Shown: positions 1 to 64,000 of the stretch, in pieces
Numbering within the stretch: position 1 is the stretch's first letter
Layout: every line of letters begins with the position of its first letter
Assembly: GCA_963836755.1 (NCBI GenBank)
Contig: CAWIKF010000002.1
Coordinates: 1,792,001 to 1,856,000 of the forward strand
Direction: 5' to 3'
DNA length: 64,000 bases
Origin: an uncultured Verrucomicrobiae bacterium
GTDB lineage: Bacteria > Verrucomicrobiota > Verrucomicrobiia > Chthoniobacterales > Chthoniobacteraceae
The notes under the pieces: generated by a model
What the model saw: the letters and a program-made list of their open reading frames with translations, nothing else
Databases searched by the model: none
What the model was told of the DNA's origin: nothing
Program-made: the position numbers and the translations under genes

Positions 1-543
1 GTTCAACACGACGTCAACAGTATGTTCCTCGACATGGTCGATGATGACGCGGCCAGGCGTCACGTCCGAATGATTTTTTAGAAGATCGACGATCAGCCGC
101 GTGCCCTTGAGCTTGTCCTCCAGATGCGGCGTGTGGACGAGGATCAAGTGCCCGTGCCGGACGGCGAGATCGATGTGTTTTTCCAATACGGCCAGCTCGT
201 TGCGCGTGTTTTTATTGAGTCCAATTTCGCCAATGCCGAGGACGTTTGGCTTTTGCAAAAACTCGGGAATCAGCGCGAGCACTTCATCGGCGAGCCTGAC
301 GTTTTCGGCTTCCTTCGGGTTGATGCAGAGCCAGGTGAAATGCGGCAGGCCGAACTTTGACGCGCGTCGCGGTTCGTGCTCGGTGAGCTGCGCAAAATAA
401 TCGTAAAAGCCGTCCGCGCTGCTCCGGTCGAAGCCAGCCCAGAATGCCGGCTCGCACACTGCCGCGCATCCCGCGGTGACCATCGCAAGATAATCATCGG
501 TCGTCCGGCTGACCATGTGCGCGTGTGGCTCGATGTAACGCAT
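1..543 (-). CDS. TatD-family metal-dependent hydrolase (3' end runs off the window)
   Basis: Own translation from CAT at 541-543: [18 protein letters not shown]...GIGEIGL...VHTPH...IIDH, matching TatD/amidohydrolase motifs. Missing from the ORF track because it has no stop in the window. Confidence 0.85.
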
Positions 544-546
544 TTG

Positions 547-819
547 CTAAACAGCCGAAGCTGCATCGAAAGCGCCGCGCGCGCCTTTCTCGCCAGCGTT
601 CTCAAGCGGCTCGCGCGTCGGATCGCTGAAGGCCAGCAGCACGCGCCGCGCGCGATCGCCGCCCTTTTTTGCCAACTCGGCAATCGTCTTTTCAAAAGCC
701 GCTTCTCGAAAATCACTCGCGCCATCTGCTCGTTCGAGCCGGTCAAGAAAAGCCGCGAGATCGATCAGCCGAGCGCGAGCGTCGATGAAGTAAAGGTCGA
801 GAAGTTGCTGCCGCGTCAT
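547..819 (-). CDS. hypothetical protein
   Basis: 90-aa ORF (LDLYFIDARARLIDLAAFLDRL) ending 3 nt before the TatD start; same operon. Confidence 0.75.
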   Translation of the reverse strand: MTRQQLLDLYFIDARARLIDLAAFLDRLERADGASDFREAAFEKTIAELAKKGGDRARRVLLAFSDPTREPLENAGEKGARGAFDAASAV

Positions 820-973
820 GCAGAGAAATTACACGGCGCGCGCGGCGCGGCAACCATTCCAGCTGCGGGTTAACCGTCGCCAGCTTGTGGAAATCCCCAT
901 TGCTCTGCGGGAATTTCGCGCTAAGCTCGCGCCTGTGCGCAACCCCCGCGTCTCACGGGAGTTTAAATAACCC

Positions 974-2296
974 ATGAGCGATTTCCAACCGATCACTTGG
1001 CGCGAGGATCCCTCGCATTTCCGGAAAGTTTCGCGGCGCGATTTTCTCTACGTTGGTCTCGTCGGCGGACTCGGGCTGACGCTTGGGGATTTTTTTAAAT
1101 CGCGCGCCGCTGAAGCGGTGACCGAGGCAAAAGCAAAGGCGCTCATCCACATTTTCTTGCCGGGAGGAATTTCGGCGCACGAGTCGTTCGACCCGAAACC
1201 GCTCGCGCCAGTGGAAGTGCGTGGTCCTTTTGGATCAATCCCGACAAAGCTCGACGGCGTCCGTTTCAATGAGCTGATGAAAGAGACCGCGCAGGTCGCG
1301 GACAAACTCACGATCGTCCGCTCGATGACGCACGGCGAAGCGGCGCACGAACGCGGGACGCACAATATGTTTACCGGCTATCGACCAAGCCCGGCGATCC
1401 AGTATCCGAGCTTTGGCAGCGTGGTTTCGCACGAGCTGGGCGTGCAGAACGATCTGCCGCCGTATGTCTGCGTGCCGTCGCAGCCGAATCCCTACGCGGG
1501 CAGCGGCTACCTGAGCAATGCCTACGGGCCGTTCAGTCTCGGCGGCGACCCCGGCAACATGCAATTCAAGGTGCGCGACCTGACTCTGCCGCCGGATGTG
1601 GATCACGAGCGATTCGCGCAGCGCCAGAGCATCCTCGCCTCGGTCGACGCGCATTTTCGTGCGCTGGAAAAATCGGATGCGCTCGACGCGATGGATAGTT
1701 TTTACCAGCGCGCTTACGGCTTGGTCAGTTCGCCGAAAGCGCGCGAGGCATTCAATTTAAAAAGCGAGCCGGAAGCGCTCAAAGACGAATATGGCCGCAC
1801 CGATGCCGGCATGCGGATGCTGATGTCGCGCCGTCTGGTGGAAGGAGGCGTCCGTTTTGTCTCGATGGTGTTCGGCGGCTGGGATCATCACACAAATGTC
1901 AAAGCCGGCATCGAACGCGACCTGCCGCGGTTTGACAAAGCTTACGCGGCGTTGATCCGCGATCTCGATCGTCGCGGGATGCTCGACTCGACGCTGGTCA
2001 TGGTGACGACGGAATTTGGCCGCACGGCAAAAGTCAATAAAGACGCCGGGCGCGATCATTGGCCGCGCGTTTTTTCCATCGCACTCGCAGGCGGCGGGAT
2101 CAAGCGTGGTCAGGTTTATGGCTCATCCGACGCGACCGGCGCGGAGCCGGATGAAAATCCGCTCTCGGTGCCGGATTTCGCGATGACGATCTACAAACAG
2201 CTCGGCATCGACGGCAAAAAGAAGTTGATGTCGCCCGGCAATCGGCCGATCGACATCGTGCGCGACGGACAAGTGGTGACTGATTTGCTGGCGTAA
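974..2296 (+). CDS. DUF1501 domain protein (Tat-like signal)
   Basis: SRRDFL twin-arginine motif, FLPGGISAHESFDPKP, GGWDHH, TEFGRT, GRDHWP. Confidence 0.92.
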   Translation: MSDFQPITWREDPSHFRKVSRRDFLYVGLVGGLGLTLGDFFKSRAAEAVTEAKAKALIHIFLPGGISAHESFDPKPLAPVEVRGPFGSIPTKLDGVRFNELMKETAQVADKLTIVRSMTHGEAAHERGTHNMFTGYRPSPAIQYPSFGSVVSHELGVQNDLPPYVCVPSQPNPYAGSGYLSNAYGPFSLGGDPGNMQFKVRDLTLPPDVDHERFAQRQSILASVDAHFRALEKSDALDAMDSFYQRAYGLVSSPKAREAFNLKSEPEALKDEYGRTDAGMRMLMSRRLVEGGVRFVSMVFGGWDHHTNVKAGIERDLPRFDKAYAALIRDLDRRGMLDSTLVMVTTEFGRTAKVNKDAGRDHWPRVFSIALAGGGIKRGQVYGSSDATGAEPDENPLSVPDFAMTIYKQLGIDGKKKLMSPGNRPIDIVRDGQVVTDLLA

Positions 2297-2298
2297 AA

Positions 2299-4612
2299 AT
2301 GTTGCGGCGCGCCCTCGCGATTTGGTTCGTTTGCGCGGCGGCTCTTCAGGCGGCGTCACCGCAGCTCGATTTCGTCGATCCTCCCGGCGGCCAGCGCGGC
2401 GCGGAACTCGAGATGACAATCACCGGCCAGCATCTGGACGATGCGAAAGGTCTGCTGTTTTATTCCCCAGGCATCGAGGTCGAATCGCTGACGCCGAGCG
2501 GCGGCGGCAAACTTTTCGCGAAATTAAAAATCGGCGCCGATTGCTCGCTGGGCGAGCACGCGTGGCGCGTCTGGACAGCGACTGGCGTTTCGGATTTGAC
2601 CACACTTTCCGTCGGCCCGTTTCCAAATGTCGCGGAGCTGGAGCCGAACAATGATCCGCAGCACGCGCAAAAAATTGCGCTGAATACAACCGTTAACGGC
2701 GTGATCAAAGAGGAGGACATCGATTGGTTTTCTGTCGAAGCCAAAAAAGGTCAGCGCCTCACCGCGGAAGTCGAAGGCATGCGGCTCGGCAAGGCGATGT
2801 TCGATCCGTGGCTTTCGATTTCCAGCGCGGATGGGAAAGTGCTCGCCGCCAATGACGACAACGCACTTTTTTTGCAGGACCCGCTCGTCTCGCTGATCGC
2901 GCCGGCTGACGGAACATACTTCATCGCCATCCGCGAAAGCTCGTGGGGCGGCAGCGAGAAGAGCCAGTATCGCTTGCACGTTGGAACTTTTCCGCAGCCG
3001 CTCGCGGTCTATCCGCCGGGCGGTCAAACAGGCGAGAAGCTTGCCATCACGCTGCTTGGCGATCCGGCCGGGCCGATCCCAAAAACCGTGACGCTGCCCG
3101 CACAAACGGATGAAAGTTTTGCGATCTTTGCCGAGCAGGACGGTGCGATTGCTCCGGCTGCGAACAAGATTCGCGTCTCATCTTTTCCGAACGTGCTCGA
3201 AATGGAGCCGAACAACAGTGTCCAACAAGCGACAACGACTGACAAACCGTTGCCGCTGGCCTTCAACGGCGCGATTGGTGAAAAAGGCGACGCAGATTTT
3301 TTCCAGTTCAATGCGAAGAAAGATCAGGAGCTCGATGTAAGCGTTTACGCGCGCCGACTCCGTTCGCCGCTCGATTCCGTGCTCACGCTTTACGATGCGA
3401 AGAGCCATCAAATTGCGAGCAATGACGACTCGGCGGGGCCCGACAGCTATCTGCATTTCAAAGTTCCGCGCGACGGCGCATATTATTTGTCGGTGCGCGA
3501 TCAACTTTCACGCGGCGGCCCCATTTTCACCTATCGCGTCGAGGTCACGCCGGCCGTGCCGGATGTGGCGCTGACGATTCCCGAAATGCGCAAGGATACG
3601 CAAGAGCGGCAGACGATCGTCGTGCCGCGCGGCAATCGCTACGGCGCAATTTTTCGCGTGAAGCGCAGTGATGTCGGCGGAACGCTTAAAGTTTCACCGC
3701 GCGATTTGCCGCCGGGCATCACCGCGCAATCCGATGCGCTGGAGCGTGGCGACACGCTGCCGGTGGTTTTCGAGGCGACGCCCGACGCGCAGGTCGCGGG
3801 AAAATTGTGCGACGTGGAAGCTGCGCCGGAGGATGAAAAAAATCCGACCTCCGGCCATTTTCAGCCAGCATGTCGAGCTGGTGCGCGGGCAGAACAACAC
3901 AGCTTATTACGCAATTGATGTGGAAAAAGTGCCGGTGGTCGTCGCTGATGCGGCTCCTTTTAAAATCGAAATCGTGCCGCCGAAAGTGCCGATCGTGCAA
4001 AGCGGCACGATGAATTTGCACATCGTCGCGACGCGTGTGGAGGGATTCAAAGGCGCGATCAATTGCTCGATGTTATGGACGCCGCCGGGCCTCGGCGCGC
4101 AAGTCAACGTGACGATTCCCGCGGACAAAAACGAAGTGACGATGCCGCTCAGCGCGAACGACAACGCGCCGGTGCGCACCTGGAAAACAGCGATCGCCGC
4201 ATCGGCCGATGCGGGTCACGGCACGGTCTGGGTTTCCTCGCAGCTCATCGGCCTCGAAGTCGCAAAGCCTTTCGTGACTGGCGAAATCGTTCGCACCGAA
4301 GCAAAGCAAGGCGAGTCCGCGACGATCGTATGTCGGCTCGCGCAAAAAAAAGCTTTTGATGGAAAGGCGAAGCTGCAGCTGCTCGGCCTGCCGAATAAAG
4401 CGACGGCGCCGGATGTGGAAATCACGTCCGCGGATCAGGAGGCAAAGTTTGACGTGAAGACCGATCCCGGCAGCCCGGCGGGTCAGCATCGCACTTTGTT
4501 TTGTCAGCTCACGATCATGCAGAACGGCGAACGGATTGTGCAAAATTTCGCGCAAGGCGGTGTCTTGCGCATCGACAAACCGGCGGTAAAGAAAGTTGCC
4601 GTCGCGCCATGA
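2299..4612 (+). CDS. PPC (pre-peptidase C-terminal) repeat secreted protein; one frameshift near 3860
   Basis: ORFs 2299..3918 and 3668..4612 join (…PTSGHF / SQHVELVRGQNN…); signal peptide; repeated ExEPNN and DxDxF motifs. Confidence 0.85.
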
Positions 4613-6805
4613 AAGCAAAGTTTCTCGCGCTCACTTTTACAGCCGCGATCGGCGCGAACGTGGCTGTTCCAAAGCCACGCGGACGCGCCCGTTGTCGTCG
4701 AGGCGATCCGGCTCGAGCAGCCGATCAGTTTTAAAAACGACGTGATGCCGATCATCACGAAAGCCGGCTGCAACACCGGCGGTTGCCACGGCGCAGCGCA
4801 CGGCCAGGATGGATTTCATCTTTCGCTTTTCGGCTACGATCCTGACGGCGATTACGAGCGGATCACGCGCGAGATGGGTGCGCGTCGCGTGAATCTCGCT
4901 CTGCCCGAAGAGAGTCTACTTTTGCAAAAATCGACCGGCAACGTCGCGCACACCGGTGGCAAGCGGATTGACAAAAACAGCAACTTTTACAAAGCGATCC
5001 TGAAATGGATTGACGCCGGCGCACCGCGCGATTTGGCAGACGTCGCGCACCCGGTTGCGGTCGATATTTTGCCGCGGCAAATTTTGCTCGAAGGCGAGAA
5101 CGTGACGCAACAACTCCAGGTCACGGCGCGCTATTCCGACGGCACGATGCGCGACGTCACGCCGCTCGCGGTCTTCATCACGAACAACGAATCGTCGGCA
5201 AAAATTTCGCCGGCCGGTCTCGTCACGTCTGGCGAGCGCGGCGAAGCGTTCGTCACCGCGCGCTTCGCGACGACCACCGTCGGCGTCCCCGTGATCGTGG
5301 TGCCGAAAAATCTGGCGTTCACTTTTCCGCCGGTGCCGGAGTGCAATTACATCGACACGCTGATCGACGATAAATTAAAAAAACTCCGAATCGCGCCGTC
5401 CGATGTTTGTGACGATGAGGAATTTTTGCGTCGAGTGACACTCGACGTGACCGGGCTGCTGCCGACGCCCGCCGAGCACGACCAATTCCTCGCGGATGCC
5501 GATGAACACAAGCGCGAGAAGCTCGTGGACGAATTGCTCAAGCGGCCAGAGTTCGTCGATCTATGGGTGATGAAATGGGCGGAGCTGCTGCAAATTCGCT
5601 CCGGCAACGACGTCAGCACGAAATCGGCGCTCGTCTATTTCGACTGGCTGCGCGACCAGCTCAGCCGCAATGTGCCGATCAATCAGCTAGTTAAACAACT
5701 GGTTGCAAGTGACGGCGGCACGTTTGAAAATCCCGCCGCTGGCTTTTACCAATTTGAAACCGATCCGCTGAAACTCGCGGAGGATACGGCGCAGGCTTTC
5801 CTCGGCGTGCAGATGAAATGCGCGCAGTGCCACAACCATCCGTTCGACCAGTGGACCATGAATGACTACCGCGGCTTCGTCGCATTTTTCACGCAAGTCG
5901 CGCGGAAAAAAGGCGAGGATCCGCGCGAGACGATCGTGTTTAACCGCGGCGAAGGCGAATCGAAAAATCCAATCACGAATGCGGTTATCGCGCCAAAGTT
6001 TCTCGGCGGAGCCGCACCGGACGTGAAGGGAAAAGATCGGCGCGAAGCGCTCGCGGATTGGCTGTCCTCGTCGGACAACCCGTATTTCGCGCGGCATTTT
6101 GCGAACATCATTTGGGCTCAATTTTTCGGCCGTGGAATCATCGAGCCGGTTGACGACGTTCGCGTGAGCAACCCACCGTCGAACCCGGAATTGCTCGACG
6201 CGCTCGCGCAGCATCTCGTCGATTACCATTACGATTTCCAGCGGCTCGTGCGCGACATTTGCAACTCGCGCACCTACCAGCTTTCCAGCATCACGAACGC
6301 GACGAATGAAAGCGACGTGCGCAATTTTTCGCACAGCGCCGTGCGTCGGCTGCGCGCGGAAGTGATGCTCGATTGCATCAGCGAAGTGACCGGCACGAAA
6401 AATAAATTCCGCGGCCTGCCGCTCGGCGCTCACGCGGTGCAGATCGCGGACGGGCAGACGTCGAATTATTTTTTAAAGACGTTTGGCCGCGCGACCCGAG
6501 AGACGCCATGCGCGTGCGAGGTGTCGATGGAGCCAAACCTTTCGCAGGCGCTGCAGTTGCTGAACGGCGAAATCGTGCAGAACAAAATCAACAGCGGCGG
6601 CGCGGTGCAGCGCGAGATTGCGGAGAAAAAATCCGCCAGTGAAATCGTCAGCGACCTTTATCTGCGCTGCTTTTCGCGCAAGCCGACGGAGGAGGAATTG
6701 AAAAGCTTCGAGCCGCTGCTCGCCAAAAACGATGCGATGCAAAAGACGCTCAACGATGTCTTTTGGGCGTTGCTGAACTCGAAGGAGTTCATGTTCAACC
6801 ATTGA
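4609..6805 (+). CDS. DUF1549/DUF1553 (PSD1/PSCyt) protein with Ig-like domain; frameshift near 4680
   Basis: Signal-like MKAKFLALT at 4609 continues in the 4742..6805 frame; CNTGGCHG, CAQCHNHPFD, RRLRAEV, C-terminal WALLNSKEFMFNH. Confidence 0.88.
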
Positions 6806-6810
6806 GCGCG

Positions 6811-9231
6811 ATGCGTAAACAAGTCGCTGGCGCTTGTTTGGGCGCACTTTTTTTCTCACATGCTCAAGCAGCGCAGCAGATTTCCTATAACGAAACGATC
6901 CGGCCGATCTTTTTAAACAGTTGTTTGAACTGCCACAATCCCGACAAAAAAAAGGCGGGGCTCGATCTTTCAACTTATGACGCGGCGATGGACGGGAGCG
7001 ACACGGGCAAAGTGATCGAGCCGGGCGACACATCGAAAAGTCTCCTCTGGCGGTTGGTCACGCACGCGGAGGAGCCGACGATGCCGGCGAAAAGCGACAA
7101 GCTGGCCGACTCGCAACTCGATTTGATCCGCAAATGGATCGAAGCCGGCGCGCCTGAAAATTCCGGCAGCGTCGTCGCGAGCGCGTCGGCGCATCCGGGT
7201 CTCGCTGGGGCCGAGGTGGAATCGCGCCCGAGTGGGCCGCCGCCGATGCCGCACGATCTGCTGCTCGAGCCGATTGTGCATGCGGCGCGCGCGGGTGCGA
7301 TCGCGGCGCTGGCGGCGAGTCCGTGGGCACCATTGGTCGCGGTCGGTGGGCAAAAACAGGTGCTTCTCTATAACACCGACACGCTGGAGCTCGCCGCGAT
7401 CCTGCCGTTTCCCGAAGGTTTTCCCGACGTCCTGAAATTTACACGTGACGGCCGGCTCGTGCTCGCGGGCGGCGGCGTCGGCGCGAAGCTCGGGCGCGTG
7501 GTCGTGTGGGATGTGACGACTGGCGAGCGTGTGGCGGCGGTCGGCGAGGAATTCGATCAGGTGCTTGCTGCGGACATGAGCCCGGATCACACGCGGATAG
7601 CGCTCGGTGGGCCGAATCGGCTCGTGAAAATTTACTCCACGCGCGACGGCTCGCTGTTGCAAAAAATGAAAAAGCACACCGACTGGGTGACGGCGCTCGC
7701 GTTCACGCCGGACGGGAAATTTCTAGTCACTGGTGACCGCGCGGGCGGCCTGGTCATTTGGGATTCCGAAGGACGCGAAATGCAATCGATCAGCGCACAT
7801 CAAGCGGAGATCACCAGCGTCGTCTGCGTTGGAAAGACGGTCGCAACGGCAAGCGAAGATGGAAAAGTAAAATTTTGGGACATCAACGAAGGCAAGGAAA
7901 TCAAAAGCTGGCAGGCGCATCCGGGCGGTGTGACGGCGCTTGCCGCGGTGTCGGGCGGAGGTTTTGTCACCTGCGGGCGCGACCGCGTGGCGCGGCTTTG
8001 GGACTCGAATGGAAATCGGCTGCGCGAGTTTGAGCGGTTTCAAGATGTGGCGATGAAAGCCGCTGCCGCCAGCGGGAAAATCATCGCGGGCGATTGGACC
8101 GGCGCGCTGCGGGTCTGGACGCCGAATGGCCAGCGGATCGGCGACCTTGATGCGAATCCGCCGACTCTCGCCGAACACGTGAATGCTGCTGCGAAGCGGC
8201 TTGCGGAGCTTCAGCTTCAGATTGAAAACCTCGCTGCGCAGCGGAAAAAAATGGAGGATGAAGCGAGGAAAGCCGATGCTGATGTTCGCTCGGTGAACAT
8301 CGCAGTGAATGCGAAAGAGGAGCAGGTGAAAACAGGCGTTGCTCAAATTGCGTCGTTAAAAAAAGATGTGGCTGCTCGTTCTGCCGCTCTTCGGCAGGCG
8401 CAAAACGATTTTGCGCAACTCGATAAATCCCGCGCATCTCTGGAGGAAACGTTGACGCGCGCGAATGCGGCTCGCGATTCCGCCATTCGTGCTCAAGCAG
8501 ACTCGCAAAAAGAGCTGGAGAAAAAAGGCCAGGTTGTGACTGAGACGGCCGATGCAGAGCGCGCTGCTCAAGCTGCGGCCGATGTCTCGCCGGACGATCC
8601 GATCCTGACGGAGAAGGCTTCTCTGGCAAAAGCTTTTGCCGAAAAATCGGGGGAGGAGTTGGCCGCGGTGCGTAAGCTGACTTTAGCTCACGCGGCAGCT
8701 GTTCAACGTCTTAGCGGTGCTGCAGAGAAAGCAAGTTCGGCGGTAGTTGAAAAGCGCAAGTTAGTTGCAGATGCGAAAAAATCGATCGACGAAAAAAAGA
8801 TTTCGAGCGACGAGGCGCAGTCCCGCTTGGCGCAGGAAATCGTCGGCGCCGAAAAGGTTCGCGAGGAGCTAGCGGAGTTGAAAAAATCGATGCCAGAAAA
8901 AACCGAAAAGAACAGGGTTGGAGAAGTTGCGCTTGCCGTTGCGCGGCAAAAAGAAGAGACGGCGCAGAGACAACTTTCCGCCGCCGTCGCGGAGTTAAAA
9001 CATTGGAGAGCAGCGCAGGCGAATATCGCCCTTCACCGCGCGCAGGAAGAGCTCGATCGGCTTTTGGCGCAGCAAAAGCAGGATGTTCCCGTAGCACTTG
9101 CTGTCGCTGACGAAGCGGCGAAAAATCTAAACGCCGTGAATGCGAAAATAAAACAGCTTGAGGAAAACTACGCAGCTCTCAAGCAGCAGGAAGACGCCGC
9201 GCGCACGCTGACGTTGGCCTCAAAGAAATAA
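6811..9231 (+). CDS. planctomycete-type cytochrome c domain + WD40 repeats + long coiled coil
   Basis: CLNCH heme motif, repeated WD/GH-type units, Ala/Glu/Lys-rich C-terminal third. Confidence 0.88.
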
Positions 9232-9259
9232 AGGCCGCCAAACGCGATGGCTGCCGGAG

Positions 9260-9694
9260 TTAATCCTTTTGCGGATTGAATTCTTCGTGCCCTTTGCGTT
9301 TGTCGATTTGGATTTCATCGAGCACTGCCTTCACTTCGTCGGTTTTCCCGTCGCGGATCGCTCCTTCGAGCTTGTCAAAATTGCCGAGCAGCTCGTCGAT
9401 CTTCTTTTTATACCCTGCAACGAATTCATCGCGTTTATCCGGAGCAATTTCCTTCATGTGCTCCGGCTCGAAAGTTTTCGCCTTTTCCGCATCTTGTTCC
9501 ATGTCCTTGACAAGTTTGATTGCGGCTTCTTTTTGAGCCGGGTCGTTGATCACGCGGCGGAGCTCGCGAAAGCTTTTAGCCATTTGTGACATCTGCTCGC
9601 CGAGCGGAGTCTTTGGTTTATCGCGCTCGGCGAAGACGTGGGCAATTGCGACGAGGAAGACGAGGAGCGAGATAGAATACCGTGGCAGTTTCAT
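9260..9694 (-). CDS. cytochrome b562-like secreted helical protein
   Basis: Signal peptide MKLPRY…VFA, Met in LGEQM, C-terminal KGHEEF; all-helical composition. Confidence 0.65.
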   Translation of the reverse strand: MKLPRYSISLLVFLVAIAHVFAERDKPKTPLGEQMSQMAKSFRELRRVINDPAQKEAAIKLVKDMEQDAEKAKTFEPEHMKEIAPDKRDEFVAGYKKKIDELLGNFDKLEGAIRDGKTDEVKAVLDEIQIDKRKGHEEFNPQKD

Positions 9695-9782
9695 TCGAGA
9701 AGCTGCTACCGATGCCAGAAAAGAACTCGAGGTCAAGCGGCTTTGTGAGGCCAATGCCAAACGCTTTGTGCGAAGAGGAAGC

Positions 9783-9806
9783 GCGGATGGGGGGGGATTC
9801 GAACCC
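9783..9806. repeat. att core, integrase-proximal copy (displaced tRNA-Ser 3' fragment)
   Basis: GCGGATGGGGGGGGATTCGAACCC is identical to 59937..59960. Confidence 0.95.
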
Positions 9807-9921
9807 ACTCGGCATTGCTATCGAAAGCGGCACTTTGGGCGCGCATGAGCCGTTTCACTCTGGCGAACATCAATTTGGGCCCGCTTGCGGCTTCCGATGA
9901 GGCGCGGTCATCGTCCCGCGC

Positions 9922-9940
9922 GTTGCTACGGTTTGTTACA
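9922..9940. promoter_or_regulatory. putative integrase arm-type site
   Basis: GTTGCTACGGTTTGTTAC nearly matches GTTGCTACGATTTTGTTAC at 59879..59897; both lie on the phage side of att. Confidence 0.6.
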
Positions 9941-11312
9941 CCGCTTTTCGGAAAGCGACGATCTTCTCGGCCGTGCGCGGCGGGTAGATCGCGAACCATG
10001 CTCGCGCTTGGCTGGCAGGGCGCGGATTGCGATAGTGCTGGTGGACCATTGCGGGGCTGTTGCCCATTTCGTCCGCGAGCTGCTGGATGTTTTTGATGAT
10101 GCTCGCGCGATAGCTTCCGTAGCTGTGTCGGAGCGCGTTGTTCTTCCACCTAAACTGGGTCAAAAGGTCAGGCTGCGCATCCGGAGAGATTGCGTTCATC
10201 TCAAGCTGAATCGGCCGCTCGGTCCTGAGCCGCGGCGCTTCCTGCAGAGCTTTGTTGATAGCGCGCTCGAGGTGCCCGTTTTTTCCGAACTCGCGATCTG
10301 AACGTTCCGCCTTCGCGATTGGTCCGCGTGCATTTTCTTCACGCCACGGCCGCAGCCATTCAAACGCGTTGTCGTGAATCGGCACGATGCGCTTGCGGCC
10401 GGTTTTCGCCGTTTCTGCGCGCACGTAAATCTCGCGCTCCTGCCAATCGAAATCTTCCCACCGAAGCGGGTCTTTGCTGCGGCCCGCGTCTTTCGCGCGG
10501 CAAAGCTCGCCGGTGCGGATGCCGGCGAAGCATGCGAGCACGACGAACGGTTTCCAGTCCTCGCTGATGTGCTCGAGGATCAGGCGCATTTCGCCGATCG
10601 TGAAATAGCTGATTTCGCTGAGGCCTCGATCGATGGTGGGAACGCGACGCGCAGCGCTGATTTCATCGGGCAAATATCCGCGGAGTCTGGCGAACTGGAA
10701 AAGGTGACGAATCTCGGCGAGCACATTGTCGCGGCGCCGCGGTCCGCAGGCCAGCGCCTCGAGATGCCGCTCGATCTGCGCGGTGGAAATCTCGCGAATG
10801 TCTTTTGTAAAACATTCTGCAAATCTTGTTAACGTTCGCTCGAGGCCGCGGCGATAGCGTCCATTGAGATCTTGCGGCGCTTTGCTGTTCAGGAGCTCCT
10901 GAACAATTTCCGGAACTAGATGTTGCTCTCGCGCGAGCGATCGCACGCCGGCGTCCACGATCTCAAGAAAGCTGTGCCGCGTGCCGTGGATCTTGGCGCG
11001 GGCCTGCGCCCATTCCGAAGTGGCCGCGTGGACGGAAAGGCCAAAAGGTGCAGTGTCGCGCTTCGCTTGTGCGTAGCTCGCGCGGTCTGCCGCCACGAAG
11101 GATTCCGCTTCAGCTCCTCCATTGTGCAGTTCGCGCGCGCGCCGCTCCGCTTCTTCGCGCGCTTCGGTGGGATCGGTAAAGGGACGCAACCAACGGCTTC
11201 CATCCGGACGCCTGTCCACGAGCATAATGCGACCGTCGCCGAGTTTATAACGCGGAATGGTAACAGAACCAACCTTGACGGGTGGCAACGCCTTTTGCTT
11301 TCGACGCGCCAT
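9936..11312 (-). CDS. int: tyrosine recombinase / phage integrase
   Basis: GIRTGE (R), AKTG (K), NALRHS (HxxR-like), MGNS…HY; adjacent to att. Confidence 0.95.
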   Translation of the reverse strand: MARRKQKALPPVKVGSVTIPRYKLGDGRIMLVDRRPDGSRWLRPFTDPTEAREEAERRARELHNGGAEAESFVAADRASYAQAKRDTAPFGLSVHAATSEWAQARAKIHGTRHSFLEIVDAGVRSLAREQHLVPEIVQELLNSKAPQDLNGRYRRGLERTLTRFAECFTKDIREISTAQIERHLEALACGPRRRDNVLAEIRHLFQFARLRGYLPDEISAARRVPTIDRGLSEISYFTIGEMRLILEHISEDWKPFVVLACFAGIRTGELCRAKDAGRSKDPLRWEDFDWQEREIYVRAETAKTGRKRIVPIHDNAFEWLRPWREENARGPIAKAERSDREFGKNGHLERAINKALQEAPRLRTERPIQLEMNAISPDAQPDLLTQFRWKNNALRHSYGSYRASIIKNIQQLADEMGNSPAMVHQHYRNPRPASQARAWFAIYPPRTAEKIVAFRKAV

Positions 11313-11903
11313 CTACTGAGCCCGATTTTTGAGGTATTCGAGCGCCTTGTCTTTGCTCGCGGTGAATTTGCGATAGCGCCTCTCTCCGTCATCCACGGTC
11401 CCGACGAGATAAACCTGAAGGCAAAGAACCTGGTCGCTCAATAAATTGTCAGTAGGCAAATCCTGAATGATTGCCCAAATCCGAGAGGCCTTGACCGAGT
11501 CCATGCGGAAGCCGTCTGGAAACCAATTCACGCGGTTCGTTTCGGGATCGAGGCTGGCATCTGCGAACATCCATTTCGTTTTCGTCACGAAATCGAGCCC
11601 AACGTTTTTATTCTCGATCAGCGGTTCGCCGAGCGTTACCAGTCCTTCGATTTCGTTTTTCCTGATGAGGCTCGTTTCAGCCTCCACGCCGAAGCTTATC
11701 TTTTCCAGTTCCTTGTCGAATCTGGCTCGCTCCGCGGCTTCGTTTTGCGCCTGTAGACTGTGCTGATATTGCTGCTGGCGTTGCAGCGCGATCCGTTGCC
11801 TCAGCGCTTCAATCTGCGGCGTGGTGCTCTGCCCGAAGACCGTCGATCCGAAGAGCAAACAGAGTGTGAAACAAGGGAAGTGCTTTTTGATTTTGTTTAA
11901 CAT
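11313..11903 (-). CDS. putative secreted protein in the repressor-integrase operon
   Basis: Likely start MLNKIKKHFPCFTLCLLFGSTVFGQ (signal-like); stop abuts the int start. Confidence 0.65.
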   Translation of the reverse strand: MLNKIKKHFPCFTLCLLFGSTVFGQSTTPQIEALRQRIALQRQQQYQHSLQAQNEAAERARFDKELEKISFGVEAETSLIRKNEIEGLVTLGEPLIENKNVGLDFVTKTKWMFADASLDPETNRVNWFPDGFRMDSVKASRIWAIIQDLPTDNLLSDQVLCLQVYLVGTVDDGERRYRKFTASKDKALEYLKNRAQ

Positions 11904-11908
11904 CGTTT

Positions 11909-12529
11909 TCAATGCTTTTTTGAGCGCGGTTTTCCTTTTTCGCCTTGTAACTCGGCGCGGCTTTTTGTGACCCGCGATAGTCGATTTTTTTTCTGAGCCG
12001 CGGCGGGTTGGTCCAGGGGAGAGGAAGTTGAGGATGAAGGTGGGGCGGAGGTTCGGACAAATTGCGCAGGGACACTTTGGACGGGGATGTTTTCGTGCGG
12101 CCATATTTCCTTTCGCGGGATCCCAAGCAGCGACGCGAATTCGTCAATGAAACCAATGACGTGCTCATTGCTCTTGGCTTCCACGACGAGAGCCTCGATC
12201 TGGTTGCGGAACTTTTTCGGCAGTGTGTTGATTTGAGAAAAAGAGATCGCGCCGGGATCAGACACGGACTTAACCGCGAGCTTCCCGCGCCATTCCTTCG
12301 GCGTTTCGTCAGTAAGATGAGCGATGATGATGCGTCGAGCGTCAGATTCCTCTAATCCAGGGATGATCCGGGAAAGTGAAGCGGAGTCCGGTCTCGTTCT
12401 CTCCACCAGATAACTCGATAGAGTGGAGAGGGGCATATCCACTCGATCCGCGAACATCTTCTGCGTGACTCCGCTCGTCTTTTTCATCCGCTCCAACACG
12501 TCGTTAAAGGCAACTGTGAAATGACTCAT
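11909..12529 (-). CDS. CI-like XRE HTH repressor
   Basis: TQKMFADRVDMPLSTLSSY…RTRP HTH; divergent from the early operon. Confidence 0.8.
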   Translation of the reverse strand: MSHFTVAFNDVLERMKKTSGVTQKMFADRVDMPLSTLSSYLVERTRPDSASLSRIIPGLEESDARRIIIAHLTDETPKEWRGKLAVKSVSDPGAISFSQINTLPKKFRNQIEALVVEAKSNEHVIGFIDEFASLLGIPRKEIWPHENIPVQSVPAQFVRTSAPPSSSTSSPLDQPAAAQKKNRLSRVTKSRAELQGEKGKPRSKKH

Positions 12530-12554
12530 GCGGGCTTTGTAAAGCATTTACACA

Positions 12555-12603
12555 AATTGCGCAATTATTTCGTTGACATAAATATTCGTATTGCGTAAAT
12601 ACG
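12555..12603. promoter_or_regulatory. divergent genetic-switch region with operator-like palindromes
   Basis: AATTGCGCAATT (12555-12566), TTGACA (12573-12578), CGTATT-GCGTA-AATACG (12587-12603); AT-rich. Confidence 0.7.
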
Positions 12604-12606
12604 CGA

Positions 12607-12798
12607 ATGATGGAAACGAAAACGACAATTGAAGCCGAGATTGCATTGAAAAAGACATTTCTGCGGGCCGCGCTTGCGATTTCCGGCAGCGCGAATTCTT
12701 CGCCGGAAGCGACGAAGGTTGCGGGCAATGAGGCCGCTCGCCTCAAAAGCGAAATCGCTGCACTCGAACAGGAGCAACTGGCGGCGGCGGCGGCCTAG
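12607..12798 (+). CDS. small early protein (Cro position)
   Basis: First ORF after the switch; no clear HTH. Confidence 0.5.
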   Translation: MMETKTTIEAEIALKKTFLRAALAISGSANSSPEATKVAGNEAARLKSEIAALEQEQLAAAAA

Positions 12799-12824
12799 CG
12801 ATTTAAAAGATCGTTCGCCAGACG

Positions 12825-13175
12825 ATGAACCTTCAAATCGAGCAAAGCGAAGTTTTCGCACGCGAACTGGCGCGCTCGCTCGTCGCGGAGATGACGACCG
12901 CGCAGCGGGTCGAACTTTGCCGCGAGCTGATGGATGAAGGGATCCGCCGCGAGCTGGTGCGCGAACTCTCACTCATCAGCGCCGAGGAAGGCGGTGTGAT
13001 GGTGCGTTGGACGGAAGCGGGATTTCGCCGCGTTGCCACGCGCGAGAATTGTCCGGCGATCAAACTCGGCCACAAGCAGCCCGAGCTTTTTCAACTGCGG
13101 GACGTCGCGTCGATGTTCGAACGACTGAAGCTGTGGCCGAAAGGGAAACCCGTGGAGCTGAAAGAGGTCGCATGA
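12825..13175 (+). CDS. phage early protein, possibly excisionase-like
   Basis: ORF in the early operon; C-terminal half faintly resembles Xis/AlpA. Confidence 0.55.
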   Translation: MNLQIEQSEVFARELARSLVAEMTTAQRVELCRELMDEGIRRELVRELSLISAEEGGVMVRWTEAGFRRVATRENCPAIKLGHKQPELFQLRDVASMFERLKLWPKGKPVELKEVA

Positions 13176-13333
13176 AATTCTCGATCATCCTTCGCGACGA
13201 CACGAAACCCGACGGCAGACAATCAAAGGAAATCGCGCGTGCTTGCGACCTTGATAATGCCGTCATCGTGGCGTGGGCGATCTACGGGAAGAACCGCAAA
13301 AACCACGGAAATCCGAATGAACGCTTTGTTTAA
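13172..13333 (+). CDS. hypothetical phage protein
   Basis: ATGA overlap with the upstream stop. Confidence 0.5.
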   Translation: MKFSIILRDDTKPDGRQSKEIARACDLDNAVIVAWAIYGKNRKNHGNPNERFV

Positions 13334-13385
13334 CAACCAAAAACGGGAAGAGCCAACCCGCACAAAAACCGGCCGCTAAAATAAA

Positions 13386-13865
13386 ATGCAAACGTCGCCA
13401 GACGCCCTTCAAAACGCCACCGGCCCAGCGCCGCAAAAAAGGGGAACACGCAAACAGCGTTACGTTCCAAATTCAAATCGTCCCGTTCGGCTTCGCGTGA
13501 AGCTTTCGCGCCGGATGGAAGTCGTCATCGAGGCTTATTGGGATCAATGGTTTGCCGACCTTTATCCTTGGCCGTCGCCAACTGTGTCGAACGCAGTGAG
13601 GACGCGGCTCATCGCTTACAAGCTCGACGATGATCGCGCTCGCATTGCTCGGCGGCGCAAATGCGAGTCTTACTTCAACCTGCTTTCAATTGGTGTGGGT
13701 GATTTATTTTCCGCGCTCAAATTGAGCGATAAACTCAGGGCCGCGGAGAATCGCGCAAGGAAATATTTCTACGATCTAAACCCGACACAGCACATCCGTC
13801 ACGGTCTCTGCTTCGCGTGGTGGGATAAATACTACCGTCCGAACGGCTCATGGAGGAAAGCATGA
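13386..13865 (+). CDS. hypothetical phage protein
   Basis: 159-aa ORF preceded by the conserved leader motif. Confidence 0.65.
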   Translation: MQTSPDALQNATGPAPQKRGTRKQRYVPNSNRPVRLRVKLSRRMEVVIEAYWDQWFADLYPWPSPTVSNAVRTRLIAYKLDDDRARIARRRKCESYFNLLSIGVGDLFSALKLSDKLRAAENRARKYFYDLNPTQHIRHGLCFAWWDKYYRPNGSWRKA

Positions 13866-14087
13866 AAAAGTTCCTCGGCATTTCTTTTCACCGCGTTGTC
13901 GCTCGTTTCGTTTTTCTGCGCTGTTGGTTTTTGGAAGAAAGGTTCCAGCGATTGGAGTTATTACATTTTGGTCGCGGCCTGATGTCATCGTGGGACTTTG
14001 GCTCGCATGGACCGCGTGGGATTTTTTTCTGCGCATCGACCTGGATAAGCTGCGCGAGGAAGCGGACGCAAAGAAAGGTCGCCAGCC

Positions 14088-14342
14088 ATGACGATCTACG
14101 AATGCCCAGCGTGTGAGAAAGGGTTTTCCGGCCACATTCTGCGCGTTCATCTATGCAGTGGGCTGGACGACGCGAAACTGACTGCGCCGCAATATCTCGC
14201 GGCGCTGGAGATCGAGCATGTGAAGCGGCAGATGCTCAAGCTCGCGAACAAGCGCTCGGCCGCCGCTCGGTTGGGCGAGCTGCGCGAGGAGCTGAAGGAG
14301 CTGTTGACGCATTTTCCGAAAGTTGAGGAGGCAAAGCGATGA
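14088..14342 (+). CDS. hypothetical protein with CxxC…H-x-C zinc-finger-like N-terminus
   Basis: YECPACEKGFSGHILRVHLC; ATGA-coupled to the next gene. Confidence 0.6.
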   Translation: MTIYECPACEKGFSGHILRVHLCSGLDDAKLTAPQYLAALEIEHVKRQMLKLANKRSAAARLGELREELKELLTHFPKVEEAKR

Positions 14343-14653
14343 GCGCGAAAAAGCCGCCTGTTAAACAATCGGTGGAATCTCTCATCGCGGAGATTCGAGC
14401 CAGCTTGGAAGTTATCAAAAGCAATCTGGCGTGGCTCATCAAGGCAGACCAGCGCTTCGTAATCGGTCAGCGCGTCGTGTTCAGTAACAAGGCTCGGCAG
14501 CAATTTATCGCCCGCGGGAAGCGAGCCAAATTGAAGGGAACTGTAAGAGGAGTCGATTTATTCTCGATCGAGGTCCAGCTCGATGGCGTGAAGCGGAAGC
14601 GTAGCTATCACCACAGCTTTTTCAACCCGGTCTCAGGGCCGAAACTTTTTTGA
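14339..14653 (+). CDS. hypothetical phage protein
   Basis: Overlap-coupled ORF. Confidence 0.6.
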   Translation: MSAKKPPVKQSVESLIAEIRASLEVIKSNLAWLIKADQRFVIGQRVVFSNKARQQFIARGKRAKLKGTVRGVDLFSIEVQLDGVKRKRSYHHSFFNPVSGPKLF

Positions 14654-16476
14654 AAATGAGCGACGACCTGCGCCTTTCAAAATCGCTTTCGCTGCCGATC
14701 GATGCGGTCACGCAGAAATTCGCGATCCTCGGCCGCACCGGCTCGGGCAAGAGCTATTGCGCGACGAAGCTTTGCGAGCTGATGCTGGATAAGCACGCCC
14801 AGGTGATCGCGCTCGATCCGGTCGGCGTCTGGTATGGGTTGCGCGTTGGCGGGCATTACTCGATCCCGATCTTCGGCGGGTTACATGGCGACGTGCCGCT
14901 GGAATCAAACGCCGGCGAGTTCATCGCGAACTTGATTGTCGATCGGGGACTGAGTGCCGTGCTCGATGTCTCGCAATTCCTCGGCGGCGAACAGGCGAAG
15001 TTTGCCTACGATTTCGCTACGCGATTTTTCTTTCGCAAAAAATCGTCACCGGGCGCGGTGCACCTGTTTGTGGAGGAGTGTCAGGAGTTCGTCCCGCAGA
15101 ACATTTCGGGAGGAGCTCGAGGCGGATTCGAGACGCGGATGCTGAATGCTTTTGAGCGATTGATAAAGCTAGGCCGCAACTTCGGAATCGGCGCGACGCT
15201 CATCTCGCAGCGGCCGCAGGAAGTGAACAAGAAAGCGCTCAACCAGGCTGAGTGCATGCTGGCTTTCCAGATGACCGGTCCGCAGGAGCGCAAAGCCGTG
15301 TCGCTATGGGTTGCCGACAAAGCCGGAAGCCAGGATGTCATCGACACGCTTCCGAAATTGAAGGTCGGTCAATGCCAGGTCTGGAGTCCGCAGTGGTTGC
15401 ACGTCAGCGATACAATTGAGATCGCGGCGAAAAAGAGCGCCGATGTTTCCAGCACACCTAGCGCGGGTGATCACTCCAAACGCGTGGAGTTGAAGGAACT
15501 TTCGGAAGACGAGCTGAGCGCGCTGGCGAAGGACATGGCGGAAACAGTGGAGCGCGCAAAGGCTGAGGATCCGCGCGAGCTGAGGCGCGAAATCGCGCTT
15601 TTAAAAAAACGTGAGTCGGAGCTGATTAAAGCGAATGCCGATCTCGGCCTGATGGCTGTCGAGATTACATCCAAGGAAGTGCCGGTTTTGAAGGATGGGC
15701 AGCTAGCGCGGCTTGAAAGTGCAACAACTGCGCTCGGCAAGCTGCTGACTGTGCAAATCGAACGTCTCGATGCTGCGAACGAGACATTTTCAAAAAACGT
15801 CCGCGAGATTCTCGATCGCTTCGGAGAAACACTTATCCCGCTCCGTGAGGCACTTTCGAAATTGCAGCCAAAGAGTGCAATTTCAACTCTAGTTTTGCGG
15901 AAGCCGCCGATCGTGGCCGCTCGCGAAGAAGCCGCGCCCCTCAAACGAGGCGAGTCGGTGCCGGCCGCTAATGGTGATGGAAGCGGTGTCAGTGCGCCGC
16001 AACAGCGCATCCTCGACGCGCTCGCGAGTTTGGAAAGCTTGGGCCTGCGCGACCTGGATAAGTCGAACGTCGCGGTTTTTGCCGATGCTTCGCCGCGCTC
16101 GAGCGCCTATCAGAACAATGTCAGCCGACTGCGCACGCTCGGGCTGGTCGACTATCCACAACAAGGCCGCGTGAGCCTTACCGATCAAGGTCGCCAACAA
16201 GCCCAATCCAACGGGACGGTGCTAACTCTCGAAGGTCTGCACAACGCTTGGTTTGCCAAACTTCCCGCGCCAAAGGTGCGGATTCTCAAGGAAGTCATCG
16301 GCCTTTATCCGAACCCGATCGGGAAAGCGCCGCTCGCAGACCTTTCCGGCATGTCGCCTTTGTCGAGCGCCTATCAAAACAATGTGAGCAACCTGCGTTC
16401 ACTCGGACTCATCGACTATCCGCAGCAAGGCTACGTCGTAGCCACAGAGCTGCTTTTCCCGCCGTCACTTTCATGA
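14650..16476 (+). CDS. HerA/DUF87-like P-loop ATPase with two C-terminal winged-helix-like repeats
   Basis: GRTGSGKS, LFVEECQEF, GRNFGIG…SQRP; duplicated SSAYQNNVSxLRxLGLxDYPQQG. Confidence 0.85.
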   Translation: MKMSDDLRLSKSLSLPIDAVTQKFAILGRTGSGKSYCATKLCELMLDKHAQVIALDPVGVWYGLRVGGHYSIPIFGGLHGDVPLESNAGEFIANLIVDRGLSAVLDVSQFLGGEQAKFAYDFATRFFFRKKSSPGAVHLFVEECQEFVPQNISGGARGGFETRMLNAFERLIKLGRNFGIGATLISQRPQEVNKKALNQAECMLAFQMTGPQERKAVSLWVADKAGSQDVIDTLPKLKVGQCQVWSPQWLHVSDTIEIAAKKSADVSSTPSAGDHSKRVELKELSEDELSALAKDMAETVERAKAEDPRELRREIALLKKRESELIKANADLGLMAVEITSKEVPVLKDGQLARLESATTALGKLLTVQIERLDAANETFSKNVREILDRFGETLIPLREALSKLQPKSAISTLVLRKPPIVAAREEAAPLKRGESVPAANGDGSGVSAPQQRILDALASLESLGLRDLDKSNVAVFADASPRSSAYQNNVSRLRTLGLVDYPQQGRVSLTDQGRQQAQSNGTVLTLEGLHNAWFAKLPAPKVRILKEVIGLYPNPIGKAPLADLSGMSPLSSAYQNNVSNLRSLGLIDYPQQGYVVATELLFPPSLS

Positions 16477-16877
16477 GCCTTACCCGCACAATCAAAGTTT
16501 CAGTCTCGGCATCGGGAAAAGGTCTCACGACGGAACGCCTCACTTTTGAGACCAGTCCTTTTCCCAACGAAAAGGCTCTGGCCGTTTATCACAAAATTTC
16601 TCGCTGCGCGATCGCGCTGGCGAACGGGAAAAAAATTCCCGATGACCTCGAGAACCTTGCATCCACCTCGGCCGCCGCCGCTCAGGGCAGTGCGCACAGC
16701 CACGCATCATGCGCGTCCGGGTTGGATGCAGATCTTCTCGGCGCAGCGGCGAATGTCCTGCACCTGATCGAAAACCGAGTCGCGCTCGATGAGCTGCGCG
16801 ACGCGCCGTGTTATCGGGAGCTCTTTGCGCGAGTGAAAGCCGTGCAATCGGAAAGCGAGGGGATGCCTATTCGATAA
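16473..16877 (+). CDS. hypothetical phage protein
   Basis: ATGA overlap with the ATPase stop. Confidence 0.55.
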   Translation: MSLTRTIKVSVSASGKGLTTERLTFETSPFPNEKALAVYHKISRCAIALANGKKIPDDLENLASTSAAAAQGSAHSHASCASGLDADLLGAAANVLHLIENRVALDELRDAPCYRELFARVKAVQSESEGMPIR

Positions 16878-16918
16878 CGAACACAAAAATTCCGCGTTGC
16901 CCATAGGGGGAAAACAAA

Positions 16919-16950
16919 GCGCCGCGGCGGAGTCAGATCCGCCGCGGCGC
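16919..16950. terminator. strong GC hairpin, possible leftward terminator
   Basis: 13-bp perfect stem GCGCCGCGGCGGA/TCCGCCGCGGCGC, preceded by AAAACAAA (a U-tract on the minus strand). Confidence 0.5.
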
Positions 16951-16972
16951 AATCCCAAGTCACTTAGTCAAC

Positions 16973-18055
16973 ATGCAAATGACGTTTTACAACTCACATA
17001 CTTTTAGAGAAATCGCAACTTTGCTCCGCACCGAGCCTGTTGCTGGCGGTGTCGAGATCCTGCACGTCTATGGCGCGGACGGGCGGAAGCTACGTGATTT
17101 TGTCGGCCGCCGATCGACGTTGCGGGCACTAGCCGCGCAGCGTTTCGCCGGCGTCCGGCGCGTGGAAGGAAAGGCATGAAGATGCACGAGGCGCTGAGCG
17201 AGCTGCTGATCTTCGCACGCGAGCAAGGCGGCGATGATCAGCCTCACGTCCGCCGCGTGCTCGAGTGCATCGAGGATCTGAGCTTCCGCACGCGCCAGCG
17301 CGATTACAAAAAGCGAAACCGCGACCGGTGCATAAGGTGTGAACAACGCCTCGGCGACGGGATGCTTTGCTGGCCATGCCTGGCTGACGCACCGCGCGAA
17401 GTGCAGCAAGCGTTTAAACAAGCGGTCGGGCTCGATGGAATGCGCGAAGCGACTGAGACAATTTTGAAATGGGCTAGGCGGCACAGCTTCCACGAAAGCG
17501 AGGCCGCATGATCTGTCCGATCTGCCGAAAAGAAGTGCCGCAGCTCGAGCTGCTGACGGATGGATCACTGAGCCAGCTCGCGTGCCCGCATTGCCGGCGC
17601 CGGATGAGCGACGCGAGTTATGGGCAGAGCGATTACGATCAGACACTTCGCGGGCTCTGCAACGTGCTCCTGGACATCGTGGATGTGTCCGCGGCCGTCT
17701 CGCCCACTCTCGGGAGCTTGAAGGCTCACATCGTTGTCTCGCACGCGCTGCGCGCGCTGCCTCCGGTCCGGATCTGCGACGAGCTGCAGAATGTTTTCCC
17801 ATTTGTAAAACAAGAGGAAAGGCGATGCGCATGAGGGAAAAGATTGCCGGCTATGTCGTGGTGACTCCTAGCGGTGAACCGCTCGTGCGCGAAAAGCCGC
17901 GCGGCGGGATTCTGCTTATTTCGGATAGAGCGAGCGTGTTCAATAAGCGGCGCACAGCAGTCGCCATCCTCAGGCGCTCCCACACTTATGCCCGGAAGCA
18001 CAAATTCGCGTGGGCAGACCGCGCGGACCGGATCCTCCCGATCGTGGACGCATGA
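16973..18055 (+). other. four small coupled early CDSs (16973-17179, 17176-17511, 17508-17834, 17825-18055)
   Basis: Overlapping start/stop chain; two carry CxxC pairs. Confidence 0.6.
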
Positions 18056-19113
18056 ATTTTATGACCCAACCTAACTACGACTTCCGAGCAATTGCCCGCG
18101 ACGTTCGTCGGTCGCTGCTGGTGACCGCGAATTTCGAGCGAATCCTGGACGGAGGAAAAATCAAGCACGTGAGGGTGAGCGACCAGATGCGCCGCCTTTT
18201 GCTTTTACTCAATGAGTTGACCTTTGAATCCAATCAGCCTGGCGTCTGGGTTCGTCATCTCATATCGCTCGCGCGGTCTATCTCGATCGACAAAGGCGAT
18301 TGCTCGGAAGCGGTTGCGAAACTTTTGGAATTTGAAGTCGTCGCGGTGGACCGGCGAGACGACGGCTGGCTATGGATCGAACTGCGTGCAGCGAAACTCG
18401 CAGTAAGCGGCCGTGCATTGGTAGCGCGCGCGGCAACAGAGGAAATCGTGCTGATGAATTACGATCGCATCCATCAGCCGGAAATCCCTGGCATCGAAAA
18501 ATCACTGCTTCAAGGGCGAAGCGGAGGTTTTGAGGAAGCCATGAAAGACGTGTCCAGAGATCAGGACCGCGAAGCGTTCGCGAACGTCCAGCCGCGCGGC
18601 GTGCGCGGTTATTGTGGCGTGGTTCCGGTTGGGAATCTCCCAACCAACAGCCGTGAAACGGTAGGGAATCTCCCAACCAGTGAGTTGGGAATCTCCCAAC
18701 CAAAAAGCGTGAGAGTTGGGAATCTCCCAACCGAGCATCTATATGATCGCGCGGGCGCGGACACGCGCGGCGATTCGACAGATCGACAGATCGGCGATTC
18801 GCTCGAATCGGGAGCTGTGGCTCCTGACAATTCGGGCAGAAGGTTTCGAGACAGTGACAAGAATTTCGCTTTCGAGGAGCTACTAGCTCTCGATCAAAAG
18901 CGGGAGCTCGGAGACGAAACCAGCCGCCGCACCTGGATCGGCCGGATCCGCGACAATCCCGGCGCGGTCCTCGAGGCAGTCGGCGAAGTGAAGGATGAGA
19001 TCCGCCGCGGCCAGCGCATCACGTCACCACTCGGCCGCGTGTTCGTGAAAGCGCAATCGATCGCGCGATCAGCCGGCAAAACCTTCCGCTCAATCCTTTT
19101 CATCCAGGTATGA
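18052..19113 (+). CDS. putative replication initiator (lambda O-like organisation)
   Basis: N-terminal wHTH-like segment and internal iteron array. Confidence 0.7.
   Translation: MNFMTQPNYDFRAIARDVRRSLLVTANFERILDGGKIKHVRVSDQMRRLLLLLNELTFESNQPGVWVRHLISLARSISIDKGDCSEAVAKLLEFEVVAVDRRDDGWLWIELRAAKLAVSGRALVARAATEEIVLMNYDRIHQPEIPGIEKSLLQGRSGGFEEAMKDVSRDQDREAFANVQPRGVRGYCGVVPVGNLPTNSRETVGNLPTSELGISQPKSVRVGNLPTEHLYDRAGADTRGDSTDRQIGDSLESGAVAPDNSGRRFRDSDKNFAFEELLALDQKRELGDETSRRTWIGRIRDNPGAVLEAVGEVKDEIRRGQRITSPLGRVFVKAQSIARSAGKTFRSILFIQV
18628..18732. repeat. iterons / putative replication origin
   Basis: GGGAATCTCCCAACC at 18631, 18664, 18687 and 18718; three copies are extended GTTGGGA-ATC-TCCCAAC pseudo-palindromes. 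Confidence 0.8.
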
Positions 19114-19230
19114 ACAATGCAGCGCAAACAGGCAGTTAAACAAATGAATATTTTGTGGACCGAAGCGCAATTTTTAACCGAACACGAATCCGGCGCGTGG
19201 AAAAAACAATCAGTTAAACAACAAAACACT

Positions 19231-20945
19231 ATGCCAGCCCTGAAAAAACCTCGTCCGCAAAAACACGGACTCTCACAGCAAGCGCGAGCGCGAATCTTAT
19301 CGGATGCGAGAGCGCGATGGTCGAAAAGAAAGGCCGCTGCCGCGGCGAGCGACAACGGCCCAGTTTCCCCCCAGAACGGTGCAAAGAATAGCGCGGCTTC
19401 TACCAATGACAAGCTCGCGCCGGCGACTGCGGTGAAGCTACTCGACGCGGCGATCGAGCGCGCTGCAGTGAAGGCTGGTGTGAGTGTTGCTGATTTTAAA
19501 AAGCTGCCGGCGCGCGATCAAAACGCCTATCTCGCTGAGCAGCGCGGCGCGAAGACGGCGGAAGGAACTGAGCCAGGAGTGCAGTATTACGACCCGGCGC
19601 TGATCGATCTGTCGCCTTTCAACCGAACGTATTTCGATGAAGGCAAAAACGCGGAGCTGATTGAGAGCGTCCGGATCTATGGAGTAGCCCAAAACGGTAT
19701 CGGCCGGCCGCACCCGACGAAGCCAGGCCGCATCGAGCTGGTGGCTGGGCAGCGGCGATGGAACGCGGCGAAGATCACGAAGCGGCCGATGCCATTGAAG
19801 GTGATGCCGATGACCGATGAGCAGGCAATCGAGCTGCAGGCCGTGGAAAATTTGCATCGCGAGGATCTGAGTCCAATCGACGAAGCGGTGAAGTATCAGC
19901 AGCTCATCGAATGCTATGGAAAGCGCGGGATTTTGAAGACAGCCGCGGTGGACATGGTGAGTGAGAAACTGAAGGTCTCGGTGTCTGGCATCCATGCTTC
20001 GCTGAAGCTGTTGAAGCTACCGGATGAAGTGCAGGAAGCGGTGCGCGAAATGCGCCTGCCACCTAGCCACGCGGACCTGCTCGGAAAGCTCGAGCACGAT
20101 CAAGACGCGCAAAAGCTGGCAGCGCGTCAGATTTTGAATCCGAAAAGAAGCGACCAAAGCGAGGAAGGTGTGATGAGTTTTCGCGAGGCAAAGCGGTTAG
20201 TCGATCACGAGCTGGAGAAGATGGAGAACCGAACAGCGTTTAACAAACTGCGCGATGAGTTTGTCCGCAAAGGTGATCTGGTTCTTTCGGCGGCCGACAA
20301 CGCGAAGCTGTTCGTGCACGAGGGCAATCCGTGGCACCTGACTCACAATTCCGGCTTCGTAAAACCGGATGAATACTGCAACGAGTTTAATTGCGACACA
20401 TGGAAGAAGGCTTGCGGGAAAAATGCTCCCGATCTGTGCTGGCACAGGCTCGCGACGGTGCGCCGGTGATCTTGTGGCCGCTGAGTTATGCGAGATCGGC
20501 AGCGCAAAGGAATCGACCGCGCAGCGAGACGAACCAGAGATGGAGCCGGCCGGAAAGCGACGTGCGCGCGGAGCGAGAGCACAAAGCGCGTGCGAAATTT
20601 TATGAAGCGTTGATGGGAGTGATCGCGCAGAAGGCTGAGGAAATGGACGGGAACTCGCCTCAGCTCTGGCGACTGCTTTTCGGGTTCATCGTCAATCGCG
20701 TTGGGAATGATGCGTGCCGGCGTGTGCGCAAGCGTCGCGATCTGACGCACAAAAAAGATGACCGCGATGAAGTCACGATCGAGGCGTCGCTAAAAACTGC
20801 CACGACGAAGCAATTGAGGGGCGCCGTTGCTGAACTCATCGCAGCGTGGCACGCGCCGAGTCTGCATCAAAGCGGTTGGACTAACGATGCGAAGGAAATG
20901 GCACAAGCTCTCGGGATCACGCTGCCGGCGTGGAAAGTGTCATGA
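19231..20945 (+). CDS. ParB/RepB/Spo0J-family protein; frameshift near 20430
   Basis: LVAGQRRWNAA, VENLHREDLSPIDEA, HTH; continues in ORF 20391..20945. Confidence 0.85.
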
Positions 20946-21306
20946 AGATGCCGAAATACATTTTGACGATCGGCTTCAATGAATACGTCGTTGCCGACAA
21001 CAAAGGACTCGCGACGATCATGGCAGTGCTCGAGGACGCAGTTCCGGTGCGGGCTCATCTCACAGCAAAATCGAAATCAGCCTTGAATGGACTGAAGAAG
21101 GTGAGGAAGCGATGCTTGCTCAATCGACCACTGTTTCATTGGTTCGCATTCCGCCTGGCGTGACGTGGACGCGAAGAACGAAGGCCGGAACAGTTGAGAT
21201 CATCAGGCCAGTAGCTCTCAACGCTGGCGACGGTGTTAAGCGAAGCGGCAAAGCTGTTAAGAAGCTGAACGGCCGGCAGCCATTGCAACTGGAGTTCGGA
21301 CGATGA
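20942..21306 (+). CDS. hypothetical protein, apparently frameshifted near 21060
   Basis: ORFs 20930..21163 and 21112..21306 read as one gene. Confidence 0.45.
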
Positions 21307-21469
21307 ACGATGCAACGCAACAATCTGTTAAGCAAGAGCGTATTGCAGCGAACCGGAGGGACGCGATGCACCCACCCCCACGCAAGGAATCTCTTCGCTC
21401 TAGGTCACGAACGGGCAGTCTTGGCGACTCCCTGCGTTTTCGTATCTGTGATGCAAATTCAAACTTCCC

Positions 21470-22230
21470 ATGAAATCTAAACGCACCCCATCTCCTGAAG
21501 CCTCTGGAATTCCGGTCCACTGCAAATACGACAAGATCGTTCCGGCCGCTGAGCTGAAACTTTGGAATGAGCAACCGAACTCGAAAAATCCGCAGGTGCA
21601 TCCGCCCGCTCAGCTGGACCGCTATGAAACAGTCGTCGCGAAAAATGGCTTCCGGCGCTGCGCCGTGGTCTCGTCGCTTTCCGGTTGTGTTACAAAAGGA
21701 AACGGCCTCGTCCAGATGGCTCGCCGCCGCGGTTGGTCTGTGCCGATCGAGATCCAGAACTATCAAAGCCGCGCCGAGGAATTGCGCGACGTCGCCGCCG
21801 ATAACCAACTCGCGAAACTAGCGCAGACGGACAAGGACGCGCTTCGTCAGCTCCTTGGCGAGCTCGATCCTGGTGAAGTCCAATTCGCGGCCGTCAGCGC
21901 AGACGAATTTGATAGACTCATTTCCGAAACAAACATCCCAGAAGCCGAGTTTCCGATCACCGCAAAGCTAGGAGAATCCTATGACTACGTCCTCATCTTC
22001 ACCACGAACGCGACCGAATTTGCGTTCCTCCAAAACCTCCTCGGCATCCGGCCGGAGCGGTCCTACAAAAAGCAAGGCGTCGGGCTCGGTCGCGCGATCC
22101 CGCTCGAGCGCGCCCTTGCCGCCATCCGTGCTAACCGTCATTCCCTCGATGTCCAGGGCGGCGACGATGACGACACACCGGCTGCTGCCAAACGCGATCG
22201 TGTGCGTGCCGGAAAGCCAGCGAGCGATTA
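21470..22230 (+). CDS. ParB-N-like protein of the phage DNA-modification type (3' end uncertain)
   Basis: NPQVHP…NGFRR…GNG…ADNQLA ParB-N-like pattern, then YDYVLIF…GLGRAI. Confidence 0.7.
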
Positions 22231-22928
22231 CGCAAAAGTCGTCGGGAGTGACCTAATCCTCACGCATCCCGATTCAGTCAAAGGTCTCACGCCGAAACTC
22301 AATTGGATCCTCGATTGTTGGGACCGCTTCGCGACGCAGGAATGCCGCGGGCTCGATGCGACGTTCGTTCATAGCGACCGACGCGATCGTTTTCATCGAC
22401 GACGATATTGCCAGCCTGCAGCGCTGCTTCGTCGAGAAAGGCGAGCAAGCCACAATCCGAGATCCTCAGCTCATCGAGGAGATCATCACCAACACGGCGC
22501 GCGTGGCGGCCGATGTCGGCGCATACTATTTCGGCTGGGAAGCCAGCAACGGCGCCGTGCTGTTTTACACCGGCCTCAAACCGTTCGCGTTGACCGGCTA
22601 CATCAACGGCTGCGCGATGGGATTCCGCCGCGGCCATGGCCTGCGCTTCGACTCACGCATCGTCGCGAAGAACGACTTCGACATCGCCGCGATGAACGCG
22701 CACAAGCATCGCATTTGTTTAAAGGATTGTAGATACAGCTTTTGCCAAAAGGAAACATTCACCGGTCGCGGCGGCCAGGCTGCTTTCCGCACATCGAAGA
22801 CCGAAAAAAACGATGTCGAACTTCTGCAAAAGAAGTGGGGCGACATCTTCCACTTCGGTGGCCACAGCGCCACGCGGAAACGCGATTACGCCGGCGTCCA
22901 GAAGATCACGATGCACCTGCCTTTTTAG
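22128..22928 (+). CDS. GREB1-like / TET-associated (TAGT) GT-A glycosyltransferase; frameshifts near 22225 and 22378
   Basis: Reconstructed VIPSMSRA…VCVPESQ…NWILD…VFIDDDI…KNDFD…GGQ…LQKKWG. Confidence 0.7.
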
Positions 22929-22987
22929 AAAAAACTTGCGTCCCACAATTTATCAAGGCGAGGTTCATGCCCCTTTAGAGCCACGCC

Positions 22988-23290
22988 ATGAACATCACGA
23001 AAGCAACGGCCAGTATCGAAGGCCTCGGCTACCCGCTTTTGCGGCTCACAATAGACGGCCATCCCGCCTACGTGTCGGAGCCAAAACAAACTCTGCTCGA
23101 CCAAGGCATCGTCGTGCTGCTCGACGAAGCTGGTTATTGGGAAAATACGGTATCCGCCATTTTCCGTCCTGATTCAGTCGCGCAAAAGCGAAATGAACTC
23201 ATGGTCTTGCGCGGCGCCGTGGCCGATCCAAAGCTCGCGGGCATCGTTACGCGCTTCCTAAATGGGGAAACGGGAGACCTACTCCTCTAG
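22988..23290 (+). CDS. hypothetical protein
   Basis: 100-aa ORF with protein-like composition. Confidence 0.55.
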   Translation: MNITKATASIEGLGYPLLRLTIDGHPAYVSEPKQTLLDQGIVVLLDEAGYWENTVSAIFRPDSVAQKRNELMVLRGAVADPKLAGIVTRFLNGETGDLLL

Positions 23291-23306
23291 AATACCGCGT
23301 AGTTTT

Positions 23307-23966
23307 CTAGCGCCCGCGCAGCCGCTCCTCCGTCATCGACTGCAGCTCCGCGCGCCGCTGCTCCGCCGTCATTGTGTCTGGAAACAGTTGCTTTACAGGC
23401 TGAGGAGCTGGCTCGGGAGGAAGATCATCGGAAATAAATTCCATCGTGTAAGCGGCAACCCTTCCCTTCAAATCATCCCTCAAAGCGACCACCTTGATCT
23501 TCTCGCCCGGCGTCAGGCGATATGGATAACCTTTCAGCAACACCCGACCGGAAGCAATGGACCTTGGGTTGTTCGCTGGAACCAGCTTGCCGCGATACAA
23601 AAAATAAGTCTCACCGTATTCCTTGCTCTCCTCTCGTGACGCGAGCCCTGCGAGCTGCGCGATCTCGCCGGCACCGGTGCGAGAAGACACAACCCAGTTT
23701 TGCCCGAAAAAACGATCCTCTGCACAATCCACTAAAACTCCCTCCTCGCGCACCGCGCTGACCTCGCCGCGGACGAGAGAAAGTTGACCGAATCTTGCGT
23801 GCCGCGGAGAAGGAGGCGGCGTCGCGGTTGGGATTGGATCTGTGGTTGCGGCCGCAGCGGAAAGTCTTTGCTGTTTGAAAGCGGCAGCTCTCCGGTCCAA
23901 CTCGTGAATGCGCAGGTAGCCAAATGCAAAGATGACGAGGAAGGTGAGAACGAGCAGTGTTTTCAT
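23307..23966 (-). CDS. membrane-anchored hypothetical protein
   Basis: Likely start MKTLLVLTFLVIFAFGYL (TM helix). Confidence 0.65.
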   Translation of the reverse strand: MKTLLVLTFLVIFAFGYLRIHELDRRAAAFKQQRLSAAAATTDPIPTATPPPSPRHARFGQLSLVRGEVSAVREEGVLVDCAEDRFFGQNWVVSSRTGAGEIAQLAGLASREESKEYGETYFLYRGKLVPANNPRSIASGRVLLKGYPYRLTPGEKIKVVALRDDLKGRVAAYTMEFISDDLPPEPAPQPVKQLFPDTMTAEQRRAELQSMTEERLRGR

Positions 23967-24017
23967 CTTTTTCTTTGGGAAGCTCTCGGCAACCGAATCG
24001 TGCTCCGGCTGCACATA

Positions 24018-24272
24018 TCAGTGGGGAAACTTGGCGCGAATTTTCAAGGGATACAATTCTTGAATCGGCACATCGAGCACGCCGGAGAGAAACGCCAGGT
24101 CTCGATCCTCGATCGCGCGAAATCCCAGCTCGATGCGTGCAATGATGTCTCGTGAAACATCCCATCCAGCTAGCTGGCATTTTGAAGCGAGCTGGCTTTG
24201 TGAAAGGCCGCGCAGGTTGCGCCACCGCACCACTTCGCGGCCGCAGACATTGCGAATTTTGCGTGTGCTCAC
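24018..24272 (-). CDS. XRE-family HTH regulator
   Basis: RNLRGLSQSQLASKCQLAGWDVSRDIIARIELG. Confidence 0.85.
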   Translation of the reverse strand: MSTRKIRNVCGREVVRWRNLRGLSQSQLASKCQLAGWDVSRDIIARIELGFRAIEDRDLAFLSGVLDVPIQELYPLKIRAKFPH

Positions 24273-24309
24273 GCTTGCACCGTAGCCGCCTGACAGATGG
24301 AATGGCTGC

Positions 24310-25198
24310 GTGCCAAAGCACACAAACGCCGCAGCGCTCAAGCTGCCCGACCAATTGCTGGTCCGTTATTTCCGCAACGGCGAAATCGAAAACGTCGCCG
24401 ACGTGGAGGAAAAGGATGGCAATGTCGGCGTCGTCTTGAAATTTCCCAAAGGCCCGCGCATCGACCACTGGCGCGACTTGGGCGGCGGCCTCGGCTTCAT
24501 ACCGTCCGGTGATTGACTCACTGCACAGCTCCGTAGAAAATCGCGAACGTGAACAAAGAGGACGTGGATGAAGCAGTCGCGAAATGGCTGCCGCAGGTTG
24601 GCCTGCCTCCCGCGCCGGAGCCTGGCGTAAAGGATCTGCGCGGCAGATCGATCCGCGTCGCGAAGTTTACGGACGACGAAACCGCGCGATTCTTTTTTCC
24701 GCGGCGGTCGCTGTTGTTTCAACAACGCATGGTGCGCGTGCTGGCGGTGCAGCTGCGCAAACGCGGCGCAAAGATCGAGAGCGTGCAGCTCACGATCGAG
24801 GAATACGCGCGCTGGCAGGATGAGAGCGGGGAGCCAGACTCGCCGGAGCTGCGCTACCGATACGCGACCGAGTTGCCGTGATGTCCGCTAAATTCAAAGT
24901 CGAAATTACAAGCCATGTCGGCGACAAGCCGGAGCTGATCGCGACTGTCTATTGGTCGGAAGAAACAGGCGTGGTTTGCGACAATGCTGTCGTTGGCGAT
25001 GAGCTTTCCTTCGGGCTCGCGGTGCCCCCGCGTGGCGAGCCGATTTATGCCGAAGCTGGGCGCGCATTTTTATATGCGCTGAAGTTCGAATTCAGCGGCA
25101 TCGTCCGCGCTGGCCATCCTGTCGAATGTGCCGAAGTAAAAGGGGATCCTGTGCCGGCGCTGCGTGGCCAATCCCCCTGGCAAGGTCGCAGGGCTTAA
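24310..25198 (+). other. three hypothetical CDSs (24310-24516, 24549-24881, 24878-25198)
   Basis: Co-directional ORFs; the last two overlap by GTGA. Confidence 0.55.
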
Positions 25199-25369
25199 TT
25201 CCGCAAGCTGCTCGCACACCGGCAGCTTGAGAGCATCGGCCTTGCCGGTGTGAGGAAAATTTTCGGCACGATTGGTTTTTCGCGACGTCACGGGTGGCGG
25301 CTGCGAAGTTTAACACGTAGTTAAACAAAAAACCGGATGAGGCGACCGACCAAACGGCCAATCAAAATC

Positions 25370-26101
25370 GTGCAAAGCACACCATCAGAAGTAATCGAAA
25401 AACTACGGAAACTGCTCCGCCTGGCTTCGGATAAAGGAGCCACTCAAGGCGAGGCGGAAGCCGCGATGCAAAAAGCGCAAGAGATTGCGCTTCGTTATAA
25501 GGTGCAGCTCGCCGGCATCAATCATGCCGAGCGGCCCGCCGAGGAATACACGGAAGACCGGCAGCAACGCCGGAAAACGTTCCAAGCAAAATACGTCGAG
25601 TGGATTGTCAGGAAGCACTTCAACGTGACTTTTGTGTATGGCTGCAATGGCGAGCTTTTCGTCATCGGCAAGCCTACCGACATCGAGTTCGCCAAGTGGG
25701 TCATGGAATATCTGGAAGGCGAATTCCCGCGGCTCTGGACGCGCTACCAGCGCGAGACCAGTTGCGGGCAGGGCGCGCGCGTAAATTACTTTTACGGCGT
25801 TTATGTCGGGCTCGATGCAAAACTCACTGAGAACAAGCAGCGCGTCGAAGGAGAGGCGATCATTGAGGCGGAGTTGAATGGCGATAAACGCATCGCCGCC
25901 AATTACCAGCTCGCAGTGGTCAACGATCAAAAGGCGCTCGCCGCTGCGGTGAAACGCTTCCATCCGAACGTTCGGAGTGGCGGCCGCGCGACTTTAAATC
26001 TTCGTCACGAGAGCGCGATCGCCGCGGGTCAGCGCGCTGGCCGCAACATCAATATCAACCGTCCTCTGGGCGGCGGTTCCACAGCTGGGAGGCTTCGCTA
26101 A
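25370..26101 (+). CDS. DUF2786-domain protein
   Basis: IEKLRKLLRLA…EAEAAMQKAQEIALRY N-terminus. Confidence 0.8.
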   Translation: MQSTPSEVIEKLRKLLRLASDKGATQGEAEAAMQKAQEIALRYKVQLAGINHAERPAEEYTEDRQQRRKTFQAKYVEWIVRKHFNVTFVYGCNGELFVIGKPTDIEFAKWVMEYLEGEFPRLWTRYQRETSCGQGARVNYFYGVYVGLDAKLTENKQRVEGEAIIEAELNGDKRIAANYQLAVVNDQKALAAAVKRFHPNVRSGGRATLNLRHESAIAAGQRAGRNININRPLGGGSTAGRLR

Positions 26102-26102
26102 A

Positions 26103-26408
26103 ATGCCACTCACTCCACCGCTCCAAAAACCGGCCTTCGAGCGCGGCCAACTGATGATGACTCGCGGCATCCTGCAGCTATTTAGCAAAGATGAAAGAGT
26201 GCTGCGCGAGCTGCTCGTGTTGCTCGCCCGGCATCTCACAGGTGACTGCGGCGACATGAGCGAGGAAGACGTGTGGGCAAACCTCCGCGCAATTTTGAGC
26301 GGCGGCGAGCGCGTCTTTTCCTCGTATCAAACGGAGTTCGGCAAGATCTGGATAATCACCGAAGCCGACAGATCCGCGACAACGATCATGCTGCCAGAGG
26401 AATACTGA
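26103..26408 (+). CDS. conserved plasmid/ICE-type small protein
   Basis: RHLTGDCGD…AN…SSY…IWIITEADRSATTIMLPEEY pattern. Confidence 0.75.
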   Translation: MPLTPPLQKPAFERGQLMMTRGILQLFSKDERVLRELLVLLARHLTGDCGDMSEEDVWANLRAILSGGERVFSSYQTEFGKIWIITEADRSATTIMLPEEY

Positions 26409-26507
26409 AGGTTCCCGTTTGTCCGTCGCATCAGTGGCGGCGGACATCGGGGAGCAATCACGCTCCACAAAAACGGAAGAGGCAACCGACCAAACGGCCA
26501 TTTAAAC

Positions 26508-27200
26508 ATGAGAACACAACGCAAAACCGCTGCGGCTCCTGCTGCAGCTTCATTCCAACCTGACTTCCGCGTCGTCGGCAAAGACGAACCCGCGCCGGCA
26601 GCCGGAGTCAGGAAACTCAACCTCGGCGGATTGGTAAAAACCGCCGAGAAAAAATCAAGCAGCCATCCGGCGCTCACGCTGTCGGAGGAAAGCCGCGCGC
26701 TCCTCGAGCAGTTCGTGGAGATCGCGCCGCAGTTCAAGGAGCTGGAGAAAAAGGTGAAGAGCCTCAAAACTCAAATCGCACCTTCCATCAAGGCCGATTA
26801 CTTCGCTCAGCTCGAGGGCTCGAGTCTCGACGGCTCCAGCATGAGCGCGCAGATCGGCGCGCAGCCGGTGAAGCTTGTCTTCAAGGACAGCTACTCCACG
26901 CTCTGCAACGATGACGCTCCGCTGGTCGCAGCGATCGGCGCCGAATTGGTCGCGCGGCACTTCCGCCAAGTCACCAAGCTGACGCTCGACCTCGACAAGA
27001 TTGCCGAGGAAAAGCAGGAGAAGTTCATCGGCGCGATTCTCGCCGCTGCCGAAAAACTCGGCATCAGCGACGGGATCAGCGCGAAGCAGTGCATCCAGCC
27101 GCGCGCAGGCTTCCACGCCGCGCGCACGTCGGTGCTGACGCCGGAGCAAAACGTCGCTGTGGACGCGATTATCCCGCTCTCGGCATATCCGCAAATCTAG
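26508..27200 (+). CDS. hypothetical protein
   Basis: 230-aa ORF behind the conserved leader. Confidence 0.75.
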   Translation: MRTQRKTAAAPAAASFQPDFRVVGKDEPAPAAGVRKLNLGGLVKTAEKKSSSHPALTLSEESRALLEQFVEIAPQFKELEKKVKSLKTQIAPSIKADYFAQLEGSSLDGSSMSAQIGAQPVKLVFKDSYSTLCNDDAPLVAAIGAELVARHFRQVTKLTLDLDKIAEEKQEKFIGAILAAAEKLGISDGISAKQCIQPRAGFHAARTSVLTPEQNVAVDAIIPLSAYPQI

Positions 27201-27202
27201 CC

Positions 27203-27811
27203 ATGCACGCGGATAGCTTCCCAAGTTATCCCGCGCGGCCGGTCAACGGCGGGGCGCTTCACTGCGCCCTGCCGAAGATCGGGGCGTGGGTCTGGCAACC
27301 GAAGGTCGATGACTGGCGCGCGATCATCCATGCGCCCAGCGGCCGCGTCTGGAACCGGCATGGCAAACCTTCATCCGTCACAGGCAAGCTGACGGCAGCG
27401 TTTCACTTTTTGCGCGACTGCCCTTTCGAATGGCTCGATGCCGGCATCATGGAATGCCGGAACGACATGATGCGCGCTTCGCTCGTCATCTTTGACTTTT
27501 TTCCGACCAACAACCCGTCGCAAACGATGCGCGAGCGGCGCGTGCTACTGGAACACGAGTTTGAAATTCTGCCGCTGGCAACGCGGCTTCTCGCGAATGG
27601 TTTTTCGGTGCGCGAGCGCGTGCTGCTCATCAATCAATCCGAAGGCAGCGGCTTGGAGCTTTACCAGCAACTCCAGCGAGAAAACGCAACGCTCGGCCGC
27701 AAGTTCTATGAGGGTGTCGTCGCCAAGCGCCTGGACAAACCTTACCCGCTGCAGCTCCGCAGCCCATCCACGGAAACGCCGTGGATGATGAAACATCGTT
27801 TCGACCAATGA
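27203..27811 (+). CDS. ATP-dependent DNA ligase-like adenylation domain only
   Basis: QPKVDDWR (KxDGxR-like), VIFD, EGVVAK, WMMKH; no OB domain follows. Confidence 0.75.
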   Translation: MHADSFPSYPARPVNGGALHCALPKIGAWVWQPKVDDWRAIIHAPSGRVWNRHGKPSSVTGKLTAAFHFLRDCPFEWLDAGIMECRNDMMRASLVIFDFFPTNNPSQTMRERRVLLEHEFEILPLATRLLANGFSVRERVLLINQSEGSGLELYQQLQRENATLGRKFYEGVVAKRLDKPYPLQLRSPSTETPWMMKHRFDQ

Positions 27812-27952
27812 AAGCACCGGCTTTGCCAGCGAACACTATATTTAAACAGACGTTGCTTTTTCGCGACGTCACGACTGGCGAAGTCGAAACTATCCCTGTC
27901 AGTGAAACCACAAAAACGGAAGAGGCGACCGACGAAACGGCCATTTAAACAA

Positions 27953-28294
27953 ATGCAAAATCAGATTACGAAAATCCGCTCAGTCGGAGTTTCCAAAATC
28001 AATCAGCTCGTGCGCGCGGCCGCGCACTTGAAAACTCTCCAGCCGGCTTTTGCCGAGTGGAGCGCGGGCGACGTCTATGTCTGCAAAAAAACGGGTGATT
28101 ACCGTTACCGCTTCGGCGTTGCGGGCAAGTCGGTGACGCCTTGGAGCGCGACGGCGCGCAAAGTGTTCGCGTCGCCTGCAGCGCTGGCCTTTGCCGCGCT
28201 GGTGCTTGGTGAGGAAAAGAAAGTCACGCGGGAGCTGCCAGTCGAGAACGGCCGCGCGAACGTCATCAGCATGGCGACGGGAAAGGCGGCGTAA
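27953..28294 (+). CDS. hypothetical protein
   Basis: ATG directly behind the conserved leader. Confidence 0.65.
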   Translation: MQNQITKIRSVGVSKINQLVRAAAHLKTLQPAFAEWSAGDVYVCKKTGDYRYRFGVAGKSVTPWSATARKVFASPAALAFAALVLGEEKKVTRELPVENGRANVISMATGKAA

Positions 28295-28489
28295 ATGAAG
28301 AGCCTCACCGTCTCAAAACTATTCCGGCCGCTGCGCTGGAAAGAGCAATTCGTCCCATTCATCCGGTGCAGTGGGAAATGGCTGGAAGCCGCAGGCTTTC
28401 ATCCCGGAAACAAAGTCACCGTGCGAGTCGAGAATGGCGCGCTCATCATCGAGCCGCTCAAACCGGAGGAATGCAATTATGCAAAATAA
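28295..28489 (+). CDS. symE: SymE-family (AbrB-fold) toxin-like protein
   Basis: PFIRCSGKWLEAAGFHPGNKVTVRVENGALII. Confidence 0.8.
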   Translation: MKSLTVSKLFRPLRWKEQFVPFIRCSGKWLEAAGFHPGNKVTVRVENGALIIEPLKPEECNYAK

Positions 28490-29115
28490 TCTGCATAAAA
28501 TGCATAATCTCATCGGCCCCGCCGCTGCCGTTCTGGCAGCGGCGCGGGCGCTGGTGGCGAAGGAAAATCCCGTCAAGCTGCTGCTCGATGGCTATCCCGG
28601 CGTCGGCAAAACGGAGATCGCCAAAACATTGGTCGCGGAGATCACGCGCTGCGCGCACGCCGATTGAAAAAATCAATGGGCAAAGCCTGACGGTGGACGT
28701 GGTGCGCCAATGGCGCGAGCGCACCGCATACGGCAACCTGTTCAGCGCGTGGACTGCCAAGCGCATCGAGGAGATTGACCAGATGAGCGCGAGCGCGATG
28801 GCGGAAATGCTCACGCATCTCGACGAGCTGCCGCGCAATCACGCCATCATAGCCAGCACGAACGAATTTGCGAAATTGCGGGCCCAGAGCCAAGGCCGGC
28901 TCGAGTCGCGCTTTATTCGCTTCCACGTGGCCGCGCCGAGCGTTGAGGAAACGACGCGCTTCCTGATGTCGAGATACCGTCTCACGGCATCCGCGGCAAA
29001 GACGATCGCAGTCGGCAGCGTGCCGGACGGTTGCCTGCAAAGCGAAGGTTGCAACCTGCGCACAGCCATCAATGACGCAATCGGATTCAATGCGGCGAGA
29101 AAGGCGGCAGCATGA
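28479..29115 (+). CDS. AAA+ ATPase (clamp-loader/RarA-like); frameshift near 28660
   Basis: DGYPGVGKT Walker A, IEEIDQM Walker B-like, ASTN, LESRF. Confidence 0.75.
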
Positions 29116-29672
29116 CCTTTTCCGAAGTCATCACACCCGGAGGTTACAAGATGGGCGAAGTCACGAGCGCGATGCAAAAGTCCATTCGCCGCGGCATCGA
29201 GGACGAGGCTCTTTTTTGGGCCACTGAAATCGATCTCGCCGGCTATGGCGAATACGTGTTTAAACGACTGAAAATCATCGCGAGCGAAGACGTGGGACTG
29301 GCATCCCCTGAAGCTGCGCTGACGATTCACAGCCTCTACCAAAGCTGGCTGGAGCAGCGCAAAAAGAAGGACGAACGCCACGGCCCTGAGCGTTTGTTTC
29401 TCGTGCACGCGGTCATGGTTCTCTCGCGAGCGCGGAAAAGCCGCATGGTCGATCACGCACTCATCGCCTACTATGAAGCCGCGCGCCCAGCTAGGGAAAT
29501 CCCTGACTACGCGCTAGACCGGCACACAGCGCGCGGACGAGCCCGTAAACGTGGCTGGAAACACTTCTGGCAAGTCGGCTCCATAGTGGAAAATCCGGCC
29601 CCGTTAAACGACCCTTACGAGCAAATCGCGAAGGCTACCCGCCGGGATCGCCAGATGGATTTGGAGCTATAA
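29112..29672 (+). CDS. RarA/MgsA C-terminal-like protein
   Basis: SAMQKSIRRG…ALFW…KRLKIIASEDVGLA, IPDYALDRHT. Confidence 0.8.
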   Translation: MTFSEVITPGGYKMGEVTSAMQKSIRRGIEDEALFWATEIDLAGYGEYVFKRLKIIASEDVGLASPEAALTIHSLYQSWLEQRKKKDERHGPERLFLVHAVMVLSRARKSRMVDHALIAYYEAARPAREIPDYALDRHTARGRARKRGWKHFWQVGSIVENPAPLNDPYEQIAKATRRDRQMDLEL

Positions 29673-30239
29673 AAAAACAGTTGGTGTCACTCCAGTGTCA
29701 CGCGCGGTCTCAATCGCCCGCAAACCCGCATAGGAGCCGCGAGCGACGTTTGCTCCGCCGCGTTTGCGATGCTATTCTTCGAGAACCAGTTTGATTCAAT
29801 TCGGTCCTGGCCGTAATGCGCGAAGCTCGAAAGAGCACGTGGCGATTGGGTAAGCTGGCCATTTTTTATGAGCGAAGGAGAAACGGAAGCCTTGAACGTC
29901 AACGCGGCGATTCTGGATCAATCCTCTGGGCGATCCTATGAGGACGTTGTCCGGCAACTCGCGGCAAGTGCGGGAAACATGGGCGAGAAATCGTCAGCGG
30001 TCCCGAATTGCTTGCGTGGGCGCATGAACATGGGGCCATGCTACATCCGGAAGACTTCTGCAGCTTCCACGCGGCAGGCGGCGAGCACGCGGTCTAATTA
30101 GCCTGCGCGAGCTTTCAACCCATCATAGGCCCGAGCTGCTTAAATCGCGAAAGCTACGCGCCGGGATCGGCAGATGGATTGGAGCTATGATTCCAATTTA
30201 CGGTAAGACCTAGTCTGATCTTACAGGTCTCAACCTTCT

Positions 30240-32357
30240 TTAGAACTCAATTTCGTGTTTTTTCGCTACATCAAGTAGTTCTTTGTGCGCGGCGTAAGCG
30301 CGATCTAAGATTTCTGCCACATCGAATACCTGCCAGCGTGCGGCGTCGGTGCGTTCCTTTTCGAAGATCCTTAAATTTACCACGTCTTCCGCATGAGAAC
30401 CTGCGGGTTCACGCGTCCCGATAAGCATCCCTGTGATACGTAGCGCAATGTCAGGATGCTTGGTTTTCATCCAAGTTTCAGCGTCATCCATATACCGCCG
30501 GAGTTGATTCAAATGCTTCCCCTGCAATGGCGTATTCAGTGACTTTAGCTCCACGATCACCAGTTTTTGCAGAGTTTTGTTCCCGAGCAAAAAAACCAAG
30601 TCAGGGCGCTTATTCTTCCGATGGGGAAGCACTTCGTCCTCATCGGTTGGGGAATATGAGGACGGTGTGTGCGCGCCTATTTCTAAATGCCGGGTGAGTT
30701 CCTGAAACATTGACTGCTCAGAGGCGTCTGCCGATAAGAATTGGTAAAAGGTCGGGTCAAGTATCCACGGTATGCGCTCTAAAAGCTTCTGAAGTTCTTT
30801 TTCATTGTTAGGCTTGCTGAAGTCATGCGCCTTTTTCAGCCGGTTCAACGCCTCTAATCCCTTCAGGCGACTTTGCGCCATTGTCACGAAGCCTTCGAAC
30901 TCATAGCGAGTCAGATCGGCTAATTCTCTGACTACATCCGCCATTGCCGGCATCGGGTTTTTCGCCAATTCGGAGATCGCCGTGAGGATTTCACCATGCC
31001 CGAGGGCGCGAATGACGACTGGCAAAGTTGTTTTATAGAAGTCTCCATCGACCCCATCGCTGTCGTTCTTTGCAAGGACCTTCGCGATTCGCTTTCCCTG
31101 CGTTAACCGTTTCCCTTCCAGTCCCTGCGAGTGTAATGTGGTGACGGTAAATGGATCTACTTCTACCTTTGCCTCTTCTCGTCTGCCCTTTCAATTTTGC
31201 GTATTCAGACTACGTTTTGAGAACCTCTCCTTTTACGAATAAATAACGCAGGTTCAAGGAGCGGATTTTCCCAGCGCAGACCTTGCCGGTCAGTTGCTAC
31301 ATAATCGACCTTTTGTTCGTCTATGTAATCTGCTTCAACAATTCCCTCCATATAACTAGAATAAATGTAGCCGTCTGCGCTGGTGCGAATGCCAAACAGA
31401 TCGGGGGAGGCGGCCATCCGATTATGGCAATATATTCGGACGCCCCGCTGGTCCGTAGCCAGCTGTTTCTTTGAGCCGTGAAAGTAAATTCTATATTTAA
31501 TTGGGAGCGTGCGTCCGTCATCCGTTTTAATCGTGCTATCTACCAGGAGAAAATTGTCGGGATTACGAGCTGGATATGCGTAATCCCATTCGGTCGTATC
31601 GAAGGTGACTGGCTCTGCGTCCAAGCTAATGGAAAAGCCTTTAACCGTGCGGAAATGTCGCGCAAGGGATTTCGCGATCGTCTGCTCGCGTTGGAACCCG
31701 GAATATACCAGTTTAGAGAGTTCAACAATCGTGCCGTGATTATCAGGAAATAAGTTGGCGGCGGGTATCGCCTTTAAGGGAACGTTGATATCTGACGTGC
31801 TCGGCTTGTTTTTAAACTCATCATAGTCGAGCACAATGCAATAGGCCATTGTATCAACTGCTCGCTTGCTCGTTACCACCGATACGGTGCGCTATACCAA
31901 AGCCCGCCAGTTTTCCTAAACCCTTGCGTCCCATGAATGGTCTACCGCCTGCAGAGCGAAAGGAGTGCTCGTCTTCCCTCCTGCGCCGCGAAACGTTAAG
32001 AAATTTCGCGGCCAAATCTTCATAGCCCATACCGCAGCCATTATCGACGATTCTAATCATGATGTCGCTAGAGAGAGTGCGCGCTTCCAGCGGCGCAGGC
32101 TCCGGCAGTTTTGATTTTGAAGCCAAAAATTTAGTATTCTCCGCTATAAATGCTTGTTTTTCTGCGGCGCGGTGCGCTTGAATTTCGGGAAGATCTAGCT
32201 CGACTTGGGCCGATGCGGCGTCGGCGTCGTAAGCGTTCGCAACGAATTCAACTAATACCGGGATCAAGTTAGTATAGAGGTTGATGCCAAATCTGCAGGA
32301 TCTGAGGTGTAATATTCATCGGTAAGTGGACGGAATCCCGTCTGCCGGTGATTGCAT
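30240..32357 (-). pseudogene. GHKL (HATPase_c/MORC-like) ATPase fused to a PD-(D/E)xK nuclease domain; at least 4 frameshifts
   Basis: EFVANAYDA, DNGCGM, GRKGLGKLAGF in the N-terminal pieces; RPDLVF…IVELK…QLRRY in the C-terminal piece. Confidence 0.8.
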
Positions 32358-32462
32358 GGAATGGTGCCGTTTCTCCAATGGTCGATAGGCTTGCCCGCTG
32401 AGTAAGCAATAGCCGGAAATGGTAGCGGCTTTTGCCTTCGGAAAAACCCTGTAAAACTGGGT

Positions 32463-32907
32463 ATGACAGATGTCTACGATAAGGGGAAGTGGTCCGAGAT
32501 TAGCGTGGCATACGGCCGCTTGGCAATCGTTTCCGACAGAACTACGTTTAATGCGCTTGTTCCAAGAGTTTCGAATTGCCGGTTGGCGGCGACATCTGCG
32601 GCTACCCGGCCGACCCGACTTTTGTTTCACGGCAAAGCGCTTGGCGATCTTTGTAGACGGTGATTTTTGGCATGGAAATCCGCTACGCTTTCAGACTCCT
32701 AAATCGAATGTGGAATTTTGGACGGAAAAGATAAAAGGCAATCGTCGGCGGGATCGCCGAAACACGCGCGCGCTGAGGGAACGGGGTTGGACTATCATTC
32801 TATTTGGGAATCCGAATTGCGAACGAACCAAATACGAGTGTTGCGCCTATCGCGCTGCGACTTTAAGAATTAATCGCTTGAAATTAATGGTGATTAGTGG
32901 TGATTAA
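32463..32907 (+). pseudogene. vsr: very short patch repair endonuclease, frameshifted
   Basis: MTDV…, LPGRPDF, FVDGDFWHG, FWTEKI…N..RD, GW..(I)WE. Confidence 0.88.
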
Positions 32908-32917
32908 TGGTGATTAA
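32883..32917. repeat. 3.5 x 10-bp tandem repeat (ATTA[A/G]TGGTG), likely operator
   Basis: Lies directly before the small regulator ATG at 32921. Confidence 0.7.
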
Positions 32918-32920
32918 ATC

Positions 32921-33109
32921 ATGTCGGAAGTGACGCAAAAAAAAGGACGTCCGGGTCCGCGGCCGTTTGTTTATGCACGTTTAACGATCAGCTTTGGCAG
33001 AGATCAGAGACACTACTTGGAAAAATCTTCGATCCTGCGAAACACATCAAAGGCATCTTTGATTCGAGAAGCCATTTCGGAAAAAATGAAGAGGGAGCGT
33101 GGCCTATGA
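32921..33109 (+). CDS. small ribbon-helix-helix-like regulator
   Basis: RLTISF…LE…TSKASLIREAI. Confidence 0.65.
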   Translation: MSEVTQKKGRPGPRPFVYARLTISFGRDQRHYLEKSSILRNTSKASLIREAISEKMKRERGL

Positions 33110-34124
33110 TCGAGAGCGTTTCATCTCGAGAGGACGAGAAGCAACTCTATCAACCGACGGTAATCGAGCTTTTCAGCGGAGCTGGACTGTTTGGATACGC
33201 ATTTAAAAAGGAAGGGTTCAAACTGGTAGCCGGCTACGAAATGGATGCCGTCGCTGCCGCGACGTACCGCCGTAATGTCTGCGCGAACGTAAAAGTCGGG
33301 AACTTGGCATCCTGCAAACCGGAGGGGGAATGTGATGTAATTCTAGCGGGACCGCCATGCGTCGGTTTTTCTTCGATTCGAAAAAAGGGCGATGATGATC
33401 CTGAGAAATCGATTGTGCCTGATTATTCCGCGTTGGGCTAAAGCTACGAAAGCCAAACTGGTAATTGTAGAAAATGTGCCACAGTTCTTGTTGTCTCAGC
33501 ACTTTTCTTTGTTCCGATCGGGGATGGAAAACTTAGGATTCACTTCATTAAGCTGGCTGGTAAATGCTCGAAATTTCAATGTTCCTCAGAATCGCAAGCG
33601 ATGCATCGCAATCTTCTCGAAGATAGGATTACCGGCCGAACCGAAATTCCGAGCGTCTACAATGAGCGTGAGGCAGGCCTTCGCAGGTCTGCCTCACTTC
33701 CCCGACCATTCAATTCAACATTATGCGCGCATCCAATCCGAAGCGTGCGAATCTCGAATTCGGCTAGTTCCACGTGGAGGCGACATTCGGGACATCGCCG
33801 CGACAAAACCTCTACTAGTGCCGCCATCTTGGTTTAAGACGAAAGGCAAAATCGTCGACATTTGGGGGCGACTCGATTGGGATGGAATCAGTAACACAAT
33901 TCGCACGGGTTTCCTCCATCCTTCACGCGGCCGCTTCATTCATCCGGTAGAACATCGTCCGATTACATTTCGGGAAGCTGCCCGTCTTCAAACCATTCGC
34001 TGACATCTATCTTTTTGAAGGAGGACCGGAACAACTTGCGCGACAAATCGGAAACGCGGTGCCGGTTAATATGGGAAGAGCTGTCGCCAAGCGCGTTAAA
34101 ACCCTTTTCCGAGATCTCAAGTGA
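33106..34124 (+). pseudogene. DNA (cytosine-5) methyltransferase; frameshifts near 33400 and 34000
   Basis: ELFSGAG, GPPCVGFS, ENV, VPQNRKR, REAARLQT, QIGNAVP. Confidence 0.9.
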
Positions 34125-34489
34125 ACAATGTTCAAGGAACCGCGAGCCAGCTCGCCGCGAGAGGCGCGATCCTCGCCCTGCTACACCTCGACGCACAGAT
34201 TGTCATCGGCGCCTTGGACTGGCTTGACGATCACCGCATTTTTTTCTTCGAGGCCGGGGCGCTGGATGAATTTGGAGCGCATGTGCTCGACTTCGATCGC
34301 GCCAACGCGCCACACGATCTCGGCGTGGAATTCTACGACAAACACAATCGCCTGATAGCTTACCTCGCGCCGATCGCGGAGAGCGTTGACGAGCCGGAGC
34401 TTTATGAGAGAACCTTTCTCCAATGGCAGCGCAGCGGTTCCGCGATGACGGATTTTATCGCGACTGTAAAACAAAAACTAACGGAGTGA
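34121..34489 (+). CDS. hypothetical protein
   Basis: GTGA overlap with the MTase end. Confidence 0.55.
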   Translation: MNNVQGTASQLAARGAILALLHLDAQIVIGALDWLDDHRIFFFEAGALDEFGAHVLDFDRANAPHDLGVEFYDKHNRLIAYLAPIAESVDEPELYERTFLQWQRSGSAMTDFIATVKQKLTE

Positions 34490-34531
34490 TCTGCTCCGGC
34501 GTGCCGGGCGCTTTGACAGTCACGCCCTCGC

Positions 34532-35619
34532 GTGAAGCTCTCGCCGGAAGACGTTGAAAAAATCCGCACGAAGAACCTTGCTAATCTCATCCGCAAGGCG
34601 AACGCCGGAAAGACTCTCACGCGCGCTGAGCTGCTGATGCTCGACCAGGCCCGCACCGGCGAGGTCCAGACGTTGGGAGTCGTCAAAAATTTCGTTACGA
34701 CCTGGGACGAACTCGCCAAAGCGATCGGTGTTTCGCGGCGCGCTGTCCAGGAGTGGAGAAAGGATCCGCGATATTGCAACGACTGCCCGCCCGACCGCGC
34801 TGATGGGCGGCATGACGTCGCCGCGTGGTTGGATTTTATGGTGCGGCATGGATTGAAGCGCGCCGATGAATTCGTCGAGAGCGAACCGGACGACGATGAG
34901 CCAGGAGCGCATGTCATCAGGCCGCCCGCGATCGGCGGCAGTCAGGCGGACTGGAACAAGGCAGCGAGCCATGTCGATTACGAAAAAAAGCGCGATGCGC
35001 TCGGCGTTTTCCGCGGGACGCTCCTAGTCGCGGCGGAGCTGGAAGTGCCGCTCGGCGCGACGTTCGCGGCTTTGCAGACCAAAGCCTCTCAATTCCCGAC
35101 GCGCGTCGCGCCACTGGTCACCGGCTTTCGCGATGTGCAGGAAGTCGAGGAGCGACTGCGCGATGAGATGGACGCGGATCTGCGCGATCTGCAGGCCGCG
35201 CGATTTCGTGGACGCTTCCATTCCGGAAGTGCTGGCGGAATTCCCGTTTGATGAAGAAAGCGAACGTTTGTTTAAACTCGTGAGTTTTGACGGACAGGAC
35301 CGGCAGGCGTTGCTGGATCTGATCGCGCTGGTTGCGACGGAAGCATTGCGCCGCATCGGCCGGCGCGCGATCGCGCAGGCGAGAGTAGGGGATCCGCAGA
35401 AGAGATTGTTGCACCCGCCGAAGACAGCGAGAGCAGGACTGACGCATTGGCCGCCAGGCGCGTCGCGAAAAATCCCACTGCAAAAGCAAGTCGTCGAAAA
35501 TCGCGAGTTTCACCGGCAAAGAAAAAAAAGCGTCAACGGCCGCAACCTGCAGCAGCTCCAGCGGAAGTCGAGGCGGTCATTGTGCCGGTCGCGAAACGGA
35601 ACTTCAAAAAACGGCGTTA
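34532..35619 (+). CDS. terminase small subunit-like; frameshifts near 35205 and 35380
   Basis: HTH WDELAKAIGVSRRAVQEWRK and helical region as in Nu1-type proteins; directly upstream of terL. Confidence 0.75.
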
Positions 35620-35722
35620 AGACAGGGGTAGAACGGGCAGCCGTTCCCCCTGGTCCCGTTGCAGCTATCGCCACTGCCGGCAGCCGCAGGGATTGCCGAG
35701 AATCTGACACGCCGCGGCGAGC

Positions 35723-37879
35723 GTGTCAGATGAAAAACAGCACGCTTATTTAAACGCGAAGGTTTGGCTGGCCGGATTGCTCGGCTCGATTTTCAAGCCG
35801 CGGCCGCGCATGCGCATTTGGCGCTGGTTGGATCTGTTCGTCAGGATTCCGAGCGGCGGCCCGCAGCCAGGGCAAATGCGGACGGCGCGGTTCCCGATTT
35901 TTCGCGGGCTCTTCGATCTCGCGCAGCAGCGAGGCGTGCATTTTCTCACGGTCTGCTCGAGCGCGCGTGCTGGTAAAACATTGTTTTCGATCTGCATCGT
36001 CCTTTACTGGATCAGCGAAAAATTCGGCTGGGTTGTCTGGCTCGATCCCACGCGCAACAGCGCGCGAAAATTCGTCCGCGATGAACTGGATGAGTTTCTC
36101 CTGGAATGCAGGCCGGTCCGCGCGCTCGCGATTATCACCAAAAAGACGTGGACGACGCTGGAGAAATGTTTCCGCGGCAAACGCTTCCGCATCATCGGCT
36201 CCGGCGCCGAGGCTGACCTGCACGGATTCAACGCAGAGCTCGCGATCATCAATGAATTCGACGCCTGCCGGTCCAGCACTGAAGGCGACGCAGCGAGTTC
36301 CGACAAGATCGAGGCGCGCACAAAACTTTTCGCGCCGACGCGGCTCATCGTGCGGAATTCAACGCCGCAGAAAGGCGAGTTCGGGCCGATCTGGACGAAG
36401 TTTCTCACGGGCACTCAACATCATTGTTACGTTCCATGCCCGAGCTGCTCGGACGCGCACGCGCGAACGATCAAGGACGTCGTTTTCGAGGAACCGGCCG
36501 ATGAAGATTGCAAGCCAGGCTGGAGCGCGAAGAGCTACGATCCGCGTCTCGCCGGCTGGCAGCGCTTCACTTTTTTCACCGAGAAAAAAAGCGTCCCATT
36601 CGATGAGAATCTCGAACCGCTTACCGACAAAAACGGTTGTCTAAAGCCGCGTCATGAGTGGCGCGAGGAAGTCACCGGGCAGGCAAATTTCGAGAAATTC
36701 GGCATCCATGAAGAACGGCCGAAAATCAATGACCCGACGCAGACGGAGCGGGTGCGCGTTGGCTGGAACCTGAAAGGCGTCCGGCGCGGGACGACTTATC
36801 AATGCGCCTGGTGCAAAAAGGAAATCGAGCAAATCGATCTCGGCTGGATGCTCGCGCGATATCGGTGGATGGCGCACAATCCGGAGCAAAGCGTCGCGAG
36901 TGATGATGACGACGTGCGCGAGGACCTGTCGCCCGAGGAGCACATCAGCGCGCATGTCTGGAGCTGGTATTCGCCTTTTGAAAATTGGGGCGTTATCGCT
37001 GCCGAATTTTTGCAGGCGAAAGGCAATCTCGCGGGACTCATCAAATTCTGCGTCTATACCCTCGGCCGGCCTTTCATCCGCGAAGGCACGGCGGTCAAGG
37101 AAGACGATCTCGATCGCGCGGTCGGCCGGTGTCCGGCGCGTTACGTGAAAGGTCAGCTCCCACTCGAGCCGGAGATCCTCGCGCTCACTGCGGACCGTCA
37201 GGGCGCGGAGCGCTGGTTCGCGATTCGCGCCTACGGAATTTTGTGGGATCATCCCGAATGGCCGACCTGGAGCGCGCTGGTCGACTGGGGTGAGATCGCG
37301 AGCGACGAGCAGATCGCGGAGAAAGCAGGCCTCGCGCCGGATGCGGAAGGCCATCACCGGCGCTTCGTTTTTCAGCGAGACGATGGAACGGCACGCGAAT
37401 ACGCGGTCACGGCCGGCCTTTACGACTGCGGCTTCGAGCAACAGCCGGTGTGGGACTATTGTTTAACACAAAGCGCATGGCTCAGCCCCAGCAAAGGCGG
37501 CGATGAAAGCAAGACTGGCGGCAATCCCATCCGCATCACGGAGGTCATGGACAAGGCGCTCGATCTCATCTGGTATTGGAGCGCGCTTTTCACCGCCGAT
37601 CTTTACTACAACTGCATCCTGCACGGCGCGGCGCACGGCGAGACGGTGCACTGGTGGCTGCCGACGAACATCGATGCGGATTATCGCCGGCAGCTGACGG
37701 ACGAATACCAGGGAGAGGAAAACGGGAAGCGAAAATGGCTCTCGCGCACGAAGACGAATCACCTGGGCGACTGCGAAAAACTTCAGCGAGTCCTCGCGCC
37801 GACGATCGAGGAGACGCTCGACAAAATCCGCGAGGAGCGCCGCGAGAAAATGGAAAAAGAGAAGACTCCACAGATGTAA
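35723..37879 (+). CDS. terL: terminase large subunit, lambda GpA family
   Basis: SARAGKT Walker A, IINEFD Walker B, NSTP, YVPCPSC, NHLGDCE nuclease motif. Confidence 0.92.
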   Translation: MSDEKQHAYLNAKVWLAGLLGSIFKPRPRMRIWRWLDLFVRIPSGGPQPGQMRTARFPIFRGLFDLAQQRGVHFLTVCSSARAGKTLFSICIVLYWISEKFGWVVWLDPTRNSARKFVRDELDEFLLECRPVRALAIITKKTWTTLEKCFRGKRFRIIGSGAEADLHGFNAELAIINEFDACRSSTEGDAASSDKIEARTKLFAPTRLIVRNSTPQKGEFGPIWTKFLTGTQHHCYVPCPSCSDAHARTIKDVVFEEPADEDCKPGWSAKSYDPRLAGWQRFTFFTEKKSVPFDENLEPLTDKNGCLKPRHEWREEVTGQANFEKFGIHEERPKINDPTQTERVRVGWNLKGVRRGTTYQCAWCKKEIEQIDLGWMLARYRWMAHNPEQSVASDDDDVREDLSPEEHISAHVWSWYSPFENWGVIAAEFLQAKGNLAGLIKFCVYTLGRPFIREGTAVKEDDLDRAVGRCPARYVKGQLPLEPEILALTADRQGAERWFAIRAYGILWDHPEWPTWSALVDWGEIASDEQIAEKAGLAPDAEGHHRRFVFQRDDGTAREYAVTAGLYDCGFEQQPVWDYCLTQSAWLSPSKGGDESKTGGNPIRITEVMDKALDLIWYWSALFTADLYYNCILHGAAHGETVHWWLPTNIDADYRRQLTDEYQGEENGKRKWLSRTKTNHLGDCEKLQRVLAPTIEETLDKIREERREKMEKEKTPQM

Positions 37880-37884
37880 AACCT

Positions 37885-38145
37885 TTGAAGTGTGCTACTG
37901 TCGGAGCCATTCCGCATCGGCCCAAAGTCTCGATCAAGGAAGTCTGCGCCTGGCTGAAAGTCTCGCGCTGGACCGTCTATCGCTGGATGGAAGAAGATCC
38001 GCCAGCACCTTTCACGCGGCACGCAATCTATCGCTGGCAATACGAAATCGCCCCGATCGCACTCGAGCTCTGGCTTGCGCAACGTGCACAACGCCACTGC
38101 AGCGTGCTTCACGCGCGCGCGACTGAGCTGAGCGACGCGGCTTAG
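37885..38145 (+). CDS. small AlpA/Xis-like HTH protein
   Basis: SIKEVCAWLKVSRWTVYRWM; start uncertain. Confidence 0.6.
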   Translation: MKCATVGAIPHRPKVSIKEVCAWLKVSRWTVYRWMEEDPPAPFTRHAIYRWQYEIAPIALELWLAQRAQRHCSVLHARATELSDAA

Positions 38146-38334
38146 TCACTCGTGCAACATTGTGCAACAATCACGCACTCGCGTGTTTGTTTTCATCCGC
38201 GTAAATCCGAAGCCGGTTGACACGCGCCGGCCTTTTGTCTGGCGACAGCCGGGCCGCCCTCTCCGGAGCAAGCGGCCCGCGCGCCAGCCGGTTCCAAAAG
38301 TCGCCTATGAAACCACTCTCAAAAAATTCCTGCC

Positions 38335-39456
38335 ATGCGTGACGGAGACACTGCCGCTTCACCGCTCGCCTCGCACCGGCCCGACATCGAAGGCGGCGTC
38401 GACACTGCGCGCGATTACTTACGCGAAAAATTTGCCGATCATGCGCGGGCTCTGCAGCTCGCGAAAACGCCTGCAGATTTTCGCCAGCTCGCATTCGACC
38501 TGATCGACGCGGCACTTGCCGAGGCCGGCCAGGGTGGAACTGTGGAAGCGGCGGGCGCGGAAGGCTTCGATTCATTCTTCGCGGCGCTCCTGCACCAGAC
38601 ACGGCACGGCGATCGCGATAACCGGATGCGCGCGCATTGTTTGCTGCGCGTGCTCAATCAGAACCCGCTCAGTTTTCAAAAAATCGCCGACGAACTTGGT
38701 TTCAAGACGCGTGCGACGCCTCATCAGTGCTACCGCAAAATGCAAAAGCAGCTCGGCGGAATGCAGAGCCGCGGCGACAAAAGCGCGGAATCGCGGGAGC
38801 AATGCCGGCAGCGGAGGATGGGCGCGAAACGCGAGCGTCAAAGTTTTTTCCGGAGCGCATTCACCAGCGGCCCTTTCCAGCGTGATGCAGCCGCCAGTTT
38901 TTTCCTGCAACTGACCATGAGCGCGATCACACCCCTGTCCGAACGTGTCGCCGAAATGGCGGAAGGAAATTACGTCGAGCGCCTCGCCGCGCTGAATGCC
39001 GAGATCCGGCAAGGCGTGGCCGCAATCGCCGCGTGGTTTCGTTTCTCCGCTGAACGAATGATCGAGAGCGGGAGAATTTTATGCGAGGCGCAGGAAAACA
39101 TGCGCGGCGATTTCCGCCTCTGGTTTGAATCGAACCAGGAGAAAATCGGCTATTCTTTTTCCACCGCGAACTTGAGCATGCGTGTTTTTCGAAATTACGT
39201 GCTGCGCGGCCGCGATCTCGACAAAGACCTGCAGGACTTCAAAAGCCAGCAGGAATTTCTGCACGCACTCGGCATCTCCGAACGTCCAGAGTGCGGGAAA
39301 AACGGCGCGGGACAGAAGCCACTTTTCCGGCTGGCGATGGCGATCAATGTGGAGCCGGAGAAATGGTCGCCGATCGACCGGCGCGAGTTTTTATTGAAAT
39401 TCGAGGAGCTGGAAAAAATCGCCGATCGCGTGCGTGCGATCGAGGGCGAAGCGTGA
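38335..39456 (+). CDS. HTH (sigma region-4-like) protein in frame with a DUF3102-like domain; possibly two genes (second ATG 38917)
   Basis: LSFQKIADELGFKTRATPHQ; GRILCEAQ…GDFRLWF…STANLSMRVF. Confidence 0.6.
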   Translation: MRDGDTAASPLASHRPDIEGGVDTARDYLREKFADHARALQLAKTPADFRQLAFDLIDAALAEAGQGGTVEAAGAEGFDSFFAALLHQTRHGDRDNRMRAHCLLRVLNQNPLSFQKIADELGFKTRATPHQCYRKMQKQLGGMQSRGDKSAESREQCRQRRMGAKRERQSFFRSAFTSGPFQRDAAASFFLQLTMSAITPLSERVAEMAEGNYVERLAALNAEIRQGVAAIAAWFRFSAERMIESGRILCEAQENMRGDFRLWFESNQEKIGYSFSTANLSMRVFRNYVLRGRDLDKDLQDFKSQQEFLHALGISERPECGKNGAGQKPLFRLAMAINVEPEKWSPIDRREFLLKFEELEKIADRVRAIEGEA

Positions 39457-39677
39457 GACGCGCGCCGTCCTTGCCAACTGCGGGTCTTTTTTTAATTGCC
39501 GATGCGGTTGAGGTTGCGCCTCGGCGTTCGCGGTGCAAAATTTGTTTTGCCAGCAGGACCGCCACTTGGGAAGCCGGGTGCGCAATGTAAGGACTGCTGG
39601 CACTTAGCCGCTTTTTCCGAAATCGTTGCCACGTTTCCGCCACGTTTTCCCGCAAACGCCGAAGAGCTAGGGACAAC

Positions 39678-40057
39678 AACAGATTTCCATAGCGTTAAAA
39701 CGGTTGAAAACCCTTTAGATGACGCGAAACCAAGCCTTTATGAAACCGCTTGAAAGGCAGCGTAACAGATTTCCAATAGGCAATAATCCGTCCAAAATGC
39801 GCGAACAGATTTCCAATCTACAGTAGACGCTTGCCTCAGCTTCCCCCGGCAAAGTAAGGGAAGCGGGAAGTGGCTCGAACGCGTGAAATAGCGAACTCAG
39901 TGGCAGAAATCCCCGAGGAAGAGGTCAGCTAGAGGCTGATATCCTTTGTTTCTGAATAGTCGAACTGGAAATCTGTTCAGCAGCGACTGGAAATCTGTTC
40001 TCTGCGCTGCATAACTCTTTCAGAATCAGCAAAACCAATTCCGAAGCTTCGGAATTG
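39678..40057. repeat. non-coding array: AACAGATTTCCA x3 direct, x2 inverted, plus a 22-bp palindrome
   Basis: Copies at 39678, 39764, 39804 (+) and 39966, 39988 (-); CAATTCCGAAGCTTCGGAATTG at 40036-40057. Confidence 0.9.
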
Positions 40058-40089
40058 AGGGGTGTCTTTGACAGCGCGGCCGCTGTCAA

Positions 40090-40407
40090 ATGTCGAGCGC
40101 CGCAGACCTGAAAGCTTTCCTGATCGCTGAAGTGGAGGAGGGGAACAGCGACTTCGTTACACAGCTCCTCGATCTCGCGCGCGCGAAAATTCTCGCGGGC
40201 GGCGGCGAGATCGCGCCGCTGGAACGGGGCTCTCTCATGGAGGATGAATTTGCGCAAAACGTGCGCATGGATGCGGCGGAAGTCGCTGCCGCCTGCCGCG
40301 AGGCGCTTCGGTATGCGGACGCGAATTACTCGCCGATCACGTTTGTCGATTTCTCGCGCGCTTTCGGAGTCGGCGCTCCGCCGTGCCCGCCTCCGTCCTG
40401 CCCATGA
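40090..40407 (+). CDS. head-completion (gpW-position) protein
   Basis: Small ORF immediately before the portal gene. Confidence 0.55.
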   Translation: MSSAADLKAFLIAEVEEGNSDFVTQLLDLARAKILAGGGEIAPLERGSLMEDEFAQNVRMDAAEVAAACREALRYADANYSPITFVDFSRAFGVGAPPCPPPSCP

Positions 40408-42023
40408 ACCCGTTCTCTTTATTCGGCCGGTTGCTCGGCATCGGCGGCAACGCTTTTTCCGACACGGTCCTCAGTTCCATCGATCGGGCAAATGTCCGCT
40501 TCATCCTGCCGCTCGATTCCGCGCTTTATCTCACGTCACGCACGCGCCGCGCGATCAATGAAAAAGCGGAATGGATCTGGCAGAATTTCGGCGTGGTGAA
40601 GGAAGGCGTCGCGGGCATCGCGCGGCATACGGTGGGCAAAGGAATCAGCCTTCAAATCGACTCGGCCGATGACGACTGGAACCAGCTCGCGGAAGATGAT
40701 TTTGAAAGCTACGCGCTCACACCGGAGCGATGCGACCTGGCTGGACGGCGCAATTTCTACGAAGCCCAGACCACCGGCGTCGAGCAGCGGATCCTGCGCG
40801 GGGAATTTTTAGCAGCGAAGACAGAAAATCCCGATTGGGCGGCGCGAGCAAAGGACGGGAACCAATATCAGGAGCCTTGTTTCCAGCTCTATGACACCGA
40901 GGAAATTTCGACACCTGGCATGGCTGGCATCACAGAAGGCAAAGTCATCCTGGATGGATGCGAGCTAGATCAAAACTCCCGCGTGACTAACTACCACGTC
41001 CGGAACCTGGACGGAATGACGTGGACTCCGATCCCGCGCGCTCGAATGATTCATTGGTATAAGCCGCACGCGATTAACCAGGTCAGGGGCATCAGCGATC
41101 TTGCACAGGCGGTCAATCCGCTCGTCGACATTCACGAACTGAAGCGGCTGACGACGCGCAGCGCGAAGGCGCAGCAGCTCATCGCGCTGGTTTTAAAAAA
41201 TGTCGCTCGCAAAAAATCGCGCGGCGCATTCGGCGCAGTCAAGGACGCCGCGCCCGGCAGCGACGGCAATCCTGGAACGGATACCGCGCAACTCGAGCAG
41301 CTCGTTGGAGCGGCCGGCGCCGGCATTGCATACGTGGGCGACGATGGCGACGCAAAGCTGATCACGCCGAACTCTCCCACTCCGCTGGTCGAGGGATTCA
41401 TCACCGACTTGTTGATGCGCGACGTGTGCGCCGGCTGGGGCGTGCCTGCTGAATTTTTCTGGAGCATCGCGAAGCTCGGCGGCGCGAACACTCGTTTTAT
41501 TTTGAGCAAGGCGGACCTGCTTTTCCAGGTGCTCGCCGATGGCCTCATCTATCGCTTCTGCACGCCGATCGCGTTTCGCTATCTGCAATATCGCATCCAG
41601 ACCGGCGCGCTGCGTCCATGCAAGGATCCGAATTGGGCGGCGAAAATGTCGTGGCAAACGCCGCCGCGCGTGACGGTCGATAACGGCAACGAGAACAAGA
41701 TGCTCATCGAGCTGCTCGCGAACGGCATGATCACGCTGCGCGAGTTCTGCAACGCACGCGGCCTCAACTATCGCCACACCATGCGCCAATGGATCCGCGA
41801 GCCCATCGAGTTCCTAAAGATCGCGAAACAGGAATTGGCTGACAGCGGCCTTGATCCCGCGATGACCGACAAAGTCTTGATGCGATGGGTCGCGAACATG
41901 CCGCTCTGGCGCGCATCGAAGCCTGGCACTGAAGCGCAGAGCGGGCAGGAAACCGACCCGACGACTGCAAACCCCGACGAGGAAGAAGAAGATGACGACG
42001 ACAAAAAAAAGAAAGCTGCGTAG
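40404..42023 (+). CDS. portal protein, lambda family
   Basis: Size, position, CDLAGRRNF, GCELD…VTNYHV, QVRGIS, CAGWGVP. Confidence 0.9.
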   Translation: MNPFSLFGRLLGIGGNAFSDTVLSSIDRANVRFILPLDSALYLTSRTRRAINEKAEWIWQNFGVVKEGVAGIARHTVGKGISLQIDSADDDWNQLAEDDFESYALTPERCDLAGRRNFYEAQTTGVEQRILRGEFLAAKTENPDWAARAKDGNQYQEPCFQLYDTEEISTPGMAGITEGKVILDGCELDQNSRVTNYHVRNLDGMTWTPIPRARMIHWYKPHAINQVRGISDLAQAVNPLVDIHELKRLTTRSAKAQQLIALVLKNVARKKSRGAFGAVKDAAPGSDGNPGTDTAQLEQLVGAAGAGIAYVGDDGDAKLITPNSPTPLVEGFITDLLMRDVCAGWGVPAEFFWSIAKLGGANTRFILSKADLLFQVLADGLIYRFCTPIAFRYLQYRIQTGALRPCKDPNWAAKMSWQTPPRVTVDNGNENKMLIELLANGMITLREFCNARGLNYRHTMRQWIREPIEFLKIAKQELADSGLDPAMTDKVLMRWVANMPLWRASKPGTEAQSGQETDPTTANPDEEEEDDDDKKKKAA

Positions 42024-42071
42024 GCCATTTTTCCCGCGCACCGAAACCGACGAACCCGAGAGCTTCATCCC

Positions 42072-42923
42072 ATGAAACTGCCTGATTTTCTTTTTGCGGA
42101 CCCGATCGGTTTTTACGCACCTGGTCTAGCGGCCTGGATGATGCGCCATCAGCAGCTGGCGGAAAAAATGAACGTCGCGCTGATGACCGGCGAGAAGCAG
42201 CTTTCGATTTCCGATTTCGTGAATGCGCGTCGGCCGTATGCGGTGGATGGCAATGGTATCGCCACGATCCACGCAAACGAAGCGCTCAGCCGCACCGCTA
42301 CGAACGTGGACAAGCTCTTTGGCGATACGCATTACAATGATTTGATCGAGGAGCTCGACCAGGCCACGAGCGATGATCAGGTGAGGGGAATCCTGCTCGA
42401 TGTTTCGTCCCCAGGCGGCAGCGCGATCGGCGCTCCCGAGGCAGCGCAAGCGGTGCTCGATGCGCGGCAGGAAAAACCGATCGTCGCTTATGTCGAAACG
42501 GTGGGAGCTAGCGCCGCCTATTATTTCATGAGCGCGGCGAATGCGATTGTCGTGAGCCCTAGTTCAGTCGTCGGCTCGATCGGCACGATCGCCACATTCT
42601 TCAATCTCGCCGGCATGCTGCAGCGATTCGGCGTGGACGTGAAAATCATCACGCCGGCAGCCGCCGATTTGAAAGCGAGCGGAAATCCATTTCGCGAGAT
42701 GACGCGCGCGGAGGAGGATTTTTTGCAGCAGCGCATCGAGTCGATTAACGCAAGTTTTACAAATTGGGTATCGCAGAATCGCACAGCCGTTGGCGCGGAT
42801 GCGATGCGCGGCAATTACTTCAGCGGCACCGATGCCGTCTCGAACGGACTGGTCGATCAAACCGGCAGCCGGCAGGACGCGCTCGATGCGCTGGAAGCGC
42901 TGATCCAATACTCATCGCGTTGA
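42072..42923 (+). CDS. S49 peptidase (prohead protease, gpC-like)
   Basis: LLDVSSPGG, ASAAYY, GSIG. Confidence 0.9.
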   Translation: MKLPDFLFADPIGFYAPGLAAWMMRHQQLAEKMNVALMTGEKQLSISDFVNARRPYAVDGNGIATIHANEALSRTATNVDKLFGDTHYNDLIEELDQATSDDQVRGILLDVSSPGGSAIGAPEAAQAVLDARQEKPIVAYVETVGASAAYYFMSAANAIVVSPSSVVGSIGTIATFFNLAGMLQRFGVDVKIITPAAADLKASGNPFREMTRAEEDFLQQRIESINASFTNWVSQNRTAVGADAMRGNYFSGTDAVSNGLVDQTGSRQDALDALEALIQYSSR

Positions 42924-42939
42924 CAGCGCACGGCGGAAT

Positions 42940-43476
42940 ATGTTCCAGCGCCATTTTCAATGCGGCAATTCCTTTTCCCGTTTCTTTTTTGATTCCGAAA
43001 AGGGCGGCAAATCCGGTTCCCAAGCAGCTCCCACCGTCGCGGACCTCACGCAAAAGGTGACGGATCTGGAAGCGCAAAAAACGCGCCTCGAGGGTGAACT
43101 GCAAACCGCGAAGGACGCGACGGCTGCCGAGACTTTGAAGGTCACGAATCTCACGGCCGACAAAACGCGCCTCGAGGGTGAGCTGCAGACGGCGAAAGAC
43201 GCGACGGCTGCCGAGACCTTGAAAGTCACCGATCTCACTGCCGAAAAAACTCGGCTCGAAGGCGAACTCCAGACGTCCAAAGCGGCGAAGGATAAAGCGG
43301 AGGCCGATTTAAAAACGGCCGACGATCGCGCCGAGACCAAACTCTACGAAATCAGCGCGCGCAATGGCGGCACACTCCCGCCGAAGAAGGCCGGCGCCGG
43401 CGACCACACCCAGGACCAAACCAAGTCCGACGCGACCCCGCGTCAAAAGCTCGCCGGCATTTTCAAAGTCGCCTGA
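42940..43476 (+). CDS. scaffold-like coiled-coil protein with ~2.7 tandem 28-aa (84-bp) repeats
   Basis: KVTxLxAxKTRLEGELQTAKDATAAETL repeats; lies between protease and capsid genes. Confidence 0.7.
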   Translation: MFQRHFQCGNSFSRFFFDSEKGGKSGSQAAPTVADLTQKVTDLEAQKTRLEGELQTAKDATAAETLKVTNLTADKTRLEGELQTAKDATAAETLKVTDLTAEKTRLEGELQTSKAAKDKAEADLKTADDRAETKLYEISARNGGTLPPKKAGAGDHTQDQTKSDATPRQKLAGIFKVA

Positions 43477-43535
43477 TTTGACACCTCCGCGCTCACAAGA
43501 AATTCCGCTTCTAACAATTATTTAAACAAACGATT

Positions 43536-44537
43536 ATGGCTTCCGGCAAATACACACTCCTCGATCTCGCAGCACGTTCCGGCAAAGGCATCCACGCCCT
43601 CATGGAAGGCGTTCTCACCTACGCTCCCGAGCTAATGGTGATGCCGACTTTTCCCCGTGCCGGCATCGAATACTCGACGCTCACTCGCACCGAACTGCCA
43701 AGCGGCGATTTTCGCATGGTCGGCGGCGGCACGCCATTGAGCAAAAGCGCATGGAAGCGGGAAACCGGTTCGATGGCGCTCTTTGATGCACAGATGCAGG
43801 TGGCCGAGGACATCGTTGTCGCTGCACGGTCGCAAGACCCGGAACTCATCACTGAGGACATTCTCGCTGACGAAGCGATCAGCTACGTCAAAGGATCCGC
43901 GAATCGCATTGGCAGCCAGGCATGGTATGGCAAGGCGATTTCCAACAACGGTTTTGCCGGACTTTCGACCCAGGTCGATACCGCGAACAACGAGGTCAAC
44001 GCTGGCGGCAGCGCAACTGCTGACTCGAGCTCAGCTTATCTCGTTTTTCTTGATGACAACGCGGTGAATCCGCAGGGCGTCCATTTCCTTCTCGGCAACG
44101 GCGGCCGCATGACGATGGGCGATATGTGGGGCAAGCAGCAGGTGAAAGTGGCAAATTCGAATCCAGAAGCCTACTTCACCGCTTTCACGAATAATTTCCT
44201 CGCGTATCTCGGCTTCTGTGTGGCGCGGCCGCAGGCGGTCTATCGCGTGAAAAATATCACTGCCGCGTTTCCGTTCACTGACGGGTTGGCGGCCCAGCTC
44301 TGGGCGAAAGTGCCGATCGTTCTGCGCCAGGACAAGAGCAAGTGGATGTGGTTCATGAACAGCATTCCGCAACTCACGCTGCAAGCCAGCCGTGCGACAG
44401 TCAACGTCGCGACAGACGGCAAAAAAGGTGTCAGCGGCTCGGGTGTGTATCCCGATCTTCCGGATAGCTGCCTCGGCATTCCGATCCAGCTCACCGATTC
44501 GCTGCTTTCGACCGAGCGCGCCGGCCTGCATCAGTAA
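43536..44537 (+). CDS. major capsid protein
   Basis: 333 aa, position, TLLDLA N-terminus, GIPIQLTDSLLSTE C-terminus. Confidence 0.85.
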   Translation: MASGKYTLLDLAARSGKGIHALMEGVLTYAPELMVMPTFPRAGIEYSTLTRTELPSGDFRMVGGGTPLSKSAWKRETGSMALFDAQMQVAEDIVVAARSQDPELITEDILADEAISYVKGSANRIGSQAWYGKAISNNGFAGLSTQVDTANNEVNAGGSATADSSSAYLVFLDDNAVNPQGVHFLLGNGGRMTMGDMWGKQQVKVANSNPEAYFTAFTNNFLAYLGFCVARPQAVYRVKNITAAFPFTDGLAAQLWAKVPIVLRQDKSKWMWFMNSIPQLTLQASRATVNVATDGKKGVSGSGVYPDLPDSCLGIPIQLTDSLLSTERAGLHQ

Positions 44538-44589
44538 GCGTGCGTCTCTCACAAATGCGTCTCTCACAAAGTTAAACAATCGTAAAATT

Positions 44590-45222
44590 ATGAAATTCAA
44601 ATCTCTCATCCTGACTGCGGCGGTCCTCGGCATCACCGTGTTCACTCACGCCGCGACCGCGGTCGAGAAAGTCCAAGCCGTCGAAAAAACGGGCGCGTTC
44701 TCCAAGGGAATTTCCGAGGGCCTTGCGCATCCGGATCTTCCTCAGCTCCGCTCGACTTCTTCGTGCGATGTGGTGACTCACTGGTTGCTGCTTTTCAGCG
44801 CGCCATTCTGCATCGGCATGTTGAACGTGCGCACACTTCAGGATTTGAATTTGCAGGTTACGACCGCTTTGCCGGCCGCGAATGCAAACAACAATTCCGC
44901 GAGCATCGACACGGCCGAGGTCAATCCTGGTCGAGTGCCTGGCGTGGAGCTGCTCATGAGCATGCCCGCGACGCCGAGCCTGGTCGACGCGAAGACGATC
45001 ACGCTCACGCTTCAGGACTCAGCCGATAACGCGACGTTTAACAATGTTGTGGACGTTCCCGCACAGGTCGTCACCGGCGCCGGTGGAGTAGGCGCTGCTG
45101 CGCTCAGCTACCAGTTCAAGCTTCCGATCGGGCTGCGCCGTTACGTGCGCCTGAATGCGGCCGTGCTCGCTGCAGGCGGCGACAACACCGCGATCAGCAC
45201 CACGCTGGCTTTCGTTTTTTAA
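44590..45222 (+). CDS. capsid cement/decoration-like protein with a hydrophobic N-terminal leader
   Basis: Follows the MCP; C-terminal beta-rich domain (TLQDSADNATF…RRYVRL). Confidence 0.6.
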   Translation: MKFKSLILTAAVLGITVFTHAATAVEKVQAVEKTGAFSKGISEGLAHPDLPQLRSTSSCDVVTHWLLLFSAPFCIGMLNVRTLQDLNLQVTTALPAANANNNSASIDTAEVNPGRVPGVELLMSMPATPSLVDAKTITLTLQDSADNATFNNVVDVPAQVVTGAGGVGAAALSYQFKLPIGLRRYVRLNAAVLAAGGDNTAISTTLAFVF

Positions 45223-45284
45223 AAAGAGTCCCCGCGACTCTGTGCGTGCACCGAGCCGGGGAGACCACTTTCTTGCATGGTTGG

Positions 45285-45324
45285 GAAAGGCCGCTAGCCG
45301 AAAGGCAGCGGCCTTTCTTTTTTT
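45285..45324 (+). terminator. Rho-independent terminator
   Basis: GAAAGGCCGCT…AGCGGCCTTTC stem followed by T7. Confidence 0.85.
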
Positions 45325-45341
45325 GACAAACGAGCAGGCGC

Positions 45342-45949
45342 ATGGACCTCAACAACGTCGCCCGCAAAGCCGCTTCCCTCGATGCAGCCATCAAGCTCAA
45401 TACGAAGGAGCTCGCGAAGCTTAAGAAACAACTCATTGCCGGAGGCGAAGCGGATTATGGCTGCGTCCAGGTCATTTTTCCCGCGCCCTCGATCAAACCG
45501 GCCGATGAAGTAATCGACGAGCTGAAGGAGAATCTGCCGCGCGAGCAATTCATAAAACTTTTTGAAACCGTCACCGTCTTCAAGCCCGTGAAAGCGTTTC
45601 GCGAAGTGCTGGCCGCGATCTGTGCGCCGAAAGTTTGCCGGACCGTGCTGGCGCAAGTGCAGTGCGAGAGCACGCCGCGCGTGGTCTTTAAATGATCATT
45701 CTCGTGTCCGATCCGCTCGTTGCCGAATCGCTGCGCGCGAAGCTCGAGCTGCTCGAGCAAAAGCGCTCTGAAGCGCGTCGCGCATTGAACCGCTACGCAC
45801 CACTCCTGCGCCGGAGCGAGCAACACGAGGAGTTCAACGCAAAATTTGCGCGCGACCTGGTGGACGCGCAGCTCGATTACGAGCAGGCGATGGTTGAACT
45901 CGACGCCGTGCTGAATGCCGTCGGCTGGGAGGCCGCGCACGCACAATGA
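45342..45949 (+). other. two hypothetical CDSs (45342-45695, 45692-45949)
   Basis: ATGA-coupled ORFs. Confidence 0.65.
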
Positions 45950-46263
45950 GCAGACTCGGCGACGGCACGCTTGCCGTGTTTAACAGAATGCTAGAATTGG
46001 GGCAGGGGACGGAGCTGCAGTTCAACGGCCTGTGCGCTCAGTGCGTGGCCAGCGGGTTCAAGACGACGCGCAAGGCAAAGTCGGCCGGCCGCGAGATCGA
46101 TTACGGAAATCCGTCGCTGATTTTGTTGGAGAGCGAGCGAAAGCGCCTCTGCATCGAGGATCACGTGAAGGTTAAAGTTTACGACCTTCAGCTGAAAGTC
46201 ATCGAGATCGATTCCCATCCCGCCAGTCCGCTCACGAAGCTGCACCTTCAATACCAACCATAG
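45946..46263 (+). CDS. head-tail adaptor-like protein
   Basis: Size, position and beta-rich pattern. Confidence 0.5.
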   Translation: MSRLGDGTLAVFNRMLELGQGTELQFNGLCAQCVASGFKTTRKAKSAGREIDYGNPSLILLESERKRLCIEDHVKVKVYDLQLKVIEIDSHPASPLTKLHLQYQP

Positions 46264-46266
46264 CCC

Positions 46267-46770
46267 ATGGCAACTCGTCCCGCTCCCAGCATTGAAAGCC
46301 TGCTCGCTTACGAAACCGCAATCGAAGACGCATGGCAATCAATCCAGAAAAACGCCGGCATCGATGCGCGCGTGGAATTTAGCGACGCGCCCATTGTAAC
46401 ACCGCGCTCGGACATCAATCTTTTCAACGTCGTGCCGAACGACGGGAACGGGAACGAGCACTACAAGACTTTCCCCGATGGACGGATGTTATACGATGTG
46501 TTCTCCGGCATCCTGGTCTCGAAGATCGTGACCACGCGCGGCGAAAATTCCAGCCAGCACAATGCGATGCTCGGCCGCGTGAGGCTCTGCGCTTTCAATT
46601 TTCGGAAATTGTTCACTGCCGCGAATCTCCCTTTCCACACGGTGCGGAACATGAAAGAGGAGCAAAAAATCAGCGTGACGGATTCGGACCGGGACTTGGA
46701 CTTGAGCGAGCTGCATCATCGGATTGTTTTCTCGATCGACGAGAACGCCTGGCCCGCGCTGCTTCCTTAG
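46267..46770 (+). CDS. tail terminator-like protein
   Basis: Position before the tail tube candidate. Confidence 0.45.
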   Translation: MATRPAPSIESLLAYETAIEDAWQSIQKNAGIDARVEFSDAPIVTPRSDINLFNVVPNDGNGNEHYKTFPDGRMLYDVFSGILVSKIVTTRGENSSQHNAMLGRVRLCAFNFRKLFTAANLPFHTVRNMKEEQKISVTDSDRDLDLSELHHRIVFSIDENAWPALLP

Positions 46771-46801
46771 CGGCGATGCGTTGACAAGGCGGCGGGTCTT
46801 T

Positions 46802-46999
46802 ATGGCGAACGTTGAACTCTCCAATATCCATGCTCGCCTCACGCGCGAGGTAAAACAGCTCGACAGCGAGATCGCGGCGCTCACGACGCAGCGCACCGAA
46901 AAGGCCGCTGCGGCGGAGGCTCTCAAGGATCACGCAGCGCCAGCCGCCACGCCCGCGCCGTCTGCCGCGCCCGCGCCGGCCACAACCGACAAAAAGTAA
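46802..46999 (+). CDS. small coiled-coil protein
   Basis: ATG 15 nt after TTGACA. Confidence 0.6.
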   Translation: MANVELSNIHARLTREVKQLDSEIAALTTQRTEKAAAAEALKDHAAPAATPAPSAAPAPATTDKK

Positions 47000-47004
47000 T
47001 CTCC

Positions 47005-47550
47005 ATGAAAACACTCCTTCGCATTTTCATCGCATTTCTTTTGCCGCTGGCGCTGTTCGCACTCTGCGCCGGCTCGCTGCAGCCGCAGGCTTACAAAATC
47101 GCTGCTTTGCTGCTCATGGCCTGGTTCGTGGTTTTGCTCGCACCGAAGTTTTTCGGACTCCGTTTTCTCGCCGGCATCCTCGGCACCGATCCTGCCGGCA
47201 CGCTGCTCGACAACGTCGCGCAATACGGTTCGCAGACGGTGACCTACAGCTCGAAAGTTTACGTGGTGGAAAAATTCACGCCGAAACGCAGCACTGCGCG
47301 CGTTGTGCAAAAAAACCAATTCGGCGTGCCGAGCGGCAAAACGCTGACGAAGGATCTTGAGACAGCGACCGTGACGGTGCAGCTGCCGGATTCCTCGGCG
47401 GTGGCGTGGCCACTCTTCGCGGAAATCTCGCTCGTGCCGGAAGGCGGCGGCAGCGCGAAGGTTTTCCACGTGGAGGAAAACAGCCCTCTGTTCGAGCAAA
47501 ACGGCATCACGAAATTCACCGCGAACCTGAGCGAGAAGCTCGGCTCGTAA
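47005..47550 (+). CDS. tail tube-like protein with two N-terminal hydrophobic helices
   Basis: Position upstream of the chaperone and tape measure genes; beta-rich C-terminal ~120 aa. Confidence 0.5.
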   Translation: MKTLLRIFIAFLLPLALFALCAGSLQPQAYKIAALLLMAWFVVLLAPKFFGLRFLAGILGTDPAGTLLDNVAQYGSQTVTYSSKVYVVEKFTPKRSTARVVQKNQFGVPSGKTLTKDLETATVTVQLPDSSAVAWPLFAEISLVPEGGGSAKVFHVEENSPLFEQNGITKFTANLSEKLGS

Positions 47551-47578
47551 AAGCGCGCCCTTTGGCGCTTCACGCCAA

Positions 47579-48253
47579 ATGGAGCTCGCAAAAATCCCCG
47601 GTTACAACGAAGCGATCGCGGATGCCGCTGCCGAGGAAATGCGGTTGCGCGACCGCGCATTTCTCGACTTGCCGGAGCAGATCTGCGGCATCCAGGTGCG
47701 GCCGCTGACGCCACGCCTCTGCGGAATTCTTTTTTCCATCAAGAACCCGCTGCTTTGCGGTGGCAAGTGGAACCCGGTTTCCGAAAGCGAACAAATCCTG
47801 ATGTTCCTCTGGGTCGTGAGTCCTCGGTTTTCGCGATCTGACGATGCGGCTCGCATCGCCTTCATTGCTGAGCATTCGCTGCAATTGAAACTCCCCGACG
47901 CGCTGAATGAGACCTATGCTTTTCTCGACCGCATGCTTTTCGACGCGCCGCCTGGTGCGCGGCAAAAAAACGCCGTCGTCAATACGAGCTGGATCGCGTC
48001 GCTCAATCATCGCATCGCGGAAAAATACGGCTGGCAGGATGAAGTCCTCGATGCGCACGGCGAGCCGGTGATCGGCGCCGGCATCATGGACAAACCGCTA
48101 CCGCGGCTGTTCCAATATCTGCGCGAGATCCAGGCCGATGGCGGTAGCATGCCGGCGTTCAACCCGCTCCAGGACAAGGCGACTCAGCGCATCGTGCGTG
48201 AGTGGCATGCCGCGGAAATGGCGAAAAAAGAGGAGGACGCGCCGTGCAACTGA
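47579..48253 (+). CDS. tail assembly chaperone-like protein
   Basis: Position; IAEKYGW…IMDKPLPRLFQY pattern. Confidence 0.55.
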   Translation: MELAKIPGYNEAIADAAAEEMRLRDRAFLDLPEQICGIQVRPLTPRLCGILFSIKNPLLCGGKWNPVSESEQILMFLWVVSPRFSRSDDAARIAFIAEHSLQLKLPDALNETYAFLDRMLFDAPPGARQKNAVVNTSWIASLNHRIAEKYGWQDEVLDAHGEPVIGAGIMDKPLPRLFQYLREIQADGGSMPAFNPLQDKATQRIVREWHAAEMAKKEEDAPCN

Positions 48254-49095
48254 ACGTCCGCACTGAGTTTTCACAGCTGCGTCAAAAAATGATCGCGCTG
48301 CGCGTAGGCGTGCAAAAAAGCATCCCGGAATTGCTTCTGCAGGAAGGGCGCCTGGCCGCGATCTCGATGTCGAAAAGCACGGTTCCGTATGGCACCGGCA
48401 TCGACGCGAAGACGCAAGGCGAGGTCGCCGTTCGCGTCGACATTTTCAAGGTCTATTGGACGCCCGGGATGGTCTTCAAAGTCATCGCCGCGAACAGCGG
48501 GCTTTATAGCGAAGCGGACGCTTTCATCGCCGCGTGCGAGGGAGCGGCCGCGCGTGGACGTGGCAAAAAGAAAGGCAAATCACGCCAGGATTCTCTGGCG
48601 GTCGCCACAGGAATCCTGAAGCGCTGGGGAGGTCCGCTGCGCAATGTGCCGCTGCGCAATTTCGACAATGGAGACGCGCATCGAAATGCGCGCAATTCGC
48701 GCGGCCGTGTGACACAGCGCACTCCTTCTATGATCGTGCTCGATCCGGACAAGTTGAAAGACTACATCGCGCGCGAGCAGGCGCAGGTTGGCTTTGGCAA
48801 AAGCGCGTGGGCTGAGGCCGCGCAACGGCTCGGCGGCACCCGCGGGCTTCGCGGAAAAGGCGACATCACCGCAAACTGGATCTTGCGCCATCATGCGCCG
48901 TCGATCGTCAGCACGTCGCGGCTTTCGGATCCTGACCACCCATCACTGACGATCGGGAGCAACGTCCGCTACGCAGCCCAGATTCTCCAGCCCGGCGCGA
49001 AGAACGAAGCGGTGCGAATCGCGAAAGAACGGTTGTTAAAACAAATCAAAAGCGCCGCACGCGCGGAGGCTCGGCGCCTCAAGATGGCCGCGTAA
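48244..49095 (+). CDS. basic neck/tail-completion-like protein
   Basis: Arg/Lys-rich; VGFGKSAW; position. Confidence 0.55.
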   Translation: MQLNVRTEFSQLRQKMIALRVGVQKSIPELLLQEGRLAAISMSKSTVPYGTGIDAKTQGEVAVRVDIFKVYWTPGMVFKVIAANSGLYSEADAFIAACEGAAARGRGKKKGKSRQDSLAVATGILKRWGGPLRNVPLRNFDNGDAHRNARNSRGRVTQRTPSMIVLDPDKLKDYIAREQAQVGFGKSAWAEAAQRLGGTRGLRGKGDITANWILRHHAPSIVSTSRLSDPDHPSLTIGSNVRYAAQILQPGAKNEAVRIAKERLLKQIKSAARAEARRLKMAA

Positions 49096-49099
49096 AACC

Positions 49100-51025
49100 A
49101 TGGACGACGCGACGATCATAATTGGCGGTAACGCGGAAAGTTTTCGCACAGAGATGGCGAGGGCTGTGCAGGACGCTGAGCACGGCTTCCGCAGAATGCA
49201 CGGCACGGCCGGAGAGGCGAATGAGAAGATGCTCGTCAGCTCTCACCGAGTCGCCCACCAAATCAGCACTGTCGCCGGCGAATTAATTCGCGGCGGAGGC
49301 GCGGCCGATGTCTTTGCAGCTGGGCTCGAGGGCGTGGAGCGCAGTTTGCATCTGCCACTCGGCGCATTGGCCGGTCTCGGTATCGCCGCCATTTTTGCGG
49401 AGCAGATGGGCAAGGCTCGCGAAGAAGTGCAAAAGCTCGCTGACGAGCTGCACAACCTTTCAACCGACGCCTCCGAAAGTCCGCGTTTCAAATCGCTCGA
49501 GGACATGAATCGCGGTCTCGAGGAGATGAAAAAGAAAATCGAGGAGCTGCGCACCCAGGACAATTTTTTCAAAAACCCAAACGTTTGGCTCTACGAGCAT
49601 ATCGCCGAGGGTGCCGGCAACGCAAAGGCGCGGCGTGAGCAGGAATTGCAGGAAGCGAGAGAAGGACAATCGGACCTGCTGAAGGGCGTCGTCGATAGAA
49701 CGAACGAAGGCGCGGGCGAAAGCGAAGCGAAAAACCGGCTTGGGGATTTCGCGGCAGAACGCGCGAAGCTCGAGCGTGAGTTTGACGAGACCAAGGCAAA
49801 GCGCCTGGCTGCTGTTGGCCCACAGGATGATGCAAAAGACCTGATCGATGCGATGAACCGGCAACACGCGGCCGACATCGAAGCGTTAAACGAACGCGAA
49901 TCAGCGGCGAAGCGCGCAGTCGCGCTCGAGGAGAATATTGTCGCCATCAAAACCAAGGGACGCGACGTCGAGGTCGAGGTGGCCGAGGCGAGACTGAAGG
50001 CCGCAAACGATGAGGCGAATGTTGCGCCCGATGAGAAAAAAGCGGAAGCCACTGCGAAGATCCATGCGGCGGAACTCGAGCTGGAAAATGCACGTCGCTC
50101 CACTGCCGAAAAACGAAAGCAACTCGGCATTGAAACCGAGGTGGCGTCCCTGGTCGGAAGTGAAACCGCGAAGCGCATGCGCGCGAATGAACTCGAGCGC
50201 GAGGAGCTGGAGCGCCGTGCGAGCTTGGCGCGACCCGATGAGCAGTCGGCGATCTCGCGAGACCTTGCGCGCAATCGTGCCGAGGCGCGGACGCTGGAAA
50301 ATTCCGGCTACGATGAATTCGCGCAACAGCGGCGCGCTGAGATCGAATCGAACACCGCAGGCGGCACAATTGAGGACCAGCGCAAACGGCTGAAGGATTT
50401 GATCGCCCTTACCAATCAGCAGATAAATCAAAACACCGGAAGCGGCCGCCCCGATGAAGTGCAGTGCGCGTGGGATCTCGATGCCGCGCTTGCCGCGCAG
50501 AACCATCAGCTCGACGAAATCAATTACGCTTACCAGAAGCAGCTCGAAGCAGCTTCTTCGCAAACGGATGTTTTGGAACTGCAGCTCGACGGCCGCAGCT
50601 CGCTCGCGGAAATGGCGCGCACGTGCGCGGAGTATGACGAGCGAATTGCGCAGGCTTTGCACGAAGGAAAAAACGAGCTTGCCGATCAGCTCGAAAAACA
50701 AAAGCAGCTCAATCTCGAAAAGCAGGCGACGGCGAATTTTCTGAAAACGCCTGCGCAGCGTCGCGCGCAACGCGAGCAGGACCGGACGGAGCGGCGCGCT
50801 CATCACACCGTGGAAGCGCGCTGGGCAGACGAAGACGATCGGGTGAAGCGCGGCGTGAAGCTCGATGCGCGTCAGCAAAAGGAATACGACATGCGCCACG
50901 GTTTCAACGTGGGCGACAAGGCGCATCAGCCAGGCTCATCGACGAGCGTCGAGACTTTTCACGCGACGACTTTGAAGGTCGATAACTTCGTGGTGCCTGG
51001 CGAGAAAAACGGGGGAGGGAGGTAA
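49100..51025 (+). CDS. tape measure protein (641 aa)
   Basis: Helical Ala/Glu/Arg-rich composition, hydrophobic patch, position. Confidence 0.75.
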   Translation: MDDATIIIGGNAESFRTEMARAVQDAEHGFRRMHGTAGEANEKMLVSSHRVAHQISTVAGELIRGGGAADVFAAGLEGVERSLHLPLGALAGLGIAAIFAEQMGKAREEVQKLADELHNLSTDASESPRFKSLEDMNRGLEEMKKKIEELRTQDNFFKNPNVWLYEHIAEGAGNAKARREQELQEAREGQSDLLKGVVDRTNEGAGESEAKNRLGDFAAERAKLEREFDETKAKRLAAVGPQDDAKDLIDAMNRQHAADIEALNERESAAKRAVALEENIVAIKTKGRDVEVEVAEARLKAANDEANVAPDEKKAEATAKIHAAELELENARRSTAEKRKQLGIETEVASLVGSETAKRMRANELEREELERRASLARPDEQSAISRDLARNRAEARTLENSGYDEFAQQRRAEIESNTAGGTIEDQRKRLKDLIALTNQQINQNTGSGRPDEVQCAWDLDAALAAQNHQLDEINYAYQKQLEAASSQTDVLELQLDGRSSLAEMARTCAEYDERIAQALHEGKNELADQLEKQKQLNLEKQATANFLKTPAQRRAQREQDRTERRAHHTVEARWADEDDRVKRGVKLDARQQKEYDMRHGFNVGDKAHQPGSSTSVETFHATTLKVDNFVVPGEKNGGGR

Positions 51026-51028
51026 GCG

Positions 51029-51655
51029 ATGTCCTTTATTCCATACCCGAATGTCCTTTGGGACGAACCGGATAATTTCAAGATCGCGAAGCCGTGCAGT
51101 GATGTCCTGGTTGAAAGGCCGTTTGAAAAATTCGGCGACACAAAAACACGGCTGTATAAACAAAAGTATTCGCAGGCGCGCACGAGCTTTGCGCCTCTGA
51201 CGATTGATTCGGGCGGCCCGATCGGCGGCAAGCTGGTGGATGAAACGGTCTGGGAGGACAAGGGCGCCGGCATCGGAGAATGGTGGCGCGTCTTCGCGGA
51301 TCTCCCGCAGTCGCATGACGAACCCGAGAGCTACGTCTATAACATGCAAAACATCGTCATCCAGGATGGAAGCGCGTCGCTTGCTGAAGTGGCGAAAATC
51401 GTCACGTCGCGCGTGCAGTGCGATTATTTTTGGGCTCCCCGCGGCATCTCGACGATCCCGATCATTTACGCGCTGAAGCTCGTGGAGCTCGGCGGAGTGG
51501 TCTACGCGACGCCGGACGCTTCTTACTATCCGCTAAAGCCGAATAGCAACGGTGAAGTGGTTGCGGAGGACAGCACAATCAAACGCTGGATTGGTAACTA
51601 CTACGAACGGCGCACGCGCTTCGTTCAATTCGCGACTATCGCGCAAATTCCGTGA
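51029..51655 (+). CDS. tail tip protein
   Basis: Follows the tape measure gene. Confidence 0.6.
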   Translation: MSFIPYPNVLWDEPDNFKIAKPCSDVLVERPFEKFGDTKTRLYKQKYSQARTSFAPLTIDSGGPIGGKLVDETVWEDKGAGIGEWWRVFADLPQSHDEPESYVYNMQNIVIQDGSASLAEVAKIVTSRVQCDYFWAPRGISTIPIIYALKLVELGGVVYATPDASYYPLKPNSNGEVVAEDSTIKRWIGNYYERRTRFVQFATIAQIP

Positions 51656-52242
51656 AGAAGATCGACGAGCCAAAGGCAGGGCAGCCGGTGGCGATGCTTT
51701 ACCTTACCGTGGTGCAGTTGGTGAGGTTCGCGAACGCGCTGCTGAATCTCGTCGTTATCCAAACCGCTGGCGCCGGCTCGTTGCTTGTCTCTGATGCAAA
51801 CGCGACACTCATGGTCCCGCCAGGCGGAACGGCCGCGGCGAAATTGCCGTTTCAAATCGTTCCCGCAAACAACGCGACGCATCCGGGCCGCGTGATGATC
51901 GTGCCGAGCAATCTCGCCAGCGCCGCGCCAGATGGCTTTGGAACGGATCCGTTTTACCTGACGTGCGTCGATGGCGATCAAATCTACGGAAAGGTCGCTT
52001 ACTCCACGACCGGCAACACGATCGGCGCCGTGACCAGCCGCACGATCGCGAATGCGGGAACCGTTCCGGACGACGATATTTCCGCCGCGATTTTTTACTA
52101 CTCGATCGGCAACGTCGCCATCGATGCGAAAGGAAACATCAAGGCTACAAACCTTGCATACGGGCCGATCGATTGCGTGGCTACACGCCGCTGGTTCTCG
52201 AATCCGATCACGTATTTAATTGCGTGGAATGCTGCCACCTGA
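51652..52242 (+). CDS. tail protein
   Basis: GTGA-coupled; beta-rich. Confidence 0.55.
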   Translation: MKKIDEPKAGQPVAMLYLTVVQLVRFANALLNLVVIQTAGAGSLLVSDANATLMVPPGGTAAAKLPFQIVPANNATHPGRVMIVPSNLASAAPDGFGTDPFYLTCVDGDQIYGKVAYSTTGNTIGAVTSRTIANAGTVPDDDISAAIFYYSIGNVAIDAKGNIKATNLAYGPIDCVATRRWFSNPITYLIAWNAAT

Positions 52243-52915
52243 GTTCACTGATCGGCCGCCAGTCTGGGCCGCTTTCCTTTTCCGGAAAGCCATAGGCACG
52301 AGCACGATTCATTCGCCCGATAGCAGCGCGGATGCCGCCCTTGCCCGCGCAGTCGCGCAGATGGTCTCGGTGATGCCTGGCTTCGACGGCACGCCGCCAA
52401 ACGTGGGCTTTAACGGAGGCCCATCTGGCGCGCCCTCGAACTTCATCACAAATCCTTTCTTCGTTTGCCCCATTTTCAGGAATGGCGATGCTCCCGGCCC
52501 CTACACTTATTATGCGGGCAATGACGCCTCCGCGAGTTTGCTCGTTTACTATACGCTCGTTGCGCTTTCCGCGACCTGCTACTACGAAGCATGGTGGGAT
52601 GAGGTGACGACGTGGACCGATTCAACTGGCACTGCGCAGAGCCAGACAGTCAACCGTCACTGGGTTTCAGACGCGGAGCTTTCCGTGGGCGGCCTCTGCC
52701 TTCCCGCTGGAGTAGGATTGCCGAGCGGCGTTCCGAATGTCTCAGACGTGCATGGCGTGTGGCCGTCCAGTGACGAGTTTGCATGGCAGATGCCTTCGAG
52801 CATCGGCGGCGGTTACAACATGAGCGTGCAGGGCAACATCGCAAATTTCCGATTCACGCAACGCGCTGATTACACGCCGCCGATCGACGGCTCTGCCAAC
52901 GGCTTTCCCGCTTAA
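52229..52915 (+). CDS. tail protein
   Basis: Gly/Pro/aromatic-rich ORF in the tail operon. Confidence 0.55.
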   Translation: MLPPEFTDRPPVWAAFLFRKAIGTSTIHSPDSSADAALARAVAQMVSVMPGFDGTPPNVGFNGGPSGAPSNFITNPFFVCPIFRNGDAPGPYTYYAGNDASASLLVYYTLVALSATCYYEAWWDEVTTWTDSTGTAQSQTVNRHWVSDAELSVGGLCLPAGVGLPSGVPNVSDVHGVWPSSDEFAWQMPSSIGGGYNMSVQGNIANFRFTQRADYTPPIDGSANGFPA

Positions 52916-52953
52916 GCACCGCGCCGCACGCGTTGACATCCCGGCGCGGTTGG

Positions 52954-54312
52954 ATGCCCACGCCGACGCTCGACTGTCTCATCAATATTCGCGACCCGCA
53001 GAAAACGGGGTTGCTCGTGAACTTCAATTCCGAGGGCGTTCTCACCCAAGGTCTCGGAAACCTTTTCCGCAACGACGGCGAGCAGCTCCGTCTCCGCTTC
53101 GTCGAGCCGAGCAAAAGCGGTGTGCGGTTCTGGGATTATGTCGATGTCTCCACGGCCGCGATTCGCGTGGCAATCGGCCTCGCTGACAAAACGCCATCGG
53201 CAGGCACTTTCTTCCTCGAGTGCGGCGCCGCGCTCACCAACGGGCTTCTCACGACTGGCAAACGATACTTCATCAGCGCTTTCAACGCGGGCGATAACTT
53301 TTCAAACGTAGGTGCGGCGACAAACGCGGCCGGCGTCATTTTCATCGCGAGCGGAACTACTCCAACTGTCTGGACTCACGCCAGCTCGCTTTACGAAATC
53401 ACAGCCGATCAGGCTTTCAATGTCGCCGCCGCGGACCTGCAGACCGCGCTCAATGCGACGGCCGCGATCACGGCCGCTGGCGGTGTCACCGTCACGCTCG
53501 AGGAGACGGCGAATTACCTCGTCACTTTTAACACTCTCGCCGCGCAGGTTCTCCTGGGCTGGAACGCCGCGAACCTCACGCCGACTAGCGTCATCAGCGT
53601 TTCGCGACTGGTGACTGGCAGCGCGCAGGCGCATGAAGTCCAGCTCGTCCGGCTCATCCAGGTTCCCTACGCTTATGCCGAACCATCGACCGCGCTCGAT
53701 GCGGCGAGTGTCGCGCTCGCTGAGCTGCAGGCTGGTGCGACAAACAAGCCTGAGATTTTCCGCGCCACAATTTCGGAGAGCTATGATGGCGTTTGGACGC
53801 TGACGATCGGCGCGGACACTTTTGTTTTTCCATACAATGCCAGCCAGTCCGCAGCGCAAGCGCTCATCGGCACCGACTGGACCGTCACGCATGACGATGG
53901 GAGCTACATCTACGTTTTCACCAAGGCCGCAAATGGTGTGTTCGATTACAGCACGGTCAGCGCGAGCCCGGCCGGCTTGTTCGTAGCGATCGGCGTAAGC
54001 GGCTCTCTCGCGCTGAATACCTTCGGGATGTTCCAGGCTTTCGCAGCTGCAGGGACTGACACGCTCGCGCTCATTTATGAAATAGAGCTTCAATTCCCCG
54101 GCGAGACCCCACGCACGGTCCTGCACATTTCGGTAACTCTCACGCGTGACGTCATCGACCTCGCCACGATGATCCAGACGCCGCTGCCGAGCTACTACAC
54201 GGCCGCAGAATGCGACGCGCGTTTCGCGCCGTTGACTCTCGCGGACCAGAGCAACGGCAAGACCTACAAGCTGGTCTTCGTCAACGGTCTGCCCAGCGGA
54301 CAGGAACAGTAA
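52954..54312 (+). CDS. baseplate/tail-fibre anchoring protein
   Basis: Ala/Thr-rich beta protein; ATG 15 nt after TTGACA. Confidence 0.65.
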   Translation: MPTPTLDCLINIRDPQKTGLLVNFNSEGVLTQGLGNLFRNDGEQLRLRFVEPSKSGVRFWDYVDVSTAAIRVAIGLADKTPSAGTFFLECGAALTNGLLTTGKRYFISAFNAGDNFSNVGAATNAAGVIFIASGTTPTVWTHASSLYEITADQAFNVAAADLQTALNATAAITAAGGVTVTLEETANYLVTFNTLAAQVLLGWNAANLTPTSVISVSRLVTGSAQAHEVQLVRLIQVPYAYAEPSTALDAASVALAELQAGATNKPEIFRATISESYDGVWTLTIGADTFVFPYNASQSAAQALIGTDWTVTHDDGSYIYVFTKAANGVFDYSTVSASPAGLFVAIGVSGSLALNTFGMFQAFAAAGTDTLALIYEIELQFPGETPRTVLHISVTLTRDVIDLATMIQTPLPSYYTAAECDARFAPLTLADQSNGKTYKLVFVNGLPSGQEQ

Positions 54313-54318
54313 TTTCGC

Positions 54319-55989
54319 ATGAAAAACATCTTCGCACTTCTCACTTTCGTTTGTTTTACATCCGTCCTTCTCGCCGCGCCTGGTGACATCGTAACTCCGC
54401 AGGCTCACAGCTCCGCGCTCGACGCGGTTTCCGCAAACTCCGGCACGCTCGATCTCACCGGCACGGTGCTGAGCCTCGGAAACGCTCCCAGCGGCGACTG
54501 GGTTACTTTCGAGGGCGTCGCTGGCGACGGCAGCGGGTTGTATAACATTCTCGGTTCGTTAAGCAGCCTTACTGACCTCGACAACGAAGTTGGGAATGCG
54601 GCTAGCGAAGGCTTTATTCCGGAGATTGACGCGCCCAACTGGTCGATTAATTCGGACGGAACCGCAAACTTCGCCAATTTCGGGAACATCAGTAATACGG
54701 CGTTCAGCGGCACCGTCACGATCGGCAATGGCTCCATCACGATCGGAGCTGCAGGTCAGATTTCCGCGTTGGTGAATCCAACCAACCTCGTGCTCACGAC
54801 AGGCAGCTATTCGGATCCCGCCTGGCTGACTTTGAGCAAAACGAAAGTCGGTCTCTCGAATGTCAGCAACACGGCTTTCAGCGGCACCTATTCGGCGGGC
54901 AACGGCTCGATCACGATCGGCGCGGCCGGCCAGATTTCCGCGTTCACGAGTCCGACAAATCTCGTCATCACCAGCAACAACGGCAGCGACTTTTCCAACG
55001 TCGCGACCGTTCGAACGAATCTCAAAACTCCGTTTTCAAAGCATGTCGCGAAGTCGGCGAATTTCTCCGTCGCGGCCGCTGATTGCGGAACCGTCTTCGA
55101 CGTAACGACGAGCACGAACTCGATCGTCGTCACACTCGACACGGCCGCAAATCTCGGCACGAATTTTCAATGCTTGATCCGCAAGGTGGACGCGGCTGCC
55201 GGCACGATCGTCGCGAACTCGCAGATGGTCGCCGTCAACAACCATTGGATCGAGGTCGATAGCGATGGCACTACCATTCGCTCCAAGACGATCCAGGGCG
55301 CGATGGACTCGAGCGGGAATTTCACGCTCTCTACCGGCAACAACGGCAACATCAATTTGTCGCCGAACGGCACCGGCACGATCAACCTCAACGGTCCCGT
55401 CGCGGCGAGTGGAAACATCGTCGCAAACGGCACACACAACACCGCGCCGAACCAAGTCGGAGTCACGCCCGCAAGCAGCGACCTCATCACCACGGCGCAG
55501 CTCGATGCGCGTGCGGGCGTGTTTTACAAGCTGATCCTTTCTGCTGATCTCTCGGCTCCGAGCACGAGTTTTGTCACGTCCACCGACTCGGTTACACTTC
55601 CGGCAGGCACCTATCGTTTTTACGTCATTCTCCACGCCGACACCGCGTCGAGCACTGCGGGCATTTCGGCGCAATTAATTTGGAGCACGGAATGCAGCGG
55701 CGGCTGCTGGGTAGCGCAAAATTACACCTCTTCCTCGCAGGGAAGCACTTTCGCCGCGCTCACAGCTTCATCTATTCAAATGCGCAGCGATGTCAGTGTA
55801 GCTGCTTACATGTGCTCTCCGATCGGGGACGCTCCGATCAAGACTGCATGCGGCATTAGCCAAGGGACAGTGACGTTCGCTTCGTCGACGACTTTGCACT
55901 TTCAAGTAGGCCAGCGCAGCGCCACGGATGGCTCAAACCCGACGATCCTCCGCGCGAAATCGTTCATTGTTTTCCAGCAACTACCATGA
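54319..55989 (+). CDS. tail fibre / receptor-binding-like protein with signal-like N-terminus and an internal duplication
   Basis: Ser/Thr/Gly/Asn-rich; KTKVGLSNV motif; ~38-aa segment repeated at a 58-aa offset. Confidence 0.7.
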   Translation: MKNIFALLTFVCFTSVLLAAPGDIVTPQAHSSALDAVSANSGTLDLTGTVLSLGNAPSGDWVTFEGVAGDGSGLYNILGSLSSLTDLDNEVGNAASEGFIPEIDAPNWSINSDGTANFANFGNISNTAFSGTVTIGNGSITIGAAGQISALVNPTNLVLTTGSYSDPAWLTLSKTKVGLSNVSNTAFSGTYSAGNGSITIGAAGQISAFTSPTNLVITSNNGSDFSNVATVRTNLKTPFSKHVAKSANFSVAAADCGTVFDVTTSTNSIVVTLDTAANLGTNFQCLIRKVDAAAGTIVANSQMVAVNNHWIEVDSDGTTIRSKTIQGAMDSSGNFTLSTGNNGNINLSPNGTGTINLNGPVAASGNIVANGTHNTAPNQVGVTPASSDLITTAQLDARAGVFYKLILSADLSAPSTSFVTSTDSVTLPAGTYRFYVILHADTASSTAGISAQLIWSTECSGGCWVAQNYTSSSQGSTFAALTASSIQMRSDVSVAAYMCSPIGDAPIKTACGISQGTVTFASSTTLHFQVGQRSATDGSNPTILRAKSFIVFQQLP

Positions 55990-56426
55990 AGACCACACGA
56001 CAAATTTTCATAGCTGCGGATTGCCAGAGCGCGACTGTCTTCCAAAACGAGGACGGCATTAACCGCTCTCGCGCGGTAGCTGTCGCGGATCTGCCTGTCG
56101 AACTGCAAACCGCGTGGCCGGCGATGGTCGCGGCGCTGCAAGGCTGGGCGCCGTCGCCGCAGATAGTGGATTTCCCGATCATCATCGACTGGCTGCCGAA
56201 TGCCCACGTGAGCGGCTCGACGCCGGTCGAAGTGCCGGAGACCACGGACGCAGGCGGCACCATCATCGCCGCGCATGAAGGCACGGAGCCGACGTTTGAC
56301 GACGACTTCCTCGTGACCTTCGGATCGCACCTGCCAGACGGCGGAATCTGCGAAGGCGTGAGTCAGCATCCAGACGACGCCGGACGCGCATTTTTGCAGG
56401 CGCTCTGGGCTTTCCTGAACTCGTAA
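55986..56426 (+). CDS. hypothetical protein (fibre-chaperone position)
   Basis: ATGA-coupled to the fibre gene. Confidence 0.6.
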   Translation: MKTTRQIFIAADCQSATVFQNEDGINRSRAVAVADLPVELQTAWPAMVAALQGWAPSPQIVDFPIIIDWLPNAHVSGSTPVEVPETTDAGGTIIAAHEGTEPTFDDDFLVTFGSHLPDGGICEGVSQHPDDAGRAFLQALWAFLNS

Positions 56427-56548
56427 AAAAATGGCCGGGCGTGCGGGACAGTCACACCGGCCGGCGTTGAGGGAATCGCCACTGCCGGCTCCCTCGCGGC
56501 AGTCAAAGGTTACAGCTCAGACAAGAAGTTGACAATGCCCACGCTAGT

Positions 56549-56857
56549 GTGAGCAGCGAAGAAATCAGAGCCGCCCTCGAGGCGAATAAAACCGACGTCA
56601 CGAGATCTGTCGTGCGCGTGAATCTCACCGCATTTGTCATCATGGCGCTCTCACTCATCGGCTGGACCTACGAAGGCACCGTCTACAAGAAAGACCTGGA
56701 GAAGCGTGTCGACATAAACTCCTCGGACAGGTGGAAAGGCGCGCACCAGGTGGAATGGGCCTTCGAATGCACGATGCTCAATCCCGGCTTCAAGGCGCCC
56801 GATGTGCGCGCAATTCAGCGCAGCGTGAACGAGCAAAACGAGCAAACAACTCGTTAA
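56549..56857 (+). CDS. single-TM protein, holin/antiholin candidate
   Basis: One hydrophobic helix; lysis-module position. Confidence 0.5.
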   Translation: MSSEEIRAALEANKTDVTRSVVRVNLTAFVIMALSLIGWTYEGTVYKKDLEKRVDINSSDRWKGAHQVEWAFECTMLNPGFKAPDVRAIQRSVNEQNEQTTR

Positions 56858-56907
56858 ACAAATACAAATCACAGGCCTGCCGCACGCGTTGACATTCGGC
56901 AGCCGGG

Positions 56908-57363
56908 ATGAGGTGGATACTCGTTGCGGCCTGTTTTCTAACGTTCCGAGCGCAGGCGGAAACGCCTTACGATCCCTATTTCGCAAACGTCCGCGAAACG
57001 CTCGCACAGCTGCACGGCCGCGAGCTCGATTTCGCCCATGTCTGCGCGCTTGTCCGCGAAGGCCATTCCTTTACCTATCGCTTCACCGATCCTTACACCC
57101 CGGAAGCGCCGGAAGTGACCGCGCGCGACCGTGCCGGCGATTGCAAGGACAAGGCGCTCTGGCTCGCCAGCAAGCTCGGCGATGCGAGCGTCGTCTTCGT
57201 AATCGGTTACATCCGTCCCGCCTCGCGCATGGCGCATGCGTGGCTGCGATGGCGGGACGCCAGCGGGCTCGAATGGGTGCTCGATTGCACGAATTTTGAC
57301 TCGCCTCTTATCGCGCCGGACGGCTGGTATCGTGCCACCTATACTTACATTGCGCCGCGTTGA
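56908..57363 (+). CDS. secreted transglutaminase-like cysteine peptidase
   Basis: Signal peptide; GDCKDKA (Cys), AHAWL (His), WVLD (Asp). Confidence 0.75.
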   Translation: MRWILVAACFLTFRAQAETPYDPYFANVRETLAQLHGRELDFAHVCALVREGHSFTYRFTDPYTPEAPEVTARDRAGDCKDKALWLASKLGDASVVFVIGYIRPASRMAHAWLRWRDASGLEWVLDCTNFDSPLIAPDGWYRATYTYIAPR

Positions 57364-57378
57364 CATGCACGCGCTGGC

Positions 57379-57780
57379 ATGAACAAAGCCGCCGTCTGTC
57401 GCGTCCTCTCTCTCGTTGTCAAAGTCTGCTCACTCGTCTCCGGACTCGCGGCTTATTCGCAGATGATCCCTGCGAAATATGTGCCGATCGCCGTCCTGGC
57501 CTTCGCAGCTGCGTCGATCGTGAAGGATGCGGCGAATCGCTTCGAGGACGCGGTCAACAGACTCCCCGCGAAAGCGCTGATGCTGCTCATCGGCCTCGGC
57601 GTCGCGCTTTGTTTTACAAGTGCGTGCGCAAACGATCCCTTCGACACCGGCTTCCGCAGGCGCGTCAGCGCGGTGAACGTGAACGCCGGCGCTGAGTTCG
57701 ACCCGACCACTAAAGATGTGACCGGCACCGTCGCCACGGAATTTGTTCTGCGGGATCCTGACGCCGGACTCTCGAAGTAA
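57379..57780 (+). CDS. multi-TM protein with internal lipobox-like motif (holin/spanin candidate)
   Basis: Three hydrophobic segments; FTSAC. Confidence 0.5.
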   Translation: MNKAAVCRVLSLVVKVCSLVSGLAAYSQMIPAKYVPIAVLAFAAASIVKDAANRFEDAVNRLPAKALMLLIGLGVALCFTSACANDPFDTGFRRRVSAVNVNAGAEFDPTTKDVTGTVATEFVLRDPDAGLSK

Positions 57781-57809
57781 TCACGCGGCAACCACGGGAA
57801 CTTTTCGAG

Positions 57810-58619
57810 ATGCGCGGCATCCTGAGCCTCTGGACTCGCACGCCGCATTTCCGCATGCGGCGCGGGCCGCTGCTGATCCAGACGCTCGCGATCTGCCTCG
57901 CGAATGAATTTTTCGCTGAAACCGGCCTCGTCACCGATGCGCCTGGGCAGGCGCTTGCTGCAATCTTCGGCTGGCGTTTTTCGGATTGTTCAACCGCGCT
58001 CGAGGATTTCGCTGGCGAAGGCCTCGGGCATATCTGGGCGCTCGGAAAGCTGCACGCGTGCGCGCTGCAGGATCGGCCGTTTGTGCAATTCGATGCCGAC
58101 GCGCTGATCACGCATCTTCCCGAACGCCTGTTAAACGCTCCGTTGATTGCGCAATCGCCCGATTTTCCGGAATACTATTTAGGCTCGGACATGGAGGCTG
58201 CTTTTCGCATTGGCGAAATGGATCCGGCCCGCGGTCGCCACGTCGCGTTCAACGGTGGATTGCTCGGCGGGTGTGATGTGCCGCTGGTCCGTGCGTATGC
58301 CTGGGCAGGTCTCGATCTCGCGAAGCGATTCCGCCACTGCGCTCTGAACGGAACGACGACATCCATGTTCATTGAGCAGTATCAGCTCGCGCGATTCGCG
58401 GAGCGGGTCGGCGTCCAGGTGACGACGCTTTGTGACGATTGCGTGACCGACCCTGATTCGACGCCCGGTTACTGTCACCTGGTCGGTTCGCTGAAACATA
58501 GCGTGGAGCGCATCGCACGAGCTGAGGCGTGGCTTCAAAAAGACTTTCCGGAAGAGTATCGCCGCTTCGTTGCCGGCTGGGAATTTCTCTCGCGATCGGA
58601 AATCGCGCCATCCTCATGA
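57810..58619 (+). CDS. DUF6734-like GT-A fold protein
   Basis: WALGKL, FVQFDAD, AFNGGLLGG, IEQY, GYCHL. Confidence 0.65.
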   Translation: MRGILSLWTRTPHFRMRRGPLLIQTLAICLANEFFAETGLVTDAPGQALAAIFGWRFSDCSTALEDFAGEGLGHIWALGKLHACALQDRPFVQFDADALITHLPERLLNAPLIAQSPDFPEYYLGSDMEAAFRIGEMDPARGRHVAFNGGLLGGCDVPLVRAYAWAGLDLAKRFRHCALNGTTTSMFIEQYQLARFAERVGVQVTTLCDDCVTDPDSTPGYCHLVGSLKHSVERIARAEAWLQKDFPEEYRRFVAGWEFLSRSEIAPSS

Positions 58620-59266
58620 TCGGCGTGACGATCGGCAGCGGCAAAGTGTTTGGCAAAATGGCCGAACTCGCTGCGCGCAATTTCACGAGCTGCACCGGCC
58701 TGCCGGCACACGTCATCGGCAAAGCCGAGCAGCTCCTCCTCGGACTCGAGCGACCACACGATTTGAAATTTGAGTTGTTCAATTTGTTCCCAGGAGAAGA
58801 CGCGATCGCCTTCTTCGACGCGGATCTCATTTGGCTGAGCGACTTCGAACCGCGCGAACACTTTGGCGACGATGGGTTTGCCGCCGTGCGCGATTTGTTT
58901 AACACCGATTGGATCCTCTGCGACAGCGCGCGCGCCGGCGTCCGGCCGCAGAATTATTTCAACAGCGGTTTCTTCCTCATTGATCGCACGCGCGCTTCGA
59001 TCCTGGACGAAGCGAAGCGATTGAAAACTAGCGGCCAAATCACGACGCCATTCAAGGACCAGACTTTTTTAAACGCCGCGGCCGATCGTCTCGGCGTCGC
59101 GGTGCAGTATCTTCCGCAGCGCTTCAATTTCCACATCGATCGCGACCAAACCAAACATTTAAACAAAGTAATCGGCGCGCATTTTCACTGGCTGAAGGAC
59201 GAGCCGGATTTTGAAAGCTACTACGACGATCCGCATTGCTGGATTGACACCCCGGCGGCGGAGTGA
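58616..59266 (+). CDS. glycosyltransferase family 8-like
   Basis: FFDADL, FAAVRD, YFNSGFFLI, DQTFLN, FN…HF. Confidence 0.85.
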   Translation: MIGVTIGSGKVFGKMAELAARNFTSCTGLPAHVIGKAEQLLLGLERPHDLKFELFNLFPGEDAIAFFDADLIWLSDFEPREHFGDDGFAAVRDLFNTDWILCDSARAGVRPQNYFNSGFFLIDRTRASILDEAKRLKTSGQITTPFKDQTFLNAAADRLGVAVQYLPQRFNFHIDRDQTKHLNKVIGAHFHWLKDEPDFESYYDDPHCWIDTPAAE

Positions 59267-59721
59267 AGCTGCTCGATACAATCGAAGGTTGCCCGGTGAC
59301 CTGGGACGGCGAGGCGATTGAATTTACCGCGCGCGGCCGGATCGACGACGACGGCGCCGGCGCGCCGCATGGAGATCGCTTTCACCTGGGCGACACCTCA
59401 CTGCACCGCAACGGCGCACCTCTCAACGCCGACACCGAATTTTACATCGTGCTTCCTCCGCAAATCATTCGCGGAGTCGCTCCCATCGTCCTCGGCAGCA
59501 TGGCATGCGTCACCTATCGCGACGTCACGATGCCCGCAGTCGTCGGCGACATCGGGCCGCATCATCGCATCGGCGAAATGTCGATCGCTCTCGCTCGCGC
59601 ATTAGGAATCAATCCGGATGCGAACACAGGAGGCGACGACAAACCCGATGTGCTCTACCGCGTCTTGCCTGGCGTTCCCGCGATCGTCAACGGGATCCAA
59701 TACGAGCTGCAGCATTCGTGA
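59263..59721 (+). CDS. glycoside hydrolase family 75 (chitosanase)-like protein, endolysin candidate
   Basis: IDDDG, TSL, LNA…YIVLP, AVVGDIGP, IGEMSIALA…LG. Confidence 0.7.
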   Translation: MKLLDTIEGCPVTWDGEAIEFTARGRIDDDGAGAPHGDRFHLGDTSLHRNGAPLNADTEFYIVLPPQIIRGVAPIVLGSMACVTYRDVTMPAVVGDIGPHHRIGEMSIALARALGINPDANTGGDDKPDVLYRVLPGVPAIVNGIQYELQHS

Positions 59722-59934
59722 AAACGAAACCGCGAGCGGAAAGCGCGGCTGTAAAACAACTGTTGCGGAACTGCGTGCCGTCGAAATCGAGCCTCCGCAA
59801 AGCGATGAAAATCGCCGGAGAAAAAATTGCCTCAGCTCGTCATGAGCGCCCATAAGCGAAGAGCGGTTCAGCGTAATGGTTGCTACGATTTTGTTACTAT
59901 TACCTGCCAATTCCTCGCGAACCCTGATAGATAG

Positions 59935-60022
59935 TGGCGGATGGGGGGGGATTCGAACCCCCGTTACCTTTCGGTAAACACGCTTTCCAGGCGTGCGCAT
60001 TCGACCACTCTGCCACCCATCC
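59935..60022 (-). tRNA. tRNA-Ser (GGA), 88 nt, encoded CCA
   Basis: GGAUGGG/CCCAUCC acceptor stem, anticodon arm CACGC-CU-GGA-AA-GCGUG, long variable arm, GGUUCGAAUCC. Confidence 0.97.
59937..59960. repeat. att core within the tRNA 3' end
   Basis: Identical to 9783..9806. Confidence 0.95.
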
Positions 60023-60196
60023 CGAGCGGGTAAGTCTGCTGCATTTCCTGTTCAGCTCAAGTCCTGAATTTTGTGGGACAGAATGGCCCGCCAAGTGCGA
60101 CACCCCGTGCGTTGCCGCGTCAACACGGCGTCGAACGCTGTCTTGACGAAATGTCGTAAGCGATTGATGTCAAGGGAGTAAAGTTGTCGACCTCTT

Positions 60197-60214
60197 TTGG
60201 AACAGACCCTGCTA
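60197..60214 (+). promoter_or_regulatory. putative sigma-54 (-24/-12) promoter of dnaK
   Basis: TTGGAACAGACCCTGCTA has exact GG-N10-GC spacing, ~55 nt before the ATG. Confidence 0.55.
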
Positions 60215-60244
60215 AGCAAGGTTTTCCAAGCTGGCATTTAGTAA

Positions 60245-62215
<1,971 letters not shown>

Positions 62216-62321
62216 CTCACACTTTACGAGACTTGCCGGCCTGTGCTGATTACCAGCGCATTTTCCGGCGTCTCGCGAAACCACAACAACAAAACAAATC
62301 GGAGGAAACTAACTACCTATT

Positions 62322-62615
62322 ATGGCAGCTAACATCAGACCTCTCAGCGACCGGGTTCTCGTGAAACCGCTCGAGGAGAAAGAAGTAAAAAAAGGCGGCA
62401 TCATCATTCCTGACACGGCGAAAGAAAAGCCCCAGGAAGGTGAAGTCGTAGCGCTCGGCACGGGGAAACTCGACGAGAGCGGCAAGAAGATCGAATTCAC
62501 CGTGAAAAAAGGTGACAAGGTGCTCATCAGCAAATACGGCGGCACTGAAATCAAAATCGACGGTGACAACTATCTCATCATGCGCGAGGACGACATCCTC
62601 GGCATCCTCGGGTAA
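62322..62615 (+). CDS. groES: co-chaperonin GroES
   Basis: [26 protein letters not shown]. Confidence 0.99.
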
Positions 62616-62636
62616 GTCTCCATCAACCACAACTAA

Positions 62637-64000
<1,364 letters not shown>

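Follow-up and report, generated by a model that had tools for sequence, protein, structure and literature searches.

What is the short sequence that recurs ahead of four genes in a prophage of an uncultured Verrucomicrobiae bacterium, and what might it do there? The window is the whole stretch of DNA analysed, 64,000 nucleotides, and an earlier note on it had described a conserved hairpin leader, possibly a protein-bound RNA element. The copies are treated here together with related loci.

The prophage and its four copies

All four copies lie inside a prophage of ~50 kb, whose further genes include a lambda-type terminase, a portal and an S49 protease. They are found on the plus strand at the places the note had given; copies 3 and 4 are indeed identical at 42 of 44 nt, and copy 1 has CGGG/CCCG arms with the loop still 9 nt long. 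The position ahead of early and anti-defence genes likewise holds. In the list, S1 and S2 are the stems and L1 to L3 the loops; distances run from the last paired base to the start codon.

9783..59960, no strand: host prophage, 24-bp att repeats at 9783-9806 and 59937-59960 (tRNA-Ser 3' end)
9936-11312, minus: integrase gene
11909-12547, minus: HTH repressor-like gene
13344..13373, plus: pseudoknot copy 1; S1 CGGG 13344-47 / CCCG 13357-60, L1 AAGA, S2 GCC 13352-54 / GGC 13371-73, L2 AA, L3 10 nt; 12 nt to ATG 13386
13386..13865, plus: gene behind copy 1, 159 aa
24310..24516, plus: 68-aa gene without a pseudoknot
25283..25310, plus: putative promoter (non-sigma70) or activator site, CGACGT-16 nt-GAAGTT, its end 23 nt ahead of copy 2
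25334..25359, plus: pseudoknot copy 2; S1 CGG/CCG, L1 ATGA, S2 GGC 25341-43 / GCC 25357-59 (compensatory swap), L2 GA, L3 ACCAAACG; 10 nt to GTG 25370
25370..26101, plus: gene behind copy 2, DUF2786 + DUF7168 protein
26412..26466, plus: module ahead of copy 3, a long GC-rich hairpin followed by a small GGAGC/GCTCC hairpin
26474..26499, plus: pseudoknot copy 3; S1 CGG/CCG, L1 AAGA, S2 GGC 26481-83 / GCC 26497-99, L2 AA, L3 ACCAAACG; 8 nt to ATG 26508
26508..27200, plus: gene behind copy 3, 230-aa phage protein with no assigned function
27203-27811: ligase-like gene after the third gene
27864..27891, plus: the putative promoter site again, as CGACGT-16 nt-GAAACT, its end 25 nt ahead of copy 4
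27917..27942, plus: pseudoknot copy 4; S1 CGG/CCG, L1 AAGA, S2 GGC 27924-26 / GCC 27940-42, L2 GA, L3 ACGAAACG; 10 nt to ATG 27953
27953..28294, plus: gene behind copy 4, 113-aa protein with no assigned function
28295-28489: SymE-family gene after the fourth gene

The first downstream gene has no Pfam, PHROG or NCBIfam match, only a weak ribbon-helix-helix lead (Atlas scores <0.9). For the second, an in-frame ATG at 25337, inside L1 of copy 2, was ruled out as the start; homologues align from 25373, which supports the start at GTG 25370. A search for related loci with the third protein gave no relative, and the fourth belongs to a cluster of 11, every member of which stands behind the element. 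The long hairpin ahead of copy 3 comes directly after the stop codon at 26408 and has a 10-bp core (26420-29 / 26437-46) and no U-tract; nested folding of 26409-26512 gives z = -2.48. The small hairpin after it is also present in two other loci (L045 and L195).

The full pseudoknot descriptor matches four times in the window; among 300 shuffles, 299 held no match and one held a single match. In its strict form it finds these four copies only on both strands of the 3.18-Mb genome. By contrast, the hairpin-only pattern AAAACGG-N9-CCG with one mismatch stays at chance level (12 matches vs 8.6 expected). A relaxed genome-wide pseudoknot scan gave 51 matches (23 in a reversed control), none of them convincing as a chromosomal copy. 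DNA contigs from sequencing runs, with patchy cover, showed no variants at the copies.

The copies lie downstream of putative promoters (inferred from sequence and unmapped), in keeping with the RNA element of the earlier note. The arrangement before copy 2 recurs in seven related phage leaders. A sigma-70 scan of 11500-30500 found four sites vs 6.0 expected and none at the copies.

Fold and covariation

Is the hairpin the whole of the fold? The note overlooked that the loop 'GSC' is complementary to the 'CGGCC' tail and that both change together. Rather than a simple hairpin, the ~26-nt element is very probably a minimal H-type RNA pseudoknot in 5' leaders, in which the loop pairs with a downstream GGC or GCC. 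The consensus consists of S1 of 3-5 bp, L1 ANGA, S2 of 3 bp, L2 RA and an L3 ending AAACN; L2 is RA in 104/105 elements and L3 ends AAAC(N), both features being partly fixed by the search descriptor. From the 105 elements collected, L023, L138 and L335 (likely chance matches in coding regions) and the doubtful L179 were dropped, which leaves 101 curated copies in 67 loci.

Most elements (82/105) carry a single S2 type. When loci were fetched with S2-free patterns, S2 paired in 76/78 matches in leader context vs 12/85 out of context, and for triplets other than GCC in 12/14 vs 9/79; the context thresholds were chosen after the data had been seen, and the rows are related. MAFFT alignment A1 left the 3' half unaligned, and pairs were therefore counted on two equal-length subsets, A2 and A3, which represent 30 and 15 of 68 distinct cores. 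Paired cells number 180/180 in A2 and 104/105 in A3, values reached by none of 500 shuffles, and slid registers give at most 54%. All three S2 pairs and two of the three core S1 pairs covary, so that sequence comparison yields two crossing stems with compensatory changes in each. Four different double changes occur within one orthologous gene family. Model R1, built from A1 and thus representing S1 only, has matches outside its training set that contribute CGAG/CUCG, UCC/GGA and GCU/AGC. The structured sense-strand element of the note is borne out by this covariation in homologues.

The loop bases are invariant while the stems covary freely. Nested folding of the copies is no better than that of shuffles, and unless tertiary contacts or a partner help, a pair of 3-bp stems is of marginal stability.

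A possible role at the start codon

Does the element belong to the promoter or to the gene? The distance from the end of S2 to the start codon is 9-11 nt in 98/105 elements (mean 9.97, sd 0.78 in the curated 101), whereas that from the putative -10 box to the element varies from 7 to 69 nt. On these distances the element is anchored to the start codon, not to the promoter. Some first-gene copies follow the putative -10 box by only 7 nt, which would place them right at the 5' end; internal copies come after long hairpins that have no U-tract and stand directly behind stop codons. Start regions are open, with a median MFE of -1.7 (n=100) vs -6.1 kcal/mol at host starts (n=1006). None of 102 element leaders reaches -8.4 kcal/mol with the host 16S tail as a Shine-Dalgarno (SD) pairing. 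SD sequences at host starts are themselves at or below shuffled level in two crude start sets (24% vs 27%, n=266; 22% vs 29%, n=193). The available part of PMC10798248 describes Verrucomicrobiales as devoid of SDs genome-wide, naming that order and not this host family.

The carriers, phages and islands unrelated to one another, belong to a single bacterial family. Among them, two phage groups (of 16 and 22 loci) plus three singletons have no ORF family in common in the fetched DNA, yet the element is nearly identical across them. Since no element-encoded protein is common to the carriers, a host factor is favoured. The 105 downstream proteins fall into 49 clusters and include ArdA, ArdC, RadC-like JAB, DUF2786 and SymE. 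Toxin-antitoxin carriers have the element before the antitoxin in a higB-higA operon and also in two-gene loci; it also precedes DUF3037 (after a HipA_2 gene) and DUF433.

Descriptor and model find only the four prophage copies in the host genome, none ahead of a core gene, and the rpsA, dnaK and groES leaders are without the element. Outside the family, three of 400 phylum genomes match the pattern, all apparently by chance, and 20 model matches inspected included no canonical one. The exact window-type pattern is present in no viral stretch, and blastn against cultured phages gave chance matches only.

Within-phage copies are homogenised: window copies 2-4 have one S2 swap in common, while most orthologous copies in other phages are GCC/GGC, and locus L030 has ~90-nt near-identical leaders. 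The same leader is also found ahead of different genes. Cassette shuffling, which the note had suggested, is partly supported as a by-product; more plausibly, it follows from the repeats.

Fold, strand, spacing, gene context and host range in the genomes searched come from comparison, the binding partner and the direction of effect from inference. There is perhaps an even chance that the pseudoknot is an SD-independent translation-initiation enhancer that recruits the host ribosome. An unstructured A/C-rich stretch and the knot would be captured by a component of the host 30S subunit, for instance protein bS1 or the cleft of the platform that usually houses the SD helix; the fixed 9-11-nt A-rich spacer would then bring the start codon into the P site. 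Phages and islands of the host family might copy the module ahead of genes needed fast and in quantity, such as those for anti-restriction proteins and some antitoxins. The host has a full-length rpsA, and H-type pseudoknots are bound by S1, a 5' pseudoknot promoting tisB translation, according to PMC7708055. The rpsO pseudoknot docks on the 30S platform (PMC3858243).

A narrower proposal is possible but doubtful: in a lineage poor in SDs the knot may replace the SD helix, docking in the 30S platform and measuring out the start codon, in effect a minimal bacterial IRES adopted by unrelated phages and toxin-antitoxin islands to out-compete host mRNAs.

Several observations count against an enhancer. 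The gene at 24310 has no copy, although ten collected homologues do have the knot. The toxin-like downstream genes (SymE five times, DUF4160) are not an obvious fit. Invariant loop bases suit a repressor or ligand pocket equally well, no copy lies ahead of a host core gene, and the marginal stems are not favoured by nested folding.

Could the element be a translational operator or ligand sensor instead? A host protein or small molecule would bind the conserved loops, stabilise the knot, which borders the ribosome footprint, and repress or gate initiation, after the model of rpsO/S15, T4 gene 32 and small pseudoknot riboswitches. Invariant loops on freely covarying stems, toxin-like genes among those downstream and the frequency of operators among known leader pseudoknots (PMC3014915 and PMC3858243, in the parts available) favour this, but it is unlikely: the knot covers neither SD nor start codon, nested folds leave most of the bases from -8 to +3 unpaired (mean 0.72), the downstream proteins are diverse, no element-encoded protein is common to carriers, no CsrA was found in the host and no riboswitch family matches. 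Of the translational operator in the earlier note, the translational role fits, and activation fits better than an operator.

Less probable again is an RNA stability element, whereby early transcripts are cut at upstream hairpins in an RNase III-like manner and the knot caps the downstream pieces against decay. In the T7 early region, transcripts are cut at RNase III sites. An RNase III gene is present in the host, long hairpins just past stop codons precede the internal copies, and some first-gene copies would be right at the 5' end. However, no RNase J was found in the host, whose genome is 96% complete. A protective cap could sit at any distance from the start codon, yet the spacing here has an sd of 0.78 nt, and the gap to the predicted 5' end differs between copies by tens of nucleotides.

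The boxB/nut-like antitermination of the note, or a put-like site, is very improbable, although the copies belong to early transcripts in a lambda-like prophage and putative promoters precede them. Lambdoid nut/boxB has a simple 5-bp stem with a pentaloop, a boxA and a cognate phage N protein, and N-boxB pairs are phage-specific. Here the 9-nt loop is engaged in a second stem, the fold is tied to start codons, the element recurs before single genes and in two-gene loci, and its sequence is near-identical across phages without a common ORF family. A site acting at the DNA level (an operator, a promoter part or a recombination point) with incidental complementarity is likewise very improbable: S1 is an inverted repeat, and homogenised copies and shared leaders would suit it, but recognition of double-stranded DNA does not explain crossing complementarity with variable L3 length, the non-Watson-Crick pairs are sense-strand G-U (four cases, with no A-C in the S2-blind set), and putative promoters lie upstream at variable distance.

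By what means do bacteria without SD signals select their start codons and initiate at high rates? SD-less initiation becomes directly testable with a 26-nt element whose spacer is fixed and whose compensatory variants occur in nature. Verrucomicrobiales ribosome structures are called for in PMC10798248, and the Bacteroidia case is treated in PMC13000457. The element may also mark anti-defence genes among many unassigned downstream proteins, and may find use as an expression part in a bacterial group that is hard to manipulate.

Comparison with known systems

The Rfam search that the note proposed gave no family matching the element, with nothing relevant at the gathering cut-off or at E<=10 and no match in 137 kb of carrier loci. 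The pseudoknot riboswitches preQ1-I, guanidine-III and SAM-II have no Rfam match here, and the downstream genes are unrelated mobile-element genes. No published description of the motif was found; part of the PMC10690425 supplement contained no match, and the motif may yet be listed among the candidate RNAs of that paper.

Repeated leader cassettes are present in phage early regions as T7 RNase III sites, T4-type PeSL and mycobacteriophage start-associated sequences. Like the element, they are repeated modules before small early genes and may drive shuffling; none is known to be a covarying pseudoknot.

In the portions of the sources available, the E. coli tisB standby pseudoknot and SELEX S1 ligands combine an H-type knot, a nearby single strand, S1/30S recruitment and promoted initiation (PMC7708055). 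The tisB knot, however, lies ~100 nt upstream of a sequestered RBS, whereas the present one recurs as a module 10 nt ahead of open starts that lack an SD; the likeness is one of description. E. coli rpsO (S15) and phage T4 gene 32 also have leader pseudoknots that control translation initiation, but these are single-gene autoregulatory operators bound by their own product, the rpsO knot covering coding sequence and the gene 32 knot lying ~67 nt upstream (PMC3858243, PMC3014915), whereas the proteins encoded behind this element belong to at least 49 clusters. Coremin (xrRNA-C) and luteovirus frameshift pseudoknots are likewise very compact H-type folds with A-rich loops. Coremin requires a YGAD hairpin loop and non-canonical pairing (PMC10321173, as far as available); this element has a 9-nt loop and Watson-Crick S2, and no RNase J was found as the 5'-3' exonuclease to block.

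Closest in topology is DUF805b (RF02914, clan CL00115), a cis-regulatory orphan. Its consensus letters give a 4-bp S1 that begins with purines and GG, an L1 of four purines, and a loop gCC complementary to the 3' GGc-A; this second stem is a reading by eye, the Rfam structure line having S1 only. The loops differ: L1 is GGAA vs ANGA here, L2 GAAAA vs RA, and L3 ends AGAGUA vs AAACN, so that the element has neither the GAAAA loop after gCC nor the 3' AGAGUA tract. Its cut-off of 35.6 bits is not reached, with nothing reported at E<=10 for 91 nt around copy 3 or 2.8 kb around copies 2-4; the copies are not among 14 weak matches in the host genome (150 of 1568 candidates scored), and none of 150 family genomes passes. 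DUF805 (RF03081; 68 positions, cut-off 51.1 bits) has one weak match elsewhere in the host genome but does not match at the copies, with 150 of 336 candidates scored. The element could nevertheless lend a function to the orphan DUF805b clan. Were the knot a replacement for the SD helix, it and DUF805b would represent a general class of lineage-specific pseudoknot ribosome-binding sites.

The fold of the repeats

The four repeats of the earlier note, which took them for hairpin leaders, are present in the window at the following positions, and the identity reported for copies 3 and 4 (42 of 44 nt) is correct.

13344-13373 (+), copy 1
25334-25359 (+), copy 2
26474-26499 (+), copy 3
27917-27942 (+), copy 4

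The hairpin-only pattern occurs at about chance frequency (12 matches vs 8.6 expected). The full pseudoknot descriptor gives 4 matches in the window vs at most 1 across 300 shuffles; in the host genome it finds only the window copies, and a relaxed version adds one chance-like match. A search of viral contigs with the exact window-type pattern gave no match. With mismatches allowed, however, it matches in 2 of 300 further genomes from the same order, and a variant pattern from these led to 18 metagenome and 22 viral stretches. Across aligned copies the loop triplet and the tail covary: GCC...GGC in most, swapped to GGC...GCC in window copies 2-4, and UCC...GGA and GCG...CGC in other loci. Since triplet and tail change together, the element is an H-type pseudoknot. 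The structured leader of the earlier note thus holds, with covariation in homologues, but not as a simple hairpin, as the loop pairs with the tail. The order is an A/C-rich lead-in, S1 (3-5 bp), L1 (ANGA), S2 (3 bp), L2 (RA) and L3 (6-12 nt, with AAAC(N) at its end); an A-rich spacer leads from there to the start codon. At L026 976-1070, a tandem second copy lies 54 nt downstream, inside the ORF start, without its own start codon.

Homologues were rescanned with S2 left free. Among the matches listed (loci L050-L340), S2 pairs in 76 of 78 in leader context vs 12 of 85 out of context, and with non-GCC triplets only, in 12 of 14 vs 9 of 79 (Fisher p 5e-8), in both tests with related rows and context thresholds chosen after the data were seen. 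When neither stem was constrained, 43 distinct matches resulted, of which 21 are fully Watson-Crick in S1 and S2 and the remainder chance-like; two matches carry AGG/CCU in S1. The curated set of 105 elements, for which S2 pairing was an entry requirement (one exception, broken copy L253), was reduced by four to 101 in 67 loci.

Pair types at stem positions (n=101)
S1.1: CG 69, GC 29, AU 2, UG 1
S2.1: GC 92, UA 6, GU 2, CG 1
S2.2: CG 91, GC 7, AU 2, AG 1
S2.3: CG 98, GC 2, UG 1

In the equal-length subsets, pairing reaches 100% and 99% of cells, a level that none of 500 shuffles attains, and slid registers pair at 54% or less. An orthologous family of 61-70-aa genes shows four distinct double changes among 10 carriers. 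A model in which only S1 was paired found matches at E<=0.05 in 27 of 150 genomes of the host family. The 23 matches inspected were mostly noise, but five were new elements with S2 and a nearby ATG. In L406, S2 is broken and the spacer is 16 nt.

L384: inner S1 pair now A-U
L395: inner S1 pair now A-U
L385: S2 UCC/GGA
L386: S2 present
L396: S2 GCU/AGC, spacer to ATG only 4 nt

Carriers and downstream genes

The copies lie in a prophage that carries, besides a lambda-type head module, genes for an integrase, a repressor-like HTH protein and ParB-like proteins; it is flanked by PVC-type genes (DUF1501, PSD1, PSCyt).

9783-9806 and 59937-59960: 24-bp att repeats bounding the prophage, the right one in tRNA-Ser
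12560-12606: divergent switch region (repressor/cro-like) that holds a TTGACA box and inverted repeats; 11909-12547 (-) lies on one side of it, 12607-12798 (+) on the other
18628-18743: 29-nt direct repeat in three copies, all with an internal inverted repeat, within ORF 18010-19113; possibly replication-origin iterons
29623-29661 and 30142-30180: the two copies (92% identity) of a 39-nt direct repeat that enclose a 77-aa ORF at the accessory cluster end
30240-34003: restriction-modification-like cargo with minus-strand HATPase and phrog_6203 pieces, Vsr, and two overlapping ORFs (33106-33441, 33392-34003) over which a C5 methylase is spread
58529-59721: right end of the prophage, with one gene resembling a glycosyltransferase and one resembling a GH75 chitosanase, whose product could serve in lysis

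The proteins encoded downstream of the 105 elements group into 49 clusters. Most of the 75 compared with Pfam have no family there; the others include RadC-like JAB (6), SymE (5), ArdA (3), ArdC, DUF2786, DUF7673 and DUF2958 (2 each), and amidoligase, DUF4160 and DUF3037 (1 each). Island-like copies precede higA in a higB-higA pair, DUF3037 downstream of HipA_2, DUF433 and DUF4160. The 41 larger carrier loci fall into a group of 16 (including the window) and a group of 22, and three loci stand alone; in the fetched flanks no ORF family is common across groups, although a shared gene could lie elsewhere. L324 has 8 ORFs in common with the window prophage. Carrier records are labelled Chthoniobacterales, Chthoniobacteraceae, Spartobacteria and Verrucomicrobiae (L324, L332, L333, L337), and two short contigs are binned as Pirellulaceae and Proteobacteria (L326, L331). 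The host is probably Chthoniobacterales-like.

The fixed pattern matches 7 of 151 family genomes, the host's included (two chance-like), and 3 of 400 other genomes of the phylum, all chance-like; none of 20 model matches outside the family is canonical. In the set of genomes searched, the element is nearly restricted to this family. One match outside the family, L414 (G158:C312:4995-5023, minus strand), has a 2-nt L1, intact S1 and S2 and an ATG 10 nt downstream, and is possibly a variant.

Position and possible function

S2 ends 9-11 nt before the start codon in 98 of 105 elements (search range 6-14 nt; mean 9.97, sd 0.78 nt in the curated set). By raw counts without a control, predicted sigma70-like sites occur in 32 of 100 leaders, ending 7-69 nt upstream of the element, and a predicted CGACGT-16/17-GAAANT motif in 9 of 100, ending 21-47 nt upstream. 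The latter, a candidate activator-dependent or alternative-sigma promoter, is a conserved feature ahead of the leaders in the phage group to which the window belongs; it lies at window 25283-25310 and 27864-27891 (before copies 2 and 4) and in L038, L045, L111, L233, L266, L294 and L295. Ahead of internal copies come long hairpins that lack U-tracts, and a C/A-rich linker. The pseudoknot thus probably lies within the transcript, and its position is set relative to the start codon.

Near-identical leader cassettes of ~90 nt (long hairpin, C/A linker, pseudoknot) precede different small genes in L030 (2700-3690), L014, L031, L036, L040 and L044; RNase III may cut there, and the cassettes may serve as points of shuffling. 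In three phages, of which one is not among the closest relatives of the window, the pseudoknot is directly preceded by a small hairpin whose loop, AATCAC, is conserved (window 26451-26466, L045 near 8790, L195 near 1415).

What might the element do? Two crude sets of host starts show no SD enrichment, in agreement with the low SD use described for Verrucomicrobiales (PMC10798248) and Akkermansia (PMC10783764). None of 102 element leaders has a strong SD at -8.4 kcal/mol, 82% have A at -3, and start regions behind the element have much less structure than those of the host. The host genome (96% completeness) encodes rpsA and RNase III; neither RNase J nor CsrA was found in it. Near-identical loops in unrelated carriers, confined to one host family, point to a partner that would be encoded by the host, and the constant spacing to a start that is open and SD-less suggests action on the ribosome. 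With the precedents of protein S1 binding H-type pseudoknots and the tisB knot promoting initiation (PMC7708055), and of the rpsO knot docking on the 30S platform (PMC3858243), these pointers place a translation-initiation enhancer first, at about even chances. Against it, no host core gene with the element was found in the host genome, the window's 68-aa gene (24310..24516, +) is without one, and toxin-like genes also carry it.

A translational operator, the other proposal of the earlier note, or a ligand sensor is unlikely; the knots of T4 gene 32 and rpsO each act as the operator of a single gene (PMC3014915), whereas the element precedes at least 49 protein clusters. An RNA cap after processing is a somewhat fainter prospect. 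The antitermination site of the earlier note is very improbable and a DNA-level site the least probable of all.

Relation to known families

The element is a real, well-supported RNA pseudoknot family, and apparently an uncatalogued one. The Rfam search proposed earlier was run and gave no matching family, and no description of the motif was found in the literature, although supplements of PMC5737381 and part of those of PMC10690425 could still list it. Coremin (PMC10321173) has a different loop. The DUF805b consensus has the same topology, but its L1, L2 and L3 differ and the window copies have no score against its model; the element is therefore a look-alike of DUF805b, not a member. Shared ancestry and convergence both fit this likeness. 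Judged from sequence, the element would represent a new form of the DUF805b-like kind of leader, with a putative function at initiation.
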